Part shown: one piece after another, positions 1 to 63,818 of the stretch
How positions within the stretch are numbered: position 1 is the stretch's first letter
Layout of the letters: every line of letters starts with the position of its first letter
Assembly (NCBI GenBank): GCA_964581035.1
Contig: CAZOLO010000004.1
Span: forward strand, 1-63,818
From: an uncultured Candidatus Saccharibacteria bacterium
GTDB taxonomy: Bacteria > Patescibacteriota > Minisyncoccia > Phycocordibacterales > CSBR16-119
Direction: 5' to 3'
Length of the DNA: 63,818 bases
Translations under genes and position numbers: made by a program
Notes under the pieces: model-generated
What the model was told of the DNA's origin: nothing
Database searches by the model: none
Seen by the model: the letters and a program-made list of their open reading frames with translations, nothing else

Positions 1-1235
1 TTATCGTTGTTGAGCACGATGAAGATACGATATATGCAGCTGATTATTTAATAGAGATTGGTCCAGGGGCAGGGGTGCATGGGGGAGAGATTGTGGTTGC
101 TGGCGATATGGATGATCTTTTAACGGCAAAGACAAACCCTACTGGATCAAGAACTCTGGCATATCTTCGAGAAGAAGAGCATATCTATTTACCAGAAACT
201 AGACGAACTAAAGATAAAGGATTTATTTCTATTCGAGGTGGAAAGATACACAATATTGATAAGTTAAGTATAGATATTCCTCTAGGAAAGTTAGTTTGCA
301 TTACAGGTGTTTCAGGTTCTGGTAAATCTAGTTTCATGTACGAAATTCTTCACAAGAATCTGCAGGCAAAATTCGAAAGAAAATACAGAACAGACAAGCC
401 TCAGAACTGTACAAAGTTTGATGGAGCACAACATCTATCTAGGGCCATTTTAATAAATCAGTCTCCAATTGGGCGAACACCAAGATCAAACATTGCGACA
501 TATACAGGGGCGTTTACATACATACGAGAGCTTCTTGCAGAGACAGAAGAGGCTAGAATTAGAGGCTGGAAAGCTAGCAGGTTCTCATTTAACGTAAAAG
601 GTGGAAGATGTGAAGCTTGCCAAGGAAATGGTCAAATAGCGGTGGAGATGCATTTTCTACCAACAGTATATGTGACTTGTGATGTATGTGATGGAGCTAG
701 ATATGACAAAGAGACTTTGAAGGTAGAGTATAAAGGAAAAAACATACAACAGATCCTACACATGACTGTAGAAGAGGGAACGGTTTTCTTTAAAGATATT
801 CCAGCTATTTATGACAGACTTAAGACTCTGGTAGATGTAGGTCTTTCTTACGTTGAGATTGGTCAGTCAGCAACAACTCTTTCTGGTGGAGAAGCTCAGA
901 GAGTAAAAATTTCTAGCGAGCTATATCGTCCAATGACTCAGAAAACTATTTACTTGCTTGATGAGCCAACAGTAGGTCTACACTATGATGATGTGGCAAA
1001 CCTAATCCAGGTTCTCGATCAACTTGTACTAAAAGGAAACACTGTTGTTGTTATTGAACATAACCTAGACTTAATAAAAATGGCTGACTATATCGTGGAT
1101 CTTGGTCCAGATGGAGGTCTTCATGGAGGATTGCTTGTTGCCAAAGGGACACCAGAGGAGGTTGCAAATAATTCAAATTCTCATACTGGATTCTATTTGA
1201 AGAAGATGTTGAAGAAAAGTAAGAAGAAAAATTAA
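1..1235 (+). CDS. uvrA: UvrA excinuclease ABC subunit A, C-terminal part (5' end outside window; frame open from base 3)
   Basis: The frame is open from the window edge (IVVEHDEDTIYAADYLIEIGPGAG). Second ABC module: Walker A GVSGSGKSS, Cys4 zinc module CEACQGNG...CDVCDGARY, signature LSGGEAQRV, Walker B IYLLDEPTVGLH. Confidence 0.95.
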   Translation, partial: IVVEHDEDTIYAADYLIEIGPGAGVHGGEIVVAGDMDDLLTAKTNPTGSRTLAYLREEEHIYLPETRRTKDKGFISIRGGKIHNIDKLSIDIPLGKLVCITGVSGSGKSSFMYEILHKNLQAKFERKYRTDKPQNCTKFDGAQHLSRAILINQSPIGRTPRSNIATYTGAFTYIRELLAETEEARIRGWKASRFSFNVKGGRCEACQGNGQIAVEMHFLPTVYVTCDVCDGARYDKETLKVEYKGKNIQQILHMTVEEGTVFFKDIPAIYDRLKTLVDVGLSYVEIGQSATTLSGGEAQRVKISSELYRPMTQKTIYLLDEPTVGLHYDDVANLIQVLDQLVLKGNTVVVIEHNLDLIKMADYIVDLGPDGGLHGGLLVAKGTPEEVANNSNSHTGFYLKKMLKKSKKKN

Positions 1236-1264
1236 AAGGGTAGGCTATACTAGCTTACCCTTTT
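1236..1264. terminator. Hairpin directly after the uvrA stop (about 12-bp stem AAGGGTAGGCTA/TAGCTTACCCTT) ending in TTTT
   Basis: Inverted repeat read from the sequence. It lies between uvrA and the minus-strand ORF 1250-1567. Confidence 0.5.
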
Positions 1265-1567
1265 GTGCTTACCTTCAAAGCAGAACACTGTTAATTCCTT
1301 TAAAAAAATAAAGGATATTATTAAAAGAAACCCAAATCCTATAATTTTTATATTCTCAATTATTAAGACAATTAATGAAGTCTCGATAATGGTGAAAAAA
1401 ATTGAAGCAATTGAAGCTGAAAGAACAGGGTTGCCATATATTCTAGACTCCCATTTTGACAGACTTCTGTCTGAAAATTCCTTTGAAACGCCAACTATCA
1501 TTTTCAATAAAGTGTAAGAGATTATCATATAAATGATCCCACCTAAGACATACATGTATGTTTCCAT
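1250..1567 (-). CDS. Possible small membrane protein (105 aa, three hydrophobic segments)
   Basis: This is the longest ORF filling the 385-nt uvrA-uvrC gap and it has hydrophobic stretches. AT-rich DNA produces such ORFs easily, and it competes with plus-strand ORF 1263-1517. Confidence 0.3.
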   Translation of the reverse strand: METYMYVLGGIIYMIISYTLLKMIVGVSKEFSDRSLSKWESRIYGNPVLSASIASIFFTIIETSLIVLIIENIKIIGFGFLLIISFIFLKELTVFCFEGKHKRVS

Positions 1568-1619
1568 GGCTCTTCTTTTTTGTTTATTTTATACTATAAT
1601 GTATACTACTATTTGTCAA

Positions 1620-2861
1620 ATGAAAATAAAAGACTTACAAAAATTAGATATTCCAAAGAATCCAGGAGTTTATTTCTTTATGGACGGTTCAGACATCTTG
1701 TATGTTGGTAAAGCCACAGATCTTCGTAGTCGAGTGCGAAGTTATTTTGGTGCTGACCTTATTGAAGCTCGCGGACCCCATATAGTAGATATGGTGGTAA
1801 AGGCAAAAACTATTAAATGGCAGGAGACAGATTCCGTTCTAGAAGCGCTAATTCTAGAAGCAAATGAGATTAAGAAAAATCAGCCATATTACAACACAAA
1901 AGAAAAAGATAATAAAAGTTACAACTATGTTGTAGTCACAAAAGAGGACTTTCCAAAAGTTCTGTTGATTCGAGGAAGAGAGTTAGAGAAACATAGAGCT
2001 GGTGCAAAAGTTGCAGTTTTAAATGGGGTAAAAATTGATTCCATGTTTGGACCTTTCCCAAGTGGGGGGTCCCTGAGAGTCGCTCTACAGATTATTAGAA
2101 AGATTTTTCCATTTCGAGACAAAAGGTCGGTCCAAAAAGATAAAGCTGAATTTTATAAACAGATAGGCTTAACTCCAGATCTTTCAGATTCTGTAATAAA
2201 GAAAGGGTACAAGGAGAACATCGAGCATATAAAAAAGTTTTTTAAAGGAAATAAAAAAACCCTTGTAAAAGATTTGGAGAAAAGGATGATGGAGCATGCA
2301 AAAAGAGAAGAGTTTGAAAGAGCGAATGATATAAAAAAGAAGATTTTTGCACTAAAGCATATCAATGATGCCTCTTTGATAAAAGAAGATTTTTTGGCAA
2401 AGAAACCCAAAACATCAAAAATAAACAGAATTGAAGCCTATGACGTGGCCCACCTTTCTGGTAAAAATATGGTTGGGGTGATGGTCGTTGTAGAGGACAG
2501 CTCCCCAGAAAAAAATGAGTATAAAAAATTTAATATAAATGGTTTTGATAAGGCAAATGACACCGGTGCTTTAAAACAAATATTGGAGAGGCGATTTGCT
2601 CATCCTGAGTGGACTTATCCAGACTTGATTGTAATTGATGGTGGTAAAGCCCAGAAGAATGTAGTCCATAAATTTTTCAAAAAATATGGCTTATCTATAG
2701 CCGTTGTATCTGTTGTAAAAGATGAGAAGCATAAACCCAAAGCCATAATGGGTTCAAAAGATATAATTAAATCTCATGAAAAAGATATCTTGCTTGCAAA
2801 CCATGAATCACATAGATTTGCTATCAGTTTCTACCGAAAAAAACAAAGAAAGCTAACATAG
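1620..2861 (+). CDS. uvrC: UvrC-like excinuclease subunit C, short form (413 aa, no C-terminal helix-hairpin-helix region)
   Basis: GIY-YIG motif GVYFFMDGSDILYVGKATDLRSRVRSYF. UVR-like helix pair KDLEKRMMEHAKREEFERANDIKKKIFAL. Central UvrC block IEAYDVAHLSGKNMVGVMVV...LIVIDGGKAQ. Start moved to the ATG at 1620 (MKIKDLQKL); the upstream 29 codons look non-coding. Confidence 0.85.
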   Translation: MKIKDLQKLDIPKNPGVYFFMDGSDILYVGKATDLRSRVRSYFGADLIEARGPHIVDMVVKAKTIKWQETDSVLEALILEANEIKKNQPYYNTKEKDNKSYNYVVVTKEDFPKVLLIRGRELEKHRAGAKVAVLNGVKIDSMFGPFPSGGSLRVALQIIRKIFPFRDKRSVQKDKAEFYKQIGLTPDLSDSVIKKGYKENIEHIKKFFKGNKKTLVKDLEKRMMEHAKREEFERANDIKKKIFALKHINDASLIKEDFLAKKPKTSKINRIEAYDVAHLSGKNMVGVMVVVEDSSPEKNEYKKFNINGFDKANDTGALKQILERRFAHPEWTYPDLIVIDGGKAQKNVVHKFFKKYGLSIAVVSVVKDEKHKPKAIMGSKDIIKSHEKDILLANHESHRFAISFYRKKQRKLT

Positions 2862-2871
2862 GATAAACCTC

Positions 2872-2899
2872 TTGCAAAAACCTAAAAACTGGGTAAAAT
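2872..2899 (+). promoter_or_regulatory. Candidate sigma70-type promoter (TTGCAA, 16-nt spacer, TAAAAT) upstream of tRNA-Ala
   Basis: Hexamers read from the sequence; no experimental support. Confidence 0.3.
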
Positions 2900-3019
2900 A
2901 GTGTGGGTCAGTTCTTTGGAATTTTTAAACGATGTATTCTTAATTTTTTCGCACTTTGTGAATCAATATAAGTTACATCATGCTTGCTCGCTAGAATCTT
3001 CGGAATCCTGCGAGCATAC

Positions 3020-3093
3020 GGGCCCGTAGCTCATCTGGCTAGAGCGCTCCCCTTGCACGGGAGAGGTGGCAGGTTCGAGTCCTGTCGGGTCCA
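3020..3093 (+). tRNA. tRNA-Ala (anticodon UGC)
   Basis: Cloverleaf folded by hand. Acceptor GGGCCCG/CGGGTCC includes the G3:U70 alanine identity pair. Anticodon arm CTCCC-CTTGCAC-GGGAG, T-loop GGTTCGAGTCC, discriminator A, no encoded CCA. Confidence 0.95.
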
Positions 3094-3104
3094 CTTTCAA
3101 CATT

Positions 3105-3130
3105 AACCCTTTGTTCGCAAAGGGTTTTTG
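3105..3130 (+). terminator. Rho-independent terminator after tRNA-Ala (AACCCTTTG-TTCG-CAAAGGGTT then TTTT)
   Basis: Perfect 9-bp stem plus T-run. Confidence 0.65.
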
Positions 3131-3143
3131 TTGTGGGGGCAAA

Positions 3144-3173
3144 TAAAAAACCGAACCCTAAATTAGGATTCGG
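3144..3173 (-). terminator. Terminator of the minus-strand gene 3184-3753
   Basis: The minus strand reads CCGAATCCTAATTTAGGGTTCGG followed by TTTTTTT, about 10 nt after the stop. Confidence 0.6.
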
Positions 3174-3183
3174 TTCGTTAGAC

Positions 3184-3753
3184 TTAAGAATGACTTGAGA
3201 AGTGTGAAAGAAGAGTGGTGAATTCTACAAGTCCAGAATCTTTCTGAATTTTTTCATTTCTTCCATAGTAGATGTCGAGAGCTTTTTTAGTGAAAAGCCT
3301 CCGAGCTTCATCATCTTCAATACTTAGAATAGCCGTCATAAACATTGAGGCTTCATCCCATAACTCAGGCAAGCCAGAGAATGAGATAATTTTGAATTTC
3401 TTGTCACCTCCAACCTTTATTGCGCCACCGTATTTTTTGTTTGCAGGATCTCGGCTTTCAAAGGAGGTAAGATCTGTTTTCTCGGATAGTCTTCTTGCTT
3501 TTTCTTGTGAAAAAACAAGACACGCATCAGCTCGCTCCATGTTTGCAAAATCGCCCGTGGGTTCAATGGATTCAATAGATATAACTCTGCCTGATGCATA
3601 AGCAATAGTTAGATATCCTGCAGTAGCAAGCTTCCTTTTATCCTTAGGGATACTATAATCATTTTTTATAATTTCGCATGCTACATTAATAACCTTTTTT
3701 GCATTTCTGCTAAGGCTACCGTTCTTTGTTTCTATGAGTATTTCCTCTGACAT
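3184..3753 (-). CDS. Hypothetical protein (189 aa)
   Basis: Clean ORF with its own terminator. The segment YGGAIKVGGDKKFKIISFSGLPELWDEA faintly resembles GlcG/DUF336-type motifs, but I cannot assign a family. Confidence 0.65.
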   Translation of the reverse strand: MSEEILIETKNGSLSRNAKKVINVACEIIKNDYSIPKDKRKLATAGYLTIAYASGRVISIESIEPTGDFANMERADACLVFSQEKARRLSEKTDLTSFESRDPANKKYGGAIKVGGDKKFKIISFSGLPELWDEASMFMTAILSIEDDEARRLFTKKALDIYYGRNEKIQKDSGLVEFTTLLSHFSSHS

Positions 3754-3900
3754 CCTTAATTGTTTTAGTTCATTTGTGTGTGATATTACTATAAAAAGTT
3801 TGTTTGTAAAGCTTTGGTCTTGTTGGATAATATCCCAATCAATTTCACCACATCTCTCCTAAATTGATTCCAGTATAGGATATTCGGGTCCACAAAGACA

Positions 3901-3929
3901 AAAACCCTTTAGAAGTAAAGGGTTTTTGT
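3901..3929. terminator. Orphan hairpin (AAACCCTTT-loop-AAAGGGTTT) with A/T runs on both sides
   Basis: Inverted repeat in the divergent intergenic region 3754-3983. No obvious upstream gene on either strand. Confidence 0.35.
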
Positions 3930-3983
3930 TATGTTTACATATTTAATTATTGTGTTAATGTCAGATAAATAAATGAAATTGAA

Positions 3984-4616
3984 ATGGATTTTGAAAAATT
4001 TTACAGAAGTCATTTTTGGTTTGTTGATTTTCAAGCTAGGATACTCACAAACAATACAATGGATGAAGAAGCTCTCGTGAATTCTGTTACAGACAAAGTA
4101 TTAAGCAGTTTTGCAAAAGGTACTTACTCTGATAAAAATAGCCCTCTAGGTTGGCTTAAGACTGTCATTGTTAATGCCTGGAAGGACATCCTTAGAAAGA
4201 AGGTAAAAGGCAGGGAAGGTAAAAATAGTGTTCGCACTTTATACTATGATGAGTTTGAAGATTTTGATAATGATCACAATCTATATTTAAGTTCAGAAGA
4301 TAAAGAGTTTGATTTTAGCGATGATTACCTATCTGTTGTTGAGGCTATTAATTCTCTTGGAGAAAAACAGAAAGAAGTTCTTCTTGAAAGAATAAATCAT
4401 GGATTGAACTTCAGAGAGATAGCAGACATCCAAGGGGTTAGCCTAAATACAACTATTGGAAGAATGAGATACGCAAGAAAAAAACTCTTGATATGTCTTT
4501 CAGATAAGCTTCCGGAAGGTAAGCTCTATAGTATTGTGAATAGCAATCCAAAAATGAGGGCCTTTGTAGAAAAAAACCCAGAAATAATCGATCATATAAA
4601 GAGAACCAAAACGTAG
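3984..4616 (+). CDS. Sigma-70 family (ECF-like) RNA polymerase sigma factor
   Basis: Region-2-like WLKTVIVNAWKDILRKK. Region-4 HTH EKQKEVLLERINHGLNFREIADIQGVSLNTTIGRMRYARKKL. Confidence 0.8.
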   Translation: MDFEKFYRSHFWFVDFQARILTNNTMDEEALVNSVTDKVLSSFAKGTYSDKNSPLGWLKTVIVNAWKDILRKKVKGREGKNSVRTLYYDEFEDFDNDHNLYLSSEDKEFDFSDDYLSVVEAINSLGEKQKEVLLERINHGLNFREIADIQGVSLNTTIGRMRYARKKLLICLSDKLPEGKLYSIVNSNPKMRAFVEKNPEIIDHIKRTKT

Positions 4617-4633
4617 TTTCGTTTTGGTTTTTT
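4604..4633 (+). terminator. Terminator overlapping the sigma-factor stop codon (AACCAAAACG-loop-CGTTTTGGTT then TTTT)
   Basis: 10-bp stem; the loop contains the TAG stop; T-run follows. Confidence 0.6.
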
Positions 4634-4680
4634 AATTACCTTTTAAAAATGACAGTAATTAATTTGAGGCAAATAAAAAT

Positions 4681-4741
4681 CCCCCCATTCACCTGGGGGG
4701 CACATTGCCTAAGGTAGCATCCATCGGCACAAGCCCGTAGG
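4681..4741 (+). ncRNA. Candidate structured RNA element: two adjacent GC-rich hairpins in the 311-nt leader of the glycan operon
   Basis: CCCCCC-ATTCACCT-GGGGGG (4681-4700) and GCCTAAGG...CCCGTAGGC (4707-4741) form a GC-rich island in AT-rich non-coding DNA. No T-run follows, so this is not a simple terminator. Confidence 0.25.
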
Positions 4742-4927
4742 CTATATCAGTGATTTATAAATCGTATCTGGTAAAAAAACAGTTTGCTTTTATAAATGCG
4801 CTACACAAAATCCTTATTTAATTGTCGGCTATCTTGTCTAATTTCAGTATATCAGATATTGGTTTAATGTAAAATTTATGGTTAATTTGCTTGAGTTTAT
4901 ACTTTGGAAGTACTATAGTGTCTGTAT

Positions 4928-5869
4928 ATGGAAGCCCCAAAAAAACTATCTATTGTCGTTCCTGTCTTTAATGAAGAGGGTAATGTGGCAAATTTGCATA
5001 AGGAAATTGTAAGTATCTGCAGTATTACTGGTAGAGAATATGAGATTATTTTTATAAATGACGGATCTACTGACAAAACATTAGATGAGTTAAAGAAACT
5101 AAAACCTATTAAAGTTATAAACTTTCGGAAGAACTTTGGTCAAACATCAGCCTTAGATGCAGGGTTTAAAGCCTCAAAAGGAGAATATATTGTAGCTCTA
5201 GATGGTGATGGACAAGATGACCCATCTGAGATGTTGAAACTTATAGAAAAGTTAGAGGAAGATGATTTAGATGTGGTGTCTGCATGGAGGAAAAATAGAG
5301 AGGATAGTTTTAGTAAAAAAGTATCTTCTAAGATGGCTGCTAGACTTAGGAAACATCTTATAAACGATGGAATTCATGATTCAGGGACTTCATTTAAGGT
5401 TTATAAAAAAGAGTGTTTTGAACACATAGATCTTTATGGGGAGATGCATAGATTTATACCCGCAATACTTAAAATAAAAGGATTTAAAATTGGAGAAGTC
5501 GTTGTTAATCACAGAAGAAGAACTTCAGGGCAGACAAAGTATGACTGGTATAGAGGTGTAAAAGGTATATTAGATATGATCTCTGTTTGGTTCTGGATGA
5601 AATTTGCCAATAGGCCACTACACTTGTTTGGAGCAGCCGGGGTATTTATTATGTTCCTAGGAGGGGTTTCGTTTCTATTCGTGCTAGGTCAAAGTATATT
5701 TTTTGGTAAAGATTTGTCTGATACAGCTCTAACAACAATATCCATGTTTTCTATTCTAGGAGGAGCTCAACTGTTTGTTTTCGGATTATTAGCAGATATT
5801 CTTTCTAAGAGCTATTTTTCATCCACCAAAGACACTCCATATGTTGTGAAAGAGGTTATAGATAATTAG
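4928..5869 (+). CDS. GT2 polyprenyl-phosphate glycosyltransferase (GtrB/DPM1/ArnC-like) with two C-terminal TM helices
   Basis: LSIVVPVFNEEGNV, DGSTD and DGDGQDDP motifs. C-terminal hydrophobic helices LHLFGAAGVFIMFLGGVSFLFVLG and ISMFSILGGAQLFVFGLLADIL. Confidence 0.85.
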   Translation: MEAPKKLSIVVPVFNEEGNVANLHKEIVSICSITGREYEIIFINDGSTDKTLDELKKLKPIKVINFRKNFGQTSALDAGFKASKGEYIVALDGDGQDDPSEMLKLIEKLEEDDLDVVSAWRKNREDSFSKKVSSKMAARLRKHLINDGIHDSGTSFKVYKKECFEHIDLYGEMHRFIPAILKIKGFKIGEVVVNHRRRTSGQTKYDWYRGVKGILDMISVWFWMKFANRPLHLFGAAGVFIMFLGGVSFLFVLGQSIFFGKDLSDTALTTISMFSILGGAQLFVFGLLADILSKSYFSSTKDTPYVVKEVIDN

Positions 5870-5933
5870 AAAACATGTTTTTTGTATTATTCAATATCTG
5901 TCAGAATTACAACAAAAGAGTTACACTAGTATT

Positions 5934-6899
5934 ATGAAAGAAAGAATTATTGTTACTGGCGCTGCCGGGTTTATTGGCTCTCATGTGGTAAAGAAACTCC
6001 TGGGTGAAGGGTATTTTGTAATTGGGCTGGATAATATGAATGATTATTATAATCCATTGCAAAAAGAGCAAAACATTAAGCAATTTGATTTATTTGATAA
6101 TTTTTCTTTTTATAAAACAGATATAGAAAATTTTGATGAACTAGAATCAATCTTTGAAAAAGAGGAGCCATCTCTTGTGTGTCATCTGGCGGCTAGAGCA
6201 GGGGTGAGATCTTCAATATTGAGTCCGCAAATTTATGAGTCTACAAATGTTCAAGGGACTATAAATCTTCTAGAATTATCTCGGATTAATGATATTAAGA
6301 ATTTTGTCTATGCTTCTTCTTCTTCTGTATACGGAGATTCAAAAGAATATCCTTTTATCGAAAGTTTGAGTCCGTTACAGCCAAAGTCACCCTATGCTGT
6401 TACAAAGCTTGCTTGTGAGTCTTATGCGCAAACGTATAGCAGGCTGCACGGACTTAATACAACCGGGTTAAGATTCTTTACTGTGTATGGCCCAGCAGCC
6501 AGACCAGATATGGCAACGTTTCTTTTTGTAGATTCGGTCCATAAAGGAAAAGATATAATTCAATATGGCCAGGGGGATACTTTTCGTGACTATACTTTCG
6601 TTGGAGATATTGCTGACGGTGTTTTGGAGGCGGTTAAAAAACCACTTGGTTGTGAAATTATAAATCTTGGTAGGGGTTGCCCAGTGAGCCTTTCTGTTTT
6701 AATAAAAACAATAGAAGATATTATGGGTAAAAAGGCATCAATTAAAATTGAGTCAAAGCAAGATTTTGATTCATCGGGTACTCATGCTGACATAACAAAG
6801 GCAAAAAAACTACTGGGCTATAATCCTAAAACTGACCTGAAGGATGGTTTAGTTGAGTTTGTTAATTGGTATAATGAAAATTATGATATTTTATCTTAG
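5934..6899 (+). CDS. NAD-dependent sugar-nucleotide epimerase (UDP-glucuronate 4-epimerase-like SDR)
   Basis: GAAGFIGSH Rossmann motif, YAVTKLACE (YxxxK), and DNMNDYYNPLQK, which is typical of the UDP-GlcA epimerase group. Confidence 0.8.
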   Translation: MKERIIVTGAAGFIGSHVVKKLLGEGYFVIGLDNMNDYYNPLQKEQNIKQFDLFDNFSFYKTDIENFDELESIFEKEEPSLVCHLAARAGVRSSILSPQIYESTNVQGTINLLELSRINDIKNFVYASSSSVYGDSKEYPFIESLSPLQPKSPYAVTKLACESYAQTYSRLHGLNTTGLRFFTVYGPAARPDMATFLFVDSVHKGKDIIQYGQGDTFRDYTFVGDIADGVLEAVKKPLGCEIINLGRGCPVSLSVLIKTIEDIMGKKASIKIESKQDFDSSGTHADITKAKKLLGYNPKTDLKDGLVEFVNWYNENYDILS

Positions 6900-6905
6900 C
6901 TTATT

Positions 6906-8030
6906 ATGAAAGTCACTCTTATAGTTCCAACAATGTTTGTGTCAGATAGAGGTACATCCATGAGAATTCAGGGTCAAGTTGAGGCTCTGGTAAAAAAAGG
7001 CTTTGGAGTTACAATTCTCACTTATGGTGTAGGTAGGACACCAGATAATTTAAGCAGTCAGCTATTTAAGATAAAAAGAATTCCAAATGTATTCCCGTGG
7101 TTAGAGAGCATACCGTCTGGATTCAGTTTATATAAAGTTGTTGCAGATATGGCTTTATTTTTCAAAGTATTAGTTTTCCTTTTGGGTGATTCGAGTCGTA
7201 CTATACATGCTTATTTGTACGAAGGGGTCCTAATTTCCTGGCTCGCCACTAATTTCCTTTTTTGGAGAGAGTATAAAATAATAGGCGATTTTCATGGTAG
7301 TTTGACTTCAGAAATTAAATTGAAATCAAGATTAGGTGGATATTTGTTGAAAAAAATTGAATCTTTTGTCCATGCTATTCCATACAAGGTATCGGTAAGC
7401 TCTTTTGAATTAGGTGAATATATTTCAAAGGATAGAATCGATAAGTCAGTGTTTGTTTTTGATGTTCCTTTGGTGGAAAATGGTGGTAGATCTGAACCTA
7501 AATTATCTATTCCAGATGATAAGACTATTGTCACTTATACGGGTGGCTTCGGTTCGGAGAAGGGGATAGACGTTTTGTGTAGACTCATGGTTAATCTTTC
7601 TGATTTAGATAATTTACATTGGATTATTGCAGGGTCTCCAATAGAAAATCTAAAGATACCAAAAGAAGTAGATTCTAAAAAGTATACAATTATAAACCCC
7701 CTTTCAAAAGAAATGCTTTTCAGAGTCTTAAAGGTCTCTGATATTGGTATAGATCCAAAAACGAAGGCTCTGCAGGGAAGCGGTAAATTAGTGAACTATT
7801 TATCTTTTGGCCTACCAACGGTTACTTTTTCTTCTAAAACTATTAATTCTTATTTAAGAGAATTGAGTGGGGAATTATCAGCTAGCTCTGTGGAAGATAT
7901 GGAAGACATACTTAGAAGTCTCATTTTGAATACAGAGAGAAGAAAGAGTATTAGTGTTATTGCTCTCAACAGGGTAGAGAATATTTCTATCAAAAAATTA
8001 GGAGATATTATTGCCGCTCTTTATGTCTAG
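6906..8030 (+). CDS. Glycosyltransferase, GT-B fold (GT4/GT1-like)
   Basis: Size and C-terminal half (TYTGGFGSEKGID...GSGKLVNYLSFGLPTV) resemble GT4 enzymes. Operon context supports the call. Confidence 0.7.
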   Translation: MKVTLIVPTMFVSDRGTSMRIQGQVEALVKKGFGVTILTYGVGRTPDNLSSQLFKIKRIPNVFPWLESIPSGFSLYKVVADMALFFKVLVFLLGDSSRTIHAYLYEGVLISWLATNFLFWREYKIIGDFHGSLTSEIKLKSRLGGYLLKKIESFVHAIPYKVSVSSFELGEYISKDRIDKSVFVFDVPLVENGGRSEPKLSIPDDKTIVTYTGGFGSEKGIDVLCRLMVNLSDLDNLHWIIAGSPIENLKIPKEVDSKKYTIINPLSKEMLFRVLKVSDIGIDPKTKALQGSGKLVNYLSFGLPTVTFSSKTINSYLRELSGELSASSVEDMEDILRSLILNTERRKSISVIALNRVENISIKKLGDIIAALYV

Positions 8031-9057
8031 AATTTCAAACAAAATAAATAATGTAGTTTTGATTGTTTCATATAATGGTAGAGACCATCTTGAAAAACTA
8101 TTACCATCACTATTCGATCAAACTATTTCAAAGGATCTATATAGAGTGGTTGTAGTTGATAATGGGTCTAGTGATACAACCGAGGTATTTCTGGGGAAGA
8201 AATATCCTGAAATTATTTTCATACCATTATCTAAAAATAAAGGTTTTGCTGAGGCAAATAATATAGGCATTAAGTATTCCGCGACCAATTTTGAAGGTCT
8301 GGAAAATATTATATTTCTAAACAATGACACCATGGTCTCTTCTAATTTTTTAGAAATACTTACTGATGGAATTAATAGGCACACTGATGCAGCTTCTGTT
8401 CAAACAAAAATAGTAAGCATGGATTCAAAGACGATAGATAGTGTTGGTATATCTCTACATAGAAGTTTTAATGCGGTTAACACTGGCCAGGGAGAGTTGG
8501 ATACTGGACAGCATGATAATTCTGAGAGAGAAATTTTTGGAACAACAGGTAGTGCTATGATCGCTAAGATTGAAGCTTTGAGGAGTTGTGATCTTGGAGA
8601 TAATAATTATTTCGATAGGTTATATTTTGCTTATAATGAAGATGTAGATCTAGCTTTAAGATTCAGATCGTCTGGATACTCTTCTTGGTATGTTCCAGGG
8701 GCTACAGTTCGGCATGTTCATAGTGCCACAGGGGGTAATCAATCAAAATTTAAAGCCTTTCATAGTCACAGAAACACAATATTTAATATTATTAAAAATG
8801 CCCCAGGTTTTTCTGTGTTTACTACACTTGCAGCATTTGTTGGCTCATATTTTTCTCAAATTAAAAATAATAAAGAAATCAAAACCTCCTTATCAAAATT
8901 AAAGGGGAATATAGGTTCACTTGGTATTATAATGCTTGTTTTAAGGGTTTGGATTTCTGTGATAATCTATATACCGGTAATTCTTCTTAAAAGGTATTTT
9001 CTACAGAGAGGTACAAAGATTGGATTCAAGGATATAAAAAGATGGTTGTATATTTAA
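8023..9057 (+). CDS. GT2 glycosyltransferase (rhamnosyltransferase-like) with C-terminal TM helix
   Basis: VLIVSYNGRDHLEKLLPSL, VVVDNGSSDTT, EDVDLALR. The ATG at 8023 overlaps the upstream stop (ATGTCTAG). The track start at 8011 is a TTG. Confidence 0.8.
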   Translation: MSRISNKINNVVLIVSYNGRDHLEKLLPSLFDQTISKDLYRVVVVDNGSSDTTEVFLGKKYPEIIFIPLSKNKGFAEANNIGIKYSATNFEGLENIIFLNNDTMVSSNFLEILTDGINRHTDAASVQTKIVSMDSKTIDSVGISLHRSFNAVNTGQGELDTGQHDNSEREIFGTTGSAMIAKIEALRSCDLGDNNYFDRLYFAYNEDVDLALRFRSSGYSSWYVPGATVRHVHSATGGNQSKFKAFHSHRNTIFNIIKNAPGFSVFTTLAAFVGSYFSQIKNNKEIKTSLSKLKGNIGSLGIIMLVLRVWISVIIYIPVILLKRYFLQRGTKIGFKDIKRWLYI

Positions 9058-9063
9058 TTTGAT

Positions 9064-9843
9064 ATGAACAAAAAACATGAAAATTACAAAGAGCTAGTTA
9101 TGCGTCTAGCTAAAACTGATTTCAAGTTGAGATATCATGATTCTTTTCTTGGTTATATTTGGGCAATATTGAAACCCCTACTTATATTTACGGTTCTAAA
9201 CTTTGTTTTTTCTTCGATTTTTAATTTTAAAAATTCTGGAACACCTCTTTATTCTCTTGAGCTTTTAACCGCCCTTATGTTGTTCAACTTCTTTGCAGAA
9301 GGTACTACTGCGGGGATGAGGTCTTTAATATCTAAAGCTCAACTGGTTACAAAGACATATGTTCCAAGATGGACTATTGTGGTCTCTTCTACAATAAACT
9401 CGCTGTTTGTTTTTTTGATGAATCTTATTGTTATCATTTTATTTTTTGCAGCGTATGGTGTTCTACCTAGTATAGGAGCCATAATAATATTCTTACTGTT
9501 TGTTGTTCTTTTGTATATTATTGTGCTGGCTTTCTCTTTTTTAACAGCCACAGTCTTTGTAAGATTTAGAGATCTTTCTATGATATGGGAGGTCGTTGTA
9601 ATGATTTTGATGTATATTTCACCAGTTGTTTACCCTCTTTCTTTGATGCCTGAAAATTTGCAAAAGATTATGTTGTTTAATCCACTTGGTTTCATTATCC
9701 ACTTTACAAAACAAGCATTAATATCTGGTCATTTTGCAACAGTATCTCAAATATTTGTTTTAATAGCAGTGATATTTCTATTTATGGGCGGGTCTATTCT
9801 ATGGTTTAATAGAAGTGAAAAAACCATTGCTGAATATATGTAG
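9064..9843 (+). CDS. wzm: ABC-2 type polysaccharide export permease (Wzm/TagG-like)
   Basis: 259 aa with six hydrophobic helices. N-terminal LAKTDFKLRYHDSFLGYIWAILKP motif is typical of ABC-2 glycan exporters. Immediately upstream of the Wzt-type ATPase. Confidence 0.85.
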   Translation: MNKKHENYKELVMRLAKTDFKLRYHDSFLGYIWAILKPLLIFTVLNFVFSSIFNFKNSGTPLYSLELLTALMLFNFFAEGTTAGMRSLISKAQLVTKTYVPRWTIVVSSTINSLFVFLMNLIVIILFFAAYGVLPSIGAIIIFLLFVVLLYIIVLAFSFLTATVFVRFRDLSMIWEVVVMILMYISPVVYPLSLMPENLQKIMLFNPLGFIIHFTKQALISGHFATVSQIFVLIAVIFLFMGGSILWFNRSEKTIAEYM

Positions 9844-9866
9844 AATATGAAATTTTTTAAAAAAAT

Positions 9867-11861
9867 ATGAACAATAAAGAAAAAATTTTTTTTTCGAAAG
9901 AAAAAGATCAGAGCGCTAACATCTCAAATGAAAGAGATTTATTAATTCAACGCATCAAGGGTGTTTTGAAATTAAGAGACATGGATATTAAAAATATAGT
10001 CATTTCAGTTCATATACCAAAAACAGCTGGTTCAACCTTTGCTGGAGTGCTTTCTGAAGAATTGGGAAATAAGATTTTGTTCGTTTATACAGCAGATAAT
10101 GGAAATGGATATTATGTATCAAAAACATTTGCTGATATAGATAGACTTAGAAAGACAGAGGAAGTTGTTGATATGGAAAAAATATTAAGTATTGTAAAAG
10201 AAAATAAAATAAGGTGTATTCATGGTCACGTAAATTTGTCACAAATGGAGAATCTCTTTAAAGGAGAGGGGTTTAATGTCTATGTAATGGCTTTTGTTAG
10301 AGATCCTATACAGAGAGCTTATTCTGAACTTTGTCATAAAAAAATATATGATTTAGACAAAAGGTCAGATATTGATATTTTGGAATCAACAGGGAATAAT
10401 ATATCCTCATTTATTGGTGGATATTCTCTATTAAATAATATTTGTTTTTTTCATACTGAGAATTTTGAAGATGCGATGGGCTCATTATCGCTTTCCTGGG
10501 GTGGTTTTATGAGAAATGTAAACAAAAAAAATAGTAATATTGAATTTAATAAGAGTCTCTTAGAAAAATATAATTCAAAAGACATTGAAATTTATGAAAG
10601 AATACTAAATTTTTTTCCTCGACATGCCAAGAAGAAGAACTCTGGATCTATCGCTATTTCGGCTTTTGGTGTATATAAGAGTTTCAAAATCCCCCTAGAT
10701 AAAATAGACTCTTTAAGGGGCTTGTTTATTTCAATATTTAAGAAAAAAACTTTTGAGAAATTTTTTGCCCTAAGTGATGTTTCATTTGAGATAAACAGGG
10801 GCGAGTTTTTTGGTATTGTTGGAAGTAACGGAAGTGGTAAATCTACTTTACTTAAAATTCTTTCTGGAGTTTATACTCCTAATTTAGGTGGTATCTCTAT
10901 AAAAGGAGCAGTCTCCCCATTTCTAGAGTTAGGAATAGGTTTTAATCCAGAACTTTCTGGTAGAGATAATATATATTTGAATGCTACAGTTTTGGGGTTA
11001 ACAAAAGACCAAGTGGATAAAAAATTTGATCAAATTGTTGATTTTTCTGAACTCGGTCGTTTTATAGATCAAAAAATAAAAAATTATTCTTCTGGTATGC
11101 AGGTTAGATTGGCTTTTTCAGTTTCAATTCATGCAAATAGAGAGATATTATTGATGGACGAAGTTTTGGCTGTTGGAGATGCATCATTTCAGGCAAAATG
11201 CATGAAGGAGTTTTATAGATATAAAAAAGAGGGTAAAACTGTTGTTTTGGTTTCCCACAATCTTTCTGTAATTGAACAGTATTGTGACAGGGCGCTTTTC
11301 TTAGATTCTGGTGAGGTTATTGCTATAGGTGACGCACGTGAAGTTGTCCAAAAATACAGAAATAAAACAGCAGAGAAATTTGCCATTACTCAGGCTAAAG
11401 AATCAGTAAAGCCAAGATCTGATCAATCCCTAGCGGAGGAGATAATATCTAAAAAAGTTGAAATAAAAAGAGTAACTTTTTACGATGGAGAAAATAACAA
11501 AAGACATCTTTTTACAACAGGGTCTGATTTGGTTGTGAGGGTTAAATTTGATGACCGGTTAAGTAGGGATGAAGATTTAAACTTTGGTGTCGCTATCTTT
11601 AGTGAGAAGAATACGTATATTTTAGGAGTAAATACAATTCTAGATAAAGTGGACTGTCGTAAATCTAGAGATAATGGATATTTTGAGATTTCGTACAAAA
11701 ATATACCTCTTAAAAATGGATCTTACTATGTTTCAGTTGGCTTGTTTGGTGAAGATGATTCCATTGTTTATGATTTTATGAATCAGTCTTCTTTTTTTGA
11801 GGTTATTTCTCCTGATCAAAATCATGGAATGGTTGACATAGGATATAGTTGGATTGTATAA
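9867..11861 (+). CDS. wzt: Three-module protein: N-terminal sulfotransferase-like domain, Wzt/TagH ABC ATPase, and C-terminal Wzt_C-type carbohydrate-binding beta-sandwich
   Basis: Sulfotransferase 5'-PSB-like HIPKTAGSTF and 3'-PB-like FVRDPIQRAYSE (aa ~45-250). Walker A GSNGSGKST, signature YSSGMQVRL, Walker B ILLMDEVLAVGD. C-terminal ~135 aa (IKRVTFYDGENN...LKNGSYYVSVGLF) matches the Wzt C-domain pattern. Confidence 0.85.
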   Translation: MNNKEKIFFSKEKDQSANISNERDLLIQRIKGVLKLRDMDIKNIVISVHIPKTAGSTFAGVLSEELGNKILFVYTADNGNGYYVSKTFADIDRLRKTEEVVDMEKILSIVKENKIRCIHGHVNLSQMENLFKGEGFNVYVMAFVRDPIQRAYSELCHKKIYDLDKRSDIDILESTGNNISSFIGGYSLLNNICFFHTENFEDAMGSLSLSWGGFMRNVNKKNSNIEFNKSLLEKYNSKDIEIYERILNFFPRHAKKKNSGSIAISAFGVYKSFKIPLDKIDSLRGLFISIFKKKTFEKFFALSDVSFEINRGEFFGIVGSNGSGKSTLLKILSGVYTPNLGGISIKGAVSPFLELGIGFNPELSGRDNIYLNATVLGLTKDQVDKKFDQIVDFSELGRFIDQKIKNYSSGMQVRLAFSVSIHANREILLMDEVLAVGDASFQAKCMKEFYRYKKEGKTVVLVSHNLSVIEQYCDRALFLDSGEVIAIGDAREVVQKYRNKTAEKFAITQAKESVKPRSDQSLAEEIISKKVEIKRVTFYDGENNKRHLFTTGSDLVVRVKFDDRLSRDEDLNFGVAIFSEKNTYILGVNTILDKVDCRKSRDNGYFEISYKNIPLKNGSYYVSVGLFGEDDSIVYDFMNQSSFFEVISPDQNHGMVDIGYSWIV

Positions 11862-11906
11862 AATGTTTTTTTGTCAAGGAGGACAATACTCTTAATTTTT
11901 GGTAGG

Positions 11907-14900
11907 ATGATTTTTATGAAATGGAGATATTTTAAGCCTGTATTTTCTTATCAGGAATCGTTTGATGATGGGGCTTCTGCCTGGTCTGGGCATCGTTATT
12001 TTGCATATGACTTAATTAGAAATATTAAGCCTGAAGTAATTGTTGAGTTAGGGTCTTACAAGGGTACGTCTTTTTTTTCAATGTGTCAGGCTGTTAAGGA
12101 TGATCTTTATTTATCTAAAGGACTTTTTCCAGTTGACGCATGGGTGGGTGATGAGCACACAGGTTTTTATGACTCATCAATTTACTTAGATTTCATAAAG
12201 ATTAAAGATAAGCATTATGATCAGCTGCCTATAAAACCAATTAAAAAGACTTTTGACGAATCTGTTGGTCTTTTTGAAGATAACTCCATAGATCTTCTTC
12301 ATATAGACGGTTTGCATACCTATGAAGCTGTGAAGCATGATTTTGAGCTTTGGCTACCAAAAATGAAGCAAGATGGGGTGGTTCTTTTTCATGATATTAA
12401 GGTTAAAGAGGGTGACTTTGGGGTGTATCAGTTTTGGGGTGAGATAAAGAATGATTATTTTTCTTTAGAATTTGACCACTCTTTTGGCTTGGGGGTTTTA
12501 TTTTTAAAAGATTTCGATAATTCTATATTGAGAGATGGGGAGGAGCTAAAGATGCACTACTCTTTTTCTCATGAGATGAACAATATTCTATCTATTGAGC
12601 AAAAAGAAAGGGAAATGATAGAACATAGGTCTAAATTTCTGGGCAAGATAGATTTTTTGGAAAAATCAATATCAGATTATTATGAAGAGAAAGAAAAATT
12701 AGAAGGTCAATTTATAAGAATTAAAGAAGAAAAGAATCAGCTTGAAATTGAATTATTATCTTTGAGAGAAAAGGTGGGTGTTTTTGGTTCACGTATTAAT
12801 AGGATGAGTGAAGATATTGCATTAAAAGAAAAAGAGATGGCTGGCAAGGATATAGACCTTGCTATAAAGATCTCTGAAAAAGAAATGCTTATTTCTCAAT
12901 TAGAAAAACAGAGAGAGGTTTTTTTTAATGAGTACCAAGATATCCAAAAAGAGTTAATATCTAGTGTTGGTTTAATAAACAAAAAAGATTTAATCTTGAA
13001 AAATAAAGAAGATGAAATATTGGCAATCTTAAAAAAGCATGAAAAAGATTTAGAGATGGTAAACCTCTCTAAGGTTTCTGAGATTAAAAATAGAGATGAA
13101 ATTATTGAAAACCTCAACAAAGACCTTAATAATAAAAGAGAATCAATTTCTTTGGTTGAACAACAGCTTGATTTATCGAATAGGGAAATAGATAGCCTTA
13201 ATAATAGTATTATTTCGTATCAAGAAATTGTGGCTAGGATGCAAGCCTCAAGCTTTTGGAAAATTAGAAGGGTTTACTTGAATGCTAAATGGGCGATAAC
13301 TAACCCTTATGGATTTTTGAAAAAATATTTGCTAAATAGATTGCCTGGATACCCTCAGATCTATTGGGCGATAACTAACCCTATAAAATATTATAAGAAA
13401 TATCACAAAAGATTTTTGATTACCAAATCCCTGGAGCTTGGTAATAGAGAGGAAAAAGTTGAATTATCCTCTGTTTTTTTTGAATCTGCTAATGATTATA
13501 TAGAAGAAATGCTTAAGCAGTATAAGCATAACAAAAGTGATTATAAAAATATATTCAAGAAAGTTGAGCCGTTTGCTATATACTTCCCACAGTTTCATTT
13601 TATTGAAGAAAATAGAAAATCTTTTTATGAAGGGTATCATGACATGATTAATTTGGCTCATGCAAAAGATGTAAATCCAAACATAGAGTCACCACTTAGT
13701 AGCCCCCTTGGGATGTATGATCTTTCTGAGAATAGAAATATAATTCCAATTCAGATTGAGACTGCGAAAGCATATGGTTTTAAGGGTTTTGGAGTGTACT
13801 ATTATTGGTTTAGTGAAAATTCATCAACTGGAAATAACATGCTAATGAAAGATGTTGTTGATCAATTTTTTATCAAAGATAATGATGGTTTCGAGATATT
13901 CTTTATTTATGCAAATGAAAGTTGGAGTGACAATGTTTCTTTTAATCAAAACTTGAGCGATACGGTTATAAGAAATAAGTACAACGAAACTTCAATTAAG
14001 AAGAATATAAAAAACTTAATTCCATATTTTAAAAACAAAAACTACAAAAAGGTTAATAATAAGCCTGTGTTCTTCATATATCATTCATGGGAAATGACAG
14101 ATAAAGAAATTAAAATTTTCCAAAAGATTGGAGATTCTATGCTTAAAGAAGAAGGGTTTTCTGGTTTGGAGCTGGTTATCAATTCTAATAAAAAGAAATA
14201 CAAGGAGAATGTAAATTATGTACACAATCCAAACTATAAAACTAAGGAGGTCTCAAGTTTTATGTTTCAAGAAAAGGGTGTTAATTATATAGATTACAAA
14301 AAATATTTTGAAGATTATATTTCTAGATCTTTTTCTAAAGAAAATGACATTTTGTCGGTTTTCTATAATTTTGACAATACTATAAGACTGTTTTTCCATG
14401 AAAACAGATCTCAGCATTTAACCAAAACACTTAATAACAATATAGAAAGTTTTAAAAAATTTATCAAAATGCAACTTTCTAAATATTCAAAAAGATCAGG
14501 TGTTTCAAAAATATTTTTAGTTAATTCTTGGAATGAGTGGGGAGAACAGATGGCAATTGAGCCAAGTGAAGAATCTGGATTCAGGCTACTTAATGCTTGG
14601 AGAGAAGCGCTAATGAATAGCTTTGCTACAGAATCTGGGCCACAGAAAGAGGAAAGACTAAATCAATGGCATCCTAAGATATCAATAATAACCCCTACAT
14701 TTAATTCTGGGGAAACCTTAGAAGATTGCATAAAAAGTATAGTGGGCCAGTCTTATAAGAATATTGAGCATGTAATAATAGACAAGATGTCTACTGATAA
14801 CACTTTAGATATCATAAATAAGTATAAGAAAAAATATAAACATATTAAGGTCTTTTCCCAGAATGATTCTGGTATTTATGATGCTATGAATATTGGATTA

Positions 14901-15335
14901 GATCTATGTGAAGGGGATTGGGTTCACTTTTTAGGAAGTGATGACATTCTGTATTCAAATGACACCTTGAGTAAAGTTGTAAAAAATATCTCGTCCGACT
15001 TGGATGTTGTATATGGAAATGTTGTGTGGGGGAACAGCGGCAAGGTTTACGATGGAGCATTTGATAAAATTAAGTTATCTCAGAAAAACATTTGCCACCA
15101 AGCCATGTTCACCAGAAAAGATTTATTTAAAAAGATTGGAAAATTCAATAAAAAATATACAGCTACAGCTGATTGGGAATTTAATATGAGATGGTTTGGT
15201 AGAGAAGACGTTAAAAGTAGATATTTGGATATTATTATTGCGAAATATTGCACAGAGGGATTTTCCTCAAAAAACGAAGACCTAATAATGATAAAGGATC
15301 ATGAAGAAATCGTAAAAAAATATCTATCGATATGA
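11907..15335 (+). CDS. Giant multidomain glycan-assembly protein: class I SAM methyltransferase, ~230-aa coiled coil, WbsX-like domain, GT2 domain
   Basis: N-terminal VIVELGSYKGTSFF...LLHIDGLHTYEAV...VVLFHDI. Heptad-rich K/E/L region at nt ~12553-13260. FAIYFPQFHFIEEN...NSWNEWGEQMAIEP (WbsX-type). ISIITPTFNSGETL...IIDKMSTDNT...GSDD (GT2). Start uncertain (ATG 11907 or 11916; TTG 11871). Confidence 0.85.
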   Translation: MIFMKWRYFKPVFSYQESFDDGASAWSGHRYFAYDLIRNIKPEVIVELGSYKGTSFFSMCQAVKDDLYLSKGLFPVDAWVGDEHTGFYDSSIYLDFIKIKDKHYDQLPIKPIKKTFDESVGLFEDNSIDLLHIDGLHTYEAVKHDFELWLPKMKQDGVVLFHDIKVKEGDFGVYQFWGEIKNDYFSLEFDHSFGLGVLFLKDFDNSILRDGEELKMHYSFSHEMNNILSIEQKEREMIEHRSKFLGKIDFLEKSISDYYEEKEKLEGQFIRIKEEKNQLEIELLSLREKVGVFGSRINRMSEDIALKEKEMAGKDIDLAIKISEKEMLISQLEKQREVFFNEYQDIQKELISSVGLINKKDLILKNKEDEILAILKKHEKDLEMVNLSKVSEIKNRDEIIENLNKDLNNKRESISLVEQQLDLSNREIDSLNNSIISYQEIVARMQASSFWKIRRVYLNAKWAITNPYGFLKKYLLNRLPGYPQIYWAITNPIKYYKKYHKRFLITKSLELGNREEKVELSSVFFESANDYIEEMLKQYKHNKSDYKNIFKKVEPFAIYFPQFHFIEENRKSFYEGYHDMINLAHAKDVNPNIESPLSSPLGMYDLSENRNIIPIQIETAKAYGFKGFGVYYYWFSENSSTGNNMLMKDVVDQFFIKDNDGFEIFFIYANESWSDNVSFNQNLSDTVIRNKYNETSIKKNIKNLIPYFKNKNYKKVNNKPVFFIYHSWEMTDKEIKIFQKIGDSMLKEEGFSGLELVINSNKKKYKENVNYVHNPNYKTKEVSSFMFQEKGVNYIDYKKYFEDYISRSFSKENDILSVFYNFDNTIRLFFHENRSQHLTKTLNNNIESFKKFIKMQLSKYSKRSGVSKIFLVNSWNEWGEQMAIEPSEESGFRLLNAWREALMNSFATESGPQKEERLNQWHPKISIITPTFNSGETLEDCIKSIVGQSYKNIEHVIIDKMSTDNTLDIINKYKKKYKHIKVFSQNDSGIYDAMNIGLDLCEGDWVHFLGSDDILYSNDTLSKVVKNISSDLDVVYGNVVWGNSGKVYDGAFDKIKLSQKNICHQAMFTRKDLFKKIGKFNKKYTATADWEFNMRWFGREDVKSRYLDIIIAKYCTEGFSSKNEDLIMIKDHEEIVKKYLSI

Positions 15336-17158
15336 AAAAATTCTCAATTATAATCCCTGCATTTAAGGGTAAATATCTGAAGACGGCAATAGATTCTGTA
15401 CTCAACCAGTCATATTCTGATTTTGAGCTGGTTGTTTATAACGATGGTTCTCCAGATGATATTTCTAGAATCGTTAAATCCTATAATGATCATCGAATAC
15501 AGTATTATAGCGGTGGCGATAATATTGGTAAAGATTTCCCAACAAGAGCATGGAATAAGGCTGTTGGTATGTCAGTTGGTGAATATATATGTCTTTTGGG
15601 GGACGATGATTTTTTGTCTTTAAATTTTCTAGAGGAGATTTCAGCTTTAATTTTGAAGTATCCAGAGAATAATATATTTAGATCTAAGGTGAATAGAGTT
15701 GACGAAAAAGGAGAAATTATATTTTTTGGAGAGACACTTCCTGAGGAGGAGTCTTGGATGGAATTCCTTTTCCAAAGAAACGTGAATAAGAGAATGCAGT
15801 CCACTTGTGAATTCGTCTTAAAGAAGGAGGCCCTTATTGCTGCTGGGGGTTATAAAGATTTTCCCAGAGCATGTGGTAGTGATGATGTGGCATATTTGCT
15901 TATCGCAAGAGATAGGGGGGTTGTATCAACAAATGGAACCATTGCATATTGGAGAAAACACCATCTAAATATTTCAGATAATGATAGCGATGATATGAAT
16001 GCTTATAAAGTTAGATTTTTTATGGAATGGGAAAGACAATTTTTTAATAGAGAATTCTTTTTGAATCTTCCAAGAAAGGTAGAAGAAAAAGATCTTGTGG
16101 CAGATTTACAAAATAAAATTATGGATCTAGAATGGCAAATTAAAGGTCAAGGGCTTCATTTTGGTTCAAATGGCTGCTTGTCTTTTTTAAAAACTAAATT
16201 TTTATCAAGAAGATTTTTTAAGGGTTCTAGTCTAAAAAATAAAAAAATCTATAAGAAAAAAGTTCTATATATAGGTCACTCTTATCACAACAAGACAAAA
16301 TCAAACAGTTTTTTCATGGACTATTTGAAGGATTTTTATGATGTTGAAGTTTTATCTGATGAATCTTGGATGGGGGGTACATATCCAGATCTAAAGTTTG
16401 TCGATAGTTCTTATCATGCAGTTATATTTTGGCAAAATTTACCTGGACCAGAAATTGTAAAAAAAATAAATAATAATAATCTTGTATTTTTCCCAATGTA
16501 CGATGCCGTGGTGGGGTCTGAATTTAATTTTGATGATAGATATAAGCAAATGAAGATTATAAACTTTTCTAAGAAATCTCATGAAGAATTTTCCTCAAGA
16601 GGATTTAATTCTATGTATATTCAGTATTTCCCGGAGCCCAGAGATTTTACTCCAGGTAAAAGTAACAAAGCTTTCTTTTGGCAGAGAATAAGTAAAATTA
16701 ATGTTAATAATATTATTAATTTGTTTGGTAGTCAGAAAATTCAGATTTACTTACATAAGGCTGTAGATCCAGGGAATGAATTTGTGGAGCCAAAGAAAAA
16801 GGATATCAATAGCTTTAACTTTGTAATCTCTGATTGGTTTGGCTCTAAAGAAGAGATGGTTGATTATATTGAAGATCTAGGTATATACGTTGCCCCTAGA
16901 GAATTTGAAGGTATAGGAATGTCATTTTTGGAAGCCATGTCTATGGGTAAAGCTGTTATTGCTGTAGATAAGCCTACTATGAATGAATATATAGAAAATA
17001 ACAAGAACGGATACTTATATGATCTAGACAATATAAAGAATATAGATTTTTCTAATATAGAAGAAATTCAAAAGAATGCACACTCTTTTATTAAAAAGGG
17101 TTATAATATATGGATGAAGAGGCGCTTTAAGATTATAGATTTTATAGAAAATAAATAA
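15332..17158 (+). CDS. Dual-domain glycosyltransferase (N-terminal GT2, C-terminal GT4/GT-B)
   Basis: FSIIIPAFKGKYLKTAIDSVLNQSY...YNDGSPDD...LGDDD, then C-terminal EGIGMSFLEAMSMGKAVIA...NGYLY (EX7E-type). ATGA overlap with the upstream gene. Confidence 0.85.
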   Translation: MKKFSIIIPAFKGKYLKTAIDSVLNQSYSDFELVVYNDGSPDDISRIVKSYNDHRIQYYSGGDNIGKDFPTRAWNKAVGMSVGEYICLLGDDDFLSLNFLEEISALILKYPENNIFRSKVNRVDEKGEIIFFGETLPEEESWMEFLFQRNVNKRMQSTCEFVLKKEALIAAGGYKDFPRACGSDDVAYLLIARDRGVVSTNGTIAYWRKHHLNISDNDSDDMNAYKVRFFMEWERQFFNREFFLNLPRKVEEKDLVADLQNKIMDLEWQIKGQGLHFGSNGCLSFLKTKFLSRRFFKGSSLKNKKIYKKKVLYIGHSYHNKTKSNSFFMDYLKDFYDVEVLSDESWMGGTYPDLKFVDSSYHAVIFWQNLPGPEIVKKINNNNLVFFPMYDAVVGSEFNFDDRYKQMKIINFSKKSHEEFSSRGFNSMYIQYFPEPRDFTPGKSNKAFFWQRISKINVNNIINLFGSQKIQIYLHKAVDPGNEFVEPKKKDINSFNFVISDWFGSKEEMVDYIEDLGIYVAPREFEGIGMSFLEAMSMGKAVIAVDKPTMNEYIENNKNGYLYDLDNIKNIDFSNIEEIQKNAHSFIKKGYNIWMKRRFKIIDFIENK

Positions 17159-17195
17159 GCCTCTGACTAAATTAAAAACTAGAAATATTTAAATT

Positions 17196-18056
17196 TTGAA
17201 TAACGAAGATCAAAATAATCAAGAATTAGAGTTTGTACCATCTGGTCATTATTTTTCGCCGTCTCCATCTATTAAAGAAATAATATCTAAAGAAAATACA
17301 ATATGGGGTGAAATGCCAAAAGAGATCCCTGGGATAAACCTAAATACAGATGGTCAGTTTGACCTACTGGATAAGTTAGAAGTTTTCTATAAAGATATAC
17401 CCTTTGAGGATCAAAAAAAAGATGGCCTGCGTTATTACTTCGACAATAATGCTTATGGTTATTCGGATGCAATCTTTTTATACTTTATGATTAGATATCT
17501 TAGACCTAAGAGGGTTATAGAAGTAGGGTCGGGATTTTCTTCGTGTGTTATTTTAGACACCAATGAGTTATTTTTTGATTCAAAGATAAACGTTTCTTTC
17601 ATAGAGCCTTATCCTGAGCTTTTGAAGTCTTTGATTAAAGAATCAGATCTTTTGAATAACATGCTCCATTCATCTGGAGTACAAGATGTTCCGCTATCTT
17701 TTTTTGAGTCCTTAGAGTCTGGTGATATATTATTTATAGACTCTACACATGTCTCAAAGATTGGAAGTGATGTGAATTATATAATACACAAAGTACTCCC
17801 AGTTCTTGCATCTGGAGTTCATGTTCATTTTCATGATATCTTTTACCCATTTGAATACCCTAAAGAGTGGGTTATAGAAGAAAGGAGATTTTGGAATGAG
17901 CAATACTTATTAAGGGCTTTTTTAGAATTCAACTCAGAATATGAGATAGTAATCTTTAACACTTATTTGGAGTATTTATTCAGATCTAAATTAGAAGAAA
18001 GGTTTCCTCTTATTTTTAAGAATCCTGGTGGAAGTATCTGGATAAAAAGAAAATAG
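17196..18056 (+). CDS. Class I SAM-dependent methyltransferase (same subtype as the N-terminus of the 11907-15335 protein)
   Basis: PSGHYFSP N-terminal motif, VIEVGSGFSSCV, ILFIDSTHVSKIGSDV, VHVHFHDIFYPFEYP. TTG start at 17196; there is no in-frame ATG upstream of the conserved N-terminus. Confidence 0.75.
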   Translation: MNNEDQNNQELEFVPSGHYFSPSPSIKEIISKENTIWGEMPKEIPGINLNTDGQFDLLDKLEVFYKDIPFEDQKKDGLRYYFDNNAYGYSDAIFLYFMIRYLRPKRVIEVGSGFSSCVILDTNELFFDSKINVSFIEPYPELLKSLIKESDLLNNMLHSSGVQDVPLSFFESLESGDILFIDSTHVSKIGSDVNYIIHKVLPVLASGVHVHFHDIFYPFEYPKEWVIEERRFWNEQYLLRAFLEFNSEYEIVIFNTYLEYLFRSKLEERFPLIFKNPGGSIWIKRK

Positions 18057-18066
18057 CCAATAAAAA

Positions 18067-19698
18067 ATGAAAAATAATATTTTTTTTAATTTTAAATTAG
18101 ATAACTCCAGTCTTTTAAAAGTCATAATGGCTGTCTTTTCTCTATCTGTAGCCTTTTTATACTTTGGGCCAACAATTAGAGCTGATTTGGATATAATAGA
18201 TGATCACTTTTTGTATATAGAGAACGATATATCTCAGAACAATGGAACAGTGTGGAGTAACTTTAAAAAATCAGAAGAAATTGTTAATTTTGGAAACTCG
18301 GATAGATTTAGGATTATATATAAATTGATAAATGATATAGAGTTGAAAGTTTTTAATTTGGATGTTTCATATTTTTATCTAACTAATATTATTGTTTTTG
18401 CGATATTTCTTTTTGGTGTTTTCTATATAACTCAAGCTAATCTTGACTATAGATGGGCTATATTATTCACTTTATTTGTCTCTAGTCAAAAGTATCTTGT
18501 TCATATTTTTACAAGATTAGGCACAGCTGAAGTTTGGACTATATTGGGCACCTCTGTATACTTTTTAGGGGTTAGCTCTATCTATAGAAAATCCCTCAAG
18601 GAAGATGCTCAATCTTCGACATGGAAGGAGGTTTTGGCAATGCTTATTGGTGCGATTATTACCATTGGCTCAAAAGAGAATTTCGCAATAATGGGTATTT
18701 TTGTTGTAAGCTTGTATATTTTTTTGAAAATTAGAAAAAAAGTTACACCATTTTTTACCGCCTCTTCAATAATGATTTTATTATTTAATCTTTATCAGGT
18801 TTTACATATTTACTTAACACATTCATCTAAAGGTGTAGACGTCTATGCAAATGATGTGAGTCTTCTTCATAGGTTTTTGACTCTACTTAGCGGAGCTTTC
18901 AGTGGTGAGGCAAGAATGTATACATTATTTTTTATTACATTTTTTATATCTATCGTGATAGGTTATATTTTTACTGCAAAAAAAAGATTAGAAAAAATAA
19001 AAGATATAGTTTATCAAAATAGATGGGTTAATTATCTCTTCATTGGCGCCATTCTTTTTGTCGTTTATATTTTTAATTTGTATGTTTACAACGGCTTACT
19101 TTATCCTGTACATAGATATGCCTTTCCTTCAATACTTGTATTACAGATAATTTCTTTAATTTGGTTGATATGGCTTATTGATTTTTCAATAATTCTAAAT
19201 TTTTTCAAAAAAGAGAAGTTCTTAATTAGATTTCAGCTGTTCATTTTTGGCGCACTAATGGTAGCACTTTTTCTTAATGGTATTTATGCTAGGGAGGCAT
19301 CTTTTGTGACTGTGGCTAGAACGAATTATTTCAACAATAATTTAGAGAGAATCATGAATACGGTCAAACAGGAGCCAGAATCAGTAATTATCTTGTCCGT
19401 GTATAATGTATCTGACGCAGAACCAGTAGTATCTACGGCTGAATATTTGAGATTTTATGGAGTAAAAAATCCTATTATGGTAAAAGGTTTTTATAAAATT
19501 TCTAGCAATTTTTCTCCAATTGAAATCGCAATAGAAAGAGTGGTTTCTTCGTGGGAAAGTTTTGGTGCAAAATACATATCAGCATATAATCTTCAAGATG
19601 ATAATAAATGCTTTAATATAAATTTTAGTGGAACGGAAGATTATATACATTGTGAAAATCTTGGTCGAATTTGGCAGCAAGGTGAATTTAAATATTAA
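18067..19698 (+). CDS. Polytopic membrane protein (543 aa, ~11 TM helices plus C-terminal soluble domain), possible GT-C type enzyme
   Basis: Hydrophobicity pattern; acidic first-loop motif ADLDIIDDHF; glycan-operon context. No named family recognised. Confidence 0.6.
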   Translation: MKNNIFFNFKLDNSSLLKVIMAVFSLSVAFLYFGPTIRADLDIIDDHFLYIENDISQNNGTVWSNFKKSEEIVNFGNSDRFRIIYKLINDIELKVFNLDVSYFYLTNIIVFAIFLFGVFYITQANLDYRWAILFTLFVSSQKYLVHIFTRLGTAEVWTILGTSVYFLGVSSIYRKSLKEDAQSSTWKEVLAMLIGAIITIGSKENFAIMGIFVVSLYIFLKIRKKVTPFFTASSIMILLFNLYQVLHIYLTHSSKGVDVYANDVSLLHRFLTLLSGAFSGEARMYTLFFITFFISIVIGYIFTAKKRLEKIKDIVYQNRWVNYLFIGAILFVVYIFNLYVYNGLLYPVHRYAFPSILVLQIISLIWLIWLIDFSIILNFFKKEKFLIRFQLFIFGALMVALFLNGIYAREASFVTVARTNYFNNNLERIMNTVKQEPESVIILSVYNVSDAEPVVSTAEYLRFYGVKNPIMVKGFYKISSNFSPIEIAIERVVSSWESFGAKYISAYNLQDDNKCFNINFSGTEDYIHCENLGRIWQQGEFKY

Positions 19699-19700
19699 AT

Positions 19701-20426
19701 ATGGATATAAGGTTACACAAAAAATATCAAGAACTTCAAGAGTCACATTGGTGGTTTATGGTTAGAGATAATCTATTAATGGATCTAGTCTTTAAGAATA
19801 TAAAGAAAGGATCATTAGTGATGGATTTTGGGTGTAATTACGGACATGCTGTAAAACTCTTGGGCGACAAAGGGTATGAATCTTTTGGAGTTGATGTTTC
19901 AAGAGAAGCTGTAAATTATGGTAGATCAATTAATATAAATGACATATCTCTGATATCAGAAAAGGATATTCAAAATAATTCTCTAGACGCAGTAATATCT
20001 ATGGATGTTTTGGAGCATATAGATAATGACAAGGAAACACTTGAATATATTTGGTCAAAATTAAAGCCTGGAGGATTAATGATTGTTACGGTTCCAGCTT
20101 TTATGTTTCTGTGGGGTGTTCAGGATGAGATTTCTCATCATTTTAGGAGGTATAAGCTTTCAGAGCTTTTATATTTAGCTGGGGAAGTAGGAGATTTTGA
20201 GATTGTTAAAAAGACATATTTTAATTCGTTTCTTTTTATGCCCGTTGCTATTATTAGAGTTTTATCTAAGTTGTTTAAATTAAAAAGTAGGAATTCAGAT
20301 CTTGACATTAATAGTGTTTTTCTTAATAAGATATTTTTCAAAATCTTTGATTTAGAGAGAAGGTTACTAAAATATATTAATTTTCCTTTTGGGGTCTCTG
20401 CCTTACTGGTTTTAAGAAAAAGGTAA
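19701..20426 (+). CDS. Class I SAM-dependent methyltransferase (Methyltransf_11/23-like)
   Basis: VMDFGCNYGH (motif I), AVISMDVLEHIDND, LKPGGLMIVTVP. Confidence 0.8.
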   Translation: MDIRLHKKYQELQESHWWFMVRDNLLMDLVFKNIKKGSLVMDFGCNYGHAVKLLGDKGYESFGVDVSREAVNYGRSININDISLISEKDIQNNSLDAVISMDVLEHIDNDKETLEYIWSKLKPGGLMIVTVPAFMFLWGVQDEISHHFRRYKLSELLYLAGEVGDFEIVKKTYFNSFLFMPVAIIRVLSKLFKLKSRNSDLDINSVFLNKIFFKIFDLERRLLKYINFPFGVSALLVLRKR

Positions 20427-21293
20427 AAATCTTCGAGGTTTTATACTAAGATCTTTTTCTAGGTTAGGGCTCATTAAATCTTTTTTGCAAACAAACCTTT
20501 GTAATTGGTCGGGGGTACCTATGTTAAAAAATCTACTTAGAAAAATAAGTGGTATTTTAATAAATAGAAATGGGATTGGTAGAAGAAGCCTACTTTTATT
20601 TTCATTTTTGCACATACGAACGAGGACCTCTTTCAATTTCAAGTTTTCTGGTCCACAGACTGTGTAGGTTTTATTATATGTTTTAGGATTTTCTATTGTA
20701 TTAACTATTATTCTTAACACATCTTCTTTGTGTATAGGGGCCAGATTATTATTTAATTTGGCTGGGTAGGGGATTATAAAGCTTCTTTTAATCAGTTTCT
20801 GCAAACTATTCAATCCTTCCTTTCCTATAAAGTTTTCTTCATAAACTTCTCCAACTCTTAGTATTGTGTGGTTTATTCCATATTTTTTGATTGCCTCTTC
20901 AGCTATTTTCTTAGATTCACCATATGACCCACAGCAAGAACCAATAGCTCTTGTACTTATAAATATAAAGTGATATACCCCAGCACTTTTCCCAAAATTT
21001 ATAAGCCTTTGTGTTCCAATATTATTAATTCTTGTATAATTTTGTGGGTCTTTTGAGTGGGTTATTGCAGCAAGGTGTAAAATTATATCGATTTTAGGGA
21101 TTTCTTTTTCCCAAATTTCAGGCTCTTCAATAGATCCATTTACTATGTTGATGCCTCTCGTGTCTATATCTATACTATTTTTATGGATCAGTAAAAAAAT
21201 TTCATAGGTCTCTCTGATCATGTTAGTCAGATCTCTTCCTAGGAAGCTCGAGGCTCCAGTTATTAGTATCTTTTTTTTAGTTAATTCTGTCAT
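20412..21293 (-). CDS. NAD-dependent epimerase/dehydratase family SDR
   Basis: ILITGASSFLGRDL Rossmann motif; YGESKKIAE (YxxxK). ATGA coupling with the upstream GT2 gene. Confidence 0.8.
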   Translation of the reverse strand: MTELTKKKILITGASSFLGRDLTNMIRETYEIFLLIHKNSIDIDTRGINIVNGSIEEPEIWEKEIPKIDIILHLAAITHSKDPQNYTRINNIGTQRLINFGKSAGVYHFIFISTRAIGSCCGSYGESKKIAEEAIKKYGINHTILRVGEVYEENFIGKEGLNSLQKLIKRSFIIPYPAKLNNNLAPIHKEDVLRIIVNTIENPKTYNKTYTVCGPENLKLKEVLVRMCKNENKSRLLLPIPFLFIKIPLIFLSRFFNIGTPDQLQRFVCKKDLMSPNLEKDLSIKPRRFLPFS

Positions 21294-22015
21294 TTTTTAA
21301 ACTCCTTTAATCTTGATATTATTATGTTTTTGATAAATTCAAGATTGGTCTTAAATGTTATAGAAGAAGAGTAATCTTTATTTTTATAGAAACAAGTTTC
21401 TACTTCACCTATTTTGAATTTGTACCTCCTGGCTTTGATCATTATTTCACTATCAATAAACCAATCATCAGATTCTAAATGAAGTTTTTCGAATGCCTCT
21501 TTTGTAAATATCTTTGGTTTGCCATTGATGTCCCCTGCCACTATTCCAGGAAAAATTAGATTCATAATTGCGTTAAATATTCTTGATATAATCTTTCTAT
21601 AAAATCCATCTTCTCTAGATACTCTTTTTGTTTTACATAAGTCTAATTTTTCATTAATTAATTTTAGATAAACAAGAGGTATATCTTTTGCGGGCATCTG
21701 ACCGTCTCCATCAATTACACATATAGTTTTACCTTTAGCTAATCTAAGACCTGATCTCATGTCCCAACCCATGGCTTGTTTACTGTCTGTTTTTTCTTCT
21801 ATAATAGATAAAGTGTTAGGATTATTTTCTGATATTTTTTTAACTACTATTGGAGTGATATCGCCACTTTCTGGTCTGTAATTCCCAACAATTATTATCT
21901 CGTAACTTAGATTTTTTTCTTCCAGAGCATTTACAACCTTTTTGTGGAAGGAAAATAAAGAATCACCAGCTTTGTAGCCTAAGATTACAACTGAGATGTC
22001 TTTTTGTTTTTCCAT
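21290..22015 (-). CDS. GT2 glycosyltransferase, soluble polyprenyl-phosphate sugar synthase-like (ArnC/DPM1-like)
   Basis: ISVVILGYKAGDSL, IIIVGNY and VIDGDGQMPAKDI motifs. Start set to the ATG at 22015 (MEKQKDISVV). Confidence 0.75.
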   Translation of the reverse strand: MEKQKDISVVILGYKAGDSLFSFHKKVVNALEEKNLSYEIIIVGNYRPESGDITPIVVKKISENNPNTLSIIEEKTDSKQAMGWDMRSGLRLAKGKTICVIDGDGQMPAKDIPLVYLKLINEKLDLCKTKRVSREDGFYRKIISRIFNAIMNLIFPGIVAGDINGKPKIFTKEAFEKLHLESDDWFIDSEIMIKARRYKFKIGEVETCFYKNKDYSSSITFKTNLEFIKNIIISRLKEFKK

Positions 22016-22069
22016 GAAGATTGATATGTGTCCAACTTGTCTAGGCATTATACTACAATACCAAACTCT

Positions 22070-22102
22070 ATCAATTACTTTGATAAATATACGTGGTATA
22101 AT
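22070..22102 (+). promoter_or_regulatory. Candidate promoter with extended -10 (TGgTATAAT) ending 6 nt before the ATG at 22109, implying a leaderless mRNA
   Basis: TTACTT, 16-nt spacer, TATAAT, gccgac, ATG, all read from the sequence. Confidence 0.3.
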
Positions 22103-22108
22103 GCCGAC

Positions 22109-22456
22109 ATGAAAATACTTTTATTGATAATTGCTTATCTTATTTTCAACACTGCTGGTCTATCTCTTTTGAAGATGAGCACTCTTAACCTAAAGCTGGC
22201 TTCATATTCAGATTATTTAGAACTATTTACTAAACCAGAATTTATATTAGGTTTTCTATTGTATGCAGCAAGTTTTCTTGCTTGGGTTGTCATGCTTAGC
22301 AAAAAAGACATTTCATACATATATCCTATTGTAATTGGTTTGAGTTATATCGTCATTATGATTACAGCAATTATTCTCTTTAGAGATAGCTTTACCTTGA
22401 ACAAGGCTTTAGGTTCGACTCTTATTGGATTAGGTGTTATTTTTATATCTTTATAA
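22109..22456 (+). CDS. Small 4-TM membrane protein (115 aa), SMR/EamA-like, ArnE/ArnF-type candidate flippase
   Basis: Four hydrophobic helices. C-terminal ...FRDSFTLNKALGSTLIGLGVIFISL resembles SMR/DMT small transporters. Lies between a polyprenyl-P GT and a GT-C gene. Confidence 0.55.
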   Translation: MKILLLIIAYLIFNTAGLSLLKMSTLNLKLASYSDYLELFTKPEFILGFLLYAASFLAWVVMLSKKDISYIYPIVIGLSYIVIMITAIILFRDSFTLNKALGSTLIGLGVIFISL

Positions 22457-22457
22457 C

Positions 22458-23027
22458 ATGATAGGAAAAAATGTAAGAAAATCTTTATATATATTTTTAG
22501 GGGTAATTTTTGCTTTGACTATTTGGTCTTATGCGAATGGTTTTTTAAAATACTCTTTTTGGATTTCGTCTATGGATAAGGCAAAAATATGTTTAGCTTT
22601 TTTGGATAAAGATATGGTTGATTACTGTGACAGTGGCTTTTCAAAGATTATTAGAAAAATGCCAAATTCCATTAATGCTGAGTTCTTTTTGAATGACTTA
22701 GACTTTGCTATAGGTAGTGTAGATGATCTCTTTTTCTCAAAAGAAAAAGGACTTTTTGTGCAGGGTTGGGCAGCAAACCCATTTGGTAAAAAACCATTTG
22801 ATTATATTCTTGTCAGGACCATAGACAAAGAAGGGGTGGTGATATTTTCAATAAGCCCTTCTGATTATTCGCGTAAAGATGTCTCTGATTATTTAAATAA
22901 CAAAGACTATGATTTATATGGATGGTCTGTTTCTTTGAATATTGACTCTGAAAGAATGGAAGATTTTGATATAGAGATTTGGGGAATAGATACTTCTAAA
23001 TTTTCAGCCAACAGGCTGAGAATTTAG
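22458..23027 (+). CDS. Membrane-anchored hypothetical protein (189 aa, N-terminal TM helix)
   Basis: ORF with ATG at 22458, 1 nt after the upstream stop. TM helix SLYIFLGVIFALTIWSY. Confidence 0.55.
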   Translation: MIGKNVRKSLYIFLGVIFALTIWSYANGFLKYSFWISSMDKAKICLAFLDKDMVDYCDSGFSKIIRKMPNSINAEFFLNDLDFAIGSVDDLFFSKEKGLFVQGWAANPFGKKPFDYILVRTIDKEGVVIFSISPSDYSRKDVSDYLNNKDYDLYGWSVSLNIDSERMEDFDIEIWGIDTSKFSANRLRI

Positions 23028-23155
23028 ATTTTATATCTCTTGTGCCTTCCTGAATATCACAAGAGAAAGTCGCATTCAATTTTTATTGAAAGGTAAGTTG
23101 CTATTTAAAATAGAAATACTTTTGTAGTCACACCCTTAATTAGCCCTCAATAAAT

Positions 23156-24628
23156 TCAAAATTTATATACCCAGATATTTTCTCCTGATTCACTTTCTGA
23201 ATGATAAACTTCCCTTATCACTGGGTGATTAGAAATTAGCCCAAAAACATCTCCAAGCCGGCTTCCCGCAAGTTCATCTATTACTATGTATCCATGGTTC
23301 TCTCTTGTTATTTTAAATAAATCGTAGGATGTTTTAATAACTGGCGCGTTCGTGTAGAAATCATTATTTGATCCAGACGCCAAACTTGCCTCTGTAGGCT
23401 TGCCGGTAAGAGATATTGGCTGGAGCATCCCCGGGTCTCCAGTATAAATTTTTGTTAGATGTGCGTAAGGAGAAATAATCAAATCTCCTGTTTCTTTGTT
23501 TTCTAAAATATAGGAATAAGCCTTATTGAAGTCAGGTTGAGGTGATCCTTTTTTAAGAATAGAGTCTGATGTGTATTTTAATATTCCGCTGTAGAAAAAG
23601 AATCCTCCTATAAGGAAAAAAGCTAAGGGCCATAATACAAAAGAAATCTTTTCTTTTGTTATTTTGTTTAAAGCAAAAAAGGGTGTAAATGCTCCATAGG
23701 CTGATGTTATAACAAGAAACGGAAGAAGCGGTACAAGATACCGATAATGAAGAAGTGGCCCATAAGCAGTTATAATTATATAAGAGAAAAGAATAGAGCT
23801 AGAGAGAAGTGTTCCGGAGATCAGCTTCTTTTCTCTAAATAAAGCGACAGTGAAGCCAGTAATTGACAGAACTGACAGAATCATAAATTCATCAAAGAAG
23901 AATTTATTGTAATAGTCTAGAAAATTATAAATTACAAGATCTCTTAAATACGGCCAAGCAATAAAGTATCCTAATGCGAAAATTATAGGTATCAATAATA
24001 CATACTTCCAATTTATTTTCTTCATGTTTGTTAATAACCAGACACTAAGTGTGAACAAAAAACCAGGAAGGAAAACAAGAGCTAGTGCATGGGCAAAAAA
24101 AGCAAAAGCAAAAGTTATCGATGATATAAAGAACCTGTAAATTTTGTTAGTTTTTATAAAAATCAGAAACTGGTCAAAAGATAGAAGTAAAAAGAATTGC
24201 AAAATAGTATATCCTCTTGCTTGCCTTGACCATGCTATTTCCCAAGGTAAAAAAGCGATAGAGGCTGTCGCTGTTAGAGCAATCCAGTCATTATTAAATA
24301 GTCTTTTTGTGAATATAAAAGTTAACAGAATTGACAGGAGCCCAAAGAAGGCTGCAGGAACTCTGGTTGACCATGGGCTAAGCGGGTCAAATCCAAAAAG
24401 CTTCATTGACCCAGCTACGATATAAGATGTAAGAGGTTGATTCTTGTAGACATTTCCAGAATCTAATAGAGGATAACCATGATCTTGGATGGCCAGAGAA
24501 GCATTTATTGTATAACCTTCATCTATCCACAAAGACTGATATCCCAAGTTTTTGAAACGCAAAAAACCACCCAGTAGCAATATTACAATTAGAATTATTA
24601 AAATTTTCTTTTCAAGAGATTTGAACAT
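23156..24628 (-). CDS. GT-C fold glycosyltransferase (PMT_2/ArnT, GT39/GT83-like)
   Basis: 490 aa with ~11 TM helices. First-loop LWIDEGYTINASLAI (DE motif). C-terminal soluble domain. Confidence 0.85.
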   Translation of the reverse strand: MFKSLEKKILIILIVILLLGGFLRFKNLGYQSLWIDEGYTINASLAIQDHGYPLLDSGNVYKNQPLTSYIVAGSMKLFGFDPLSPWSTRVPAAFFGLLSILLTFIFTKRLFNNDWIALTATASIAFLPWEIAWSRQARGYTILQFFLLLSFDQFLIFIKTNKIYRFFISSITFAFAFFAHALALVFLPGFLFTLSVWLLTNMKKINWKYVLLIPIIFALGYFIAWPYLRDLVIYNFLDYYNKFFFDEFMILSVLSITGFTVALFREKKLISGTLLSSSILFSYIIITAYGPLLHYRYLVPLLPFLVITSAYGAFTPFFALNKITKEKISFVLWPLAFFLIGGFFFYSGILKYTSDSILKKGSPQPDFNKAYSYILENKETGDLIISPYAHLTKIYTGDPGMLQPISLTGKPTEASLASGSNNDFYTNAPVIKTSYDLFKITRENHGYIVIDELAGSRLGDVFGLISNHPVIREVYHSESESGENIWVYKF

Positions 24629-24657
24629 TTTTATTCGTCAGTTAATCTGATAAATAG

Positions 24658-24884
24658 TATACTATACATGTGAAAAAACTAATTTCTCTCCTAAAAAAAC
24701 TAAAACGACATCTGCCAAAACTTGCAGTAATTATTGCTATTGCTGGACTATCTACAGCAGGTGTAACCTATGCCCAATTTGCTAGACAAACAGGTTCTAT
24801 CGGTTGGGGGTATGGTTATGGTTATGGATATGGTCTTGGTTATGGTTGGGATTCTGGTTTGAGTGCGGGGTATAGGAATGTGGT
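24658..24884 (+). repeat. Copy 1 of a 227-bp perfect direct repeat (12 nt upstream plus the first 72 codons of surface paralog 1)
   Basis: Identical base for base to 27255-27481 on by-eye comparison (offset 2597 nt). Confidence 0.9.
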
Positions 24885-27216
24885 GGAGGGAGATAGTGGT
24901 TGGGAATATGTTGGACTTAATCAATTTTCTACAAATGTAACTGCGTATCATACAATAGATTTTAATACTGAAGATGTTCCGTATGTTGCATATCTCCAAG
25001 GTGCCGGGACCGAGATTGTGGTCCAGTATTTTAATAGCGGAAGTTTGGCGTGGGTTGATTTACCTGATATAGAATTCACCACAACAGCTGACGCAGTTGC
25101 TTTTGCGATATTTGAAGACACTCCCTATATTGCTTACTCAGACGATGGTAATGGTGGTGGGTCTATAGTTGTTATGTCTTATGACGGTTCAGATTGGAAT
25201 CTAGTTGGTCCCGCATATTTTGTGGCGGGCCAAGTTGATAACATATCGTTGGCATTTGATTCCACAGGGGTTCCGTACGTTGCTTATCAAGATGAGCTAT
25301 TCAGTGATAAAACATCTGTGCAGAAGTTTGTGAGTGGAGCTTGGTATTATGTAGGATCAACGTTTATCTCTGGGCAGGCAGAATATCAAAGAATTGCATT
25401 GGATTCTAACGATGTTCCATACGTTGCTTACATTGATTATGATAATGGTCAGGAGGTGACAGTGAAAAAGTATAATGGTTCTTCCTGGGAAACAGTTGGC
25501 CTCACTGGTTTTACAGATACTTCTGTTGCGTACTTGGATCTAGTTATTGGTTCAGATAATCAGCCTTATGTTCTATATAATAATTTTATTAATGGAAGTC
25601 GTGCTGCTGTGATGAAGTATGACGGTTCTTCTTGGGGTTATGTTGGAGGAAATGGTTTTTCGCAGGTTAGCAGTAGTTATCACTCGCTTGCAATAGACTC
25701 AGATGATAATTTGTATGCAGCGTATAGCGACAGCCAGGAAAGCAATAGGATAAGCGTGATGAAGTATGATGGCTCATCATGGGATTATGTAGATGAGGCT
25801 GGTATCTCAGAAGGAAGTGCAACTTGGCCGTCTGTAAATATAAATTCTTCTAATGTTCCATATGTCTCATACGCAGATGATGCAGACTTAGCAGGGAAGA
25901 CGAGTGTTAAGACATACCTCACCACAGAATCTTCAACCCCAGGTAATCAATATGCCTACGGCTATGGCTACGGTTACATGAATCCAAGCTATATATCCAG
26001 CTCACAAATATCATGGGACTCATCTTTTGAAGCATATCGGATAACTTCTTCAGCTGTTGGTCAGCCAATCGTAAACGCTGGTATTCTCATTCCAAATACT
26101 TCAAACTCTGCTAGTTCTACATCGGCAGAATTTATGTTCAAAGTTACTGCCGCTTCAGATGGATTGCATGGCTTCTTATTAAATCAAGGAACAACGCTTG
26201 TAACAGGAGGGTCATTCGATCTCGCAGATCTAAGCTTTACAGATATTTCAAGTGCCTCTATCTCTGGGCAAGACTTCCTTGGAGGATTTAACTTTGGACT
26301 TTCTGAAGACATGACTTCAAGTGAATCAATTAATCTATATATTTACGTCGGCTCACAATACGATGGAGAAACTTTGAACGTATACCATCAATCTCCAAGT
26401 GATTTAGACTGGAGCCTTCTTACAACATGTGAGGTTGGGAACTCTGTTGCTGTTCCAAGTGGATATTGCTACTTTTCAGCTACCTCTTTCTCTTCCTTCG
26501 CCGCAACCACTCCAACAACCACAGAAGAAACCGGAGGTGGAAGTAATTCAGGAAGTGGCGGAGGAGGATATCCAGATGGCTACTTTGATGATGTGTCTGA
26601 TCCAAACACAGACCCTGCGCCCGAAGAAGAAACATCATCTACTCAAGAACCACAAACCTGTCTTCCATACATAAATTCATATATTAAGTTAAACACAAAC
26701 AACAACTCAGAAGATGTAACTAAACTTGAAACATTCCTAAACACTTACGAAGGAGAAAGTCTTTCAGTAAATGGTATTTATGAAATACCAGACTACCAAG
26801 CAGTAATCAGATTCCAAGAAAAATACTTTGATGAAGTTCTGACACCATGGGGATTTCTTACCAAAGGAACAGGTTATGTTCATAAAACAACTAAAGCTCA
26901 AATCAACAAGCTTCACTGTGAAAGCCAAGGTTTGACTTGGGAAGAAGATGTTTTCATTAACACAGAGACAATCATAAAAGACGTAGTACCTAAGAAGCCA
27001 AAAGTAAATGTAAAAGAGGAACCTAAACAAGTTGAAGAAATTAAAGAGCCTATTGCGATTGATGATCTTCCACTTATACAAGTAATTGAGAAAGAGCCAG
27101 AACCAGTCATACAGAAACCAGCACCTCAAACAGTCCAACCAGAACCAGTTAATCAATGCAACAAAGGTCGATTCCTTTGTTGGCTATGTAATATATTTAC
27201 AAGTCTTTTTAAGTAG
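24670..27216 (+). CDS. Large secreted/cell-surface protein, paralog 1 (848 aa)
   Basis: Domain order: signal/anchor, Gly-Tyr block, about seven propeller-like repeats, conserved C-module, Thr/Gly linker, PG_binding_1-like domain. GTG start. Signal-like LAVIIAIAGLSTAGVTYAQF, then QFARQTGSIGWGYGYGYGYGLGYGWDSGLSAGYR. Repeats of ~48 aa (..D.N.VPYVAY.D...G...TV.KY.GSSW..VG). YGYGYGYM, GGGGYPDGYFDDV. C-terminal EDVTKLETFLNTYEGESLSVNGIYEIPDYQAVIRFQEKY. Confidence 0.85.
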   Translation: MKKLISLLKKLKRHLPKLAVIIAIAGLSTAGVTYAQFARQTGSIGWGYGYGYGYGLGYGWDSGLSAGYRNVVEGDSGWEYVGLNQFSTNVTAYHTIDFNTEDVPYVAYLQGAGTEIVVQYFNSGSLAWVDLPDIEFTTTADAVAFAIFEDTPYIAYSDDGNGGGSIVVMSYDGSDWNLVGPAYFVAGQVDNISLAFDSTGVPYVAYQDELFSDKTSVQKFVSGAWYYVGSTFISGQAEYQRIALDSNDVPYVAYIDYDNGQEVTVKKYNGSSWETVGLTGFTDTSVAYLDLVIGSDNQPYVLYNNFINGSRAAVMKYDGSSWGYVGGNGFSQVSSSYHSLAIDSDDNLYAAYSDSQESNRISVMKYDGSSWDYVDEAGISEGSATWPSVNINSSNVPYVSYADDADLAGKTSVKTYLTTESSTPGNQYAYGYGYGYMNPSYISSSQISWDSSFEAYRITSSAVGQPIVNAGILIPNTSNSASSTSAEFMFKVTAASDGLHGFLLNQGTTLVTGGSFDLADLSFTDISSASISGQDFLGGFNFGLSEDMTSSESINLYIYVGSQYDGETLNVYHQSPSDLDWSLLTTCEVGNSVAVPSGYCYFSATSFSSFAATTPTTTEETGGGSNSGSGGGGYPDGYFDDVSDPNTDPAPEEETSSTQEPQTCLPYINSYIKLNTNNNSEDVTKLETFLNTYEGESLSVNGIYEIPDYQAVIRFQEKYFDEVLTPWGFLTKGTGYVHKTTKAQINKLHCESQGLTWEEDVFINTETIIKDVVPKKPKVNVKEEPKQVEEIKEPIAIDDLPLIQVIEKEPEPVIQKPAPQTVQPEPVNQCNKGRFLCWLCNIFTSLFK

Positions 27217-27224
27217 GGGTGTTT

Positions 27225-27252
27225 AAAAACCAGATTAATATCTGGTTTTTTT
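27225..27252 (+). terminator. Terminator after paralog 1 (AAAAACCAGA-loop-TCTGGTTTTTTT)
   Basis: Hairpin plus T-run. A near-identical hairpin follows paralog 3. Confidence 0.7.
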
Positions 27253-27254
27253 GA

Positions 27255-27481
27255 TATACTATACATGTGAAAAAACTAATTTCTCTCCTAAAAAAACTAA
27301 AACGACATCTGCCAAAACTTGCAGTAATTATTGCTATTGCTGGACTATCTACAGCAGGTGTAACCTATGCCCAATTTGCTAGACAAACAGGTTCTATCGG
27401 TTGGGGGTATGGTTATGGTTATGGATATGGTCTTGGTTATGGTTGGGATTCTGGTTTGAGTGCGGGGTATAGGAATGTGGT
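27255..27481 (+). repeat. Copy 2 of the 227-bp perfect direct repeat
   Basis: See 24658-24884. Confidence 0.9.
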
Positions 27482-29531
27482 TACCACAAGCGGTTCTTCA
27501 TCTTGGTCAAAACTTGAACAGGCAGAATTTACTGACGGGGCGGCAAAATATACAGATGTTGCAATTGCTCCAGACGGTACAACTTATATAGCTTACAGTG
27601 ACATGTCTTACACTGGTGCTTTGACTGTTGAGAAATATGTAAATGGCGCATGGACTTCGATAGGAACCGCAATTGCAGGAGGGGCCTCAATCTCCGAGAT
27701 TTCTATTGCGTTTAATAACTTTGGTACCCCTTACGTTTCTTTTAACAATGGTGGAGATTTAAGCGTCATGTACTACACCGGTGGAACTTCATGGAGTTAT
27801 GCTTCACCTTCAGATATTACTGGAGCAGCAACGGTGTATGTTTCAGATATGACTTTTGACAATACTAGTAATATGCCTAGTGTTGCATATAGAGACAGTA
27901 CTGGGGGGCTTTATGTCGCAACCTGGGATGGTGCTGGTGACTGGACTATTATTGGCGGAACATTTCTAACCGCTGATTCAAACAGCGACACTGTTAGTTT
28001 AGCTTTTGACTCAAATGACGTTCCTTATGTTGCTTATGCTGCCAGTCCATACGGTTATACCACTATTCAAAAATACTCAGAAGGATCTTGGTCTGTCGTT
28101 GGAGGGACATCTATCTCCGGATCTTATTCAACTTTTGTAGATCTTGTTATAGATTCAAATGATAATCTTTATATTGCTACTCATGATGGTGCGAGCGCTG
28201 TAGCAGTCTGGACTTCAACAGGAGGTTCCTGGGCTCGTATCTCTAGCCCGAGTACCTTTGATTCAAATACCCAGTATCCTTCTATTACAATTGATTATGA
28301 AGATAATGTTTATCTTGCCTACACTAATACAGCATTTCGTTTGTCAGTCCAAAAATACAGTGGCTCTGGAACAGATTGGGAGTATGTAGCCTCTAACATT
28401 TCAGCTCAACTACCTGACCATATCTCTCTTGCTGCTAGTCCAGATACAAGTAGTATTTATGTTGGATATCAGGACGGGGTACCTCTTGGCGGGGCTACTG
28501 TTCAAGTGTATGAGTCTACAGAGTCCACTTCTGACGCTTCTTCGTATCTTTATGGCTACGGCTACGGCTACATGAACCCAAACTCTACCTCTGGTACAGA
28601 AATATCATGGGATCCGTCTATCACCGCATTTCGCGTCTCTTCATCGGCGATAGGTCAACCAATTGTAGACGCTGGAATCCTTGTTCCAAATTCAAACGAT
28701 TCATCAAGTGCAACCTCTGCAGAATTTCTGTTTGACGTTGTTGCCCTATCAGATGATTTGAATAGCGCGGTTATTTTTGACGGTATAATTCTATCTGCCA
28801 GCAGCTCTTTCGATCTCGCAGATCTAAACTTTACGGACCTTTCAAGCGCCTCTATCTCTGGGCAAGATTTTCTTGGTGGTTTTAGTTTTGGAAATGCATC
28901 AGAGGATCTAACTTCTAATGAAGCCATCACTCTTTATCTAAACGTCGGCTCACAATATGACGGAGAAACTCTCAATGTTTACCATCTTTCACCAAGCGCT
29001 TCAGACTGGAGCATCCTTACAACATGTGAAGTCGGTCTAGAGACAAGCGGTTACTGTGTATTCACCGCAACCTCTTTCTCATCATTCGCCGCAACAACAT
29101 CAACAGCCACAGAAGAAACCGGGGGTGGTAGTGACTCAGGTAATAGCGGAAGTGGTGGAGGAGGATATCCAGATGGTTACTTTGATGATGTGGTTGATCA
29201 AAATACAGACCCTGCACCAACAGAAGAAATACCATATACTCAAGAACCTAACACAAACCCGGTAACCCCAACTTATTCAAACAATTCAAACACTGGAAAC
29301 ATTCAAACAACAGAAACTCCACAGATAGGAGTTAATTTCCCTGATGATTTAATTATCACTTCTACTTCAACAGAAGAAACATCAGATATTACAAATCCTT
29401 CACAAGATAAGGATGTTCAAATCAACAACAGTCAATGTGGAAAGTGGTGTTGGTTCTGGATTGGATGGGGAAGTGGAGCTGTATTTTGGTTGGTTGTTCA
29501 TCTTATTTTTGAAAGAAGGAGAAATTATTAA
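27267..29531 (+). CDS. Large cell-surface protein, paralog 2 (754 aa), same architecture with a C-terminal Trp-rich TM anchor
   Basis: First 72 aa are identical to paralog 1. Propeller-like repeats, YGYGYGYM, GGGGYPDGYFDDV. C-terminal WCWFWIGWGSGAVFWLVVHLIF-ERRRNY. Confidence 0.85.
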   Translation: MKKLISLLKKLKRHLPKLAVIIAIAGLSTAGVTYAQFARQTGSIGWGYGYGYGYGLGYGWDSGLSAGYRNVVTTSGSSSWSKLEQAEFTDGAAKYTDVAIAPDGTTYIAYSDMSYTGALTVEKYVNGAWTSIGTAIAGGASISEISIAFNNFGTPYVSFNNGGDLSVMYYTGGTSWSYASPSDITGAATVYVSDMTFDNTSNMPSVAYRDSTGGLYVATWDGAGDWTIIGGTFLTADSNSDTVSLAFDSNDVPYVAYAASPYGYTTIQKYSEGSWSVVGGTSISGSYSTFVDLVIDSNDNLYIATHDGASAVAVWTSTGGSWARISSPSTFDSNTQYPSITIDYEDNVYLAYTNTAFRLSVQKYSGSGTDWEYVASNISAQLPDHISLAASPDTSSIYVGYQDGVPLGGATVQVYESTESTSDASSYLYGYGYGYMNPNSTSGTEISWDPSITAFRVSSSAIGQPIVDAGILVPNSNDSSSATSAEFLFDVVALSDDLNSAVIFDGIILSASSSFDLADLNFTDLSSASISGQDFLGGFSFGNASEDLTSNEAITLYLNVGSQYDGETLNVYHLSPSASDWSILTTCEVGLETSGYCVFTATSFSSFAATTSTATEETGGGSDSGNSGSGGGGYPDGYFDDVVDQNTDPAPTEEIPYTQEPNTNPVTPTYSNNSNTGNIQTTETPQIGVNFPDDLIITSTSTEETSDITNPSQDKDVQINNSQCGKWCWFWIGWGSGAVFWLVVHLIFERRRNY

Positions 29532-29585
29532 AAGATTTCCCCGTTCTCGAAAACATATATTATTCATCTCTGGTAAAATATAATC

Positions 29586-32066
29586 ATGATTAAATTGAAT
29601 AATTTTTATTCAAAGCTAAAACCACTCATTCCAAAGATTGGTGTATTTTTGGCGGTCCTAACTCTGTCAATCTCAAGCATTGCCTACGCTCAATTCGCTA
29701 GACAAACTGGTTCTATTGGTTGGGGATATGGATATGGTTACGGATACGGACTTGGGTATGGTTGGGATTCTGGGCTGAGTGCGGGGTATAGGAGTGTGCC
29801 GAGTGCATGGTCTCTTACTGGAGAATCTGTTCTTGTTGGAATATTCCCAAGTAATGACACTTCTACGGCCGTAGCTACAGATGGCACTGTATATGTTGCT
29901 TACCCAAGCTCAATCACTGATGGTTATCGACCATTTCTGAAGAAATATTCAAATGGGTCTTGGTCAACAGTCGGTGGTACGTATCTTGCTAATACCAGCT
30001 CTGGTGTTCTTTCTCTTGCAATTTCACCCACAACAGATGTCCCCTATGTTGCTTTTGCTGATGGAGAGAATGGTAATAGGTTAACGGTCATGAAGTATGA
30101 GGATGATATTTGGTCAGTTGTTGGATCAGAACTTATATCTACCGGTAGCGCTAATGATATAGATCTACTTGTAGCTCCAAATGGAATACCTGCTGTTGCA
30201 TATTATGATGGCACCACAGATCGTGCTGCGGTGCAGTACTATTATGGAAGTTCATGGATTGATATCAGCCCAGGGGCTTCAGATGGAGGGATTTCAAAAA
30301 TATCAATATCTATAGACTCTGCTGGAGTACCTGTTTATATTTCGTATGTTGATACCTATAATGGATCAGGTATCACTGCAATGCAGTATAGTGGTTCTGG
30401 GTGGAGTGGTATGGGGGCAAGAAGTTTTACTTCTGGGGTTGCGTATGATGTATCAATGGCAGTTGATTCAAATAATGTTCCATATATTGCCTTTAAGGAT
30501 GATGCAGGTTACGCAAGTGTTGTGTCTTGGAATGGATCATCTTGGGTTAGTGTTGGCCCTGAATCATTCTCAGATGGACTGGCTGTGGAATTTAATCTTG
30601 CCATGGATTCAGATACTCCATATATTAGTTATATAGATTATGGAAATAATAGATATTTAACTGTTCAGAAATATATTAATGGATCTTGGCAAGATGTTGG
30701 GGATCCGGGTTTTGTTGAAGGAAGATATAGCTCTTTAGCAATAAGCCCTGGTGGGACACCTTACTTGGCATATCTTAGTCTAGAGAATGGAGGGATTGGG
30801 GTTCAAGAGTACTCTAGTGATTCTTCTGATGCATCATTAAATAGTTACGGCTATGGCTACGGCTACATGGTTGATTGGTATAGTAACGGATCAAGTATAT
30901 CCTGGGTTCCTGGAAGCAGTAGATACGAAGTATCTGGAGAAGACATGGGTGTATCAGTAGTTAGCGCAGGTCTCATGATCCCAAATACTTCAAGCATCGA
31001 AGCTGCAACAGCTATTAGCTTCCCATATCCTTTATATGTAGATATGGGTGATACAAATATCACAATTAATGCTGGAACTATAATGACGGCGGCAACTACA
31101 ACAAACTTCCTAACCATCGGAGGTGACGAGAGTGCCGATCTGACTAACCTTCCCTCTGATCAAACATCAGTAGCCTCTCTAGATTTTGGTCTTCCGTCGC
31201 TTGGTCTTACTATTTCACCAGCAGTTACTATTTCTCGAAATGTTGGATCTTCATACAACGGTGAGGAGCTAAATATATATCACCGTACACCAGGAGAAAG
31301 TACTTGGACTCTTCTTGGAACATGTACTGTAGCTTCTAGCATATGCTCTTTTACCACAACTCAACTTTCATCTTTTGCTGTAACTCAGACCACAACCACC
31401 ACAACATCAAGCTCTTCTAACGGAGGTTCTGGTGGAGGAGGATATCCAGATGGCTACTTTGATGATGTGGTTGAACCAAATAGCTCAGATAACACAAGCA
31501 ACAGCAACGGAAGTTCTTGCCAGCCGACAAATTACACATACACAAGAAATCTTAAGATTAATTATGTAGGTCAAGATGTTTTAGAATTGCAAAAGACTCT
31601 AAACAACAACGACTTTATTATCGGCACAACAGGAAATGGTTCTCCGGGAAATGAATCTACCTACTTTGGTCAGGCAACCGAGTACGCAGTTAAATCACTT
31701 CAATCATTTTACAATCTAGTTTCAGACGGAATAGTTGGTTCAGGTACAGGATCTGTTATTGAATCTCTAGCTAACTGCGAAAATGTTGTAATAGAAGATC
31801 AAGAGATAATCCCTGAAGTTCCACAAGACCAAGAGCTCGTAGCTACGAACCCAGATGAAATTCAAGAGGGTGGGGATGATGAATCATCTGTTCCTGTTAT
31901 CTCAGGTAGTGATAAAGACTATGAATATGAAAAGGTCTTTATTGATCCAATTAAAGAAAATCAAAAGGATAATAAAAACAAAAATAGAAACACACTATTC
32001 TTCTTTATAGGATTAATAGGAGCATCAATATCTCTTTTCTTGATTAGATCTCTAAAGAAAAAATAG
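29586..32066 (+). CDS. Large cell-surface protein, paralog 3 (826 aa), with PG_binding_1-like domain and C-terminal TM anchor
   Basis: Same QFARQTGSIGWGYGYGYGYGLGYGWDSGLSAGYR block, but encoded with many synonymous differences. Repeats present. GGGGYPDGYFDDV. VGQDVLELQKTLN...ATEYAVKSLQSFYNLVSDGIVGSGT. TM helix LFFFIGLIGASISLFLI-RSLKKK. Confidence 0.85.
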   Translation: MIKLNNFYSKLKPLIPKIGVFLAVLTLSISSIAYAQFARQTGSIGWGYGYGYGYGLGYGWDSGLSAGYRSVPSAWSLTGESVLVGIFPSNDTSTAVATDGTVYVAYPSSITDGYRPFLKKYSNGSWSTVGGTYLANTSSGVLSLAISPTTDVPYVAFADGENGNRLTVMKYEDDIWSVVGSELISTGSANDIDLLVAPNGIPAVAYYDGTTDRAAVQYYYGSSWIDISPGASDGGISKISISIDSAGVPVYISYVDTYNGSGITAMQYSGSGWSGMGARSFTSGVAYDVSMAVDSNNVPYIAFKDDAGYASVVSWNGSSWVSVGPESFSDGLAVEFNLAMDSDTPYISYIDYGNNRYLTVQKYINGSWQDVGDPGFVEGRYSSLAISPGGTPYLAYLSLENGGIGVQEYSSDSSDASLNSYGYGYGYMVDWYSNGSSISWVPGSSRYEVSGEDMGVSVVSAGLMIPNTSSIEAATAISFPYPLYVDMGDTNITINAGTIMTAATTTNFLTIGGDESADLTNLPSDQTSVASLDFGLPSLGLTISPAVTISRNVGSSYNGEELNIYHRTPGESTWTLLGTCTVASSICSFTTTQLSSFAVTQTTTTTTSSSSNGGSGGGGYPDGYFDDVVEPNSSDNTSNSNGSSCQPTNYTYTRNLKINYVGQDVLELQKTLNNNDFIIGTTGNGSPGNESTYFGQATEYAVKSLQSFYNLVSDGIVGSGTGSVIESLANCENVVIEDQEIIPEVPQDQELVATNPDEIQEGGDDESSVPVISGSDKDYEYEKVFIDPIKENQKDNKNKNRNTLFFFIGLIGASISLFLIRSLKKK

Positions 32067-32074
32067 TCTATATT

Positions 32075-32102
32075 AAAAAACCAGATAAAAGTCTGGTTTT
32101 TT
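32075..32102 (+). terminator. Terminator after paralog 3 (AAAAAACCAGA-loop-TCTGGTTTTTT)
   Basis: Hairpin plus T-run, related in sequence to 27225-27252. Confidence 0.7.
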
Positions 32103-32177
32103 AATATCTCTGGTAGATAGCCCTGCTATATGATTCAATTCCGTTTATTTGAAGGTTGTGGTAGTATTACTCTCATA

Positions 32178-32927
32178 ATGAAAGACAAAAGACTATATTT
32201 ATACGGGGGACACTCTGTAAAAGAGCTCATACAATCACACGCCAAGATAATCACTCGGTTGTATATTCGTGATACTTTGGAGAAGAATACACTAGACGGC
32301 TTCCGAGAATTAGCCAAAATTGCAAAAATACCTTTTAGTGTTGTTTCTGGAAAAGATATCAATCGATATGTTGGTGATGTAAATGATCAGGGTGTTGTTG
32401 CTTTGGTATCAAAATTTCCTTATACAGATTTAGAGGAATTTGTTGAGAATATAAATATCAAAAAGAACCCATCAGTCATCATCATGGATTCCCTTGAAGA
32501 CCCTCATAATGTGGGAGCTATAATTAGAACAGCGGCTGGGCTTGGTGCTTCTGCTGTTATTATTCCAAAAGATAATCAAGTTTCTATAACTCAAACTGTT
32601 TTTAAGGTGTCTGCAGGTGCTGTAAATCACATTCCCATAATACAAGCTGGTTCTCTTACAAAAGCTATGAATCTTCTGAAGAAAAAAGGGTTCTGGTTTG
32701 GAGTTCTAGATAAAAGTAGTAAGAAGGAGGATAGTCTTTTTTCACACTCTTTTAAGGCACCGACCGCATTTATTGTTGGAAATGAAGGTAAGGGTGTAAA
32801 GACTTCTATAAGAAATGAATCTGATTTTGTTGTTTCTATTCCAATTTCAGAAAAAGTGGAAAGCTATAACGCCTCTGTTTCTTTAGCTATAGTTCTGTAT
32901 GAGTGGAGGAGACAGAACAAGAAATAA
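32178..32927 (+). CDS. rlmB: TrmH/SpoU family RNA 2'-O-methyltransferase (RlmB-like)
   Basis: N-terminal substrate-binding-type LYGGHSVKELIQS. SpoU motifs DPHNVGAIIRTA, FIVGNEGKGV, IPISEKVESYNASVSLAIVLYE. Start set to the ATG at 32178. Confidence 0.8.
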   Translation: MKDKRLYLYGGHSVKELIQSHAKIITRLYIRDTLEKNTLDGFRELAKIAKIPFSVVSGKDINRYVGDVNDQGVVALVSKFPYTDLEEFVENINIKKNPSVIIMDSLEDPHNVGAIIRTAAGLGASAVIIPKDNQVSITQTVFKVSAGAVNHIPIIQAGSLTKAMNLLKKKGFWFGVLDKSSKKEDSLFSHSFKAPTAFIVGNEGKGVKTSIRNESDFVVSIPISEKVESYNASVSLAIVLYEWRRQNKK

Positions 32928-32938
32928 TTTATGTTATC

Positions 32939-33793
32939 ATGAGTTCTATGGAAGAAATATTTTATAATTCAATATTGCCTTGGCTTAAGGTGGAAGGGGT
33001 TGGGATTCTTATAATTCTAATTTCTGTTTTTCTTGTAAAAAGATTTGGTCACATGGTTATAGAAAAAATTGTTAGAAGATCAGTTCATCGTGAAGCTTTC
33101 GGAACTGATGAAGATGAAAAAGCTAGAGAAGATACTCTTATACAGATTTTAGACGGATTCATTGGAGTTCTTGTTTGGGTTATGGCTGTGATGATGATAT
33201 TGGCTTCACTAGGTGCAAATATCGCACCGCTTTTGGCTGGAGCAGGACTTGTTGGTGTAGCGGTTGGTTTTGGTGCTCAGTATATTGTAAGAGACTTAAT
33301 TACTGGTCTATTTATTATTCTTGAAAATCAATACAGAGTAGGTGACGTGGTTTGCTTAGATGGAACATGTGGTTCTGTGGAGAGAGTGACATTAAGAACA
33401 ACGGTCCTTAGAGATCTAGACGGAGAAGTGCATCATGTGCCTAATGGTGAGATAAAGAGAACCACAAATAAATCTATGTATTGGTCAAGAGTAAATCTTG
33501 TAGTTGGTGTTTCTTATGAAGCAGATCTTGATAAGGTGGAAAGGGTTATAAATGAAATTGGTCAGTCTTTGGTGGATGATCCTGAATGGAAAGACAAGAT
33601 CATTGAGACTCCTAAATTCCTTAGAGTTAACAAGCTAAATGATTCATCTGTTGATATTAGAATACTTGGTATGACAGCTTCAGATCAACAATGGGCTGTA
33701 ACAGGAGAGCTTAGAAGGAGAATTAAAAATACCTTTGATAAGGAGGGAATAGAGATTCCTTATCCTCAAAGAGTTATCCATACCAAAAAATAA
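32939..33793 (+). CDS. mscS: Small-conductance mechanosensitive channel (MscS family)
   Basis: Three TM helices followed by GAQYIVRDLITGLFIILENQYRVGDVV...G.VERVTLRTTVLRDLDGEVHHVPNGEI. Start taken at ATG 32939 (GTG 32903 possible). Confidence 0.85.
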   Translation: MSSMEEIFYNSILPWLKVEGVGILIILISVFLVKRFGHMVIEKIVRRSVHREAFGTDEDEKAREDTLIQILDGFIGVLVWVMAVMMILASLGANIAPLLAGAGLVGVAVGFGAQYIVRDLITGLFIILENQYRVGDVVCLDGTCGSVERVTLRTTVLRDLDGEVHHVPNGEIKRTTNKSMYWSRVNLVVGVSYEADLDKVERVINEIGQSLVDDPEWKDKIIETPKFLRVNKLNDSSVDIRILGMTASDQQWAVTGELRRRIKNTFDKEGIEIPYPQRVIHTKK

Positions 33794-33852
33794 TTTTACA
33801 CAAAAAAGCATCAACAAGGTGCTTTTTTCTTTGGTATACTGTATTCATATAT

Positions 33853-36030
33853 ATGAGCGACAATAGTCTTAGTAAAGTTACATACATGGGCGAAGCAGAT
33901 TTCCGCAACAAGCGGACTCGTTTTGGTATAAAAAATATAGATCGTGCTAGGCACATGTATGTTATTGGAAAAACTGGTATGGGTAAATCTACTCTTTTGG
34001 AAAACATGGCCGCTCAGGATATTCAGAATGGAGCTGGGATTTGTTTTGTAGACCCCCACGGTTCCTCTGCAGAACTTCTTTTGGAATATGTTCCAGAAGA
34101 GAGAATTAGAGATGTTTTGTACTTTGCCCCCTTTGATACTGAGTACCCCATAGCCTTCAATCCACTAGAAGATGTAGATCCAGACAAGAGGCACTTGGTT
34201 GCCAGTGGGTTGATGTCAGCTTTCAAGAAGATTTGGGTTGACTCATTCTCTGCTCGTATGGAGTACATTCTTTCTAATACAATCCTTGGTCTTCTAGAGA
34301 CCCCTGGTTCTACTCTTCTATCTGTTAACAGAATGCTAGTAGAGAAGGAATTCAGAAAAACAATAGTCGATAATATTACCGATCCCACAGTAAAGGCCTT
34401 TTGGGTGGATGAATATGAAAAATGGGATGATAGATATCGAAAGGAGGCAGGGGCCTCAATTCAAAACAAAGTTGGTCAGTTCGTCTCAAATCCATTGATT
34501 AGAAATATTGTTGGTCAACCAAAATCTTCTTTTAATCTAAGAGATATGATGGACAACAAGAAGATAATTATTGTTAACCTTTCAAAGGGGCAAATTGGTG
34601 AAGAGAACGCCGGTCTTCTTGGTGGTATGTTTATTACAAACCTTTACCTTGCAGCCATGAGCCGTGCTGATCTTGATAGGGCTGAAATGGATGCACTTCC
34701 ACCATTTTATTTCTACGTTGATGAGTTTCAGTCTTTTGCCAATGAATCTTTTGCCGATATTCTTTCTGAAGCTAGAAAATATAAACTAGCTCTTACAATG
34801 GCGCACCAGTATGTAGCTCAGATGCCAGATGAGGTTCGAGAGGCTATATTTGGTAACGTAGGATCCATGGTTGTGTTTCGTGTTGGACCAGGAGATGCTG
34901 AACATTTTGCCAGAGAATTTGCACCAGTTTTTGTTGAGCAAGACATTGTAAATATTGGGCGCTTCCAATACTACCTTAGGCTAATGATTGATGGTATGGG
35001 GTCTAATCCATTTTCTGCTGTAGGATTTCCTCCTCTTGATAAGCCTGCTTCTTCAAACAAGAGAGCTGTGGTTGAGATGTCCAGAGATAGATTCTCAGCT
35101 AAAAGAGAAGATGTAAATAATAGAATTAATGAATGGTATATACCTATCCCCTCTGAGAAGGATAAAGAACACCAAGCATATATTGAAAAAAAGAAAAAGG
35201 AATTTGCTGCTCAAGGTAAAGAATGGGTAGATTTTTCAAAGGCTCCAGAAAAGAAAGAAGAGTATGAGAAGAAAAAATTTAGTAATGACTTTAAAAAACC
35301 CTATCAAAAGCCAGCAGAGAAGACTTTTGAAAAAAAGTTTGTAAAAAAAGATTTTAAGCCAAAACCTAAGGATGAGACTATTAATAAAAGTAGCTACAAA
35401 GAGGCATCTTTGTCACCAAAATTAATGGATCTGTTAGACGCCGTAGAAAGTGGAAATGCTAAACCTGTTCAAGATAATTCAGAGAATGGTTCTGAAAAAG
35501 ATAGTAAGGTTTCCTTATCTGAATTTAAAGCTAACCCACCCAAAAAAATCCTAGACAGAAAAGCTTCTACGGAGAAGGTTTCTTCTCTTAAGGAAGCTTT
35601 GATGAAGGCGGGTATCGCTAAAGATGATAAAGAGTCTAAGGTTGAAGAAAAATCAAAATCTGATGATAAAATTAAAGTTAATACACTTAAAAAACCGGAA
35701 GAAATAAAAGAGCCTAAGGCTGAGATTTTTAAGGAAAAGAAGGAAGGGAATAGAGTGTTCACACCATCTGCGATTTCAAGACCAAAAGAATCAAATGAAA
35801 GCAATATTAAGAAAGATATCTCTGTTGTAGAAAAAAAAGAAGACTTAGCGCTTAAAGAACCCATTACTTCAAAGCCTAAGAAAGACGAGGTTCTTATCAA
35901 TGCTCCTGAACCTCAGAAGGCCCCTGAGAAGAATTATGCTCCAGAAATAAGAGTGGAAGCACCTCCCGCGCCACCACAAACAGCAAAATTTTCTCCAGAT
36001 GAATTATTAGAAGCCATACTCAAGGATTAG
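33853..36030 (+). CDS. Soluble P-loop NTPase of the TraD/TraG/VirD4 (type IV coupling protein-like) family with a ~290-aa Lys/Glu-rich low-complexity tail
   Basis: Walker A VIGKTGMGKSTLL followed by CFVDPHG. Walker B/TraG-D_C-like FYFYVDEFQSFANESFADILSEARKYKLALTMAHQYVAQM. No N-terminal TM helices. Tail runs from about aa 430. Confidence 0.8.
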   Translation: MSDNSLSKVTYMGEADFRNKRTRFGIKNIDRARHMYVIGKTGMGKSTLLENMAAQDIQNGAGICFVDPHGSSAELLLEYVPEERIRDVLYFAPFDTEYPIAFNPLEDVDPDKRHLVASGLMSAFKKIWVDSFSARMEYILSNTILGLLETPGSTLLSVNRMLVEKEFRKTIVDNITDPTVKAFWVDEYEKWDDRYRKEAGASIQNKVGQFVSNPLIRNIVGQPKSSFNLRDMMDNKKIIIVNLSKGQIGEENAGLLGGMFITNLYLAAMSRADLDRAEMDALPPFYFYVDEFQSFANESFADILSEARKYKLALTMAHQYVAQMPDEVREAIFGNVGSMVVFRVGPGDAEHFAREFAPVFVEQDIVNIGRFQYYLRLMIDGMGSNPFSAVGFPPLDKPASSNKRAVVEMSRDRFSAKREDVNNRINEWYIPIPSEKDKEHQAYIEKKKKEFAAQGKEWVDFSKAPEKKEEYEKKKFSNDFKKPYQKPAEKTFEKKFVKKDFKPKPKDETINKSSYKEASLSPKLMDLLDAVESGNAKPVQDNSENGSEKDSKVSLSEFKANPPKKILDRKASTEKVSSLKEALMKAGIAKDDKESKVEEKSKSDDKIKVNTLKKPEEIKEPKAEIFKEKKEGNRVFTPSAISRPKESNESNIKKDISVVEKKEDLALKEPITSKPKKDEVLINAPEPQKAPEKNYAPEIRVEAPPAPPQTAKFSPDELLEAILKD

Positions 36031-36031
36031 C

Positions 36032-37435
36032 ATGAAGAGATTTATATTTATCATGTTTTTTGTGATACCGGCAACATCTTTTGCTTCTATCTCTATAAAT
36101 GAAGTAATGTATGACTTGGAGGGAACAGATTCAGATAGAGAATGGATAGAGTTAATGAATGCGGGAGCAGAATCTGTCAATTTGTCTAACTGGAAATTCT
36201 TTGAAAATAACTCCAATCATGGGCTATCTTTATATAGCGGAAATGAATCTATTGGTCCGGGAGAATTTGCAGTGATTGCCGACTCTCCAGAAACCTTTTT
36301 ATCTGATTGGCCAAGCTTCTCAGGGAATATGTTTGATAGTTCATGGTCTTCATTTTCTAATACGGGAGAGACTTTTTCAATCAAAAATGAGGACGGAGAC
36401 ATTGTGGATGAGTTTACATATACCCCTGAAGACGGGGCAAATGGTGACGGGAAATCACTTCAGTTAATAGAGGGTTCATTCTTGCCAGCTAGCCCAACTC
36501 CAGGTAGCGCTAACCAGATATCAGGTGAAGTTTTAGAATCTCTAGAAGAGGTTCAGATACCTGAAAATAGTTCATCTGAAAGCCCTGAAAAAAATATTAT
36601 AAAACAGAGCACCTTTGGAATACCACAGCGAGCTGTTGTCGGAGAGAGAATAGACTTTGAGCCTGAGATCTATGATGATAAAGGAGAACTTATTTTTAAA
36701 GCTAATTTGAATTGGAGTCTTGGAGATGGTGCGAGCAGGGAAGATGAATACAGAAAGAATTTTTCTCATACCTATAATTACCCCGGCACCTATGTAGTCT
36801 ACCTAGAGGTTTACACTACATCTCAAAGAAGAGAGCCGGAGCATGTTTATAGACAAACAATATCGGTTGTACCTGCTAGTGTCAGACTAACGCTTGTTGA
36901 TGGGGGTGTTGCTGTAAAAAATAAATCAGTATATGAATTAGATATAGGTGGTTGGAATTTTCTTTTTGATAAAAATAGTATATTCAGAATACCTCAGAAT
37001 ACAATTATTTTACCAGGTAAGGAGATTGTTTTCTCCGAGTCTATATTAAGTGAGAGTTCTATCGTGGAAGTATCTCTTATAAACGAAGTGGGTTCAGTGG
37101 TAGCTTCATTTGGTAAAAAGGTGGAATCACTTCCGGTTGTTAACGTAAAGCAAAAAGTCACACATATTCCAATTCCGATTACTACCACTCCAGCAGTAAA
37201 AATATCAAAAGATCAAGATAAAGATTCTGATCTAAAATTGGATGAAAGTCTGCAAGTTGCTAGTGCTAATAGAGCGTTACCTGATAATACTAAAAATAAT
37301 AACAGCTTATGGTTTTGGGTCTATGGAGTTTTAATAGCTGGAGTCATAGGCGGTGTAAGTTTTATCTATTTTAGAAATGAAGATGAATTCATAAATGAGG
37401 TAAATGATGTTGATGAGTATAGATTTGAAGAATAG
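36032..37435 (+). CDS. Secreted, C-terminally membrane-anchored protein with a lamin-tail domain (LTD) and a PKD-like domain
   Basis: Signal peptide. LTD motif ISINEVMYDLEGTDSDREWIELMNAGAESVNLSNWKF. PKD-like NWSLGDGAS...FSHTYNYPGTYVVYLEV. TM helix LWFWVYGVLIAGVIGGVSFIYF. The start is 1 nt after the upstream stop. Confidence 0.8.
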   Translation: MKRFIFIMFFVIPATSFASISINEVMYDLEGTDSDREWIELMNAGAESVNLSNWKFFENNSNHGLSLYSGNESIGPGEFAVIADSPETFLSDWPSFSGNMFDSSWSSFSNTGETFSIKNEDGDIVDEFTYTPEDGANGDGKSLQLIEGSFLPASPTPGSANQISGEVLESLEEVQIPENSSSESPEKNIIKQSTFGIPQRAVVGERIDFEPEIYDDKGELIFKANLNWSLGDGASREDEYRKNFSHTYNYPGTYVVYLEVYTTSQRREPEHVYRQTISVVPASVRLTLVDGGVAVKNKSVYELDIGGWNFLFDKNSIFRIPQNTIILPGKEIVFSESILSESSIVEVSLINEVGSVVASFGKKVESLPVVNVKQKVTHIPIPITTTPAVKISKDQDKDSDLKLDESLQVASANRALPDNTKNNNSLWFWVYGVLIAGVIGGVSFIYFRNEDEFINEVNDVDEYRFEE

Positions 37436-37462
37436 CTTACTGTATTCATCTGCAATAGAATT

Positions 37463-37490
37463 AAAAAAATCCCTTTAATGGGATTTTTTT
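37463..37490. terminator. Bidirectional terminator between convergent genes (AAAAAAATCCC-TTTAAT-GGGATTTTTTT)
   Basis: Palindromic hairpin flanked by A and T runs. Confidence 0.65.
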
Positions 37491-37500
37491 AATTTAAGGT

Positions 37501-38439
37501 TTAACTCTCTAGAATAGACTTAATCTCTCTTATTGTTTGGAAGAATTTTAAGGTATCTTTGTTCCCTAGATGTTTTTTTGCTATTTCCATTAGATTGTTA
37601 AGTTTTTCTTCTAAACGCTTATCTAGGGACCCACCCTCTGAAAGTCTATCAATTTCTTTATAAAGCTTCTTCAGTGCCTCTTCACCAAATTCTGTAGGTC
37701 GAAGTGTTGGGTTATCTAATCTTGTTGACTCAGGTTTAATTTCGTCTATTGTTATAGGTAAGTCTTTTATCTCTATAGATTTAGGTTCTTCGCCTTCAAG
37801 CTCTAACTCAACATCATTTCTAAAAGTGTTTACTTCAGATTCTACACCAAGGTCAGATATCGTAGGAAGTCCTGACTCAGCAACCATAATTTGAGCTGTT
37901 GCTAGTGTTGGGTTTTCAGTTGATGAGAATTCTACATTGTCAAAAGATAAATCCTCAGATAGAGCTATAATTTGACGGTCAATTCTGTCGTGTGACTCTT
38001 CTATTTTGTTTATAATAATTCTTGCCTCTTCTTCTCCAAGATCACCTCTTTGGTTTAGAAGCAAACTCTCGACAGATCGTCTCTCAACCCTTTTTTCCTC
38101 CCAAGCTATCTTAGCTTCTGGAGTGCTTTGAAATGAAGCCACTACTTCTTCTGTTATATTTGTTTTAATAGGATATAAAATATCTCCAGGAAGCGATCTC
38201 TCAGACGCAAAGGCTAGACCACCTCCTCCAGCAATAAATCCAACCATTACAAAAGCCATAGATCTTGCAAACATTGCAAATTTAAAGGTTGACCTTATGG
38301 GTTTTCCTGAGATTTGATTTTCTCGGATAGGGAAATGCTCCATGGTTTCTTGAATTCTTGACCGCATTAAAGACTTCTCAGATTCAGTCATCTGGATTTC
38401 TCTTGCCTCATTTTTTAGTTGTTCGAATTTATTATCCAT
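37501..38439 (-). CDS. Membrane-spanning anti-sigma factor-like protein (single TM helix, extracytoplasmic DUF5667-like region)
   Basis: 8-nt overlap with the upstream ECF sigma gene. TM helix FARSMAFVMVGFIAGGGGLAFA. LPGDILYPIKTNITEEV motif after the TM helix. Confidence 0.6.
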   Translation of the reverse strand: MDNKFEQLKNEAREIQMTESEKSLMRSRIQETMEHFPIRENQISGKPIRSTFKFAMFARSMAFVMVGFIAGGGGLAFASERSLPGDILYPIKTNITEEVVASFQSTPEAKIAWEEKRVERRSVESLLLNQRGDLGEEEARIIINKIEESHDRIDRQIIALSEDLSFDNVEFSSTENPTLATAQIMVAESGLPTISDLGVESEVNTFRNDVELELEGEEPKSIEIKDLPITIDEIKPESTRLDNPTLRPTEFGEEALKKLYKEIDRLSEGGSLDKRLEEKLNNLMEIAKKHLGNKDTLKFFQTIREIKSILES

Positions 38440-38953
38440 GTTGTTCTTTTAATTCTTCATTAAGCTTTTGAAGGCCTCTGTGTATTCGGACAGAAATATT
38501 GTTTTCCGTTGTCTTTAGCTTCTCTGCTATTTCCTTAACAGATAGGCCTTCTATGTAGCGCATTGTCATAACCTCTTTGTATGAATCCTTTAGAGTATCC
38601 AGGGCTTCCTTTGCTAAATTAGCCTCATAACCTGTCTCATGTCGCTCCATAGCATCCATATCATCATCATAATCAAATCCTTCGTCCAAAAGTGCATCTA
38701 GAGATGAGCTCTTCTTTTTCCTTCGCCAGTCTATGATTAGATTTTTGGCTACTCGATATAAGAATGCTCTTATGTTCTCAACCTCTTTACCATCTGCTAT
38801 ATATTTCCAGGTTTTGGTAAAGGTATCCTGAGATATATCTAGAGCCACTTCTCGATTTGAGGTTTGATATGAGCAGTATCGGAAAATATCATCAGAGTAT
38901 GATTCATACGCTGCCATAAATTCCTGTTCAATTTTTTCTTTATTTACTTTCAT
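38432..38953 (-). CDS. ECF-type sigma-70 family sigma factor
   Basis: Region 2 FRYCSYQTSNREVALDISQDTFTKTWKY...FLYRVAKNLIIDWRRKK. Region 4 YKEVMTMRYIEGLSVKEIAEKLKTTENNISVRIHRGLQKL. Confidence 0.85.
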   Translation of the reverse strand: MKVNKEKIEQEFMAAYESYSDDIFRYCSYQTSNREVALDISQDTFTKTWKYIADGKEVENIRAFLYRVAKNLIIDWRRKKKSSSLDALLDEGFDYDDDMDAMERHETGYEANLAKEALDTLKDSYKEVMTMRYIEGLSVKEIAEKLKTTENNISVRIHRGLQKLNEELKEQHG

Positions 38954-39076
38954 TATCTAAGACGGCCTAGGGCCATAAATATTACACTTATTATATCAGA
39001 TCTTTTTTGTATTTACCCTATGTAAATAATTATAGCCTCTCAGAAAGAGAGGCTATATAAAGTACGTTTTTTGGGG

Positions 39077-39181
39077 TTATTCACCAAAGATCTTTTTGAG
39101 ACCTACTTCAGTGTATCCACTGAACATTGCTATTGCTGCTGTTGCTAAAATAACTGTACCTGGGTTGAATAATGCTTCCAT
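39077..39181 (-). CDS. Possible unannotated small hydrophobic protein (34 aa, MEALFNPGTVILATAAIAMFSGYTEVGLKKIFGE)
   Basis: ATG-to-TAA ORF below the track threshold. It fills an otherwise empty 360-nt gap and has its own downstream hairpin (39032-39060). Confidence 0.3.
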   Translation of the reverse strand: MEALFNPGTVILATAAIAMFSGYTEVGLKKIFGE

Positions 39182-39292
39182 TTTTTCTATGTTTTTAAGT
39201 TATTGTTCGGTTCGCCATATATAACGCATTAGATCAAAAAATCTTACAGTTTTTTAAATGTCCTATAAATAAAGGGTTTTTTGGAATGTTTA

Positions 39293-39318
39293 ATAAAAAT
39301 AAGCCCCAAAGGGCTTAT
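39293..39318 (-). terminator. Terminator overlapping the stop of the lipoprotein gene (ATAAGCCC-TTTG-GGGCTTAT then TTTTT on the minus strand)
   Basis: Hairpin plus T-run read on the minus strand. Confidence 0.65.
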
Positions 39319-39797
39319 CTAATGGTTCTTAGTGAAATCTCGGTAGACCACTTTGGCCCCCAAGTCTTCGATCTGTTTGTTGATTCTGGAGGGAATTCCC
39401 ACCTTCGCACAACGGCTGTAAGTTTTTTTGCGCTTGGATGAATATCATCCATCATTACATACCAAACCAGCTGATACTTTGTTGAGTCACACATTGTCTT
39501 TTGGGATACGCTATCCGGGCAAACAAGTTGGACATACTTAAAGTATTCTAGGGGTAAGGATTCATTTATAATACCTCTCCCCATATCATCCCAAGTTTCT
39601 ATAGCATAATCTCCATACCTAGAGCTTGTGTCTGGGTTTTTGATTGAAATAGCCAAGATTTTATCCTGATTATCAGGCAATGTCACATAGACTAGAGATT
39701 TTGAATTTTCAAGCAATTGCTCGCTTGATAACATTCTGTTGAATACGCAAGAGGACAATAGTAAGCTGATGGTGGAAAGCAAAAATATTTTCTTCAT
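39315..39797 (-). CDS. Hypothetical lipoprotein (160 aa)
   Basis: Signal peptide with lipobox LLLSSC. Confidence 0.7.
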   Translation of the reverse strand: MKKIFLLSTISLLLSSCVFNRMLSSEQLLENSKSLVYVTLPDNQDKILAISIKNPDTSSRYGDYAIETWDDMGRGIINESLPLEYFKYVQLVCPDSVSQKTMCDSTKYQLVWYVMMDDIHPSAKKLTAVVRRWEFPPESTNRSKTWGPKWSTEISLRTIR

Positions 39798-39894
39798 TTT
39801 TTATTTATGGTTTAGATTAGAACTATTTAGGTGAAAGATTACTCATATTTATGCTTTTGTCAAATTTAGGCCAATCTGGTATGCTGTAGGAGTT

Positions 39895-40131
39895 ATGTTA
39901 AAAAAATTCTTAATAAAAAAAATGATGAAGTCTCAGCTTAAAAAAGCCAACATCCCACAAGCTCAACAGGATATGCTTATTGAGGCTGTATCAGAGAATC
40001 CAGACTTTTTCCAAGAGATGGCAAAGGAGGCTCAGAAGATCCAAAAGGAAAAGGGGATAGACCAAATGTCTGCAATGATGCAGGTTATGGAGAAAAATAA
40101 ATCTAAGCTTCAAGGAATGTTTAAAAAATAG
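39895..40131 (+). CDS. Small hypothetical protein (78 aa, Lys/Gln/Met-rich helical)
   Basis: AGGAG Shine-Dalgarno sequence 4 nt upstream of the ATG. The stop is 1 nt before the ychF start. Confidence 0.55.
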   Translation: MLKKFLIKKMMKSQLKKANIPQAQQDMLIEAVSENPDFFQEMAKEAQKIQKEKGIDQMSAMMQVMEKNKSKLQGMFKK

Positions 40132-40132
40132 T

Positions 40133-41248
40133 ATGGCATTATCTATCGGAATTGTAGGACTCCCAAATGTAGGGAAGTCAACACTATTCAACGCTCTAAC
40201 AAAAAAGAGTGTTGACGCACAAAACTATCCTTTTTGTACAATTGACCCATCAGTTGGGGTTGTTCCTGTTCCTGATGAGAGGCTTCAGAAGCTCGCAGAA
40301 TTTTCTGGATCAAAGAAAATTCTTCCAGCAGTTATAGAATTTGTAGATATTGCGGGTCTTGTGGAGGGAGCTTCAAAAGGTGAAGGTCTTGGAAACAAGT
40401 TTCTTTCAAATATTCGTGAGACTGATGCAATTCTGGAAATGATTCGTATTTTCCCTATTGTTGGAGGTGGAACAGAGATCACTCATGTGTATGGTGATAT
40501 TGATCCTCTTCGAGATATAAAGGTAATTAATATGGAGTTGATTCTTGCAGACTTAGATAGTGTGGACAAGAGAATTGAAAAGTTAAATAGGGATGTAAAA
40601 CAACATAAAAAAGAGGCTATAGCTGAAACAGCACTTCTTCAGAAGTATAAGGCAGCACTAGAAGAAGAAAAGATGGCAAACACAGTAGAACTTTCAAAAG
40701 AAGAATCAGAAATAGCCAAGCACTTTCAGCTACTAACTCAGAAGAAATTTATATACGGATTAAACAGGAGAAGTGGGGCAGTGAATATGGATGAGTCACA
40801 CCCAGAAGAATTTAAAAAAGTTTTAGATCATATCGCTGAGATGGGTGCTGGGTACGTGGTGATAGACGCAAAAACAGAGGAAGAGCTAAAGGATCTAGAC
40901 AAGGAAGAGAAAGAAGAGATCAAGCGAGACTTTGGAGAAAGTCATACTGAGGATGGACTAGACAAGCTTATTCAAGAAGCTTATAAGCTCCTTGGTCTTA
41001 TGACTTACTTTACCACTGGGCCACAGGAGACTCATGGATGGACAGTCCCAGTTGGATCAACTGGTCCAAGAGCTGGACGAGCAATTCACACAGACTTTGA
41101 GGCGAAGTATATAAGAGCTCAAGTAATAGAATGGGACAAACTTCTTGCAGCTGGAACATTTGGAAAAGCACGAGAGGCTGGAACCCTCCGAACAGAAGGA
41201 AAAGAATATATCGTGCAAGACGGAGATGTCATAGAGTTTCTTGTGTAG
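40133..41248 (+). CDS. ychF: Ribosome-binding ATPase YchF
   Basis: IGIVGLPNVGKSTLFNALT, FCTIDP, DIAGLVEGASKGEGLGNKFL. C-terminal TGS-like EGKEYIVQDGDVIEF. Confidence 0.95.
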   Translation: MALSIGIVGLPNVGKSTLFNALTKKSVDAQNYPFCTIDPSVGVVPVPDERLQKLAEFSGSKKILPAVIEFVDIAGLVEGASKGEGLGNKFLSNIRETDAILEMIRIFPIVGGGTEITHVYGDIDPLRDIKVINMELILADLDSVDKRIEKLNRDVKQHKKEAIAETALLQKYKAALEEEKMANTVELSKEESEIAKHFQLLTQKKFIYGLNRRSGAVNMDESHPEEFKKVLDHIAEMGAGYVVIDAKTEEELKDLDKEEKEEIKRDFGESHTEDGLDKLIQEAYKLLGLMTYFTTGPQETHGWTVPVGSTGPRAGRAIHTDFEAKYIRAQVIEWDKLLAAGTFGKAREAGTLRTEGKEYIVQDGDVIEFLV

Positions 41249-41300
41249 AGGGATATGGAATAAATTGCGTAAAAGAAAAGTCCTGGAGGGCTTTTTCCAT

Positions 41301-41328
41301 TTGACATAAATAAAAAGTGTGATAATAT
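41301..41328 (+). promoter_or_regulatory. Candidate promoter (TTGACA, 16-nt spacer, TAATAT)
   Basis: Consensus -35 and a good -10, 25 nt upstream of the ATG at 41354. Confidence 0.45.
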
Positions 41329-41353
41329 GCATTTAAACTAAAAACTTAGAACG

Positions 41354-41779
41354 ATGATTAAAATTACGTTAGTTTCAAATCTTGGGGATAGTAACATGTT
41401 CAATGAAGAGTATGTATTTGAAACCGTTAAGAAGGCTGTTGATTTGATTAATTCTACAAGAAATGAAGTTCTTGTTGATATCTCAATAGACTACAGGGAT
41501 TCTTTTAAAAGAGCATTATCCGCCCAGATAGGAACAGGAGGAGCGGGAGGCTTGTACCCTGACAGGATTCTGTCAGAAACGAAATATGACCCAATAAAAT
41601 TGGCAAACTCTGGCTATATAAGTGCTGTTGTTGCTGTTATTTTAGAGTATGGTCTTAGAAATAAGATCAAGCACTTAACTGATCATTCTGGTGACTATGG
41701 TTTTGGTCAATATGCCCGGGTTCGTACTAAGGAAAATAGCCTTAAAAATATTAGCGTTAATTTCTTTATAGAAGATTAG
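41354..41779 (+). CDS. Hypothetical protein (141 aa)
   Basis: ORF with an upstream promoter-like element; no recognisable motif. Confidence 0.6.
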   Translation: MIKITLVSNLGDSNMFNEEYVFETVKKAVDLINSTRNEVLVDISIDYRDSFKRALSAQIGTGGAGGLYPDRILSETKYDPIKLANSGYISAVVAVILEYGLRNKIKHLTDHSGDYGFGQYARVRTKENSLKNISVNFFIED

Positions 41780-41847
41780 GACTTAAAAGTCTTGCGCAAT
41801 GTGTGTAGGGCTTTTTTTATTGGCTCTCCTGCGGTAGAATTGACTCT

Positions 41848-44673
41848 ATGAGTGAATATAACCCAAAAGATATCGAGAAAAAATGGCAAGAGTCTTGGGA
41901 AAAAGACGGCTTAAATAAGGTTGAAAACAAGGTAGAGGGAAAGGAAAACTACTATAACCTTGTTGAATTTTCATATCCATCGGGGAATCTTCATGTGGGT
42001 CACTGGTACGCATTTGCCGTTCCAGATATTTTTTCTAGATATAAAAGAATGAATGGGTTCAATGTTCTATATCCTATGGGATTTGATGCCTTTGGTTTGC
42101 CAGCAGAGAACGCAGCAATAAAGCTTGGGGCAGACCCAAAGACCTGGACTTACAAACAAATGGATGTAATGCGAGATCAGCTCCGAAGTATGGGAGCTAG
42201 CTTTGATTGGGATAGAGAGGTTGTTTCTTGTGATTCAGAATATTACAAATGGACACAATGGATGTTTAATCAGTTTTTGAAAAATGATTTAGTTTATCGT
42301 GATACAACATTTGTGAACTGGTGTCCAAAAGATCAGACAGTTCTTGCAAATGAGCAGGTTGTAGATGGTTGCTGTGAGAGATGTGGTTCTCAAGTAGAAC
42401 AAAAAAACCAAAAGCAATGGATGATTCGAATTACAAAATACGCCGACAGACTTATTGATGATCTAGACGCGCTTGATTGGCCCAATCAGATCAAGGCTTC
42501 ACAGAAGGCTTGGATAGGAAGAAGTGAGGGGTCTGAGATTACTTTTGAATTAAGTACAGGAGATAAAATGCCAGTATTTACTACTCGAGCAGACACACTT
42601 TTTGGTGTGACATACGTTGTACTAGCACCAGAACATGAGTTAGTTCAATCAATGAAAGACAAGATCGAAAATTGGGACGATGTTGAAAGTTATATTAAAG
42701 ATACTCAAAAAAAGTCAGAACTTGACCGACAACAATCAAAAGAAAAAACGGGGGTTGAGTTAAAAGGAATAAAAGCTACAAACCCTGCAAATGGAGAACA
42801 GGTTCCTGTTTGGATTTCAGACTATGTCCTTGCTGGGTATGGAACCGGAGCTGTGATGGCAGTGCCAGCTCATGATGAGAGAGATTTTGAGTTTGCACAG
42901 AAGTTTGGGTTGGAAATTAAGAACGTTGTAGAGCCAATTACAGTTAGCACTCATGGAGACAGTGCTATTATCCCAGGAGAACCTTTTATCCATAGAGATA
43001 ATGTGGCTATTGTTTTAAAAAACCCAAACACTGGGAAGTACTTATGTACAAACTGGAGAGATCACCACATGCATGGTGTTGTTACTGGCGGAATAGATGA
43101 GGGTGAGGATATTATTGAGTGTGCGATAAGAGAAGTTAAAGAAGAAACAGGATATAGAAATGTAAAATTTTCACACAACCCAAACTTTGCGGTTCAGGCT
43201 AAGTTTTTCCATAGACTAAAAAAGCTAAATAGATGGGCAAGATACCAGATAATTTGCCTTGAGTTAGAGAATGAGGAACGCGGTGAAATCGAAGAACATG
43301 AAGATGTTCATGAATTGGTTTGGATGGAACCTAAAGAAATGGAGGGTTACGCAACTGTTGCTGAAGCTGTGTATGCTGCGAAAATTGCCGCTAATCCAGA
43401 GTATGTTTTTACAGAACATGGTGTTCTTATAAACTCAGGGGAATTTGATGGAATGTTAACAGAAGAAGCTCGGACAAAAATCACCGAAAAGGTTGGGGGA
43501 GAATTGAAGAAAACATATCGACTCCGAGATTGGGGTATTTCTCGTCAGAGATATTGGGGATGTCCTATTCCAATTGTTTACGATCCAGAAGGAAAAGCTC
43601 ACCCTGTGCCAGATGAGCACTTACCATGGACACTTCCAGAAGATGTAGATCATACACCGGACGGAACAGCTCCACTTGCAAGAAGTGAAGACTTAAAGAA
43701 AAGGACAATTGAAATATTTGGAGAAGGGTGGACTCCAGAAGTGGAAACTATGGATACTTTTGTTGATTCTACGTGGTACTTCTATAGGTATTTAGATAAT
43801 AAAAATAATAAAGAATTTTCTGCAAAAGAAATGATGGATTCTTGGATGCCTATTGATTTATATATGGGTGGGGCCGAGCACACAACTATGCATGTACTGT
43901 ATTCTCGATTCTGGACAAAAGCACTTTTCGATCTAGGGCTTGTAAAGGATGAGGAGGCTTTCAAGATTCGCCTAAATAGAGGTCTAATTCTTGGTCCGGA
44001 CGGAAATAAGATGTCTAAATCAAAAGGAAATGTTATCAACCCAGATGAAATAGTAGAAAGACTTGGCGCGGATACTGTTAGGCTATATCTATGCTTCATG
44101 GGGCCATATGGTGTAACTGTAAACTACCCTTGGGATCCAAATGGAGTTGTGGGAGTTCGAAGATTCCTTGAGCGTGTATGGAGGGTAAAAGATATAGTTG
44201 GTGTAGGTAATCAAGAAGACGAAACTCTTCTTCATCAAACAATAGAAGGTGTAACAAAAGATATTGAAAACTTCAAATTCAATACAGCTATTTCAAAGAT
44301 GATGATTCTTGTAAATGCTTGGGAGAAAAGCAAGACTGTTTCAAAAGAAGGTTATAAGGATCTTCTTAAACTTCTGGCGCCATTTGCGCCACATATGACA
44401 GAGGAAATCTGGCGATCAGAATTGGATGAGAAAGAATCAATTCACACATCAAGTTGGCCAAATTTTGATCCAGAAAAAATAAAGATTGATGCCGTGGAGT
44501 TGGTTATTCAGATAAATGGAAAAGTTCGGGCTAAAATATCAGGTAGCATCGGAATGTCAGAAGAAGAGGTTATGGATATAGTAAGGTCAGATGAGTCTAT
44601 TAATAAATGGTTAACAGGGGATCCAAAGAAGGTAATCCACATCAAGGATAAGCTACTAAATATAGTAGTCTGA
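41848..44673 (+). CDS. leuS: Leucine-tRNA ligase carrying an inserted Nudix domain
   Basis: HIGH-type NLHVGH; KMSKS as KMSKSKGN. Editing-domain motifs TTRADTLFGVTYVVLAPEH and AVPAHDERDFEFAQKFGL. YRLRDWGISRQRYWGCPIP. Confidence 0.95.
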   Translation: MSEYNPKDIEKKWQESWEKDGLNKVENKVEGKENYYNLVEFSYPSGNLHVGHWYAFAVPDIFSRYKRMNGFNVLYPMGFDAFGLPAENAAIKLGADPKTWTYKQMDVMRDQLRSMGASFDWDREVVSCDSEYYKWTQWMFNQFLKNDLVYRDTTFVNWCPKDQTVLANEQVVDGCCERCGSQVEQKNQKQWMIRITKYADRLIDDLDALDWPNQIKASQKAWIGRSEGSEITFELSTGDKMPVFTTRADTLFGVTYVVLAPEHELVQSMKDKIENWDDVESYIKDTQKKSELDRQQSKEKTGVELKGIKATNPANGEQVPVWISDYVLAGYGTGAVMAVPAHDERDFEFAQKFGLEIKNVVEPITVSTHGDSAIIPGEPFIHRDNVAIVLKNPNTGKYLCTNWRDHHMHGVVTGGIDEGEDIIECAIREVKEETGYRNVKFSHNPNFAVQAKFFHRLKKLNRWARYQIICLELENEERGEIEEHEDVHELVWMEPKEMEGYATVAEAVYAAKIAANPEYVFTEHGVLINSGEFDGMLTEEARTKITEKVGGELKKTYRLRDWGISRQRYWGCPIPIVYDPEGKAHPVPDEHLPWTLPEDVDHTPDGTAPLARSEDLKKRTIEIFGEGWTPEVETMDTFVDSTWYFYRYLDNKNNKEFSAKEMMDSWMPIDLYMGGAEHTTMHVLYSRFWTKALFDLGLVKDEEAFKIRLNRGLILGPDGNKMSKSKGNVINPDEIVERLGADTVRLYLCFMGPYGVTVNYPWDPNGVVGVRRFLERVWRVKDIVGVGNQEDETLLHQTIEGVTKDIENFKFNTAISKMMILVNAWEKSKTVSKEGYKDLLKLLAPFAPHMTEEIWRSELDEKESIHTSSWPNFDPEKIKIDAVELVIQINGKVRAKISGSIGMSEEEVMDIVRSDESINKWLTGDPKKVIHIKDKLLNIVV
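42931..43410 (+). other. Nudix hydrolase domain (~155 aa) embedded in LeuRS between the editing domain and the GVLINSGEFDG segment
   Basis: Complete Nudix box GGIDEGEDIIECAIREVKEETGY (nt ~43087-43155), flanked by beta-strand-like segments (VAIVLKNPNTGKYL, YQIICLELE, LVWMEP). Confidence 0.8.
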
Positions 44674-44686
44674 TACAATCATTTTT

Positions 44687-46369
44687 ATGGTAGAAAAATT
44701 CACCAAACTCCTAAATAAAGAATTCAGCAACATAAACCAAGCGGCTATACTTCTTGGTTTTTTTGCTTTATTGTCTCAGATTTTTGGGCTTATTAGAGAC
44801 CGCACACTTGCTGGAGTGCTTGGGCCATCAGAAGGTCTTGATATTTACTATGCCGCTTTTAGAATACCCGATTTCCTATATGTAACAATCGCGCTATTAG
44901 CAACTGTTACAGCCACACTGCCGTTTCTAACAAGTGCTTTTGAGAAGAACGGATTCAGTAGGGCAAAAAGATTTTTTGATAATGTGTTTACTGTTTACTT
45001 TTTAATTCTGATTGGTGTATCAGTTTTGGTTTTCTTTTTGATGCCAGTTATCGCACCTCTTGTGGCTCCAGGGTTTAACCTTGATCAGATGAATCAGCTT
45101 ATTAATATCTCTAGAATTATGCTTCTTTCTCCAATATTCATGGGGCTGTCAAACCTTTTTGCTTCTGTGACTCAGATGTACAAGAGATTTATGGTTTATG
45201 CTTTAGCCCCTGTGCTATACAACATTGGTATTCTTATTGGAGTTTTAGGGTTTATGCCTATCTTTGGTTTAAACGGTCTGGCCTATGGTGTAATCTTGGG
45301 AGCTGCTATGCATTTGACGATCCAAGTTCCAATACTTATTAAACATAAATTTGTTCCAAAATTCACAACCCATATAAACTGGCTTGAGCTAAAAGCTTTG
45401 GTTATGATTTCTCTACCCAGAACTCTAGGTCTCGCCTCAAAGAATATCGCACTTATTGCCATAGTGGCCATTGCCTCTGTTATTGGAGAGGGGGCAATTT
45501 CTGTTTTTAACTTTTCTTTAAACCTACAGACAGTACCACTTACCCTGATTGGTCTTTCATATTCTGTGGCAGCCTTTCCAACACTTTCAAAACTTTTTGT
45601 AGAAAATAATATTGGTGAGTACGTGAGACAGATCACTTCTGCTGCTAGGCAGGTTATCTTTTGGTCTATACCTATTACATTTCTTTTCATTGTTCTTCGA
45701 GCTCAAATAGTCCGAGTAATACTTGGTACTGGAAATTTTGACTGGTCAGATACTAGACTTACAGCAGCGGCTCTTGCGCTATTTGCAGTATCTGTTTTAG
45801 CACAAGGCTTAACACTTCTTTTTGTTAGAGGGTATTATGCTGCAGGGGAGACGTGGAAGCCTCTTTTTATAAATTTATTTTCTTCAGGTGTGATTATTGG
45901 AGCTGCATATGGGTTGTTAAAATTCTTTGCACATACTCCTGCATTTGTATATTTTATAGAGTCAATTATGAGGGTAGACAATACTCCAGGTACCGCTGTC
46001 CTTATGCTTCCGCTAGCATTTTCTATTGGGTCTATATTAAACTTTACTCTGCTTTGGTGGGCCTTTGCAGAAGATTTTCCTGCGGTACGAGGAGCCAAGC
46101 TGGGAAGGACTTTCTTTCAGTCATTTTCAGCAAGTTTTCTGATGGCTGTTGCTTCATATGAAATGTTAATTATCTTTGGAAATATATTTAATCTTGATAG
46201 CTTCTGGGGAGTTCTAGGTCAGGGGTTCTTTGCTGGTGTTATTGGAATAGTTGTTGGAATCTCTGTCTTATATCTAATGAAATCAAAAGAGCTTCATGAG
46301 ATATCAAAAACTTTAAAATCAAAAATCTGGAGAGCCCCGGCTATGGTAGAAGGGCAGAGCGATTTGTAA
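44687..46369 (+). CDS. murJ: Lipid II flippase MurJ (MviN family)
   Basis: 560 aa with ~14 TM helices. N-terminal LLGFFALLSQIFGLIRDRTLAGVLG...LDIYYAAFRIPDFLY is typical of MurJ. Confidence 0.9.
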   Translation: MVEKFTKLLNKEFSNINQAAILLGFFALLSQIFGLIRDRTLAGVLGPSEGLDIYYAAFRIPDFLYVTIALLATVTATLPFLTSAFEKNGFSRAKRFFDNVFTVYFLILIGVSVLVFFLMPVIAPLVAPGFNLDQMNQLINISRIMLLSPIFMGLSNLFASVTQMYKRFMVYALAPVLYNIGILIGVLGFMPIFGLNGLAYGVILGAAMHLTIQVPILIKHKFVPKFTTHINWLELKALVMISLPRTLGLASKNIALIAIVAIASVIGEGAISVFNFSLNLQTVPLTLIGLSYSVAAFPTLSKLFVENNIGEYVRQITSAARQVIFWSIPITFLFIVLRAQIVRVILGTGNFDWSDTRLTAAALALFAVSVLAQGLTLLFVRGYYAAGETWKPLFINLFSSGVIIGAAYGLLKFFAHTPAFVYFIESIMRVDNTPGTAVLMLPLAFSIGSILNFTLLWWAFAEDFPAVRGAKLGRTFFQSFSASFLMAVASYEMLIIFGNIFNLDSFWGVLGQGFFAGVIGIVVGISVLYLMKSKELHEISKTLKSKIWRAPAMVEGQSDL

Positions 46370-46431
46370 GGCTTGACAACTAAATATTTAGTGTGTTAGT
46401 CTGTCTCTGAATCATTAATTAAATTGAAAAA

Positions 46432-47208
46432 ATGAATATAGTAAAAGTATTTTTTATGTTACTTGTAACAACTGTAGCCTTTTCTGGAGTTGCTCATGCT
46501 CAGGCCTCTGTACAAATTCATCCAATGGTTAAGTTCGGGCCCATCTATGAAATAGAAGAGCTGTATCAAGTAGATTCAATCTTGAAATACAAAAATTCCG
46601 CAGGTCAAACTGTGATGGGTTTAGAGTTTTACTCTGGATGGGAAAATGGCCCTGATAAAAAGATTGTTATCTATAAACTTCATCGCGATGAAGTAACAGA
46701 CACTGTTATTTCAGTTTCAGAGATTCCTTTATTTTACAGAGGTGATAATGAGCTTTGGACATATCCAAGCAATGTCTCAGAGATATCACTCATTTATGAA
46801 TTAGGTGATTTTTTATCAAGGAAAAGAGAGGTCATCTGGGAGGAGTCACAGAGTCTTGTAAAATCTCAAGCGTATTTTGATGGTCTTGCTTTGATTGAAT
46901 ATTCAAAGCTAGATAAGTTAGATAAAGTTTGTGATGATTGTGAAGTCATAATATCTGATTCTGAAGGACGGGTGACTACAAGAGCTTCTATTCACTCAGA
47001 AATTAAAAATTGTGATAAAAAGATTATCATCACTGATTACTCATACGAAGGTTTCAGTGGAAAGATAGTTGTCACGTCAGTTGTGGTACTTTACAAGCTT
47101 CAGGGGGAGTATTGGTACTATGATAAATCTTTTAGTTCTGAAGCTAGGCCAAAGATTAAAAAGATTCTTGCCGCCAGCATGAGGCCGGTAAACATAAGTC
47201 CTTTCTAA
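46432..47208 (+). CDS. Secreted hypothetical protein (258 aa)
   Basis: Signal peptide MNIVKVFFMLLVTTVAFSGVAHA. Confidence 0.65.
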   Translation: MNIVKVFFMLLVTTVAFSGVAHAQASVQIHPMVKFGPIYEIEELYQVDSILKYKNSAGQTVMGLEFYSGWENGPDKKIVIYKLHRDEVTDTVISVSEIPLFYRGDNELWTYPSNVSEISLIYELGDFLSRKREVIWEESQSLVKSQAYFDGLALIEYSKLDKLDKVCDDCEVIISDSEGRVTTRASIHSEIKNCDKKIIITDYSYEGFSGKIVVTSVVVLYKLQGEYWYYDKSFSSEARPKIKKILAASMRPVNISPF

Positions 47209-47285
47209 TTGTAAAAGGAAGAGAGTCGTTGAAATTTCAACGGCTCTTTTTTTATTCCCCAAATCTGTTAATATCAAGCATATCT

Positions 47286-49073
47286 ATGGATATCAAAAAC
47301 ATCCGGAATTTTTCCATTATTGCTCATATTGATCATGGTAAGTCTACATTGGCCGACCGAATGATTGAGCTGACAAAAACAGTAGAGGTTCGCAAGATGC
47401 GGGACCAGGTTCTTGATCGTATGGAGTTAGAACAAGAAAGAGGAATTACGATAAAGATGCAGCCGGTGAGAATGGAGTACATGGATCATATATTTAACCT
47501 TATTGATACTCCTGGGCACATAGACTTCTCTTACGAGGTATCCAGAGCTCTAAAGGCTGTAGAAGGGTCAATTCTTCTAGTAGACGCCACTCAGGGTGTT
47601 CAAGCTCAGACCTTCACGACTCTTGGTATGGCCAAAGAACAAGGTCTTGTGATTATTCCTGCTGTTTCTAAGGTGGACTCACCACTTGCCAGGGTTGAAG
47701 AGATCAAGTTTGAACTTGCAACACTACTTGATATTGAACCAGAAGATATACTAGAGGTTTCTGGTAAGACAGGAGAAGGGGTAGACAAGCTTTTTGAAGC
47801 TCTGATAGAACGAGTACCCGCCCCTCGGCAAGATCACCCAGAAACAAAGAGTCCTCAGTCACTTGTTTTTGATTTTGAATATTCACAGCATAAAGGCGTA
47901 ATTGTATATGTAAGAAACTTTGAGGGAACTGTAAATAAAGGGGACCAACTAATATTTGCCACTTCAGAAGAAAAATTCTTTGCTCTTGAGGTTGGTACTT
48001 TTGCTCCTGACCCAACACCAAAAGAAAGACTTCTTCCAGGAGAAATTGGTTACATCGTAACTGGAATAAAGAAACCTGGTATTGCTCGTGTAGGAGATAC
48101 AGTAACTCTCCAGAAAAATCCTTTTCCAGCTCTACCAGGATATATGGATCCGATTCCTGTTGTCTGGGCGTCCATCTATCCAGAGAGTCAAGATGGTTTT
48201 GATGCTTTGAAAGATGCCTTAGGTAAACTTCGGTTAACAGATTCATCTTTTACATATGAGGAAGAGTCAAGTGGTGCACTTGGGCGCGGTTTTCGGTGTG
48301 GTTTCCTAGGAATGCTTCATTTGGAAATAATCACAGAAAGGCTACGAAGAGAATTTAATCTAGAACTTGTAGTGACACTTCCAAGTATTGTTTACTATGT
48401 TACATACAAAGGTAAAGATGAAGAAGAGGTTGTGTACTCACCTCATCTTTTTCCAAATGATGGAATGACCAAAAAAGTTACTGAGCCATGGGTTAGAGCA
48501 AAAATTATCGCACCATCTGAATACTTAGGAGGTGTTATGCAGTTGCTGTTTGAACATGAGGCTGTTACTCAGGCTACAGAGAATTTTGGAGAAAGAATGT
48601 CAGTAGAAGTTGATATGCCGCTTCGAGAAATGATGAGAGGTTTTTTTGATAGGCTTAAGAGTGTTTCCTCTGGATATGCTTCTGTTTCCTATGAAATAAC
48701 AGAGTATAAAAATGCAGATGTCGTGAGGTTGGACATACTAATCGGGGATGAGGTTGTTCCTGCGTTTACTAGAGTTGTGTCACGAATACGAGCTCAAGAA
48801 GAAGCGGATAAAACTGTAGAAAAAATCCACAAAGTAATGCCTAGGCAGATGACTGAAATGAAAGTTCAAGGTCGTGCTTTTGGACGTATAATCTCATCAA
48901 AGACACTGAAAGCTTTTCGAAAGGATGTTACAGGATATCTTTATGGTGGGGATATTACAAGAAAAATGAAGCTTTTAGAAAAGCAGAAGAAAGGAAAGAA
49001 AAAGATGGCCAACTATGCAAAGGTTAACATCCCTCATGACGTGTTCCTGAAGGTTATGAAGACTGGCGACTAG
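47286..49073 (+). CDS. lepA: Translation elongation factor 4 (LepA)
   Basis: IRNFSIIAHIDHGKSTLADR, DTPGHIDF. LepA-specific C-terminal region with YGGDITRKMKLLEKQKKGKKKM. Start set to the ATG at 47286. Confidence 0.95.
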   Translation: MDIKNIRNFSIIAHIDHGKSTLADRMIELTKTVEVRKMRDQVLDRMELEQERGITIKMQPVRMEYMDHIFNLIDTPGHIDFSYEVSRALKAVEGSILLVDATQGVQAQTFTTLGMAKEQGLVIIPAVSKVDSPLARVEEIKFELATLLDIEPEDILEVSGKTGEGVDKLFEALIERVPAPRQDHPETKSPQSLVFDFEYSQHKGVIVYVRNFEGTVNKGDQLIFATSEEKFFALEVGTFAPDPTPKERLLPGEIGYIVTGIKKPGIARVGDTVTLQKNPFPALPGYMDPIPVVWASIYPESQDGFDALKDALGKLRLTDSSFTYEEESSGALGRGFRCGFLGMLHLEIITERLRREFNLELVVTLPSIVYYVTYKGKDEEEVVYSPHLFPNDGMTKKVTEPWVRAKIIAPSEYLGGVMQLLFEHEAVTQATENFGERMSVEVDMPLREMMRGFFDRLKSVSSGYASVSYEITEYKNADVVRLDILIGDEVVPAFTRVVSRIRAQEEADKTVEKIHKVMPRQMTEMKVQGRAFGRIISSKTLKAFRKDVTGYLYGGDITRKMKLLEKQKKGKKKMANYAKVNIPHDVFLKVMKTGD

Positions 49074-49245
49074 ACATTAAAAATATTTCATATATAATCT
49101 CTCATCTAAATCGTACATTATATGAAGAGACTAATGAAATTATTTCCGGTCAGATCTCGAAAGAGAAGAAAGAGAAATCCAAATGTTTTATACATTGGTC
49201 ACATCAAAGACTCAGGCATTTTAAAAGCCAAATTGAGTGAATTCT

Positions 49246-49270
49246 TGAGCTCCCGCTAGGGGGCTCTTTT
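49246..49270 (+). terminator. Terminator downstream of lepA (GAGCTCCC-GCTA-GGGGGCTC then TTTTT)
   Basis: 8-bp GC-rich stem plus T-run. Confidence 0.65.
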
Positions 49271-49401
49271 TATACAATAGAAAGAATGGCAGGGAAGTAT
49301 AGCAGCAGCATTCCCAGGATAACGACCACCGAGAATACAGCTGTTAATATCTTCAAAGCTTTTTTGTTTTTTGGGTGGAATAACATACAATAAGTATACT
49401 C

Positions 49402-49776
49402 ATGAAATCAAATATTCACAAATCTTCTTTCCATAATTTTCTATCAAGCCCGCTAGCTTTATTGGCATCAGTTGTCTTGTTTGGAATTGTTGTTTATAGC
49501 TTTGTTTCGGTAATTCCGAAGCAGAAAAGATCCCAAGAGGCGCGCGTTGAGTCCCAGAATGAGTTAGGAGACCTGGAGGAGAAGAAAGCTTCTCTCGAGC
49601 AAGAAATAGGCCTTTTATCAAGTGATTTTGGTAGGGAGAAGGCTCTCAGGGAGAAGTTTGGAGTGGTAAAAGAAGGGGAGGAGATCATTGTTCTAGTTAA
49701 TAACGAAGAGGAGGTTGAAAAGGAGGTAAAAGCCGGTTTGTTTGGATGGATCTCTGGATTGTTTTCTGGGAAATAA
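49402..49776 (+). CDS. Septum formation initiator (FtsB/DivIC-like)
   Basis: N-terminal TM helix, coiled coil LEEKKASLEQEIGLL, and REKALREKFGVVKEGEEIIVL, which is typical of the DivIC/FtsB family. Confidence 0.65.
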   Translation: MKSNIHKSSFHNFLSSPLALLASVVLFGIVVYSFVSVIPKQKRSQEARVESQNELGDLEEKKASLEQEIGLLSSDFGREKALREKFGVVKEGEEIIVLVNNEEEVEKEVKAGLFGWISGLFSGK

Positions 49777-49829
49777 ATCTCAGTATGATATACTGGTGAA
49801 GTTAAAAGATTAAATAATAAATTTACGAT

Positions 49830-50075
49830 ATGAAAAAAGTACAGATTTATAGCACACCAACATGTCACTACTGTCAGATGGCAAAAACTTTTCTAAAAGA
49901 CAATAATGTGGAGTATGTTGAGTATAATGTGGCTGAAGATATTGAGAAAAGAGAAGAAATGATGAAAGTAAGTGGTCAAATGGGAGTGCCATTTATCGTA
50001 ATCGGAGAAGGTGAAGAAGAAGAAGGAATGATTGGGTTCAATGAGCCAAAGATGCGAGAACTTCTAGCGCTTTAA
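49830..50075 (+). CDS. Glutaredoxin-like protein (NrdH/Grx family)
   Basis: VQIYSTPTCHYCQMAKTFL with CxxC; GVPFIVI motif; 81 aa. Confidence 0.8.
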   Translation: MKKVQIYSTPTCHYCQMAKTFLKDNNVEYVEYNVAEDIEKREEMMKVSGQMGVPFIVIGEGEEEEGMIGFNEPKMRELLAL

Positions 50076-50128
50076 TTAAAAAATAATTTATGTATACTAA
50101 AAACACTTGGAAAAGTGTTTTTAGATTA

Positions 50129-50200
50129 GCCCCCGTAGTTAAATGGATATAACAGATCCGTCCTAAGGATTAGTTGTGGGTTCGATTCCTGCCGAGGGCA
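50129..50200 (+). tRNA. tRNA-Arg (anticodon CCU)
   Basis: Hand-folded as GCCCCCG-TA-GTTA-AATGGATA-TAAC-A-GATCC-GTCCTAA-GGATT-AGTT-GTGGG-TTCGATT-CCTGC-CGAGGGC-A. There is one C5-A68 acceptor mismatch and two G-U pairs in the T stem. Confidence 0.85.
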
Positions 50201-50367
50201 CAACGCAAAATTCCAGCACTGACCAATGCTGGGCTGGCATTTTAGCGTATATGAATCATTCGGTAGGAATCGAACCGAGGGGTGGCGAAGCCGGTCGTAG
50301 ACCGATCAGCCCGAGTGGGGGTCGAGGGAGTGAGCCAGCACTGACCAGTGCTGGCCACGAGAGTGAC

Positions 50368-50388
50368 CGATTCCTGTCGAGGGCACAA
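50368..50388 (+). repeat. Second copy (20/21 nt) of the tRNA-Arg 3' end (CGATTCCTGTCGAGGGCACAA), 185 nt downstream of the first (50183-50203)
   Basis: Direct repeat read from the sequence. The intervening block is GC-rich and carries two related hairpins. Confidence 0.75.
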
Positions 50389-50391
50389 TAT

Positions 50392-50979
50392 TTATTTACT
50401 TTGAAGTTTGAAAAGGGAGTGAGCCAAACTTCTTGCGTCGTGTGCAGCGTCATGTGCACCAACTCCATCTATTTCAGGGAGTTCTATTTCAAGTACTTTG
50501 TATAAACCACCACTGCATATCTCATCAAACCCTGCTATTTTGTAGTCGTTTAGAGTTATGTCGTATTTTGACAGCTCTTCTTTTGCTTTTTTAAATTGGT
50601 TAGGAAAAGGAAATTTAATATTATTCGCTTTGCAATTTGAGTTAAGAACCCACCAGTCTCCACTGAAGGTCCAGATATCTTTGTCATCTCCAATAAAATC
50701 AACTAATCGCTTTATTGCTTCCTGAAAAGGTATTCCATTGCCTCTTTTTTCGTCTGTCATACCTGTCATTTTTGACAGCCATTCAGGAATTCTCCCAATT
50801 TTATTTGGGAGAATAGTAAGATTCAGAATTCCTAATTCATTTCCATCATTATCTAGTTTGCATGCTCCCATTTGTATTATCTCGCAATAAATTTTTTTTA
50901 CATCAGGTCTCCTGCTGGGGATCAGGTCACCTTGAGCATCTTCAGGTATATATTCATGGTCGATTGCAATCATGTGCAA
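50392..50979 (-). CDS. DEDDh-type 3'-5' exonuclease domain protein (DnaQ/ERI-1/KapD-like)
   Basis: N-terminal IAIDHE acidic motif. C-terminal GVGAHDAAHDARSLAHSL (H-x4-D motif). Confidence 0.7.
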   Translation of the reverse strand: MHMIAIDHEYIPEDAQGDLIPSRRPDVKKIYCEIIQMGACKLDNDGNELGILNLTILPNKIGRIPEWLSKMTGMTDEKRGNGIPFQEAIKRLVDFIGDDKDIWTFSGDWWVLNSNCKANNIKFPFPNQFKKAKEELSKYDITLNDYKIAGFDEICSGGLYKVLEIELPEIDGVGAHDAAHDARSLAHSLFKLQSK

Positions 50980-51021
50980 AATTTTACCATAAATATATAA
51001 AACCTATGCTAAAATATTTTC

Positions 51022-51291
51022 ATGGAACCAAAAGAAATAAAAAAATTAATGGCAATGGTAGAAGAGAATAACGATATGATCCGCTCAATGAGAAATGCTC
51101 AGAAGAGAGCCTGGTGGTTATCATTCTTTAAATACGTTTTCTTTATCGCTATAGCTTTAGGTGCATATTATATTATTCAACCATTTGTTGAAAACTTAGA
51201 TAGTGCATACAACTCTGTATTAGACTCTGTTCAAAGTGTCCAAAACATAGGTGATCAAGTTGGTGGAATTTTTGGGAAAGACAAAGTTTAG
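51022..51291 (+). CDS. Small membrane protein (89 aa, one TM helix)
   Basis: ORF with TM helix WWLSFFKYVFFIAIALGAYYII, followed by a strong terminator. Confidence 0.6.
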   Translation: MEPKEIKKLMAMVEENNDMIRSMRNAQKRAWWLSFFKYVFFIAIALGAYYIIQPFVENLDSAYNSVLDSVQSVQNIGDQVGGIFGKDKV

Positions 51292-51293
51292 AA

Positions 51294-51322
51294 TAAAAAA
51301 AACGCTCATGAGCGTTTTTTTT
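51294..51322. terminator. Bidirectional terminator (A-run, CGCTC-AT-GAGCG, T-run) between convergent genes
   Basis: Palindrome flanked by 8-9 A and 8 T residues. Confidence 0.75.
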
Positions 51323-51325
51323 ATT

Positions 51326-51640
51326 CTAAAATGATTCAGGTGTATAGTCTTTAGAGCTTTTTAGACCTAATTTCTCCAACTCTTCATTAATATCTTCAAT
51401 GTGTCGGTACTTCTCTGTTAAGTATTCTTTTGATTTTTCACCCTCAACCACGGCAAAGGCTTCCTCTACCATTTGCAATTTCTTTTCAAACCAACCACTT
51501 GTTCCGCGAGTCTGCATATTTCCCTCAGGAATACCATTCTGTTTAATTGCCATTTTTGCATCATCTAATAGCGCTCGCATGCTTTTAGTCTTAATATCTA
51601 AACCTTCCATTTTTTGATTGTTTATATTTTCTAGTCCCAT
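51326..51640 (-). CDS. Hypothetical protein (104 aa)
   Basis: ORF bounded by the terminator at 51294-51322; no motif recognised. Confidence 0.55.
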   Translation of the reverse strand: MGLENINNQKMEGLDIKTKSMRALLDDAKMAIKQNGIPEGNMQTRGTSGWFEKKLQMVEEAFAVVEGEKSKEYLTEKYRHIEDINEELEKLGLKSSKDYTPESF

Positions 51641-51662
51641 ATTAAAATTATATCACGTATAA

Positions 51663-51700
51663 AAATAAGATCCGAACATAGCTATGTTCGGATCTTATTT
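51663..51700 (-). terminator. Long perfect palindrome (AAATAAGATCCGAACATAG/CTATGTTCGGATCTTATTT) just 3' of tRNA-Phe
   Basis: A 38-nt inverted repeat 10 nt downstream of the tRNA on the minus strand. Confidence 0.6.
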
Positions 51701-51710
51701 AGACTTTTTG

Positions 51711-51784
51711 TGCTCGGGGGCAGGGTCGAACTGCCGACCTCTCGCTCTTCAGGCGAGCGCTCTAACCAACTGAGCTACCCGAGC
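51711..51784 (-). tRNA. tRNA-Phe (anticodon GAA)
   Basis: The reverse complement folds as GCTCGGG-TA-GCTC-AGTTGGTTA-GAGC-G-CTCGC-CTGAAGA-GCGAG-AGGTC-GGCAG-TTCGACC-CTGCC-CCCGAGC-A. Confidence 0.95.
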
Positions 51785-51828
51785 TTACAACTTGTATATA
51801 CTATCAAAAAAGGGGTAATAATCAAGTA

Positions 51829-52341
51829 TTACAATGGAACCTTCTGATAGAGCGTCTCCTCCGAGAAAGACCTTTTATTATCGGTCTTTAGTTCTTTGAT
51901 ATTTTCAGTTAAGACAATAAGCTTTTGCTCATCTTGTTTTAAGAACTCTAATTGATTCTCAGGGAGCTCTACCCGAGATCTTGCAAATGATATAGCACTT
52001 TTAAGTTCAATGTATTGATCAATCAGGCCATTTATTTTATGAGAAGAAGAATTTTCATTTACCCTGTCCCAACCACCAACTTTTCTTATAAGGTCATTGT
52101 ACTCTTCACTTCCTTCTAGAATATTATGCTCATCAGTATAAAACCATAATTCATCATCTGTAGGTTTCCTAAAAGCTGTATTCTTCACAACACCGATATT
52201 TTTTATTCTAGAAAAGCCAGGATTTGCTGGACGTTCAAAATATCCAAACTGCTGTGTCTCTTCGATTAAGACAAAAGTATCTTCCGGAAGATTAAGGTTT
52301 TCAGAGTTAATTTCAATTCTATTTTCTTTATAGCTTTCCAT
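51829..52341 (-). CDS. Hypothetical protein (170 aa)
   Basis: ORF. Start set to ATG 52341, which lies 6 nt after a TATAAT hexamer on the minus strand. Confidence 0.55.
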   Translation of the reverse strand: MESYKENRIEINSENLNLPEDTFVLIEETQQFGYFERPANPGFSRIKNIGVVKNTAFRKPTDDELWFYTDEHNILEGSEEYNDLIRKVGGWDRVNENSSSHKINGLIDQYIELKSAISFARSRVELPENQLEFLKQDEQKLIVLTENIKELKTDNKRSFSEETLYQKVPL

Positions 52342-52355
52342 AAAAATATTATAGC

Positions 52356-52379
52356 AAAAAACACCCATGTGGGTGTTTC
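52356..52379 (-). terminator. Terminator of hsp20 (AACACCC-ACAT-GGGTGTT then TTTTTT on the minus strand)
   Basis: Hairpin plus T-run immediately after the stop at 52381. Confidence 0.7.
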
Positions 52380-52380
52380 T

Positions 52381-52857
52381 CTAGTTACTTCTTATTTTTA
52401 AATTTGTTTTTCGCTCTTTATCTATTTTTGGTAGTCTGATTATAAGTAGTCCGTTTCTCTCTGATGCTTCTGCTAAGTCTGGATCTACTTCTTCTGGTAG
52501 AGCAACACTTCTTGAAAATGATCCCCAGTATAGCTCTCTCATAACGTAATTCTCTTCATCTATCATCCTGGACTCTTTTCTCTTTCCTTGGATTGTTATC
52601 ATGTCTCTAGAAATCTCTATATCTAGGTCTTCTGGTCGAACACCTGCTGTCATGGTTTGAACTACAACTTCTGTTGGTGTCTGGTACATGTCAATAGAAA
52701 GCTCACCCTCTTCCTCCCAAGAGTCAAGAGATCCATCTGTGTGAACTGGAACCTCAGACATTTCGTCTAAGTCTAGTTCGTCTTCGTGTTCTGAAATTTC
52801 ATCCAGGCTTATTCCACCTGTCAGTCTTTCAAAAAATGATAATTTTCGTTTGCTCAT
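52381..52857 (-). CDS. Hsp20/alpha-crystallin family small heat-shock protein
   Basis: Alpha-crystallin domain LSIDMYQTPTEVVVQTMTAGVRPEDLDIEI...ITIQGKRK...GSFSRSVALPEEVD...ASERNGLLIIRLPK. Confidence 0.9.
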   Translation of the reverse strand: MSKRKLSFFERLTGGISLDEISEHEDELDLDEMSEVPVHTDGSLDSWEEEGELSIDMYQTPTEVVVQTMTAGVRPEDLDIEISRDMITIQGKRKESRMIDEENYVMRELYWGSFSRSVALPEEVDPDLAEASERNGLLIIRLPKIDKERKTNLKIRSN

Positions 52858-52861
52858 AATA

Positions 52862-53575
52862 CTATTGTTTTTTATACCAGTAAGATAGTCGGCGTAGTCG
52901 CTCGAACATCATACTTATTATAACACTAATAACCCAAAGAAATGCAAAGACCTTCATAGAGTTTCCATCTCCTTCACTCATTATAAGAAAATTAAATACA
53001 CTATGCAATAAAGTTGCCCCCAGTAGACCTATGATTACATGAAATTTCTTATGCGCCCAATTTTTATGAAAGGAAAGACCAAGAGCAATACCTACAATTC
53101 CACTTGATACTGAGTGTAGAAGAGTAGCTCCCAAGAAACGTAGGTTACCGGTAATCAGACTAACTGTCGCATCTTTTAGATATATTGGTTCAAGAAGGAA
53201 TAGTGCATTTTCTAAAGCAGCAAAACCAAGAGCTCCAGTTATCATATAAATTACAAAGTCCACTGGGTCGTCTGCTTTGGTTGATTTAAGTGCTACAAGT
53301 GCTACAACTCCGTACTTCATAACCTCCTCTAAAGCAGCCCATACGACCACAAGCACTTTTTCATCAAATATGAAATTTGACACTAGTTGTTGAAGAGGGA
53401 TTACAAGAATTACTGAGATCATTCCTATAATAAAGGTAAGAGTCAAAAGACCAATTGGTTCTGGGTGACCATCATCTTCTTTTAGCCACACCCACAACCA
53501 AACAAGCGCTGGAATGATTCCAAACAGCAGTGCTAGCCCTAATACTTTTGGATCGTTTGGTAGGGTTTCAAACAT
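52862..53575 (-). CDS. PrsW family intramembrane metalloprotease
   Basis: Polytopic protein. AALEEVMKYG (EExxK) and two LLHSV...N/G histidine motifs (ATLLHSVSSG, ATLLHSVFNF). Confidence 0.8.
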   Translation of the reverse strand: MFETLPNDPKVLGLALLFGIIPALVWLWVWLKEDDGHPEPIGLLTLTFIIGMISVILVIPLQQLVSNFIFDEKVLVVVWAALEEVMKYGVVALVALKSTKADDPVDFVIYMITGALGFAALENALFLLEPIYLKDATVSLITGNLRFLGATLLHSVSSGIVGIALGLSFHKNWAHKKFHVIIGLLGATLLHSVFNFLIMSEGDGNSMKVFAFLWVISVIISMMFERLRRLSYWYKKQ

Positions 53576-53582
53576 ATCAACA

Positions 53583-54092
53583 TTATAGCTTAGAATTTAG
53601 ATCTTCTTCTGTGAATAGTGAGTCTAGTTCGCAAGATAGTGTATTTATTCCTCGTCTTAAAATAACAATAATTTTAATTACATTTAAATTACTTACTGCT
53701 AAGTTCTCCATTGTTCTTTTTACACTAGTTCCACTAGAAAATACATCATCAACAATAATAATTTTATCATCAGGTGTTGGATGGTAACCTTCTATTATTT
53801 TTAGATCTCCATGATCTTTTGGCTTATCTCGCACAAGAGTCAGGGATAAGTTTGTCTTGTTGGAAAGTGCTGTTCCAAGAGAAATACCTCCAAGACCAGA
53901 ACAAGCGATGCAGGTTGCATCGCTTGGTATTTTTTCTATAAGATTATTTGATATTTCGCTTAGAAGTTCTGGGTGACCATAGGCCTTTCGCATATCTACA
54001 TAGTGATCACTTATTTCTCCACTTTTTAATACAAAATAGCCCTGCGTAATAACTTCCAAATCCTGTAATTTTTGGATTAAGCTTTTGGCCAT
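53583..54092 (-). CDS. Type I phosphoribosyltransferase (orotate PRTase-like, short form)
   Basis: PRPP-binding loop IIIVDDVFSSGTS; size and N-terminal FVLKSGEISDHYVD resemble PyrE. Confidence 0.7.
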   Translation of the reverse strand: MAKSLIQKLQDLEVITQGYFVLKSGEISDHYVDMRKAYGHPELLSEISNNLIEKIPSDATCIACSGLGGISLGTALSNKTNLSLTLVRDKPKDHGDLKIIEGYHPTPDDKIIIVDDVFSSGTSVKRTMENLAVSNLNVIKIIVILRRGINTLSCELDSLFTEEDLNSKL

Positions 54093-56218
54093 TTTTCAAT
54101 CATGATTAATTTATCTTCATTGCCAGGTAGTGAGCCCCAGATTTCTTCTGTGATAAAAGGCATAAAAGGGTGAAGAGCTTTTAGTTGTTCCATAAGAAGA
54201 TGAAGAAGTGTGTACTTTGCAGAGTCTGTCATGCTATTTTTTAATTCTTCGATTACCACGTCGGCAAACGTGTGCCAGAAGAAGTGATATAGCTTTTCTC
54301 CTACAAGATAAAACTTGAATTCTTCCATTTCCTTTGTTATTTCTTTTACTAGCTCTTCCCATTTATCAATAAACTTTTGGTGGCCTTCTTCTATTTCTGG
54401 CTTTGAGTCCATATTGAACCCTTCTGTATTTTCAAGTACGAATCTTGTTGCATTCCAAATTTTATTTGAGAATTTACTGTAAGCTCGAATCTTATCTTCA
54501 GATAAACTAACATCTTGTCCTGGTCCAACGCCCACAAGCATAGCCATTCGTAGGGCATCAGCTCCATACTTGTCTATTGTGACAAGTGGATTGATTGCAT
54601 TTTCTGGCTTAGACTTAGACATTTTTTTACCATTCTTATCTAATACCATTCCATGCATGTAAACAGTCTTAAATGGAATTTCTCCCATAATATATGTACT
54701 CATTAAAATCATTCTTGCTACCCAGAAAAAAACAATATCATGACCAGTTTCAAGAACTGATGTTGGGTGGAATGTTTCCAAGTCTTCAGTCTGCTCCGGC
54801 CATCCAAGAGTAGAGAATGTCCAGAGACCAGAAGAGAACCATGTATCTAAAGTGTCCTCATCTTGAACCCAATCAGATCCTTCAGGAGCTTCTGTTCCGA
54901 CGTATATTTCATCCCCTTTGTACCAAACAGGTATCTGGTGCCCGTACCATATCTGACGAGAAATATTCCAATCTTTAAGTTTTTCAATCCAGTTAAAGTA
55001 AATTTTTTCAAAACGTTCTGGAATAATCTCCACCCCAAGGTCACTTACAGCAGAAAGCATTAGTTCTTTTAGGCTCTTGTTGTCTCTGTCCGCAATTGGT
55101 TTATTTACATCAATCCACCACTGTAGCTTTGGAAGGGGTTCTATGATTGCTCCAGTTCTTTCAGACACAGATACATTTTGATCAATATCTTCTTCTTTTT
55201 CTAGAAGACCTGACTCTCTTAACTTACTTACAATTATCTCCCGCGCTTCTAGAACTTTTTTACCTTCGTAGTCAGGGTGGTCAATAATTATTTTTGCGTA
55301 TTCATTGATTACTTGGATTTTTTCTAATCCATGCTTTTCTGCGATTGCCCAGTCAATCTGTGAGTGAGAAGGGGTAACTCCAAGAGCTCCAGTTCCAAGC
55401 TCTGAATCTACATCTTCATCGGCAATAACTTTGATCTTAAGAGGTACTCCCACGAAGTTTACTTCGAAAGTCCTACCAACATATTCTTTGTATCGTTCAT
55501 CGTTTGGGTTTACAGCTACGGCAGTATCCCCAATTTTTGTTTCAGGTCTTGTTGTGGCGATAGTAATAGGGAAGTCAGCGCTGTATTTGAAATAGTACAT
55601 CTTTCCTTTTCTTGGCTCGTGATTAACCTCGTCATCAGAAACAGTTGTCTGGCCTTTTGGATCCCAGTTTACAATTCTGTCACCTCGATAAATAAGTCCA
55701 TCGTTGTACATTTTTGTAAAAGCGGTGTAAACAGCTTTGTGTCTTGCATCATCCAATGTGAACGCTTCTCGAGACCAGTCCAAAGAAGCCCCCATCTTTT
55801 TTAGTTGGGTTGTTATTGTACTGTGTGATTCTTTTGCAAAAGCATCTACTTTTTCTAAGAAAGCTTCTCTTCCTAAATCACGCTTATTTATTTTTTCTTT
55901 CGCTAGTTGCTTAACTACCACAGACTCTGTAGCGATAGCGGCGTGATCTGTTCCAGGTAGCCAAAGTGTTTTCTTTCCTTGCATCCGTGCAAAACGAACC
56001 ATCGTATCTTCGATAGCGAGCATCATAGAGTGTCCAGTGTGAAGAGTTCCAGTCACGTTTGGTGGGGGAAGCACAATGGAAAAAGGCTCTGCATCTACTG
56101 CACATACTCCATCTTCAGTACATTTATCAGGATTAAAGTATCCTGATTTTTCCCAAGTTGCGTAGATATTATCCTCGACATCTTTTGCGCTGTAAGGCTT
56201 TAGAAATTTATCGTTCAT
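54077..56218 (-). CDS. valS: Valine-tRNA ligase, short form (713 aa, no C-terminal coiled-coil extension)
   Basis: PPPNVTGTLHTGH (HIGH), KMSKSKPEN (KMSKS). Editing-domain motifs TTRPETKIGDTAVAVNP and GTGALGVTPSHS. WNISRQIWYGHQIPVW. Confidence 0.92.
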   Translation of the reverse strand: MNDKFLKPYSAKDVEDNIYATWEKSGYFNPDKCTEDGVCAVDAEPFSIVLPPPNVTGTLHTGHSMMLAIEDTMVRFARMQGKKTLWLPGTDHAAIATESVVVKQLAKEKINKRDLGREAFLEKVDAFAKESHSTITTQLKKMGASLDWSREAFTLDDARHKAVYTAFTKMYNDGLIYRGDRIVNWDPKGQTTVSDDEVNHEPRKGKMYYFKYSADFPITIATTRPETKIGDTAVAVNPNDERYKEYVGRTFEVNFVGVPLKIKVIADEDVDSELGTGALGVTPSHSQIDWAIAEKHGLEKIQVINEYAKIIIDHPDYEGKKVLEAREIIVSKLRESGLLEKEEDIDQNVSVSERTGAIIEPLPKLQWWIDVNKPIADRDNKSLKELMLSAVSDLGVEIIPERFEKIYFNWIEKLKDWNISRQIWYGHQIPVWYKGDEIYVGTEAPEGSDWVQDEDTLDTWFSSGLWTFSTLGWPEQTEDLETFHPTSVLETGHDIVFFWVARMILMSTYIMGEIPFKTVYMHGMVLDKNGKKMSKSKPENAINPLVTIDKYGADALRMAMLVGVGPGQDVSLSEDKIRAYSKFSNKIWNATRFVLENTEGFNMDSKPEIEEGHQKFIDKWEELVKEITKEMEEFKFYLVGEKLYHFFWHTFADVVIEELKNSMTDSAKYTLLHLLMEQLKALHPFMPFITEEIWGSLPGNEDKLIMIEKWPKA

Positions 56219-56268
56219 AAATCAAACTATATCAAATTGAACCTTTTAAATCAAAGTAAATAATTATA

Positions 56269-56296
56269 TTGACATAGTCGTAATAATGTGTAATAT
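56269..56296 (+). promoter_or_regulatory. Candidate strong promoter (TTGACA, 16-nt spacer, TAATAT, with TG just upstream of the -10)
   Basis: Consensus -35; the -10 lies 20 nt upstream of the ATG at 56317. Confidence 0.45.
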
Positions 56297-56316
56297 TAAG
56301 AAAAATTAAAATTTGT

Positions 56317-56763
56317 ATGATGAAATACAATAGAGAAAGAAGTACAAAAGTTACATTAAGCCTTGACGAGGTTAAGGATATTTTGTTTAAAGGTTTCGAT
56401 GATAAAATTCTTTCAAAACTTATACTTTCCTATAACCATGAAGTTTACCCAGTATTGAAAATTGACGGGAGAGACATAAGTGATGAGGAAAACCAGAAGA
56501 TTGAAGATCATCTCAAAAGTATTCTAGAAAATGGAATTATCCCACCTCAAGCACAAAGTATTTCAATTGAATCCTCAATAAAAGATTTGGATATTTCAGT
56601 GAGGTGTATAAACTGCTTAATGGCCGCAGAAATTGACACTATAAGAGACCTTGTTTGTCTGACTATGAATGATTTACTTAAAATTACAAACTTAGGTAAA
56701 AGATCTGCAGAAGAAATCAGAAGTTCTTTGGAAGAAAAAGGGTTATCTTTAAGTAAGACATAA
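56317..56763 (+). CDS. Stand-alone protein with an RNA polymerase alpha-subunit C-terminal-domain (alpha-CTD)-like HhH module
   Basis: The C-terminal 65 aa, IKDLDISVRCINCLMAAEIDTIRDLVCLTMNDLLKITNLGKRSAEEIRSSLEEKGLSL, follow the alpha-CTD pattern (L.LSVR..NCL....I.TI.DL......LL...N.G.KS..EI...L...GL.L). Confidence 0.7.
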   Translation: MMKYNRERSTKVTLSLDEVKDILFKGFDDKILSKLILSYNHEVYPVLKIDGRDISDEENQKIEDHLKSILENGIIPPQAQSISIESSIKDLDISVRCINCLMAAEIDTIRDLVCLTMNDLLKITNLGKRSAEEIRSSLEEKGLSLSKT

Positions 56764-56777
56764 AAGAAGCACAATCA

Positions 56778-56808
56778 CCGCTAGCGATATTTCGCTGGCG
56801 GTTTTTTT
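56778..56808 (+). terminator. Terminator (CCGCTAGCG-ATATTT-CGCTGGCGG then TTTTTTT)
   Basis: 9-bp stem plus a 7-T run. Related in sequence to the hairpin at 58665-58693. Confidence 0.75.
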
Positions 56809-56845
56809 ATATAAAAAATCCCGCCACAATTGTGGAGGGATCTGG

Positions 56846-57430
56846 TTACTTGGTAACATAATTTTTCCTAGCTTCCTCGAAACTTTCACGAGTACACTCA
56901 TAAACAACCGCATCATGGTATTCTCCAGCTTTGAAAACTTTTCCTTTGAGACGAAAAAGCTCCTGATAGCCACACTTTTTTAGACTACCGTTACTTCTAC
57001 CATTAAAGGCCCATGCTTCGGAATAGATCAGACGAAGCTTTAGAGTGTTGAAAGCGTAGTCTAGGAGCATCATTTTTGCTTCGCTACCTAGACCTACCCC
57101 AACAAGCTCTTCATATCCAATTAGTGACCCAGTTGTTGCTGTTCTACTTACCCAGTCAATCTTTCCGACACCCATTGTGCCAATAAGCCTGTCTTCTTTG
57201 AGATAATGGATCCCAAAGACTAGATTTGTTGGAAATTTCCCACCAGATCTGCTACTCCGTATGAATGCTATTTCATCATCGATAGTTTTAGGGGTTAGCT
57301 GAAGAGTGTTGAATCTAGCTAGATCACTATGAACTATTTCAAGTAGGGTAGAGGCATCATCCTCTATAAGGGTTCGTAGGGCTACTCGTTCACCCTTTAG
57401 GAAAATTAGATTACTGTTTTCATGGTACAT
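56846..57430 (-). CDS. GNAT family N-acetyltransferase (RimJ/RimL-like)
   Basis: LRTLIEDDASTLLEI N-terminal pattern. Acetyl-CoA motif region IGYEELVGVGLGSEAKMMLLDYAFNTLKLRLIYSEAWAFNGRS. Confidence 0.8.
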   Translation of the reverse strand: MYHENSNLIFLKGERVALRTLIEDDASTLLEIVHSDLARFNTLQLTPKTIDDEIAFIRSSRSGGKFPTNLVFGIHYLKEDRLIGTMGVGKIDWVSRTATTGSLIGYEELVGVGLGSEAKMMLLDYAFNTLKLRLIYSEAWAFNGRSNGSLKKCGYQELFRLKGKVFKAGEYHDAVVYECTRESFEEARKNYVTK

Positions 57431-57695
57431 AAGTTTAAGTTAAACATAAAAGAACAAATCGCCCCCATGATGGAGCGATTCTTAATGTCTTTTTGGTTAT
57501 AGAAATAGATTCTTATATAAACACATCAAATATCGCCCCAGCATGAGTTGGGAATAGTGAGCCTGTAACGGCGATATTCATACATTGTTTATGTAATTTA
57601 TACATATTTTATTTATATCATGTTAAACATATATGTCAAACATAATTACTAGTGATTTCATTATTTCTAGTGTAATGTGATAAAAAAGAGAAAAC

Positions 57696-58106
57696 ATGAA
57701 AAATTCAGAAAGTGTAAGAAGACCTTTTAGTTACTGGTTATGGTTCATTCTCGGTTGTGACATGAATTATTTGATTGGTCCAAAAGTTTGGTTATGGGGT
57801 AGAGGAATTAGTAAAAACACTTTTACTAGAGTGTATGACCAGAATTTCAAGCTGTTATGGTCTGTAGATCACTTGATAATCCTTAATGGAGATGTGACTG
57901 AAGCGTACATCGAGTACACAGAAAGAAAACCAGGTAAATTTGCATTTCAGATTACTCTAAAAAATAAGTTATCTAGATCAAAAAAGGTCTGGTTTGTTGA
58001 TGTTAACAATAAAAGAGTTTCTGAAGTTGTAGAAACATATACAGAGTTTGGGGATAATGATTACGCAACAGTATATGGTGTTCATTCTGGAGACAAGGCT
58101 AAATAG
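57696..58106 (+). CDS. Hypothetical protein (136 aa)
   Basis: ORF preceded by TGTAATGTGA and followed by a hairpin terminator (58120-58147). Confidence 0.5.
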   Translation: MKNSESVRRPFSYWLWFILGCDMNYLIGPKVWLWGRGISKNTFTRVYDQNFKLLWSVDHLIILNGDVTEAYIEYTERKPGKFAFQITLKNKLSRSKKVWFVDVNNKRVSEVVETYTEFGDNDYATVYGVHSGDKAK

Positions 58107-58171
58107 TATTCTCAAAAACCACTAGCAAATTTGCTGGTGTTTTTTTATTTTATTGTAATGTGAGGTAAAAG

Positions 58172-58636
58172 TTGATTATCATGAAAGATCTAGAATTAAG
58201 AGAAAAGTACACGAAAGAGCTTGCTATTGAAAATTACAATCATTCTGAAGATATTCAAAAGATAAACACTGTTCATAACAACAATCTTTGGAAGATATTT
58301 GAACCAGTACTTAAAAGAATCCAAGAATTAACACCAGATCATCTAAGAGGGAAAGTTGATTTGTATTTCAACTTTGAACAAGAGGAGAAAAAGAGTCATT
58401 TCAATTTGTATACTTGGATGAAGGATTCCGTCTTCTCCACTATTGGGATGATTCAAATTAGAAATCATAAATTCTCAAAAGATGATCTTGAAGAGATATC
58501 TGATGCTTGGAAAGACTTCATTGTTTTCAACACAGAGTATCATTCAATTCATGTGGTTCCTTCAGAATTTTCAAGAAAGAAAAACAAAGAAAACCATGAA
58601 TGGTTTATGGAGATTATAAGACATGTTAATTCATGA
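58172..58636 (+). CDS. Hypothetical protein (154 aa)
   Basis: ORF preceded by TGTAATGTGA and followed by the hairpin at 58665-58693. Confidence 0.5.
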   Translation: MIIMKDLELREKYTKELAIENYNHSEDIQKINTVHNNNLWKIFEPVLKRIQELTPDHLRGKVDLYFNFEQEEKKSHFNLYTWMKDSVFSTIGMIQIRNHKFSKDDLEEISDAWKDFIVFNTEYHSIHVVPSEFSRKKNKENHEWFMEIIRHVNS

Positions 58637-58638
58637 AA

Positions 58639-59823
58639 TTAATTGGAGTTAAGTTTCCAGTTACCGTCAGCGATTATTTCGCTGGCGTTTTTTATATTTC
58701 CACTTAGCGCTTGGAAGTATCCAGCGATTCCAATCATCAAGGAATTGTCTGTGGCTAATTCATGTTTTGGTAGGAGTAGAGTTGCATAATCAGGCAGAGC
58801 TTCTTTGAAACTATCCTTTATAAAGGAGTTTGCAGCTACTCCACCTGCAATAATAAGTGTGTGGCATCCATACTCCTCGAGAGCTTTCAATGTTTTCTTC
58901 AATAGCACCTCAGTCACTGCGGTTTCAAACTCTTTTGCAAAAGAGGCTCTAATAGAATCATCTGTCATATTTAGTTTTTGAGAAAGATAAAGAGCAGCGG
59001 TCTTGATTCCAGAGAAAGAGAAATTATAATCTCCAGAATGAAGCATCGGACGGGGAAGAGATACATCTTCTCGAAATTCTCCCTTGGATGCTAAAGATGA
59101 AATTTTTGGTCCACCTGGGTATTCTAGATTTAAAATACGACCAACTTTATCAAAAGCCTCTCCCACAGCATCGTCCAAAGTTTGACCTATGGTTTCGTAC
59201 GTAAGCCAGTCCTTCATCAACACAAGCTCAGTGTGTCCACCAGAGATAAGGAGTGATAGAGCTGGGAACTGGAAGTCTTTCATTTCGAGAGCTTTATAAG
59301 AATCTTTTTCTTTGTTGTCGATAAGCACAGATAATAAATGGCCTTCCATGTGATTCACAGGTATGAGTGGAATACCCCAGGCTATATTTAGCGCTTTGGC
59401 AAAAACTATTCCAACCCAGAGTGCTGGCTCAAGACCTGGCCCTGTGGTTATTGCTATATAGTCAAAATCTGGCTTAGGAAGCTCCTCAAGGGTTTCAGTT
59501 AGTCGATTATACATTTCTGGTTCACGTTCTAGGAGTGTAAGCATTTGGGCCTTTTGATGGTCAGTTATCAATAGATCACCTCCAGACATTCCAGCTTCTG
59601 AGAAAACTTGACCCAGAATCAAAGGTAGGTTTTTAGCATGCTCTCTTTTGGCTAGAGCAGGGAAGACACCTCCGTATTCTTTGTGAATATCAATCTGACT
59701 GTGGACAATATTTGCTAAGACAGAAAAAGATGGATTCTCGAATCCTCCATCAGCATTCAATATAGATATAGCAGTCTCGTCACAGCTGGTCTCTATAGCT
59801 AAAATCTTTAGTTTCTTTGACAT
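58639..59823 (-). CDS. tsaD: tRNA N6-adenosine threonylcarbamoyltransferase TsaD (Kae1/Gcp family)
   Basis: ILAIETSCDETAISIL, VNHMEGHL metal-site motif, LLISGGHTEL, DDAVGEAFDKVGR, GGVAANS. Start set to ATG 59823 (MSKKLKILAIE). Confidence 0.92.
   Translation of the reverse strand: MSKKLKILAIETSCDETAISILNADGGFENPSFSVLANIVHSQIDIHKEYGGVFPALAKREHAKNLPLILGQVFSEAGMSGGDLLITDHQKAQMLTLLEREPEMYNRLTETLEELPKPDFDYIAITTGPGLEPALWVGIVFAKALNIAWGIPLIPVNHMEGHLLSVLIDNKEKDSYKALEMKDFQFPALSLLISGGHTELVLMKDWLTYETIGQTLDDAVGEAFDKVGRILNLEYPGGPKISSLASKGEFREDVSLPRPMLHSGDYNFSFSGIKTAALYLSQKLNMTDDSIRASFAKEFETAVTEVLLKKTLKALEEYGCHTLIIAGGVAANSFIKDSFKEALPDYATLLLPKHELATDNSLMIGIAGYFQALSGNIKNASEIIADGNWKLNSN
58665..58693 (+). terminator. 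Terminator of the 58172-58636 gene, embedded in the 3' coding end of convergent tsaD
   Basis: CGTCAGCG-ATTATTT-CGCTGGCG then TTTTTT. Confidence 0.6.
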
Positions 59824-59898
59824 ATTTAAAAGTCTAGTACAAAAGACAATACTTGCAAGTTTTGTTCTCTTGAGTAAGATTAAGAAAAACTGAACAAA

Positions 59899-60372
59899 AT
59901 GCAAAAAAAGAACGTTGTGCTTATTTTAGAGTGTGAGGGGCATGTGGCCAAAGGTAATGAAAAGTGTTACCAGGTTTCAGGTTTCAATGATTCAATAAAA
60001 GGGGTGCTTCAGCTGAGCCTTTCCACTGATCTATCTTGGGGTATTTCCTCCTGTGGTTCTTTCTACTATGAAGTAGTTAGAGATTTTGTTAAAAGGAAGA
60101 TTGCTGAATATGAATACAAGGATGTATGTGGAATACTTCTAGTTTGGCCTGGTTATCCATCAATTTTAAAAGATGATCTTAGGCGAGATTTCCCAAACAC
60201 CGAATTGATTGCTTTAGATCAAAAAATACCACATAAGCACTGTTGTCAAATAAGTCTAATAAAAGACAATGACAACAGAACTTACTATACAATGAGTAAT
60301 TTCAGAATAAGAAAAGACTTTGAAATTCTTACAGGAGACAAGGATTTGTCTTCTGGTCCGAGCCTAAATTAG
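59899..60372 (+). CDS. Hypothetical protein (157 aa), first of three loosely similar tandem genes
   Basis: ORF whose last codons lie inside its own terminator hairpin (60357-60386). Confidence 0.5.
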   Translation: MQKKNVVLILECEGHVAKGNEKCYQVSGFNDSIKGVLQLSLSTDLSWGISSCGSFYYEVVRDFVKRKIAEYEYKDVCGILLVWPGYPSILKDDLRRDFPNTELIALDQKIPHKHCCQISLIKDNDNRTYYTMSNFRIRKDFEILTGDKDLSSGPSLN

Positions 60373-60446
60373 GCTCGGATTTTTATTTTGACCATAACCA
60401 TTTTTAGAGTATGCTTAAATAGAATAAATCTTAAAAACCAAAAGCT

Positions 60447-60905
60447 ATGGATATTTACATATTTGGAGTTATTAGGAATGATTTTGATGATGAAATCTAC
60501 AGCATAACGGAGGTTTCAGATGAAACTAGAGAAGTTTTGAATCTAGTCAACAGTGAAGGTATGTATAGCACTGCCCAACCTCTAATTTTCGATGATTTGG
60601 AGAGTGGCGCAGAAGATTTTGTTTCTGACCTGTATACAAATGGATACAAGAAAGGTTGCATATTTCTGTTTGAAAAGGATATGGAAAAATTCCTTGAAGA
60701 GCTGCAAAAGCAATTTATATACTCAACAGAAAAGCCAGATATCTTTTTCTGTAGGGAGGGCCCGTACTCAGTCCCTCTCTATGTCCAAAATGACGACATT
60801 GACGAAGATGGCCTAACTCTAATTGTAGACCTCGACTCTGTGGAGACTGTAAATCAAATACATATATCTGCTTTGAGAGATAGATGTAGAAACCCCTCAA
60901 ATTAA
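60447..60905 (+). CDS. Hypothetical acidic protein (152 aa), second of the tandem trio
   Basis: ORF followed by a hairpin. Weak similarity to its neighbours (CIFLFEKDMEKFLEELQKQF versus NIFLYYGDADIFTESLEKYL). Confidence 0.5.
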   Translation: MDIYIFGVIRNDFDDEIYSITEVSDETREVLNLVNSEGMYSTAQPLIFDDLESGAEDFVSDLYTNGYKKGCIFLFEKDMEKFLEELQKQFIYSTEKPDIFFCREGPYSVPLYVQNDDIDEDGLTLIVDLDSVETVNQIHISALRDRCRNPSN

Positions 60906-60977
60906 TCCGGCCATTTTGGTCGGATATTTAATTTGCTTTTTTATTTTATCTGGTTAATATGAGAAAAAAAGAAAGCC

Positions 60978-61454
60978 ATGCTTAATATAAAAATCTTTTC
61001 TGTTGAAGACTCCGAAAAAGAGATTGAGGGCTTTACTGTCTTAAATGTCCTAGATCTAAGTGCGGAAACTCTTGAATATTTTAGAAAGTCTATTGAGAAT
61101 AATAATTCCCTAGATACAATTGCACCAGCTGTTTATGAAAGTTTAGATGAATCTGCTATGCACATTTCTGAAAAAATAGCAGAAGAAACGCACCTAAAGG
61201 AAGTTAATATATTCCTATATTATGGAGATGCCGACATCTTCACAGAGTCTCTAGAAAAATATTTGAACTTCAAAAGTATTGAAGCTAAGATATCTGAGCA
61301 AGAAGATGGTTCTTATATGATGCATTTATGTATATCCTTCGATACAGATAAGGAGACATACTTGGATTTTACCTCATTTGAACCAATGGATCATCTGGAT
61401 CCAAAAGTTCTTGAAGATAAGTGTGGTAACCCCAAATTACCTGGGCTCAATTGA
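60978..61454 (+). CDS. Hypothetical acidic protein (158 aa), third of the tandem trio
   Basis: ORF whose last codons lie inside the terminator hairpin CCTGGGCTCAATTGAGTTCAGG plus TTTTT. Confidence 0.5.
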   Translation: MLNIKIFSVEDSEKEIEGFTVLNVLDLSAETLEYFRKSIENNNSLDTIAPAVYESLDESAMHISEKIAEETHLKEVNIFLYYGDADIFTESLEKYLNFKSIEAKISEQEDGSYMMHLCISFDTDKETYLDFTSFEPMDHLDPKVLEDKCGNPKLPGLN

Positions 61455-61524
61455 GTTCAGGTTTTTAATTTGCAAAATCACCCCATTTAGATTAATCTTC
61501 ATTTGAATCAAACGTAATTTAAAT

Positions 61525-62409
61525 ATGAATACACAAAAAGAGAATCTCCTTGTGGGATCAAGAGTGCTTTTATGCAAAATTCACCGAATTTTCTTTGATC
61601 ATGGTTTTAAGGATATGGAAATAGAGTGGGCAATATTTACAGGTTCTGCGGGTCCTTCTATGACAGATCTAGAGAAACTAGGAGAGATAAGTTACTCTGA
61701 GTTTCAATACTTTCCTCAGCCTACAGTGGATGGTCATGCTGGAGTAATTCAGATTATGAGGCACCCCTCAAAAGAGAACCGAGCTGTTCTAATTTTCCAA
61801 GGAAGAAAGCATTTTTACGAATGTGAGAATATCCAAGAAGTGGTCTTCTTTGCTAGGTTGGCTGTTAGCATGTGGATAAAGAACATTATTTTCACAAATG
61901 CTGCAGGTGCTCTAGAGGCAAATGATGCAGGGAAGATAATGGTGATAAATGACACAGGGAAGTCAGACCTAATGAACCCTCTATTGGGTCAAGGTGGTGA
62001 CATGAGTTTGTTTAAGAATTCAAGATTTCTTTCTACTACCCAGCTTTTAGATTTGAAGTTTATAGATTTGGCTACCGACATCTTGCATAAAGAATTCAGA
62101 GATGACTCTGCGTTGTCAGGGCCTTACCATGCTAATACTGGCCCAGACTATGAATCTAGGATTGAAGTGGAGAGACTAAGAAAGCAAGAATTTAGAGCTG
62201 TTGGAATGTCCACGGTTCCAGATCTTCTTGCTGCAAAAAGTATGGACAAGAGAGTTAGGTTAGCTGCTTTCTCAATGCTTACCAATGCTTGTATTGGTTG
62301 GGAAGAAGAATCAGAAGATGAGCCAAATCACGAAGATGTAATGAAGGTCTCTAAAGAAAGAGACGATGTATTTTCAAAATTCATAACTAGGTTTCTTGTA
62401 GAAGCATAG
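61525..62409 (+). CDS. Purine nucleoside phosphorylase family protein (PNP/MTAP, PunA-like)
   Basis: VDGHAGVI, FQGRKHFYE, IIFTNAAGAL, GPDYESRIEVERLR, AVGMSTVPDLLAAK, all matching the trimeric PNP family pattern. Confidence 0.82.
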   Translation: MNTQKENLLVGSRVLLCKIHRIFFDHGFKDMEIEWAIFTGSAGPSMTDLEKLGEISYSEFQYFPQPTVDGHAGVIQIMRHPSKENRAVLIFQGRKHFYECENIQEVVFFARLAVSMWIKNIIFTNAAGALEANDAGKIMVINDTGKSDLMNPLLGQGGDMSLFKNSRFLSTTQLLDLKFIDLATDILHKEFRDDSALSGPYHANTGPDYESRIEVERLRKQEFRAVGMSTVPDLLAAKSMDKRVRLAAFSMLTNACIGWEEESEDEPNHEDVMKVSKERDDVFSKFITRFLVEA

Positions 62410-62420
62410 TCTTTGCAAGA

Positions 62421-62446
62421 AAAAAGCACCCAATGGGTGCTTTTTT
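62421..62446 (+). terminator. Terminator (AAAAAGCACCC-AAT-GGGTGCTTTTTT)
   Basis: Hairpin plus T-run 12 nt after the PNP stop. Confidence 0.75.
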
Positions 62447-62593
62447 ATTTTATGGAGAAGATATTGCATGGTTTATTTAAAGTGGTATACTATTTTCCGT
62501 TAGATATTATATATTTAACTTCTAGGCCCTATCGTTAAGTAAGCAAAAGAGCAAAGCGATTATTGCGCACTTATGCCGTCACCAAAATATAGC

Positions 62594-62646
62594 GAGAGAA
62601 TCGAACATATATTTTGAGTAGACAGGCCATACGGGTACCGTTAGAC
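62594..62646 (-). pseudogene. Degenerate tRNA-Glu-like fragment in inverted orientation (D-arm-like GTCTAACGGT and T-arm-like GTTCGATTCTCT at tRNA-like spacing)
   Basis: The minus strand reads GGGTCTAACGGTACCC...ATGTTCGATTCTCTC. Blocks of 10 nt and 12 nt are identical to the adjacent tRNA-Glu. The anticodon and acceptor stems do not fold. Confidence 0.4.
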
Positions 62647-62705
62647 CCTCTGATCATTTTAGAAACAAACGGTTACGAAAGTGTAAAAACCTAACTAAAT
62701 ATCAT

Positions 62706-62777
62706 GGCCCTATCGTCTAACGGTTAGGACACCACGTTTTCAATGTGGGAATCAGAGTTCGATTCTCTGTAGGGTCA
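62706..62777 (+). tRNA. tRNA-Glu (anticodon UUC)
   Basis: Hand-folded as GGCCCTA-TC-GTCT-AACGGTTA-GGAC-A-CCACG-TTTTCAA-TGTGG-GAAT-CAGAG-TTCGATT-CTCTG-TAGGGTC-A. Confidence 0.93.
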
Positions 62778-62788
62778 CAAATCGCAAA

Positions 62789-62825
62789 AACAACAAAACA
62801 CCCAAGCGGGTGTTTTGTTGTTTTT
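62789..62825 (+). terminator. Terminator after tRNA-Glu (AACAACAAAACACCC-AAGC-GGGTGTTTTGTTGTT then TTT)
   Basis: Long hairpin plus T-run. Confidence 0.7.
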
Positions 62826-62998
62826 AGAAAGCAAACTGCTTTGCTTTCGGCGGTTTGTGAAGGCGGAAGCATAATTTTCTGATAAGAAAATAGTTGAGCC
62901 GGGGTCGCGAGCATTTGGTAGAATTCGAATGAAATGAAGAATTATACTTAGTGACTTGTGACACAAAGGAGCGATATTTCAAGCGCTCGAGAAGCATT

Positions 62999-63032
62999 AT
63001 AAAACCACGTCTTTATAAAGACGTGGTTTTAT
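62999..63032. terminator. Perfect palindrome AAAACCACGTCTTTATAAAGACGTGGTTTT (bidirectional terminator-like)
   Basis: Inverted repeat read from the sequence, in a region without confident genes. Confidence 0.45.
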
Positions 63033-63286
63033 ATAAAATACAAGAATGGAAGATATTTCTTTTAAGGATACGATAGTCGCTACATCTCTAGGTTTTAACA
63101 ATCTTATATCTGAATTCATGTCTTCATAATAACATTTTGTTGTATTTGACAAATGTATATACAAATGGTACTTATCCACAGGTTTTGCAGTTATTTGTTG
63201 TAAATTAAGGGTAATCAAGAATATATAGCATGCTACAATCACAAAGTAATCTAGGTTGCGTAACATTAATAATTAAAAACAAAAAT

Positions 63287-63523
63287 ATGAATGATTCTAA
63301 AAAGTTGTACGAGGAATACTTAGGTATTGTAAAAAAGACAGAGCTTTATGCTCATGATATGTCAGATGGTAGGGGGGTTCAAATTAAACCCATAAATCTA
63401 GAAGATATGGAAAGGAGAAATATTCTTGCCAAAGAGTTGATGGATAAACATAGTGACATATTAGAACTAAACCCATCTGAATGGCATGAGATAAGGGTTC
63501 ATGCTGAAATGGATGAAGCTTAG
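63287..63523 (+). CDS. Hypothetical protein (78 aa)
   Basis: ORF starting at ATG 63287 (MNDSKKLYEEY). The stop overlaps the next ORF's start (ATGA). Confidence 0.45.
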   Translation: MNDSKKLYEEYLGIVKKTELYAHDMSDGRGVQIKPINLEDMERRNILAKELMDKHSDILELNPSEWHEIRVHAEMDEA

Positions 63524-63818
63524 AGACTTTGGATTCTTTGTATTTAAAAGCTGACCACTGTCACTTTTGTCACTTTAATAAAAATAATTTAACTATTTTA
63601 TGTCAAACACCTAGTAATCAAATTAATAATCACAACTCACCTAATTCTATAAACAAAATTGATGTTTCTGTTGAGAAAGAGGGTCATGGGGTATGGTTTA
63701 GATGGTTAATTGGAATAATCGTTGCCATATTAGTAGGATTACTAGGTGTTTTTTATAAGATAGACAATAATTCAATGAAAGATACTCAAATAAATAATAA
63801 TAATTCACCTTATTCAAT
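63514..63818 (+). CDS. Hypothetical membrane protein, 5' part (runs off the window end)
   Basis: The frame is open from ATG 63514 to the window edge. It is not in the supplied track because no stop is present. CxxC-like HCHFCH and TM helix WFRWLIGIIVAILVGLLGVFY. Confidence 0.4.

What the first reader, a model, noticed from the sequence alone, without database searches (positions are those of the whole stretch)
9867..11861. Wzt-type ABC ATPase fused at its N-terminus to a sulfotransferase-like domain while keeping a C-terminal carbohydrate-binding domain
The 664-aa product has three modules. Aa ~45-250 carry the two PAPS-binding signatures of sulfotransferases (HIPKTAGSTF and FVRDPIQRAYSE). 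Aa ~265-500 form a canonical Wzt/TagH nucleotide-binding domain. The last ~135 aa match the Wzt C-terminal beta-sandwich. In the E. coli O8/O9a systems that sandwich recognises the chain-terminating modification before export. Known terminators (methyl or phosphomethyl by WbdD, beta-Kdo by WbbB) are separate proteins. A modifying domain fused directly to the exporter ATPase would couple capping and export in one polypeptide. It also suggests sulfate as the terminal export signal. I do not recall this architecture being described.
Basis: partly seen in the sequence, partly recalled or inferred. Interest (0 to 1): 0.7.

Follow-up and report, generated by a model that had tools for sequence, protein, structure and literature searches.

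The report
Sulfotransferase domain fused to glycan exporter ATPase
In a probable candidate-phyla-radiation bacterium, the ATPase of a cell-surface sugar-polymer export pump carries a sulfate-adding enzyme domain at its front end; the fusion is real and rare, but sulfate is more likely an extra decoration than the polymer's export signal.

Summary
ORF 9867..11861 (+) encodes 664 aa with three modules: a sulfotransferase-like domain (aa ~41-252), a complete Wzt nucleotide-binding domain (aa 267-500) and a Wzt_C carbohydrate-binding module (aa 527-664).

The N-domain scores below Pfam's cut-off on its own. Its family profile, however, hits heparan sulfate 6-O- and 2-O-sulfotransferases (E 3e-14, 4e-9). 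The PAPS-binding Lys, the PxxRxxS motif and the catalytic His are invariant in 117 relatives.

The fusion is not an artefact. The exact protein lies on 11 contigs, and three diverged orthologues (46-57% identity) share the architecture. It is rare, and I found no description of it.

The claim that sulfate is the export signal read by the CBM is not supported.
- CBM similarity does not follow the fusion.
- An unfused close relative has the same gene cluster.
- All 11 related loci inspected carry a methyltransferase right after wzt.
- Here that methyltransferase heads a methyltransferase / coiled-coil / glycosyltransferase protein, laid out like the K. pneumoniae O7 terminator.
- Free-standing relatives of the sulfotransferase often sit beside Wzm/Wzt genes, and in several of these Wzt has no room for a CBM.

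Best reading: a sulfotransferase tethered at the exporter's entrance decorates the glycan, and a methyl cap licenses export. No PAPS-synthesis gene lies in the window. One orthologue's cluster has an APS kinase.

The parts
9064..9843 (+). Wzm, the ABC-2 permease partner of the exporter (259 aa)
   Evidence: PF01061 ABC2_membrane, E 2.2e-17. Weak NCBIfam Wzm/KpsM hits. It lies 23 nt upstream of the fusion gene, in the same order as in L001, L004 and L005.
9867..11861 (+). Whole fusion ORF, 664 aa: sulfotransferase-like domain, then Wzt NBD, then Wzt_C CBM
   Evidence: The exact product is called on 11 contigs. Orthologues P0008, P0009 and P0010 share the architecture.
9867..9986 (+). N-terminal leader, aa 1-40, absent from the orthologues; the start codon is uncertain (M1, or M39 at 9981)
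   Evidence: P0008 and P0010 start about 28 aa later in alignment A1. Model confidence is low here, with pLDDT block means of 35-69. Sequence read.
9987..10622 (+). Sulfotransferase-like domain (Sulfotransfer_2 family), aa ~41-252
   Evidence: PF03567 at 17-18 bits, below the cut-off of 22. Family profile vs PDB: HS6ST E 3.4e-14, HS2ST E 4e-9. AF2 model has mean pLDDT 79.5 and pTM 0.78, with 91-96 over most of aa 41-160. Top Foldseek hits are sulfotransferases but weak (E ~5e-4, TM 0.33-0.40).
10011..10040 (+). 5'-phosphosulfate-binding (PSB) strand-loop-helix, HIPKTAGSTF, with Lys52
   Evidence: H49, P51, K52 and G55 are invariant in 117 relatives. The motif aligns to HS2ST 'VPKTASTSF' and HS6ST 'HIQKTGGTTF'. 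The model places a strand at aa 43-48 and a helix at aa 55-69. The conserved PSB lysine is a defining feature (PMC11625862).
10221..10229 (+). H119-G120-H121, the candidate catalytic base
   Evidence: G120 and H121 are invariant and H119 is at least 90% conserved in 117 relatives. The triplet aligns to the HS2ST H140-G-H142. HS2ST His142 is the putative catalytic base, and H142A retains <1% activity (PMC6094399).
10293..10328 (+). 3'-phosphate-binding (PB) strand-turn-helix, FVRDPIQRAYSE (PxxRxxS)
   Evidence: R145, P147, R150 and S153 are invariant in 117 relatives. The PxxRxxS consensus is given for PF03567 (PMC11625862). The model places a strand at aa 137-144 and a helix at aa 147-157.
10623..10664 (+). 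Basic, Ser/Gly-containing linker HAKKKNSGSIAISA (aa 253-266) between the sulfotransferase domain and the NBD
   Evidence: pLDDT <50 for aa 253-273 in the N-domain model. Unfused homologues begin at about this point in alignment A1.
10665..11366 (+). Wzt nucleotide-binding domain, aa 267-500. Includes the gate-helix region (aa ~270-295), Walker A GSNGSGKST (10821..10847), signature YSSGM (11085..11099), Walker B LLMDE (11148..11162) and H-loop VSH (11250..11258)
   Evidence: ABC_tran E 1.4e-20. TagH/Wzt NCBIfam models. Aligned to A. aeolicus Wzt from residue 6. Gate-helix position taken from PMC6379404. Coordinates checked.
11367..11444 (+). Variable hinge between NBD and CBM, aa 501-526
   Evidence: Only 10-30% identity between homologues here, against ~70% in the NBD.
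11445..11861 (+). Wzt_C carbohydrate-binding module, aa 527-664, plus the stop codon
   Evidence: PF14524 at 72.8 bits, cut-off 30.4. The GVNT Asn, equivalent to A. aeolicus Asn313, is conserved in 110 of 120 relatives. Pocket equivalents: Aa L300/T346/A348/H350 correspond to A576/S623/G625/F627.
11871..15335 (+). Candidate chain terminator plus polymerase, 1154 aa: Methyltransf_24 (aa 58-176), ~240-aa helical/coiled-coil spacer (aa ~230-470), WbsX GT (aa 568-909), GT2 (aa 938-1067)
   Evidence: Pfam. The spacer has 0 Pro in 241 aa, is E/I/K/L-rich, and has heptad a/d hydrophobic occupancy of 0.67 against 0.51-0.60 elsewhere. A single-sequence AF2 model shows helices at aa 220-324 and 330-477, at low confidence. 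The layout matches K. pneumoniae O7 ORF6 (PMC11231755).
4928..9057 (+). Upstream glycan-assembly genes of the same cluster: GT2, NAD-dependent epimerase/dehydratase, GT4-like, GT2
   Evidence: Pfam. The genes are tightly packed on the same strand.
15332..20426 (+). Downstream genes of the cluster: GT2+GT4 protein, Methyltransf_24 protein, a 543-aa ORF with no family hit, and a class I SAM methyltransferase
   Evidence: Pfam. No NCBIfam hit for the 543-aa ORF. The order of a ~550-aa unknown ORF followed by a methyltransferase recurs in L001.

Best explanation
The gene encodes the ATPase subunit of a Wzm/Wzt ABC exporter for a lipid-linked cell-surface glycan. The host is a low-GC bacterium, probably of the candidate phyla radiation. 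A PAPS-dependent carbohydrate O-sulfotransferase domain (Sulfotransfer_2 family, related to HS2ST and HS6ST) is fused to the N-terminus of Wzt through a short basic linker.

Shown:
- the three modules;
- intact PAPS-binding and catalytic residues;
- conservation of the fusion in a small clade;
- the cluster context.

Inferred:
- The Wzt N-terminus leads directly into the gate helix at the cytosolic mouth of the channel. The two sulfotransferase domains of a Wzt dimer would therefore sit at the site where the polymer is recruited and threaded.
- There they would sulfate the finished or nearly finished glycan, using PAPS, immediately before or during export.
- The export licence read by the C-terminal CBM is most likely a methylated non-reducing end. 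It would be installed by the methyltransferase at the tip of the coiled-coil protein encoded directly downstream (11871..15335), not by sulfate.
- The fusion is thus a rare single-polypeptide form of a frequent gene neighbourhood (wzm, wzt, sulfotransferase). It adds an accessory anionic decoration rather than a new termination signal.
For: Architecture.

Sulfotransferase identity:
- Homologues carry PF03567.
- The family profile hits HS6ST (E 3.4e-14) and HS2ST (E 4e-9).
- K52, H121, R145, P147, R150 and S153 are invariant in 117 relatives.
- They are retained in orthologues whose N-domains are only 30-34% identical while their NBDs are ~70% identical.
- H121 aligns to the HS2ST catalytic base His142.
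- The model has the PSB strand-loop-helix and the PB strand-turn-helix, and the top fold hits are sulfotransferases.

The fusion is real and conserved:
- 11 contigs carry the exact protein.
- P0008, P0009 and P0010 share the architecture.
- The fused N-domains are each other's best hits (113-133 bits, against <=50 bits for any free-standing relative), which points to one ancestral fusion.

PAPS supply in the clade: a bona fide APS kinase (TIGR00455, 243 bits, cut-off 138.7) lies 6 kb upstream of fused P0010.

Link to glycan export: 10 of 26 free-standing relatives with >=10 kb of flank have a Wzt-like NBD within 3 kb. A. salmonicida has the order wzt, sulfotransferase-domain ORF, wbbB. Sulfated capsules made by ABC-transporter pathways are known.

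Position at the channel entrance: the window sequence aligns from A. aeolicus Wzt residue 6. The gate helix, formed between NBD strands 1 and 2, sits at the proposed substrate entry site.

Methyl cap rather than sulfate cap.
Against: - The window sequence alone is below the Pfam gathering threshold, and the fold-search matches are weak. Nucleotide kinases of the same fold class score similarly.
- No APS kinase, ATP sulfurylase or CysDN is present anywhere in the 63.8-kb window, nor in the 20 kb held around P0008. No ATP sulfurylase was seen in any related locus.
- Candidate-phyla-radiation genomes are small, so a complete PAPS route is not assured (my own knowledge).
- The acceptor, the site of sulfation (along the chain or at the terminus) and the ligand of the CBM are all inferred. 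CBM pocket residues differ from the A. aeolicus methyl-binding pocket at four of the five positions compared; only the Asn313 equivalent is kept.
- The placement near the gate helix rests on sequence position only. No model of the complex was made.
Confidence: 0.55

Rival explanations
1. First reader's model. The fused sulfotransferase is the chain terminator. It puts a sulfate on the non-reducing end, and the CBM of the same polypeptide reads that sulfate, so capping and export are coupled in one protein.
For: - A modifying domain and a cap-reading CBM share one polypeptide, conserved in at least three diverged orthologues.
- Known caps include an anionic group (methyl-phosphate).
- CBM-bearing Wzt relatives P0064 and P0068 have an APS kinase directly downstream. 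Sulfur chemistry is therefore linked to capped-type exporters in this clade.
- Fused P0010 has a CBM of that type and an APS kinase nearby.
Against: - CBM similarity does not follow the fusion.
- Unfused P0011 has a 51%-identical CBM in the same cluster layout without any sulfotransferase.
- No residue in the CBM is exclusive to the fused proteins. The two candidates (K534, H547) are shared with unfused P0011-13 and lie outside the sheet that binds the cap in A. aeolicus.
- Every locus inspected keeps a methyltransferase next to wzt. Here it sits at the end of a coiled-coil protein, where terminators sit in all characterised systems.
- Free-standing relatives often accompany Wzt proteins with no room for a CBM.
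Confidence: 0.15
2. The N-domain no longer transfers sulfate. It would serve as a PAP(S)- or nucleotide-binding regulatory module, or as a docking scaffold for the assembly enzymes at the transporter.
For: - No PAPS-synthesis gene lies in 63.8 kb.
- The N-domain evolves much faster than the NBD (30-34% against ~70% identity).
- The Pfam score is sub-threshold.
Against: - All residues needed for PAPS binding and catalysis are invariant across the fused clade and 117 relatives.
- An inactive domain would be expected to lose H121 or K52.
- One fused orthologue has an APS kinase in its cluster.
Confidence: 0.1
3. The domain is an active sulfotransferase but acts on something other than the exported glycan chain. 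Candidates are the lipid-linked primer, another envelope molecule or a protein. The fusion would only ensure membrane-proximal localisation.
For: - Fold search also returns tyrosylprotein and small-molecule sulfotransferases.
- The acceptor-binding parts of sulfotransferases are not conserved (PMC11625862), so the acceptor cannot be read from sequence.
Against: - The family's gene neighbourhood points to ABC-exported glycans.
- The best solved relatives are polysaccharide O-sulfotransferases.
- The gene sits inside a glycan-assembly operon.
Confidence: 0.08
4. Artefact. Two separate genes (a sulfotransferase and wzt) were joined by a frameshift, a sequencing error or a chimeric assembly.
For: None found. 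The only hint is that the usual arrangement elsewhere is separate genes.
Against: - The identical 664-aa ORF was assembled on 11 contigs from different samples.
- Orthologues at 46-57% identity keep one continuous frame.
- No Met lies in the window's linker region, where unfused homologues begin.
Confidence: 0.01

Closest known systems
A. aeolicus WzmWzt O-antigen exporter with a cap-reading CBD (PDB 8dku, 7k2t, 6an5; PMC9445017, PMC6379404)
   Same: - NBD plus C-terminal CBM, aligned over residues 6-352 (E 2.4e-65).
- Adjacent Wzm permease.
- The N-terminal gate-helix region and the sugar-contacting Asn of the CBM (GxNT) are conserved.
- A methyltransferase lies in the cluster, consistent with a methyl cap like the A. 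aeolicus 3-O-methyl-Man/Rha cap.
   Different: - The window protein has ~262 extra N-terminal residues forming a sulfotransferase domain.
- The host is probably a monoderm-like candidate-phyla-radiation bacterium, so the product is not LPS O antigen (inference).
- Methyl-pocket residues differ: L300/T346/A348/H350 correspond to A/S/G/F.
K. pneumoniae O7 ORF6, and the WbdD (O3/O9a) and WbbB (O12) coiled-coil terminators, with CBM-bearing Wzt (PMC11231755)
   Same: - The gene directly downstream of the fusion (11871..15335) has the O7 ORF6 layout: N-terminal methyltransferase, long coiled coil, two C-terminal GT modules.
- The exporter carries a CBM, as in all terminated systems.
   Different: - No kinase domain lies between the methyltransferase and the coiled coil, so a plain methyl cap is expected rather than methyl-phosphate (inference).
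- In the characterised systems read here, no modifying enzyme is reported as part of Wzt; here a sulfotransferase is.
Heparan sulfate 2-O- and 6-O-sulfotransferases (PDB 3f5f, 4ndz, 5t03), Pfam Sulfotransfer_2
   Same: - PSB motif with Lys, PB motif PxxRxxS, and the HGH catalytic triplet in the same order and register.
- The acceptors are polysaccharides.
   Different: - Very low sequence identity.
- The window sequence alone is below the Pfam cut-off.
- The bacterial domain is cytoplasmic and fused to an ABC ATPase.
- The acceptor is unknown.
Unfused wzm, wzt, sulfotransferase neighbourhoods, for example the A. salmonicida O-antigen cluster (wzt, ORF19 sulfotransferase-domain protein, wbbB; PMC4483657) and many metagenomic loci
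   Same: - The same two functions lie side by side in ABC-transporter-dependent glycan clusters.
- Some loci also carry an APS kinase: L015, L028, L074.
   Different: - The genes are separate, usually with the sulfotransferase after wzt, and Wzt often lacks a CBM.
- In the window the sulfotransferase is in frame before the NBD, between wzm and wzt.
- No sulfate was found in the A. salmonicida O antigen.
Sulfated capsular polysaccharides made by KpsMT ABC-transporter pathways (for example Cobetia marina KMM 1449; PMC11766843)
   Same: A cytoplasmic PAPS-dependent sulfation step is combined with ABC-transporter export of a lipid-linked polymer.
   Different: - That cluster encodes the full PAPS route (cysNC, cysD, cysQ, sulfate permease) and a separate sulfotransferase.
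- The exporter is KpsMT, with no CBM or cap reported there.
- None of this PAPS machinery is in the window.

Membership tests
Sulfotransfer_2 (PF03567) PAPS-dependent carbohydrate sulfotransferases | Score above the Pfam gathering threshold | tested here: not met
   17.0-17.8 bits against a cut-off of 22 for the window N-domain alone. Orthologue P0008 has a precomputed PF03567 hit, marked faint. Nearly all of the best 120 of the 1249 profile-search relatives carry PF03567.
Sulfotransfer_2 (PF03567) PAPS-dependent carbohydrate sulfotransferases | 5'-phosphosulfate-binding strand-loop-helix with a conserved Lys | tested here: met
   HIPKTAGSTF with K52. H49, P51, K52 and G55 are invariant in 117 relatives. 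It aligns to the HS2ST and HS6ST PSB motifs. The model has a strand at aa 43-48 and a helix at aa 55-69. The definition comes from PMC11625862.
Sulfotransfer_2 (PF03567) PAPS-dependent carbohydrate sulfotransferases | 3'-phosphate-binding strand-turn-helix with PxxRxxS | tested here: met
   P147-I-Q-R150-A-Y-S153. R145, P147, R150 and S153 are invariant. The model has a strand at aa 137-144 and a helix at aa 147-157. Consensus from PMC11625862.
Sulfotransfer_2 (PF03567) PAPS-dependent carbohydrate sulfotransferases | Catalytic base His | tested here: met
   H121 is invariant and aligns to HS2ST His142. H142A retains <1% activity (PMC6094399). This rests on alignment only.
Sulfotransfer_2 (PF03567) PAPS-dependent carbohydrate sulfotransferases | Sulfotransferase fold | tested here: inconclusive
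   The AF2 model has pLDDT 79.5 and pTM 0.78. The top Foldseek hits are SULT1A3, SULT7A1, TPST2 and HS6ST, but with E ~5e-4 and TM 0.33-0.40. Nucleotide kinases of the same fold class score similarly.
Sulfotransfer_2 (PF03567) PAPS-dependent carbohydrate sulfotransferases | PAPS-dependent sulfate transfer, and a PAPS supply in the cell | not testable with these tools
   No APS kinase or sulfurylase lies in the 63.8-kb window. An APS kinase is present in the cluster of orthologue P0010. The rest of the genome is not available.
Wzt, the CBM-bearing ATPase of Wzm/Wzt glycan ABC exporters | ABC nucleotide-binding domain of the Wzt/TagH type with Walker A, signature, Walker B and H-loop | tested here: met
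   ABC_tran E 1.4e-20. TagH/Wzt NCBIfam models score E 1e-63 to 2e-53, below their equivalog cut-offs, as expected for a distant lineage. A. aeolicus Wzt E 2.4e-65. Motifs located.
Wzt, the CBM-bearing ATPase of Wzm/Wzt glycan ABC exporters | N-terminal gate-helix extension between NBD strands 1 and 2 | tested here: met
   Aa 267-302 align to A. aeolicus residues 6-38. The aromatic at the Tyr11 position (F273) and Lys at the Lys12 position (K274) are kept. K271, F273, P276, R284, F287, F291 and K292 are invariant in the clade. Tyr14 is replaced by Pro.
Wzt, the CBM-bearing ATPase of Wzm/Wzt glycan ABC exporters | C-terminal Wzt_C carbohydrate-binding module | tested here: met
   PF14524 at 72.8 bits, cut-off 30.4, aa 527-658.
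Wzt, the CBM-bearing ATPase of Wzm/Wzt glycan ABC exporters | Adjacent ABC-2 permease (Wzm) within a glycan-assembly cluster | tested here: met
   Wzm at 9064..9843. GT, epimerase and methyltransferase genes span 4928..22048.
Wzt, the CBM-bearing ATPase of Wzm/Wzt glycan ABC exporters | Export depends on a terminal cap bound by the CBM | not testable with these tools
   Only context is available: a methyltransferase / coiled-coil / GT protein lies directly downstream. The CBM ligand was not determined.

The most novel reading that the evidence does not exclude
The exporter licenses its own cargo. The sulfotransferase domain fused to Wzt installs a terminal sulfate (alone, or on a methylated end sugar), and the CBM of the same polypeptide reads it. 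Capping, quality control and export would then be done by one protein, with sulfate as a new kind of export signal.
Probability: 0.15. Interest if true: 0.75.

Novelty: new variant of a known kind. Interest (0 to 1): 0.45.

Why it matters
ABC-transporter-dependent glycan assembly is understood as a set of separable modules: polymerase, coiled-coil ruler with terminator, and exporter with a cap-reading CBM. A modifying enzyme built into the exporter ATPase adds a further arrangement.

It places a decoration step at the channel entrance. This raises a testable question: is a polymer decorated as it is threaded, or only before recruitment?

The fusion also acts as a Rosetta-stone link. It ties a large, uncharacterised bacterial branch of the Sulfotransfer_2 family to Wzm/Wzt-exported glycans. 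Very few bacterial polysaccharide sulfotransferases have been characterised (PMC11625862).

It further suggests that some candidate-phyla-radiation bacteria display sulfated, methyl-capped surface glycans. That is relevant to how these episymbionts present themselves to hosts. These consequences are inferences; no chemistry has been shown.

Tried and rejected
1. Basic pocket residue as a marker of a sulfate cap. K or R at the position equivalent to A. aeolicus Thr346 occurs in P0010, P0064 and P0068, which all have an APS kinase nearby. Two further K-type loci (L093, L094) have no APS kinase, and K/R is the majority state (64 of 120). The correlation was dropped.

2. Fusion-specific CBM residues. 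K534 and H547 are shared by all four fused proteins and are rare elsewhere. They also occur in the nearest unfused relatives (P0011-13), and they lie in strands 1 and 2, away from the sheet that binds the cap in A. aeolicus. I read them as phylogenetic signal.

3. Full-length structure prediction. MAFFT misaligned all free-standing sulfotransferases in the combined alignment A5: none had K52, H121 and R145 in register. The job was not run.

4. The CBM alone against PDB sequences gave no meaningful hit.

5. The single-sequence AF2 model of the downstream protein was poor (pLDDT 43). I use it only for the long helices.

6. The GTDB species-representative genomes yielded no fused relative, only one weak Rhodococcoides hit. 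The pattern-based scan has limited sensitivity.

7. The exhaustive search of 1.84 billion representatives showed no other sulfotransferase-fused Wzt in the top 150. Long hits were tandem-NBD proteins or other fusions.

8. Organism naming failed. The nearest named Wzt relatives are from Candidatus Moranbacteria MAGs.

9. Literature searches found no description of the fusion: Wzt plus sulfotransferase; Patescibacteria plus sulfotransferase; DUF4915.

10. tRNA and Rfam scans of the window found four tRNA genes and nothing that bears on the finding.

Full report
**Observation**

The window has an ATG-initiated ORF at 9867..11861 (+) of 664 aa, exactly as described.

- Pfam finds ABC_tran (aa 302-433, E 1.4e-20) and Wzt_C (aa 527-658, 72.8 bits, cut-off 30.4).
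- NCBIfam TagH/Wzt models cover aa 269-500.
- Aa 267-628 align to residues 6-352 of full-length A. aeolicus Wzt (8dku, E 2.4e-65).

The protein is therefore a complete Wzt with about 262 additional N-terminal residues.

**Is the N-domain a sulfotransferase?**

On its own it fails Pfam's threshold: Sulfotransfer_2 at 17-18 bits against a cut-off of 22. It has no direct PDB sequence match. The indirect evidence is strong.

- Its six direct homologues in a database of 5.8 billion clusters include three PF03567 proteins.
- A profile of these sequences recovers 1249 proteins, nearly all PF03567, some named 'sulfotransferase family 2 domain-containing protein'.
- In a 117-sequence alignment the invariant residues are H49, P51, K52, G55, G120, H121, R145, P147, R150, S153, N236 and D239.
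- The profile of that alignment hits heparan sulfate 6-O-sulfotransferase (E 3.4e-14) and 2-O-sulfotransferase (E 4e-9). PKT aligns with the PAPS-binding loop, HGH with the HS2ST H140-G-H142, and RDPxxRxxS with the 3'-phosphate site.
- His142 is the putative catalytic base of HS2ST, and H142A retains <1% activity (PMC6094399).
- The Lys of the PSB loop and the PxxRxxS motif are the features that define the family (PMC11625862).
- An AlphaFold2 model (pLDDT 79.5, pTM 0.78) has the expected strand-loop-helix and strand-turn-helix elements.
- Its best PDB fold matches are sulfotransferases, but weakly (E ~5e-4, TM 0.33-0.40), and nucleotide kinases of the same fold class score similarly.

I conclude that the domain belongs to a divergent bacterial branch of the Sulfotransfer_2 family and keeps a complete catalytic apparatus.

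**Is the fusion real, and how common is it?**

- The identical 664-aa product is called on 11 contigs from several samples.
- The same architecture is present in P0008 (632 aa, 51% identity, three samples), P0010 (640 aa, 47%) and the truncated P0009.
- The three fused N-domains are only 30-34% identical to each other, while their NBDs are ~70% identical. Even so, they are each other's best matches by a wide margin: 113-133 bits against <=50 bits for any free-standing relative. This fits a single ancestral fusion followed by fast divergence, with the active-site residues retained.
- All other close Wzt relatives are 400-470 aa without the domain. Several are from Candidatus Moranbacteria MAGs.
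- An exhaustive search of 1.84 billion representatives found no further sulfotransferase-fused Wzt among the best 150.
- A pattern scan of 185,579 species-representative genomes found none.
- Other enzyme-to-Wzt fusions do exist, namely NBD+TylF methyltransferase and NBD+Wzt_C+DUF4915.
- The literature held here does not describe the fusion.

**Context**

The gene sits in a tightly packed glycan-assembly cluster on the + strand. The gene order is:

| Coordinates | Product |
|---|---|
| 4928..9057 | GT2, epimerase/dehydratase, GT4-like, GT2 |
| 9064..9843 | Wzm |
| 9867..11861 | the fusion |
| 11871..15335 | 1154-aa protein: Methyltransf_24, ~240-aa spacer, WbsX GT, GT2 |
| 15332..20426 | GT2+GT4 protein, further methyltransferases, unknown 543-aa ORF |

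The spacer of the 1154-aa protein is proline-free and E/I/K/L-rich, and is predicted helical. This layout of methyltransferase, coiled coil and two GT modules is that of K. pneumoniae O7 ORF6. In every characterised system the terminator sits at the distal end of such a coiled-coil ruler, and the Wzt CBM reads the terminal group (PMC11231755; PMC9445017).

**Does the CBM read sulfate?**

Several results argue against it.

- CBM similarity does not follow the fusion. The window CBM is 61% identical to fused P0008, 51% to unfused P0011 and 36% to fused P0010. The P0010 CBM ranks 117th of 119 relatives.
- Unfused P0011 lies in the same cluster layout, with a Methyltransf_24-GT protein downstream and no sulfotransferase.
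- All 11 related loci inspected carry a methyltransferase gene or domain right after wzt: directly in nine, and after an intervening APS-kinase/DUF4915 pair in L090 and L092. Sulfotransferase, APS kinase and DUF4915 are variable extras.
- No CBM residue is exclusive to the fused proteins.
- Among free-standing relatives of the sulfotransferase with at least 10 kb of flank, 10 of 26 have a Wzt-like NBD within 3 kb. The usual order is wzm, wzt, sulfotransferase, and in several the gap after the NBD leaves no room for a CBM.
- A published precedent for the unfused arrangement is A. salmonicida: wzt, a sulfotransferase-domain ORF, wbbB (PMC4483657).

Sulfation is thus a recurrent accessory of ABC-exported glycans and does not require a cap-reading module.

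**Mechanism proposed**

In A. aeolicus Wzt the gate helix is formed between NBD strands 1 and 2, close to the N-terminus. It sits at the cytosolic mouth of the channel, at the proposed binding site for the lipid-linked substrate (PMC6379404). The window's sulfotransferase domain ends about 14 residues before the equivalent of A. aeolicus residue 6 and is joined by a basic linker of low predicted order.

I therefore infer that two sulfotransferase domains per transporter are held at the entry site. There they would sulfate the polymer, using PAPS, just before or while it is threaded. The CBM would recognise the methylated end made by the downstream coiled-coil protein. The position of sulfation (along the chain or at the end) is unknown.

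**Weak points**

- No APS kinase, ATP sulfurylase or CysDN is found anywhere in the 63.8-kb window or near P0008.
- The cluster of fused P0010 does carry a bona fide APS kinase (TIGR00455, 243 bits, cut-off 138.7). No sulfurylase was seen in any locus.
- The rest of the genome is not available.
- The CBM pocket differs from the A. aeolicus methyl pocket at four of the five positions compared; only the Asn313 equivalent is kept. The ligand is therefore not established.

**Verdict**

The architecture is a rare and, as far as I could find, undescribed variant of a known system. The more striking reading, sulfate as the export signal, is not excluded but is disfavoured. I give it about 0.15.

Noticed in passing
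L090 6001-11747 and L092 6001-9771 (relatives P0064 and P0068); P0355: In two unfused candidate-phyla-radiation relatives the gene order is: wzt (NBD+Wzt_C), a bona fide APS kinase (TIGR00455 195 bits in L090, cut-off 138.7), DUF4915/TIGR03032 (~295 aa, function unknown), then Methyltransf_24. No Sulfotransfer_2 homologue lies within 6 kb. P0355 is a Wzt NBD+Wzt_C+DUF4915 fusion. DUF4915 may be an uncharacterised APS- or PAPS-using glycan modifier linked to cap-reading exporters. No paper in the library mentions DUF4915.
   Followed up: partly
window 41848..44673 (+): The 941-aa leucyl-tRNA synthetase carries a NUDIX domain hit (PF00293, E 7.9e-14) at aa 382-498, inserted just after the editing domain. 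This is an unusual insertion.
   Followed up: no
window 11871..15335 (+): A 1154-aa protein with Methyltransf_24, a ~240-aa proline-free helical spacer, a WbsX-type GT and a GT2. This is the layout of coiled-coil terminator-polymerase proteins such as K. pneumoniae O7 ORF6, found here in a probable candidate-phyla-radiation bacterium.
   Followed up: partly
P0252 (589 aa, from the representative search): A Wzt-type NBD with a TylF/Methyltransf_24 O-methyltransferase in place of the CBM at the C-terminus. This is another case of a modifying enzyme fused to the exporter ATPase.
   Followed up: no
window 18067..19698 (+); L001 18201-19856: A 543-aa ORF with no Pfam or NCBIfam hit is conserved in position between the glycosyltransferases and a class I methyltransferase. 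It is 551 aa in the P0008 locus, where the last GT protein directly precedes it; in the window a Methyltransf_24 gene (17196..18056) intervenes. It is an unassigned component of the cluster.
   Followed up: no
L032, L033, L061, L078, L079 (metagenome loci): Free-standing relatives of the sulfotransferase domain often occur as tandem pairs, directly after wzm-wzt in L032, L061 and L078. This suggests two sulfation specificities per glycan.
   Followed up: no
window 9867..9986: The start codon of the fusion gene is ambiguous. M1 gives a 40-aa leader absent from the orthologues. M39 (ATG at 9981) would give a 626-aa protein, closer in length to P0008 (632 aa) and P0010 (640 aa). Gene callers chose M1 on all contigs shown.
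   Followed up: partly
window 33853..37435 (+) and 56317..56763 (+): A TraG/TrwB-like coupling ATPase (725 aa) is followed by a lamin-tail-domain plus PKD protein. Separately, a 148-aa ORF matches Pfam only at aa 83-140, the RNA polymerase alpha C-terminal domain.
   Followed up: no

Follow-up and report, generated by a model that had tools for sequence, protein, structure and literature searches.

The locus analysed here raises the question of why a single polypeptide of 1142 amino acids should carry a methyltransferase, a long helical segment and two modules of apparent glycosyltransferase type, and what such a protein might do beside the genes of a glycan exporter. It lies in a window (the whole stretch of DNA analysed) of 63,818 nucleotides. 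We propose, with a probability of about 0.62, that it is a capping, ruler and polymerase enzyme of a surface-glycan pathway that depends on an ABC transporter, in a host belonging to the Paceibacteria (Candidate Phyla Radiation, CPR). The features concerned are as follows.

9064..9843, + strand: wzm, ABC-2 permease of a glycan exporter, with 62% identity to the L001 counterpart, L001 being the orthologous locus of a related genome
9867..11861, + strand: wzt, with a sulfotransferase-like domain (residues ~40-262), a nucleotide-binding domain (264-510) and a Wzt_C carbohydrate-binding domain (527-658)
11916..15335, + strand: candidate terminator-ruler-polymerase gene, reading frame open from 11871; product arranged head-coil-anchor-WbsX-GT2
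11907..12521, + strand: Methyltransf_24 head, residues 1-205, proposed chain-capping domain (Pfam, invariant residues, model)
12537..13247, + strand: helical heptad-repeat spacer, residues 211-447, ~237 aa, proposed molecular ruler (AlphaFold2, periodicity, heptad score)
13248..13406, + strand: basic-aromatic junction, residues 448-500, SSFWKIRR and then WAITNP twice
13566..14606, + strand: WbsX-type (PF14307) module, residues 554-900, putative sugar-adding module (Pfam E 1.7e-45)
14673..15332, + strand: C-terminal GT2 module (GT-A fold), residues 923-1142 (Pfam E 2.2e-27; PDB 9omh E 3e-23)
15332..17158, + strand: GT2-GT4 dual glycosyltransferase; its start codon and the candidate gene's stop codon overlap (ATGA)
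17196..18056, + strand: stand-alone, distant Methyltransf_24 protein (Pfam), with no counterpart in L001
18067..19698, + strand: conserved membrane protein of 543 aa, polytopic with 7 or more predicted TM segments, no family match
19701..20426, + strand: class I methyltransferase (Methyltransf_23/11), kept in L001 at 62% identity

The open reading frame runs from 11871 to 15335 and, translated from the ATG at 11907, gives 1142 amino acids. An earlier, sequence-only reading had placed the whole series of domains on one such frame, and every motif that it quoted is present in the translation: VIVELGSYKGTS at residues 44-55, LLHIDGLHTYEAV at 130-142, VVLFHDI at 158-164, WAITNPY at 462-468, WAITNPI at 487-493, FAIYFPQFHFIEEN at 556-569 and NSWNEWGEQMAIEP at 873-886. 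The order that it gave (methyltransferase, coil, WAITNP region, WbsX, GT2) agrees with these positions and with the Pfam matches, all of which exceed the gathering score. Its start codon at 11907 is indeed in frame, but translation probably begins at the ATG at 11916 (M4), since residue 1 of nearly all homologues aligns to residue 4 of the query, the database cluster representative has 1139 aa and an AGGA is found 8 nt upstream. No TM segment is predicted in the protein, which, to judge from its sequence, is probably a large peripheral cytoplasmic enzyme of surface-glycan assembly.

Both C-terminal modules had been called glycosyltransferases. For the GT2 module this is solid: Glycos_transf_2 matches residues 926-1055 (E 2.2e-27) and the closest solved relative (PDB 9omh, E 3e-23) is the O-polysaccharide fucosyltransferase WrtF (PMC12595478). 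The second half of this module is modelled poorly by AlphaFold2. The WbsX module owes the designation to its family name only. Glyco_tran_WbsX aligns to residues 556-897 (156.5 bits, cut-off 25.1) and is covered from profile position 2 to 349 of 350. The module might instead be a GH99-like hydrolase with a trimming role, or a non-catalytic glycan-binding domain, and not a polymerising glycosyltransferase; we regard this as possible, if rather unlikely. Polymerisation would then be left to the C-terminal GT2 module and the downstream GT2-GT4 enzyme, and the main model could still apply to the remaining protein. At NCBI the name given to relatives of the module is 'glycoside hydrolase family 99-like domain-containing protein', and strands and helices alternate along it (DSSP on the AlphaFold2 model). 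A sequence search returned no solved relative, and a literature search on WbsX, PF14307 and GH99-like found no paper on a glycan enzyme, the WbsX matches being filarial antigens. On the other hand, many head-coil fusions carry the module in the position of the polymerase, beside GT2, GT4 or RgpF; it also accompanies wzm/wzt in proteobacterial loci such as Arenimonas L002, and its W-N-E-W-x-E motif is conserved in homologues.

At the other end of the protein, Methyltransf_24 (PF13578) matches residues 46-164 (E 3.7e-23; 82.9 bits, cut-off 26.3). All family-invariant residues, as judged in two homologue alignments (n=30 and n=16), are retained: E47-L-G49...G53, which lies in the glycine-rich SAM motif V-E-L-G-x-x-x-G, D77, D134-G-x-H137 and H162-D163. 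This speaks against an inactive fold devoid of SAM-binding residues. The head is modelled with a pLDDT of ~90 (AlphaFold2) and its best Foldseek match is MeT1 of Mycobacterium hassiacum (PDB 6g7d/6g80; E 5e-8, probability 1.00). A search of PDB with the head profile also recovers MeT1 (4e-5), with the D-G-x-H...H-D block in alignment. As predicted by family and fold, the head is a MeT1/CmcI-like, cation-dependent class I O-methyltransferase. MeT1 and CmcI-type enzymes are its closest solved relatives in fold and sequence and share D-G-x-H-T...HD; they are stand-alone proteins of ~220 aa without coil or glycosyltransferase modules, at ~20% identity to the head. MeT1 itself reportedly methylates a sugar hydroxyl, in work attributed to Ripoll-Rozada and colleagues in 2019.

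No WbdD chain was recovered by phmmer (E <= 0.01), by the head profile (E <= 1) or among the best 50 Foldseek matches. On this comparison of sequences and models the head is unrelated to the methyltransferase of WbdD and falls outside that family. When the full-length model was used, nearly all of the best 50 Foldseek matches were methyltransferases, the lone exception being a weak heparosan-synthase match at rank 50. In the literature we found no characterised or biochemically studied member of the head family (Methyltransf_24 head, coil, S-x-x-W), and nothing about glycan enzymes under PF13578 or Methyltransf_24.

The segment that follows the head was assessed with our own heptad score, shuffle-tested periodicity and AlphaFold2 secondary structure, and all three are positive for coiled-coil propensity. 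The protein's longest run without proline is residues 152-466. A hydrophobic periodicity of 3.5 residues is seen in residues 222-455 (z = 3.5, equalled by 2 of 500 shuffles), compared with z of -0.6 to 1.7 in the three globular domains. In four register blocks the a/d positions are hydrophobic in 75% of cases against 23% elsewhere, a figure biased upward because the registers were picked to maximise it. Helices are predicted at 211-288, 297-354 and 358-447, at moderate confidence (pLDDT 50-79). The heptad segment described earlier is therefore real, but it is not uninterrupted: there are two predicted breaks (289-296 and 355-357) and three register shifts. The model is that of a monomer, in which an extended coiled coil and a folded-back helical bundle look alike. 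By analogy with characterised terminators, the segment may function as a ruler.

The coil ends in a junction of 53 residues with a net charge of +10, no acidic residue and 13 aromatic ones, which forms short helices of moderate hydrophobic moment (0.25-0.39). S448 and W451 are nearly invariant among homologues; of 30 homologues aligned, at least 90% keep the corresponding S-x-x-W at the coil end, and the motif was detected in 64 of 120 homologues at E < 0.01. We propose that this region is a putative membrane-interface anchor or a docking site for a polymerase.

The gene context is that of an export pathway. The wzm and wzt genes lie immediately upstream; Wzt matches Pfam Wzt_C (E 3.6e-20), and its residues 264-628 match the full-length Wzt of A. 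aeolicus, carbohydrate-binding domain included (E 4e-65). In all terminated O-polysaccharide systems this module of Wzt binds the terminal epitope and limits export to terminated chains (PMC11231755). Downstream, the coupling of the GT2-GT4 gene at 15332 noted earlier is borne out by the ATGA overlap. The protein encoded at 17196-18056 had been called a paralog of the head; it does belong to the same Pfam family, but only as a distant member (over 200 aa the identity is 26% and the pairwise E 2e-4). As it lacks a sister-locus counterpart, its methyltransferase role is probably confined to the repeat unit of its own glycan. The 543-aa membrane protein is a candidate GT-C-like transferase or ligase. 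A scan of the locus for promoters and terminators gave results at chance level, apart from a strong hairpin at 22995-23028. As a separate observation, the PAPS-binding motifs of the N-terminal sulfotransferase-like domain of Wzt are intact. The presence of such a domain on Wzt looks unusual; a word-indexed homologue search with it gave 6 weak matches and recovered neither Wzt itself nor its L001 orthologue, and so says little about how frequent the fusion is.

Taken together, these features suggest the following model. Region 448-500 would tether the two C-terminal modules (WbsX and GT2) to the membrane, where they would extend a polyprenol-linked glycan with the translationally coupled GT2-GT4 enzyme. 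The ~237-aa helical segment would space the O-methyltransferase from the membrane, by up to ~35 nm if fully extended, and only chains grown long enough would reach the head. O-methylation of the non-reducing end would then halt elongation, and the methyl cap would serve as a tag read by the carbohydrate-binding domain of Wzt, such that Wzm/Wzt would export finished chains only. The arrangement is that of the terminator class: a head at the coil's distal end, the coil itself, glycosyltransferase modules on the same chain and a Wzm/Wzt pair with the C-terminal module.

Further evidence for this model comes from comparison with relatives. The L001 locus has the same flanks as the present one. Between the two, the heads share 61% identity, the Wzt binding domains 59%, the anchors 42% and the coils 24%, the coils being similar in length (233 vs 252 aa). 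The glycosyltransferase modules of L001 differ and are mostly carried on a separate protein of 1287 aa. This is what the capping model would lead one to expect: predicted cap-making and cap-reading domains that are conserved while the polymers differ. A survey of homologues, which the sequence-only reading had called for, indicates that the spacer between head and anchor varies from 55 to 452 aa (64 homologues). Among 30 checked, spacers are nearly proline-free and rich in E/K/R/Q/L/I, save the longest three. Minimal homologues of 260-300 aa consist of a head, a short coil and S-x-x-W-K, a layout resembling a mini-WbdD. The head family is very large: at E <= 1e-30 it counts 3,099 cluster representatives. 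It is found in at least 587 species genomes of monoderm and diderm phyla, including true diderm O-antigen-type loci such as Arenimonas L002. A Wzt nucleotide-binding domain is encoded in 42 of 82 head-family loci, mostly less than 700 bp away. The terminator-ruler-polymerase reading, first made from the sequence, is thus well supported computationally, since L001 keeps the head, the Wzt binding domain and the coil length while homologue spacers vary; the Wzm/Wzt_C context further strengthens the case.

A different possibility is a polymerase whose methyltransferase serves for decoration. The head would then O-methylate internal sugars within the repeat unit, the coil would serve only in oligomerisation or as a scaffold, and chain length would not be set by the coil; the cap, if any, would come from elsewhere. 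Either of the other two methyltransferases (17196-18056 or 19701-20426) could be the cap maker, as might the sulfotransferase domain of Wzt, and the presence of these three additional modifying domains in the locus favours this view. So do the finding that methylation by WsaE did not depend on chain length in vitro (PMC2943079) and the weak periodicity z of many homologue spacers, in a test that lacks power for short ones. We nevertheless consider it unlikely. The head is located at the anchor-distal end of the coil, as in all characterised terminators (PMC11231755), and is conserved together with the Wzt binding domain in a pair of loci whose polymerases differ. In addition, the extra Methyltransf_24 gene is present in only one locus of the pair, and the minimal homologues contain nothing beyond head, coil and anchor motif. 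The least probable explanation by far, that an assembly or frameshift artefact has united separate genes, could draw on the separate location of most polymerase modules in the sister locus, but the fusion is genuine: the 1139-aa cluster is seen on 3 contigs with 5 member sequences, the frame is continuous, a helical linker joins the anchor to the WbsX module, and dozens of head-spacer-glycosyltransferase fusions occur among homologues, many of them independent and in other phyla.

Placing this proposed capping and ruler enzyme in a host bears on the nature of its product. For the LepA encoded in the window, the nearest relatives show 87-92% identity; the few with a name are Candidatus Paceibacteria or Patescibacteria, the closest of these at 88%. 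CPR bacteria are monoderm and lack LPS. With a host in the Paceibacteria/CPR, the glycan is not an LPS O-antigen, and the O-antigen frame of the sequence-only reading, which presupposes an LPS-making diderm, does not apply. We found no literature linking wzm/wzt with Patescibacteria and, to our knowledge, CPR surface glycans are essentially unstudied; they may mediate the obligate attachment of these bacteria to host cells. The coiled-coil terminator-ruler-polymerase strategy was established in Enterobacteria and would now extend to the Candidate Phyla Radiation. The present locus and L001 are a natural pair, one fused and one split, in which the head, the predicted cap reader and the length of the coil are shared and the polymerases differ. 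Together with the wide range of spacers, this pair provides material to test the ruler model beyond E. coli and Klebsiella and may be useful for chain length in glyco-engineering. More tentatively, the sulfotransferase domain of Wzt might sulfate the length-calibrated, methyl-capped glycan at the export gate, a 'modify-as-you-export' variant of Wzm/Wzt that we hold to be doubtful and that, as far as we know, is undescribed for any characterised transporter. If true, an episymbiotic ultrasmall bacterium would bear a sulfated glycan on its surface, plausibly for host attachment.

The WbbB-like logic with a methyltransferase head, whose novelty had been implied, is already published for ORF6 of K. 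pneumoniae O7 (PMC11231755) and for WsaE (PMC2943079), both of which are set beside the present protein here by published description. ORF6, for which polymerising and terminating activities have been shown experimentally (Kelly et al., J Biol Chem 2024, PMC11231755), likewise has an N-terminal methyltransferase, a central coiled coil and two C-terminal glycosyltransferase modules, and works with a stand-alone glycosyltransferase and a Wzm/Wzt exporter. It differs in that its methyltransferase and coil are separated by a kinase and an Ig-like CBM, and in making a methyl-phosphate cap; in the present protein these two domains are absent and the coil begins straight after the head, at residue 211. 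The heads are probably of different families, since CgnL, which the ORF6 methyltransferase resembles, is not matched by our head profile at E <= 1. Both glycosyltransferase modules of ORF6 are GT2, whereas the first one here is WbsX-type, and ORF6 belongs to a diderm host, where its product is an LPS O-antigen.

WbbB of K. pneumoniae O12 and Raoultella terrigena also unites a terminator, a coiled coil serving as ruler (PMC11231755) and two polymerising glycosyltransferase modules in a single protein. Its terminator is a beta-Kdo glycosyltransferase (GT99) instead of a methyltransferase, and a sequence search detected no relation to the present protein. WbdD (E. coli O8/O9a; K. pneumoniae O5/O3) has an N-terminal methyltransferase, with or without a kinase, an extended coiled coil as ruler and, at its C-terminal end, a region that binds the membrane, and its cap is read by the CBM of Wzt; this is the layout of the 260-300-aa minimal homologues. 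In contrast to the present protein, which carries its own polymerase modules, WbdD recruits a separate polymerase, WbdA, and its methyltransferase belongs to another class I family. WsaE of G. stearothermophilus NRS 2004/3a, from a host that is likewise monoderm and has the gene order wzm-wzt-wsaE, joins an O-methyltransferase to two glycosyltransferase domains. Its N-terminal O-methyltransferase caps the S-layer glycan chain with 2-O-methyl-rhamnose, and the Wzt of that system is predicted to bind the methylated end (PMC2943079). The design is therefore not new and has experimental precedents in Klebsiella and Geobacillus, from which the present protein departs in three ways: its CPR host without LPS, its MeT1/CmcI-like head and a WbsX module of putative activity.

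The target gene lies in a frame open over 11871..15335 on the + strand which, translated from the ATG at 11907, gives 1142 residues bearing all the motifs quoted in the sequence-only reading. The gene itself probably starts at the ATG at 11916 (M4), since in nearly all homologues the protein's own residue 1 aligns to query residue 4, the cluster representative in the database is 1139 aa long and an AGGA stands 8 nt upstream; residues are nevertheless numbered here from ATG 11907. The stop codon overlaps, as ATGA, the start of the 608-aa GT2-GT4 gene at 15332, in agreement with the proposed translational coupling. No transmembrane segment is predicted anywhere in the protein, and three domains score far over their Pfam gathering scores:

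Residues 46-164: Methyltransf_24 (the head), E 3.7e-23
Residues 556-897: Glyco_tran_WbsX, E 1.7e-45, whole profile length
Residues 926-1055: Glycos_transf_2, E 2.2e-27

The best explanation of this protein is a terminator-ruler-polymerase mechanism (probability roughly 0.6), in which methylation by the head would be terminal and the coil behind it would measure chain length. Conservation is highest over the first 200 residues, which are 44-68% identical to 119 homologues. In two alignments, of 30 multidomain and 16 short homologues, the SAM motif (V46-E47-L48-G49...G53), D77, D134-G135-x-H137 and H162-D163 are all invariant, which answers the earlier concern that the fold might lack SAM-binding residues. 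The AlphaFold2 model of the head (pLDDT about 90) finds MeT1 of Mycobacterium hassiacum as its best structural match (E 5e-8, TM 0.65 on the target), with catechol-type O-methyltransferases next in rank; the best matches are cation-dependent class I O-methyltransferases. A head profile run against the PDB also recovered MeT1 (E 4e-5, aligned over the L-x-I-D-G-x-H-T...H-D block) and, weakly, CmcI (E 0.054); neither WbdD nor CgnL matched. Given the invariant family residues and these structural and profile matches, the head looks like an active O-methyltransferase, and on sequence grounds its family is distinct from that of WbdD. The stand-alone gene at 17196-18056 encodes another protein of this Pfam family, but its description as a paralog of the head overstates the relation, because the two share only 26% identity (pairwise E 2e-4).

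The coil (residues 211-447) falls within residues 152-466, a run without proline that is longer than any other in the protein. E/K/R/Q/L/I account for 61% of residues 222-455, where windowed hydrophobic power at 3.5 residues reaches z = 3.5 against composition-preserving shuffles (equalled by 2 of 500); the three globular domains give z = -0.6, 1.1 and 1.7 in the same test. Heptad scoring finds four register blocks and three register shifts, with a/d positions hydrophobic in 48/64 cases (75%) versus 36/157 (23%) elsewhere, a contrast inflated because registers were picked to maximise a/d hydrophobicity. AlphaFold2, from a 30-sequence alignment, predicts helices at 211-288, 297-354 and 358-447 (pLDDT about 50-79), with breaks at 289-296, around G-V-F-G, and at 355-357. 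Composition, periodicity, heptad occupancy and predicted helices therefore indicate that the coil is helical and heptad-patterned; the breaks and shifts, however, do not fit its earlier description as uninterrupted. Its 237 helical residues correspond to about 35 nm if fully extended, and the monomer model would also be compatible with a folded-back bundle, which as three helices would measure about 12 nm.

Directly after the coil come 53 residues, 448-500 (SSFWKIRRVYLNAKWAITNPYGFLKKYLLNRLPGYPQIYWAITNPIKYYKKYH), of which 10 are basic, 0 acidic and 13 aromatic. Three short helices are predicted in this junction, which may bind the membrane. S448 and W451 hardly vary across 30 homologues. Searched with a small profile of the motif S-[SK]-x-W-[KR]-[ILV]-[TR]..., 64 of 120 homologues score at E < 0.01, and in each of them the motif closes the spacer on its C-terminal side. 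The distance from head to motif in these 64 proteins ranges from 55 to 452 aa (median about 105), and the window protein, at 252 aa, is among the longest. Spacers of homologues are nearly proline-free and rich in E/K/R/Q/L/I, except for the three longest of 30 checked, which hold inserted globular sequence. Short homologues of 260-300 aa comprise a head, a short coil and an S-x-x-W-K motif, a layout like a mini-WbdD. The short coils of some 290-300-aa members, including P0242 and P0245, are made up of tandem QQKDQ(L/E)INEKDQEL-type repeats, so that coil length may change in the head family by repeat expansion and contraction.

The family is large: of 1.84 billion cluster representatives, 3,099 match at E <= 1e-30, and relatives occur in no fewer than 587 species genomes, spread over CPR, Bacillota, Pseudomonadota, Bacteroidota, Chlorobiota, Deinococcota and Acidobacteriota. 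A Wzt-type nucleotide-binding domain occurs in 42 of 82 loci within the stretch examined, mostly less than 700 bp from the head gene; an Arenimonas locus reads wzm-wzt-methyltransferase, then a 1521-aa MT24-WbsX-GT4-GT2 protein. The window locus (about 4928-24628; GC content 0.30-0.32 versus 0.36-0.41 in its surroundings) likewise contains an exporter, together with GT4 and GT2 enzymes, SDR-type sugar-nucleotide enzymes and two methyltransferase genes besides the head. Its other principal features are:

9064-9843: wzm, upstream of the target gene
9867-11861: wzt, between wzm and the target gene
9867-10655: extra sulfotransferase-like N-terminal domain of Wzt, about 260 aa
4928-5869, 21290-22048 (- strand), 22028-23027 and 23156-24628 (- strand): Gtr/Arn-like three-component set, kept in L001, the orthologous locus of a related genome
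18067-19698: 543-aa polytopic membrane protein, 7 or more predicted transmembrane segments, C-terminal part soluble

Wzt residues 264-628 match full-length Aquifex aeolicus Wzt (E 4e-65), and Pfam recognises in the protein the carbohydrate-binding domain Wzt_C (E 3.6e-20). According to PMC11231755, in every terminated O-polysaccharide system a module of this kind binds the epitope at the chain end and permits the export of terminated chains alone; the exporter of the window locus carries this cap-binding domain. L001 is syntenic, with orthologous flanks at 34-65% identity. Its 788-aa head-coil protein, P0012, aligns at 40% with target residues 4-475 (head, coil and anchor); the proteins differ beyond, most GT modules of L001 being carried by another protein, of 1287 aa, and L001 lacks the extra Methyltransf_24 gene (17196-18056).

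Identity between the window locus and L001
Wzt nucleotide-binding domain: 68%
Methyltransferase head: 61%
Wzt carbohydrate-binding domain: 59%
Anchor: 42%
Coil: 24%, similar length from head to motif (233 vs 252 aa)

Head and binding domain are thus co-conserved, and a putative cap writer and cap reader kept while the polymerases differ is what the terminator model predicts. We regard as unlikely the main rival, in which the head is an internal-decoration methyltransferase and the coil a mere scaffold. A side question concerns the WbsX module, to which we tentatively attribute sugar transfer: its relatives carry the NCBI name 'GH99-like', no documented transferase activity of the WbsX-type family was found in the literature searched, and it may not be a transferase. 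That the fusion is a sequencing artefact is answered by the same pair of loci, which shows that fused and split arrangements interconvert.

The N-terminal domain of Wzt contains two sulfotransferase PAPS-binding motifs, VHIPKTAGSTF and AFVRDPIQRAYSE (cores HIPKTAGST and FVRDPIQR). H49, P51, K52, T53, G55, G120, H121, R145, P147, R150 and S153 are invariant in a comparison with six free-standing Sulfotransfer_2-type proteins and with the orthologous Wzt of L001, whose own sulfotransferase-like domain is 28% identical. The Pfam score is weak (E 0.007), and the AlphaFold2 model (pLDDT 71) retrieves sulfotransferases first in Foldseek, at low TM-scores and with P-loop kinases mixed in. A glycan-exporter ATPase with a fused sulfotransferase would be an unusual arrangement. 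In a Candidatus Moraniibacteriota locus (L008, CP175956.1), a relative of this domain lies about 900 bp from a 297-aa head-coil gene, and since both are close by there, methyl-capping and sulfation genes may travel together.

The Gtr/Arn-like set is made up of two polyprenyl-phosphate glycosyltransferases, a GT-C/PMT_2 enzyme and small multi-TM proteins, and suggests the addition of side-branch sugars outside the membrane, after export. A strong hairpin at 22995-23028 (15-bp stem, then a T-run), between the convergent small membrane-protein and PMT_2 genes, is the sole terminator-like site of the locus standing out from chance. The 543-aa membrane protein matches no Pfam or NCBIfam family and shares 47% identity with its L001 counterpart; it could be a GT-C-like transferase or ligase that joins the finished glycan to its acceptor. 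LepA (47229-49073) shares 87-92% identity with its nearest relatives, the few with a name being Candidatus Paceibacteria, Paceibacterota or Patescibacteria (closest named, 88%), and CPR lineages supply many homologues of the target protein. Because CPR bacteria are monoderm and lack LPS, the product would be a wall-, lipid- or S-layer-linked glycan and not an O-antigen. Three large ORFs at 24670-32066 (848, 754 and 826 aa), where GC content climbs from 0.31 to 0.40, each have a single hydrophobic segment at the N-terminus; two carry a further segment at the C-terminus, and a PG_binding_1 domain is present in one, with no other family matches. They could be surface or S-layer proteins and serve as glycan acceptors. 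Further along, 33853-37435 encodes a TraG/VirD4-like coupling ATPase (725 aa) and then a protein with lamin-tail and PKD domains, which may belong to a type IV secretion or DNA-uptake system of the sort that CPR genomes typically encode, and leuS (41848-44673) has a NUDIX hydrolase domain inserted after the editing domain of the leucyl-tRNA synthetase (residues 382-498, nt 42991-43341; Pfam E 7.9e-14).

The design itself is not new. ORF6 of K. pneumoniae O7 begins with a methyltransferase, accompanied by a kinase and a CBM, continues into a central coiled coil and ends in two GT2 modules, with demonstrated polymerising and terminating activity; in WbbB (O12) the terminator is a Kdo-transferase, fused to a coil and two GTs, WbdD represents the split arrangement, and the authors regard the coiled-coil protein as the marker of a strategy widespread in bacteria (PMC11231755). 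In the monoderm G. stearothermophilus, WsaE, encoded directly after wzm-wzt, has an O-methyltransferase at its N-terminus that caps the chain, and two rhamnosyltransferase domains besides (PMC2943079). With these systems published, the target protein is a further member of the architectural class. It differs from the published members in its MeT1/CmcI-type head without a kinase, in a putative first sugar-adding module of WbsX type, in a C-terminal GT2 most closely related, among solved structures, to the O-polysaccharide fucosyltransferase WrtF, and in its CPR host.

Follow-up and report, generated by a model that had tools for sequence, protein, structure and literature searches.

A GT-C glycosyltransferase paired with tagged surface proteins at the end of a Patescibacteria glycan locus suggests a possible O-glycosylation system

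Organization of the glycan locus

We analyzed a window of 63,818 nt from an uncultured Candidatus Saccharibacteria bacterium, in which positions 4928–24628 constitute a cell-surface glycan locus of about 20 kb in this Patescibacteria genome, which is Paceibacteria-like, with a PMT_2-type GT-C glycosyltransferase (GT-C1) at its end (Table 1). All open reading frames listed in an earlier note on this DNA were found at the same coordinates, with the same families, and the 41-nt gap it reported is exact, running from the ATG of GT-C1 (24628) to the GTG of surface paralog 1 (24670). That note left unused the stretch 4928–20426, that is, the large glycan locus of which the GT-C region is the terminus.

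Table 1. Features of the glycan locus and the adjacent surface-protein genes
Feature	Position	Strand	Assignment or evidence
GT2a	4928..5869	+	membrane-anchored polyprenyl-phosphate sugar synthase candidate (PgfS/ArnC/GtrB-like)
GalE-like NDP-sugar epimerase/dehydratase	5934..6899	+	Epimerase E=5e-59; GalE model E=2e-53; paired with GT2a
Variable core of glycan locus	6906..17158	+	Pfam
GT1	6906..8030	+	Pfam; variable core
GT2	8011..9057	+	Pfam; variable core
Wzm	9064..9843	+	Pfam; variable core
Wzt with Wzt_C	9867..11861	+	Pfam; variable core
Methyltransferase+WbsX+GT2 protein, 1154 aa	11871..15335	+	Pfam; variable core
GT2+GT1 fusion	15332..17158	+	Pfam; variable core
Methyltransf_24-family methyltransferase	17196..18056	+	Pfam E=1.5e-7
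Second GT-C-fold membrane protein (distant), 543 aa	18067..19698	+	profile-profile comparison
SAM methyltransferase	19701..20426	+	Methyltransf_23/11; member of conserved methyltransferase/SDR/GT2b unit
SDR (extended, epimerase/reductase-like)	20412..21293	-	Epimerase/RmlD/NmrA families
GT2b, soluble, 241 aa	21290..22015	-	second lipid-sugar synthase candidate; highly conserved family
SMR/DMT-type small membrane protein, 115 aa, 4 TM	22109..22456	+	ArnF similarity
N-terminally anchored protein, 189 aa	22458..23027	+	one TM helix
Terminator-like hairpin, 15-bp stem	22995..23028		between the SMR-like/anchored-protein unit and convergent GT-C1
GT-C1, PMT_2-type, GT-C_A fold, 490 aa	23156..24628	-	PMT_2
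Divergent intergenic region, 41 nt	24629..24669		between GT-C1 and surface paralog 1
Surface paralog 1	24670..27216	+	
Surface paralog 2	27267..29531	+	
Surface paralog 3	29586..32066	+	

Four related loci (L001, L002, L004 and L006) likewise have the set of Wzm, Wzt and GT1 genes between their GT-C and GT2a, and other loci contain Wzx-type clusters instead in this position.

GT-C1 and its fold

GT-C1 scores 32.5 bits against the Pfam PMT_2 profile, above the gathering score of 26.1, and has 148 homologs in Patescibacteria, annotated as GT39, in which D36, E37, R89, W133, Q136, R138, R296 and Y297 are invariant. The protein has N-in topology, a WIDEGY loop (D36-E37) that faces outward, and a C-terminal extracytoplasmic domain, and its AF2 model is confident (pLDDT 90.6, pTM 0.90). 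Together with Foldseek matches to known GT-Cs, these features support the earlier assignment to the type that uses lipid-linked sugars and place the catalytic loop on the outer side. The structure modeling proposed in the same note for recognizing the acceptor type yielded a clear GT-C_A-like fold but did not separate peptide from lipid acceptors: ArnT was the best structural match (TMq 0.65), STT3/AglB/PglB matched about equally (TMq 0.58–0.63), and identity to ArnT, OST and PMT was 11–17% each, so that fold and sequence comparison cannot tell a protein from a glycan acceptor. The acceptor of ArnT is a lipid. The bacterial PMT_2 GT-Cs characterized so far (GacL, GtsC, CsdD/F) modify wall polysaccharides, not proteins (PMC8035078). 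In the loci seeded on the GT-C, its homologs always lie within or next to a glycan biosynthesis locus, and many of the related loci carry two PMT_2 GT-Cs in tandem.

A conserved tag on the adjacent surface proteins

Each of the three surface proteins contains two (GY)n blocks, which the earlier note did not use for this interpretation; no other ORF in the window has them. Paralog 1 consists of a signal peptide, a GY tag (residues 36–69, nt 24775–24876), a beta-propeller, a second GY block (residues 430–436), a beta-sandwich domain (domain X), a Thr-rich linker (residues 613–625, nt 26506–26544) and a PG-binding-like C-terminal region. The same tag is present in paralogs 2 (nt 27372–27473) and 3 (nt 29691–29792), with linkers at residues 610–622 (nt 29094–29132) and 601–615 (nt 31386–31430), respectively, such that all three Thr/Ser linkers quoted in the earlier note are in place; both proteins have a C-terminal TM anchor, and paralog 3 also has a PG_binding_1 domain. 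The first 227 nt of paralogs 1 and 2, which encode the tag, are 100% identical, compared with 77–86% for other repeated segments. The AF2 model of paralog 3 is confident for domain X and for the propeller, which resembles 7-bladed lectins, and has pLDDT<50 at both GY blocks and the linker, so that tag and linker are predicted to be disordered.

In the compared neighbors of the GT-C, the tag follows the signal peptide within about 10–20 residues and consists of [F/W/Y]-G-Y-G continued by (GY)n or poly-Gly/Ser; in the largest clade, it is only [F/Y]-G-Y-G plus poly-Gly/Ser, and no Ser/Thr position within the tag is conserved among these proteins. The N-terminal tag is far more conserved than the Thr/Ser linker. 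A Ser/Thr/Gly-rich linker following domain X is seen repeatedly among homologs, but in some, such as that of L007, the linker is acidic and free of Ser/Thr. The tagged neighbors are 134 to 1056 aa long, contain PG_binding, propeller, Ig-like or other domains and have only the tag in common. A modification or sorting signal shared by diverse cargo would show this pattern.

Synteny of the GT-C with tagged proteins

For the synteny comparison, seeded on GT-C homologs with one genome per species, 78 loci were fetched and 77 analyzed; a gene was considered tagged if its product contained a hydrophobic segment (signal peptide) and GYG[G/Y/S] within the first 110 residues. The motif was found in 48 of the 1,063 genes, and 41 of these carriers directly adjoin the GT-C, 35 head-to-head and 6 just downstream, whereas only 7 of 922 genes not adjacent to the GT-C carry it (Fisher odds ratio 54, p=1.3e-31). 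Requiring the stricter motif (GY)3 leaves 21 carriers, of which about 19 adjoin the GT-C. Adjacency tracks GT-C clades, with head-to-head pairs in 7 of 9 cases in the clade of GT-C1 itself, and the head-to-head arrangement is retained in loci whose glycan clusters, of Wzm/Wzt or Wzx type, are unrelated. When the tag, not the GT-C, served as the seed, a head-to-head GT-C was again present (L079, L080 and L087). Five of eight tag proteins sampled independently of the GT-C have no GT-C neighbor, and a tag neighbor is absent at two close GT-C relatives (L002 and L006) and throughout one GT-C clade (L009–L017 and L026). GT-C and tag are often, but not always, linked.

The earlier note had connected GT-C1 with the surface proteins through adjacency and held that the connection would fail if the two were never linked elsewhere; synteny was found in dozens of related genomes, so that conservation in many Patescibacteria now adds to adjacency. 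This pairing suggests a surface-protein glycosylation system that has so far not been described.

Donor-side partners

GT2a and the GalE-like epimerase are the recurrent donor-side partner of GT-C1. GT2a, which has two C-terminal TM helices, matches PgfS (E=7.5e-43) and ArnC (E=7.9e-43) over its full length, both below the equivalog cut-offs, and its orthologs (E down to 1e-154) lie within 10 kb of the GT-C in 36 of 78 loci, archaeal ones included. Epimerase, GT2a and GT-C occur together in L004, L005, L007, L034, L037 and the archaeal locus L064.

The earlier note had assembled a different set, in which a lipid-linked sugar is made by GT2b and the SDR, flipped by the SMR-like protein and attached by GT-C1 to all three surface proteins at their Thr/Ser linkers. 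None of the 78 GT-C homologs has an ortholog of GT2b, the SDR, the SMR-like protein or the anchored protein nearby, and this choice of donor genes is probably wrong. As a whole, that model appears improbable to us. Its four genes are contiguous, GT2b is weakly ArnC/AglJ/PgfS-like and the small protein ArnF-like, the linkers recur, and disordered Ser/Thr-rich regions are acceptors in streptococci (10.1101/2024.05.05.592596), but the GT2b-SDR pair is independent and is found beside other GT-C-like proteins, the hairpin, the sole terminator-like site within 20300–25000, stands between the SMR unit and GT-C1, and the linker lacks Ser/Thr in some homologs.

The SMR-like protein, with four hydrophobic helices, matches ArnF over nearly its full length (E=1.4e-8, below the cut-off), TMEM234 (1e-5) and Multi_Drug_Res (1.6e-3), and by sequence is a candidate ArnE/F-like flippase or GacJ-like membrane partner of GT2b. 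It is not kept in related loci, where Wzx, LPG_synthase_TM, DUF2304 or LAB_N proteins are found instead; the flippase assignment is weak and limited to this genome. The anchored protein begins 1 nt past the SMR-like stop codon, contains one N-terminal TM helix and had no match in family-profile searches.

A possible O-glycosylation pathway

We consider it possible, with a probability of roughly 45%, that GT-C1 carries out Pgf/PMT-like O-glycosylation of the tagged surface proteins outside the membrane, inferring each biochemical step from gene content, fold and synteny. The GalE-like epimerase would supply a UDP-sugar, which GT2a would put on polyprenyl phosphate at the inner membrane face; the lipid-linked sugar would then be flipped, perhaps by the SMR-like protein here; elsewhere, Wzx-type or LPG_synthase_TM-type proteins occupy its position. 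GT-C1 would move the sugar onto the three GY-tagged proteins emerging from the Sec channel, at the disordered, membrane-proximal tag and/or the Ser/Thr/Gly-rich linker. Such a pathway would parallel Pgf of Streptococcus mutans and Pmt of actinobacteria. The Pgf cluster encodes a GT-A, an epimerase, two GT-Cs, reminiscent of the tandem PMT_2 GT-Cs in many related loci, and its own substrate adhesins, and Pgf glycosylates disordered Ser/Thr-rich regions outside the membrane (10.1101/2024.05.05.592596; PMC5856776).

Protein O-glycosylation is supported by the position of 41 of 48 tag carriers beside the GT-C, the tag on diverse cargo, GT2a within 10 kb in 36 of 78 loci, the predicted disorder of tag and linker, the 100% identity of the 227 tag-coding nucleotides and the confident GT-C model with its outward DE loop. 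It is weakened by the constant location of the GT-C in or beside a glycan locus, by ArnT, with its lipid acceptor, as the best structural match, by non-obligate linkage, by the absence of a conserved Ser/Thr in the compared tags, by the weak flippase assignment, and by the wall-polysaccharide acceptors of characterized bacterial PMT_2 GT-Cs.

The main rival to this reading, which we regard as rather unlikely, is that GT-C1 adds a side-chain sugar to an exported polysaccharide, and the aromatic, Gly-rich tag of the neighboring proteins binds the decorated polymer non-covalently. GT-C1 would then work like GacL, GtsC, CsdD or GtrC, using a polyprenyl-P-sugar made by GT2a on a polymer that the genes in between would build and that Wzm/Wzt here, or Wzx elsewhere, would export, and tag binding would resemble that of SLH domains to pyruvylated or galactosylated SCWP, or of GW and choline-binding repeats to teichoic acids. 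Tyr/Trp-rich motifs are typical sugar-stacking elements, and other parts of the surface proteins include PG_binding_1 domains, which bind the wall, and a propeller that resembles lectins. Decoration also accounts for tag proteins away from the GT-C; moreover, many loci have a variable glycan cluster bracketed by the GT-C and GT2a, an arrangement known from streptococcal rhamnopolysaccharide loci, and all characterized bacterial PMT_2 GT-Cs in PMC8035078 act on wall glycopolymers. However, as a module for non-covalent binding, the tag of the largest clade would be very short. Tags are also predicted to be disordered and, rather than being distal, adjoin the signal peptide at the surface of the membrane, the position of a GT-C active site. 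Furthermore, the tight head-to-head pairing is kept despite unrelated glycan clusters.

There is also a small chance that GT-C1 is an oligosaccharyltransferase or ligase that moves a complete lipid-linked glycan onto the tagged proteins, producing S-layer-type glycoproteins; it would function like WsaB/WsfB or AglB/PglB while belonging to a different enzyme family. The locus resembles the slg clusters of Geobacillus and Paenibacillus in its Wzm/Wzt genes, multidomain GT with a methyltransferase domain and adjoining structural surface-protein genes, to which L001 adds an slg-like WsaF-like GT, and Tyr-linked S-layer glycans are known (PMC2943079). By fold, STT3/AglB/PglB are almost as good a match to GT-C1 as ArnT is, and no Wzy_C-type O-OTase was detected by Pfam among the window ORFs scanned (up to ~49 kb). 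Conversely, the same ORFs include no initiating phosphoglycosyltransferase, GT-C1 is small (490 aa) and lacks a large OST-type periplasmic domain, and a GtrB/ArnC/PgfS-type monosaccharide-lipid synthase is tightly conserved with the GT-C across domains, which argues for a monosaccharide donor.

A second lipid-linked sugar module

GT2b and the SDR are a conserved pair independent of GT-C1: GT2b homologs are 60–65% identical and always followed by the SDR in the compared loci, the coupled pair is kept in L084, L085 and L086, and in L085 it adjoins a 49% identical ortholog of the SAM methyltransferase. The two genes overlap in an ATGA arrangement, implying translational coupling. GT2b matches Pfam Glycos_transf_2 (E=3e-7) and, over residues 2–152 only and far under the curated cut-off, NCBIfam ArnC (E=6e-13), with no convincing helix in TM prediction; the earlier start at 22015 is favored over an alternative ATG at 22048, given that the best promoter-like site (11/12 matches, 22074 to 22047) lies downstream of the latter.

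The unit of GT2b, SDR and methyltransferase probably makes up, with the SMR-like protein and the second GT-C, which the pair adjoins in the window, a lipid-linked sugar module of its own. The sugar it adds would be a different one, and the Wzm/Wzt-exported glycan its most likely acceptor. The second GT-C, missed in the earlier note and not recognized by Pfam, has about 8–11 TM helices and 548 representatives in the library. Its family profile aligns with the GT-C profile over 327 columns (hhalign probability 92%, E=7e-7), it contains an invariant DD (residues 45–46) after TM1 and shares the RY.FP motif with GT-C1, and one member of the family matches PMT_2.

Conserved pairing of a GT-C gene with genes for tagged secreted proteins

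All the genes that the earlier note had listed around the PMT_2-type transferase GT-C #1 lie where it had placed them, the three Thr/Ser linkers it quoted are present, and exactly 41 nt separate GT-C #1 from the GTG start codon of surface paralog 1. We compared the ORFs of 78 loci carrying a GT-C homolog, from one genome per species and including flanks of up to 10 kb on either side, with all proteins of the window. A surface-protein homolog directly head-to-head with the GT-C gene, the arrangement from which a link between the two had been proposed, recurs in related loci.

Coordinates of the features discussed (positions in the window unless another locus is named)
Feature	Position	Strand	Remarks
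Glycan locus	4928-20426
GT2a, membrane-anchored GT2	4928-5869	+	313 aa
Variable glycan cassette	4928-24628
Wzt ATPase	9867-11861	+	664 aa
GT-C #2, polytopic membrane protein	18067-19698	+	543 aa
Methyltransferase	19701-20426
SDR	20412-21293	-	overlaps GT2b as ATGA
GT2b, soluble GT2	21290-22015	-
SMR-like protein	22109-22456		115 aa; four hydrophobic helices
Anchored protein	22458-23027		189 aa; one N-terminal helix; begins 1 nt past the stop codon of the 115-aa gene
Terminator-like hairpin	22995-23028
GT-C #1	23156-24628	-	490 aa; above the Pfam PMT_2 gathering score
Surface paralog 1	24670-27216	+
Surface paralog 2	27267-29531	+
Surface paralog 3	29586-32066	+
Identical segments, paralogs 1 and 2	24658-24884; 27255-27481		227 nt
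C-terminal segments, paralogs 1-3	27100-27216; 29430-29531; 31980-32066
Coupling-ATPase homolog and secreted protein	33853-37435	+
Leucyl-tRNA synthetase	41848-44673	+
GT-C-less tag-locus sets	L081 2163-5957; L082 3952-5845; L088 1-3170
NFLPFGY protein, clade loci	about 11450-12650	+	single TM helix
Type IV pilin, L070 (Falkowbacteria)	9312-9785	-

To quantify the association, we used a generalized motif, a hydrophobic 12-mer followed by GYG[G/Y/S] within the first 110 residues, which was counted in 77 of the 78 loci (L010 was left out). Among their 1,063 genes there are 48 motif carriers: 41 directly adjoin the GT-C gene (35 head-to-head, 6 just downstream), and the other 7 are among the 922 non-adjacent genes (odds ratio 54, p=1.3e-31). 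Chance adjacency was rejected on these figures. The motif-positive loci number 41 of 77, many of the negative ones being short contigs, archaeal loci or carriers of near-miss motifs. Adjacency tracks the GT-C clades: the arrangement is head-to-head in 7 of 9 cases in the window's own clade, and in a large clade that at first appeared unlinked, the head-to-head neighbor is a small secreted protein with a signal peptide followed by ...[F/Y]GYGGGGG(S)n.

In the reverse test, tag proteins were sampled blind to the GT-C, by exact look-up and with L079 and L080 included. A GT-C gene lies head-to-head with the tag gene in three of eight loci (L079, L080, L087); three others (L081, L082, L088) share a Wzx-type flippase and an unknown ~200-aa protein upstream of the tag protein, a set preceded by an unknown 559-aa protein in L081 and L088; and two (L083, L089) display neither context. 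With three of eight blind-sampled tag proteins positive, obligate linkage is rejected, and the linkage appears frequent and highly non-random, yet not obligate, as it should be if a single enzyme acts on several tagged proteins, which would also be the case for paralogs 2 and 3. The set of Wzx-type flippase, ~200-aa and 559-aa proteins may be an alternative partner system. Unknown neighbors of 498-788 aa in L081, L083 and L088 have no Pfam match and no match to the GT-C #2 family, and yielded nothing significant against the GT-C profile (best E=0.04, for the 540-aa protein of L083). Reverse synteny on metagenome contigs, seeded with a tag alignment, gave 599 pattern matches, of which tblastn confirmed two, a small sample in which both were positive; the scarcity of confirmations is probably due to the short, low-complexity query.

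Just downstream of the GT-C in the GYGGGGG-type clade, we also observed a conserved ~360-aa single-TM protein with an 'NFLPFGY' motif (L016, L018, L022, L023, L027, L028, L030, L032, L040, L056, L060). The one scanned, from L016, contains a ConA-like Laminin_G_3 domain (E=2.6e-5), and this protein may be a third component of the system.

The tag and the surface proteins

The head-to-head neighbors have little in common beyond an N-terminal element, a signal peptide followed by ...YAQFARQTG..GWGYGYGYGYGYG[W/F]D.G..AGYR, although many share a second YGYGYGY block, a beta-sandwich of ~170 residues, a Ser/Thr/Gly-rich linker and variable C-terminal domains. Outside the obligatory GYG of the search motif, 31 of 43 sequences have an aromatic residue at position -1; Ala or Gly occupies position -2, and (GY)n or poly-Gly comes after. 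Ser or Thr occurs near the tag in 39 of 43 sequences, at no fixed position. The only hydroxyl residue that every tag contains is Tyr, which the search motif itself demands; the motif does not demand the flanking aromatic/Gly pattern.

GY blocks in the window are confined to the three surface paralogs. Paralogs 1 and 2 are 100% identical over 227 nt encompassing 12 nt of upstream sequence, the signal peptide and the GY tag, compared with 77-86% in their other repeated segments, suggesting that gene conversion has acted or that the tag region is strongly constrained. An AF2 model of residues 1-640 of paralog 3 (pLDDT 77) contains a confident beta-propeller (residues 75-410) and a confident beta-sandwich (438-602; pLDDT 90-96), with pLDDT below 50 at the GY blocks (38-72; 413-427 with 430-434) and at the linker (608-640). 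The idea that the two GY blocks form a folded unit, with the propeller inserted between them, found no support, both scoring below 50 in a model built on a shallow alignment of 20 sequences. The propeller resembles seven-bladed bacterial lectins (TMt 0.62-0.72), and the C-termini carry a PG_binding_1 domain (paralog 3, with a divergent version in paralog 1), a TM anchor ending in a basic tail, or both. From their domains and the model, the paralogs look like wall- or membrane-anchored lectin-like adhesins.

The extreme C-termini of the paralogs consist of a Cys-containing, Trp/Phe-rich hydrophobic segment and a basic tail, for example, QCGKWCWFWIGWG...ERRRNY, and those of the homologs P0149 and P0157 are similar. 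This segment may be an undescribed anchoring or sorting signal.

Fold and family of GT-C #1

The AF2 model of GT-C #1 is confident (pLDDT 90.6, pTM 0.90), with about 11 TM helices, a positive-inside N-terminus and, at the C-terminus, a small extracytoplasmic alpha/beta domain with a conserved SPQPDF motif. The stretch W34-I-D36-E37-G-Y in the first outer loop, after TM1, is invariant among 40 homologs, and the protein is modeled as a GT-C-fold transferase with the predicted catalytic acidic residue in its first extracytoplasmic loop. Foldseek returned probability 1.0 against ArnT (TMq 0.65), STT3 (yeast and human, 0.60-0.63), AglB (best entry 0.60), ALG9 (0.58-0.60), PglB (0.58) and PMTs (0.35-0.48, the best entry, 0.48, being Pmt4), and TMq was 0.50-0.51 for DPY19 and 0.43-0.51 for Emb/Aft, with only 11-17% identity in all matches. 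A profile search of PDB sequences retrieved ArnT (5.5e-5), Pmt1 (4e-3) and TMEM260 (0.02). Structure modeling, which the earlier note had advocated for telling peptide from lipid acceptors, delivered a confident GT-C_A fold. Neither fold nor sequence family separates the acceptor classes, given that ArnT, OST, PMT, DPY19 and ALG9 score similarly at such low identity. Judged by sequence and model, GT-C #1 is a predicted GT-C_A-class transferase with a polyprenyl-phosphate-sugar as its likely donor.

The homologs, annotated at NCBI as 'glycosyltransferase family 39', come from Paceibacteria and related groups and are at most 47% identical to GT-C #1. PMT_2 (PF13231) is the only Pfam match of GT-C #1 at E<=0.01; at that threshold the PMT model (PF02366), for which some homologs have a precomputed match, was not hit, and PMT_4TMC and MIR domains were not reported. 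In NCBIfam, the sole match is TIGR03663 (Agl23-type), below its cut-off.

Archaeal members of the family occur in Methanosarcinales, ANME-2, Woesearchaeota and Methanolobus (L035, L043, L045, L049, L057, L064, L068). Orthologs of GT2a lie near the GT-C in L064 and L068, accompanied by the epimerase in the Methanolobus locus L064, which suggests inter-domain transfer of a GT2a/epimerase/GT-C core.

A variable glycan cassette and two putative lipid-sugar modules

The earlier note made no use of a large glycan locus that encodes GT2a, a GalE-like epimerase, one GT1, one GT2, Wzm, Wzt with a Wzt_C domain, a 1154-aa methyltransferase+WbsX+GT2 protein, a GT2+GT1 fusion, two methyltransferases and the 543-aa membrane protein (GT-C #2), which has no family match. 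GT2a matches the PgfS and ArnC models end to end (E about 1e-43; PgfS E=7.5e-43), has two C-terminal TM helices, as in GtrB/ArnC-type enzymes, and is predicted from these features to be a GT-A/GT2 enzyme making a polyprenyl-phosphate monosaccharide. Its orthologs are syntenic with the GT-C in 36 of the 78 loci (E down to 1e-154), often with the epimerase alongside, and this synteny assigns GT2a and the epimerase to GT-C #1. The genes in between are variable: L001, L004, L002 and L006 carry a window-like Wzm/Wzt set, and L005, L007, L014, L021, L034 and L037 carry Wzx-type (Polysacc_synt) or LPG_synthase_TM flippase-like proteins, other GTs and, after the first GT-C, a second, translationally coupled PMT_2 GT-C of 700-776 aa. 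Thus, the stretch from GT2a to GT-C #1 is a variable glycan cassette with conserved boundary genes, and the surface-protein genes stand just outside it. Such variability between conserved flanks suggests diversifying selection on surface glycans, with a bearing on host and phage interactions.

The G+C content is 30-32% in the glycan locus (4001-24000) and 39-42% in the surface-protein genes (24001-32000), against a window average of about 36%, reflecting either a different history of the cassette or the compositional bias of Gly/Ser/Thr-rich proteins. The Wzt ATPase has a ~300-residue N-terminal extension with no family match ahead of its ABC domain (residues 302-433) and Wzt_C.

The earlier note envisaged a trio in which GT2b, with the SDR, would make a lipid-linked sugar, the SMR-like protein would flip it and GT-C #1 would transfer it. 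This did not hold up as a parts list: orthologs of GT2b, of the SDR, of the SMR-like protein and of the anchored protein are missing from the 78 loci. What GT2b matches there, weakly, are the orthologs of GT2a, and the only match of the SMR-like protein, also weak, is in a Methanolobus locus. The ArnC-like character ascribed to GT2b is borne out by a match to the ArnC model (E=6e-13), but a weak one, limited to the N-terminal 150 residues of a protein with no TM helix, leaving GT2b as a second candidate lipid-sugar synthase, soluble and weaker than GT2a. The SMR-like protein matches the ArnF model almost end to end (E=1.4e-8), at 35 bits versus a curated cut-off of 99; a PDB search with it gave no match, and the loci of GT-C-bearing relatives carry Polysacc_synt or LPG_synthase_TM proteins in its stead. 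Small DUF2304 or LAB_N membrane proteins occupy comparable positions in related loci (a soluble GT2 with DUF2304 in L006; PMC8035078), and the SMR-like protein could be the flippase of either lipid-linked sugar or a GacJ-like membrane partner of GT2b. The literal trio model is possible, with a lower probability. The anchored protein had no matches in family-model searches. A terminator-like hairpin separates the SMR-like/anchored-protein unit from the convergent GT-C #1, and the best promoter-like site (11/12) favors the GT2b start codon proposed earlier, the ATG at 22015, in a promoter scan that overall was not above background (24 sites versus 21±4.8 in shuffled sequences).

GT2b belongs to a highly conserved family of ~240-aa proteins, with 60-65% identity within Patescibacteria and about 50% in Nitrospina and Omnitrophota, and is followed by the SDR in all three contexts examined. 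In L085, the GT2b-SDR pair lies beside an ortholog (49% identity) of the window methyltransferase at 19701-20426, and beside two GT-C-like membrane proteins, at a position equivalent to that of the 543-aa protein in the window. As a single sequence, the latter matched nothing in Pfam, NCBIfam or PDB, nor the GT-C profile, but the profile of its family aligned with the GT-C profile over 327 columns (92% probability, E=7e-7); the family has an invariant DD after TM1 and shares an RY.FP motif with the GT-C #1 family. The window accordingly contains two GT-Cs and two candidate lipid-sugar synthases, and synteny makes it more likely that GT2b, the SDR and the methyltransferase partner GT-C #2.

Possible function and relationship to known systems

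The interpretation best supported by our analysis is that the tagged proteins would undergo extracytoplasmic glycosylation in a Pgf- or Pmt-like manner. The epimerase and GT2a would make a polyprenyl-phosphate-sugar, the sugar-lipid would be flipped, and GT-C #1 would move the sugar onto the tagged proteins while their disordered N-terminus is still held at the membrane via the signal peptide. The Ser/Thr linker would be an additional or alternative target, and QFARQTGSIGWGYGYGYGYGLGYGWDSGLSAGYR is proposed, beside the linker peptide, as a candidate acceptor. Transfer of an oligosaccharide en bloc is possible as well, at a lower probability.

In the main rival interpretation, GT-C #1 would decorate the glycan that the locus produces, much as in Gac and Gts, and the aromatic and Gly-rich tag would serve as a glycan-binding anchor; the tag would then be a new type of wall-anchoring motif. 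The synteny points both ways, to the tagged proteins and to the glycan locus. Decoration accounts for the glycan-locus context and agrees with the known functions of PMT_2 enzymes: the bacterial ones of known function, GacL, GtsC and CsdD/F, which share their Pfam family with GT-C #1, decorate wall polysaccharides (PMC8035078). Less well accommodated are the minimal, disordered tag and a pairing that is kept across unrelated glycan clusters. Wall-glycan and LPS systems (GacI/J/K/L, GtsABC, CsdAB/CD/EF with CflA, CsbB/GtcA/YfhO, GtrABC, ArnC/ArnEF/ArnT) follow the same GT2, flippase, GT-C logic; like gac, the window system is embedded in an ABC-transporter-type polysaccharide locus, and a soluble GT2 with a small membrane partner recurs in L006. 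The head-to-head pairing of a GT-C with a tagged secreted protein is unreported in these systems, and a GtrA-family flippase is absent here.

Glycosylation of the tagged proteins would resemble Pgf of Streptococcus mutans (PgfS, PgfE, PgfM1 and PgfM2, with the in-cluster substrates Cnm/CnaB/CbpA). The two have in common a GT-A Und-P-sugar synthase, a GalE-type epimerase, GT-Cs with outward-facing catalytic loops (two in the window, two in tandem in many related loci), candidate substrate genes for surface proteins in the locus and, as candidate acceptors, disordered Ser/Thr-rich regions adjoining folded domains. Here, the putative substrates are the three adjacent paralogs, with linkers predicted to be disordered; streptococcal YfhO-type GT-Cs glycosylate such regions of surface proteins (10.1101/2024.05.05.592596). 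Nevertheless, this is not a Pgf system, given that GT2a scores 147 bits on the PgfS model, far under the 500-bit equivalog cut-off, and the GT-Cs are of the PMT_2 type, whereas PgfM1/M2 are of the YfhO type. Additional differences are that the window system is dispersed over a 20-kb glycan locus that also encodes a Wzm/Wzt exporter, that the candidate substrates have a conserved N-terminal GY tag, unreported for Pgf substrates, and that the organism is a patescibacterium. The window system may work like Pgf without being a member of it.

PMTs (GT39: eukaryotic PMT1-6 and actinobacterial Pmt with Ppm1) resemble GT-C #1 in the GT-C_A fold, the probable polyprenyl-phosphate-monosaccharide donor and the conserved Asp-Glu pair in the first outer loop (D36-E37 in GT-C #1). 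The proteins modified by bacterial Pmt are secreted ones in the course of Sec export, and the site is often near their N-terminus. In contrast to these enzymes, GT-C #1 lacks the PMT (PF02366) plus PMT_4TMC architecture and is closest to ArnT, not to PMTs, by PDB profile and Foldseek, and actinobacterial Pmt genes are not next to substrate genes. Nor does GT-C #1 belong to ArnT proper (GT83, lipid A L-Ara4N transferase): it matched none of the ArnT models in NCBIfam, and ArnA/B/D genes were not found among the window ORFs scanned, up to about 49 kb. Patescibacteria are generally described as monoderm, without lipid A/LPS, which makes an ArnT-type acceptor unlikely.

The slg loci of Geobacillus stearothermophilus and Paenibacillus alvei likewise use Wzm/Wzt for export, encode a multidomain GT that includes a terminating methyltransferase domain, and adjoin a structural surface-protein gene; a WsaF-like GT is present in L001. 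They differ in using a Wzy_C-type O-OTase (WsaB/WsfB) where the window has a GT-C, and in initiation by a WbaP-type enzyme; neither Wzy_C nor Bac_transf was matched by the scanned window ORFs, up to about 49 kb. TfpW, which acts on group IV pilins of Pseudomonas aeruginosa, is reportedly a GT-C whose gene directly adjoins that of the protein it modifies and which uses a lipid-linked monosaccharide donor; as described, its donor pathway (polyprenyl-P-arabinofuranose) and its substrate, a pilin, are said to differ from those considered here. In L070, a type IV pilin gene (N-terminus GFTLIELLVV) lies head-to-head with the GT-C homolog in place of a GY-tag protein, which recalls TfpW.

The GT2, flippase, GT-C logic is already well known, and Pgf is a precedent for in-cluster substrate genes. 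Our literature searches found nothing relevant on GT39, S-layer glycosylation or protein glycosylation by GT-Cs in Patescibacteria, and no description of a PMT_2 GT-C clade paired with 'signal peptide + GYG' secreted proteins across Patescibacteria, of a cassette bounded by such a GT-C and a PgfS/ArnC-like GT2, or of the second, cryptic GT-C family (GT-C #2). Patescibacteria (the candidate phyla radiation) are ultra-small bacteria, many of them attached to other cells, and the cell surface is crucial to their biology; to our knowledge, almost nothing is known experimentally about how they process surface proteins. The conserved pairing would provide a sequence rule predicting modified surface proteins in hundreds of uncultured species, along with a compact enzyme-substrate set (one GT-C, one GT2, one epimerase and a ~35-residue tag) for reconstitution and glycoengineering. 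An acceptor in the tag itself, or on tyrosine, would extend the known range of GT-Cs.

A more specific version, which we consider improbable, is that signal peptide-[F/W/Y]GYG(GY)n/poly-Gly constitutes a dedicated glycosylation tag, recognized while an uncleaved signal peptide keeps it at the membrane surface, with the GT-C acting as a protein tyrosine O-glycosyltransferase. If so, no GT-C was previously known to glycosylate tyrosine, and the enzyme would define a Patescibacteria-wide tag-and-enzyme system, with a logic like that of sortase/LPXTG or exosortase/PEP-CTERM. Tyr-linked glycans are known from the slg group, in surface layers of Firmicutes, where they are the product of another enzyme family (PMC2943079).

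Additional features of the window

Directly downstream of the surface-protein genes lie a gene for a 725-aa homolog of TraD/VirD4/CedD-like coupling ATPases with a long Lys/Glu-rich tail and, following it, one for a secreted protein with a Lamin-tail domain and PKD; this region may be a DNA-uptake or conjugation-type element. The leucyl-tRNA synthetase is unusual in that a NUDIX hydrolase domain (Pfam E=8e-14, residues 382-498) is inserted behind its editing domain.
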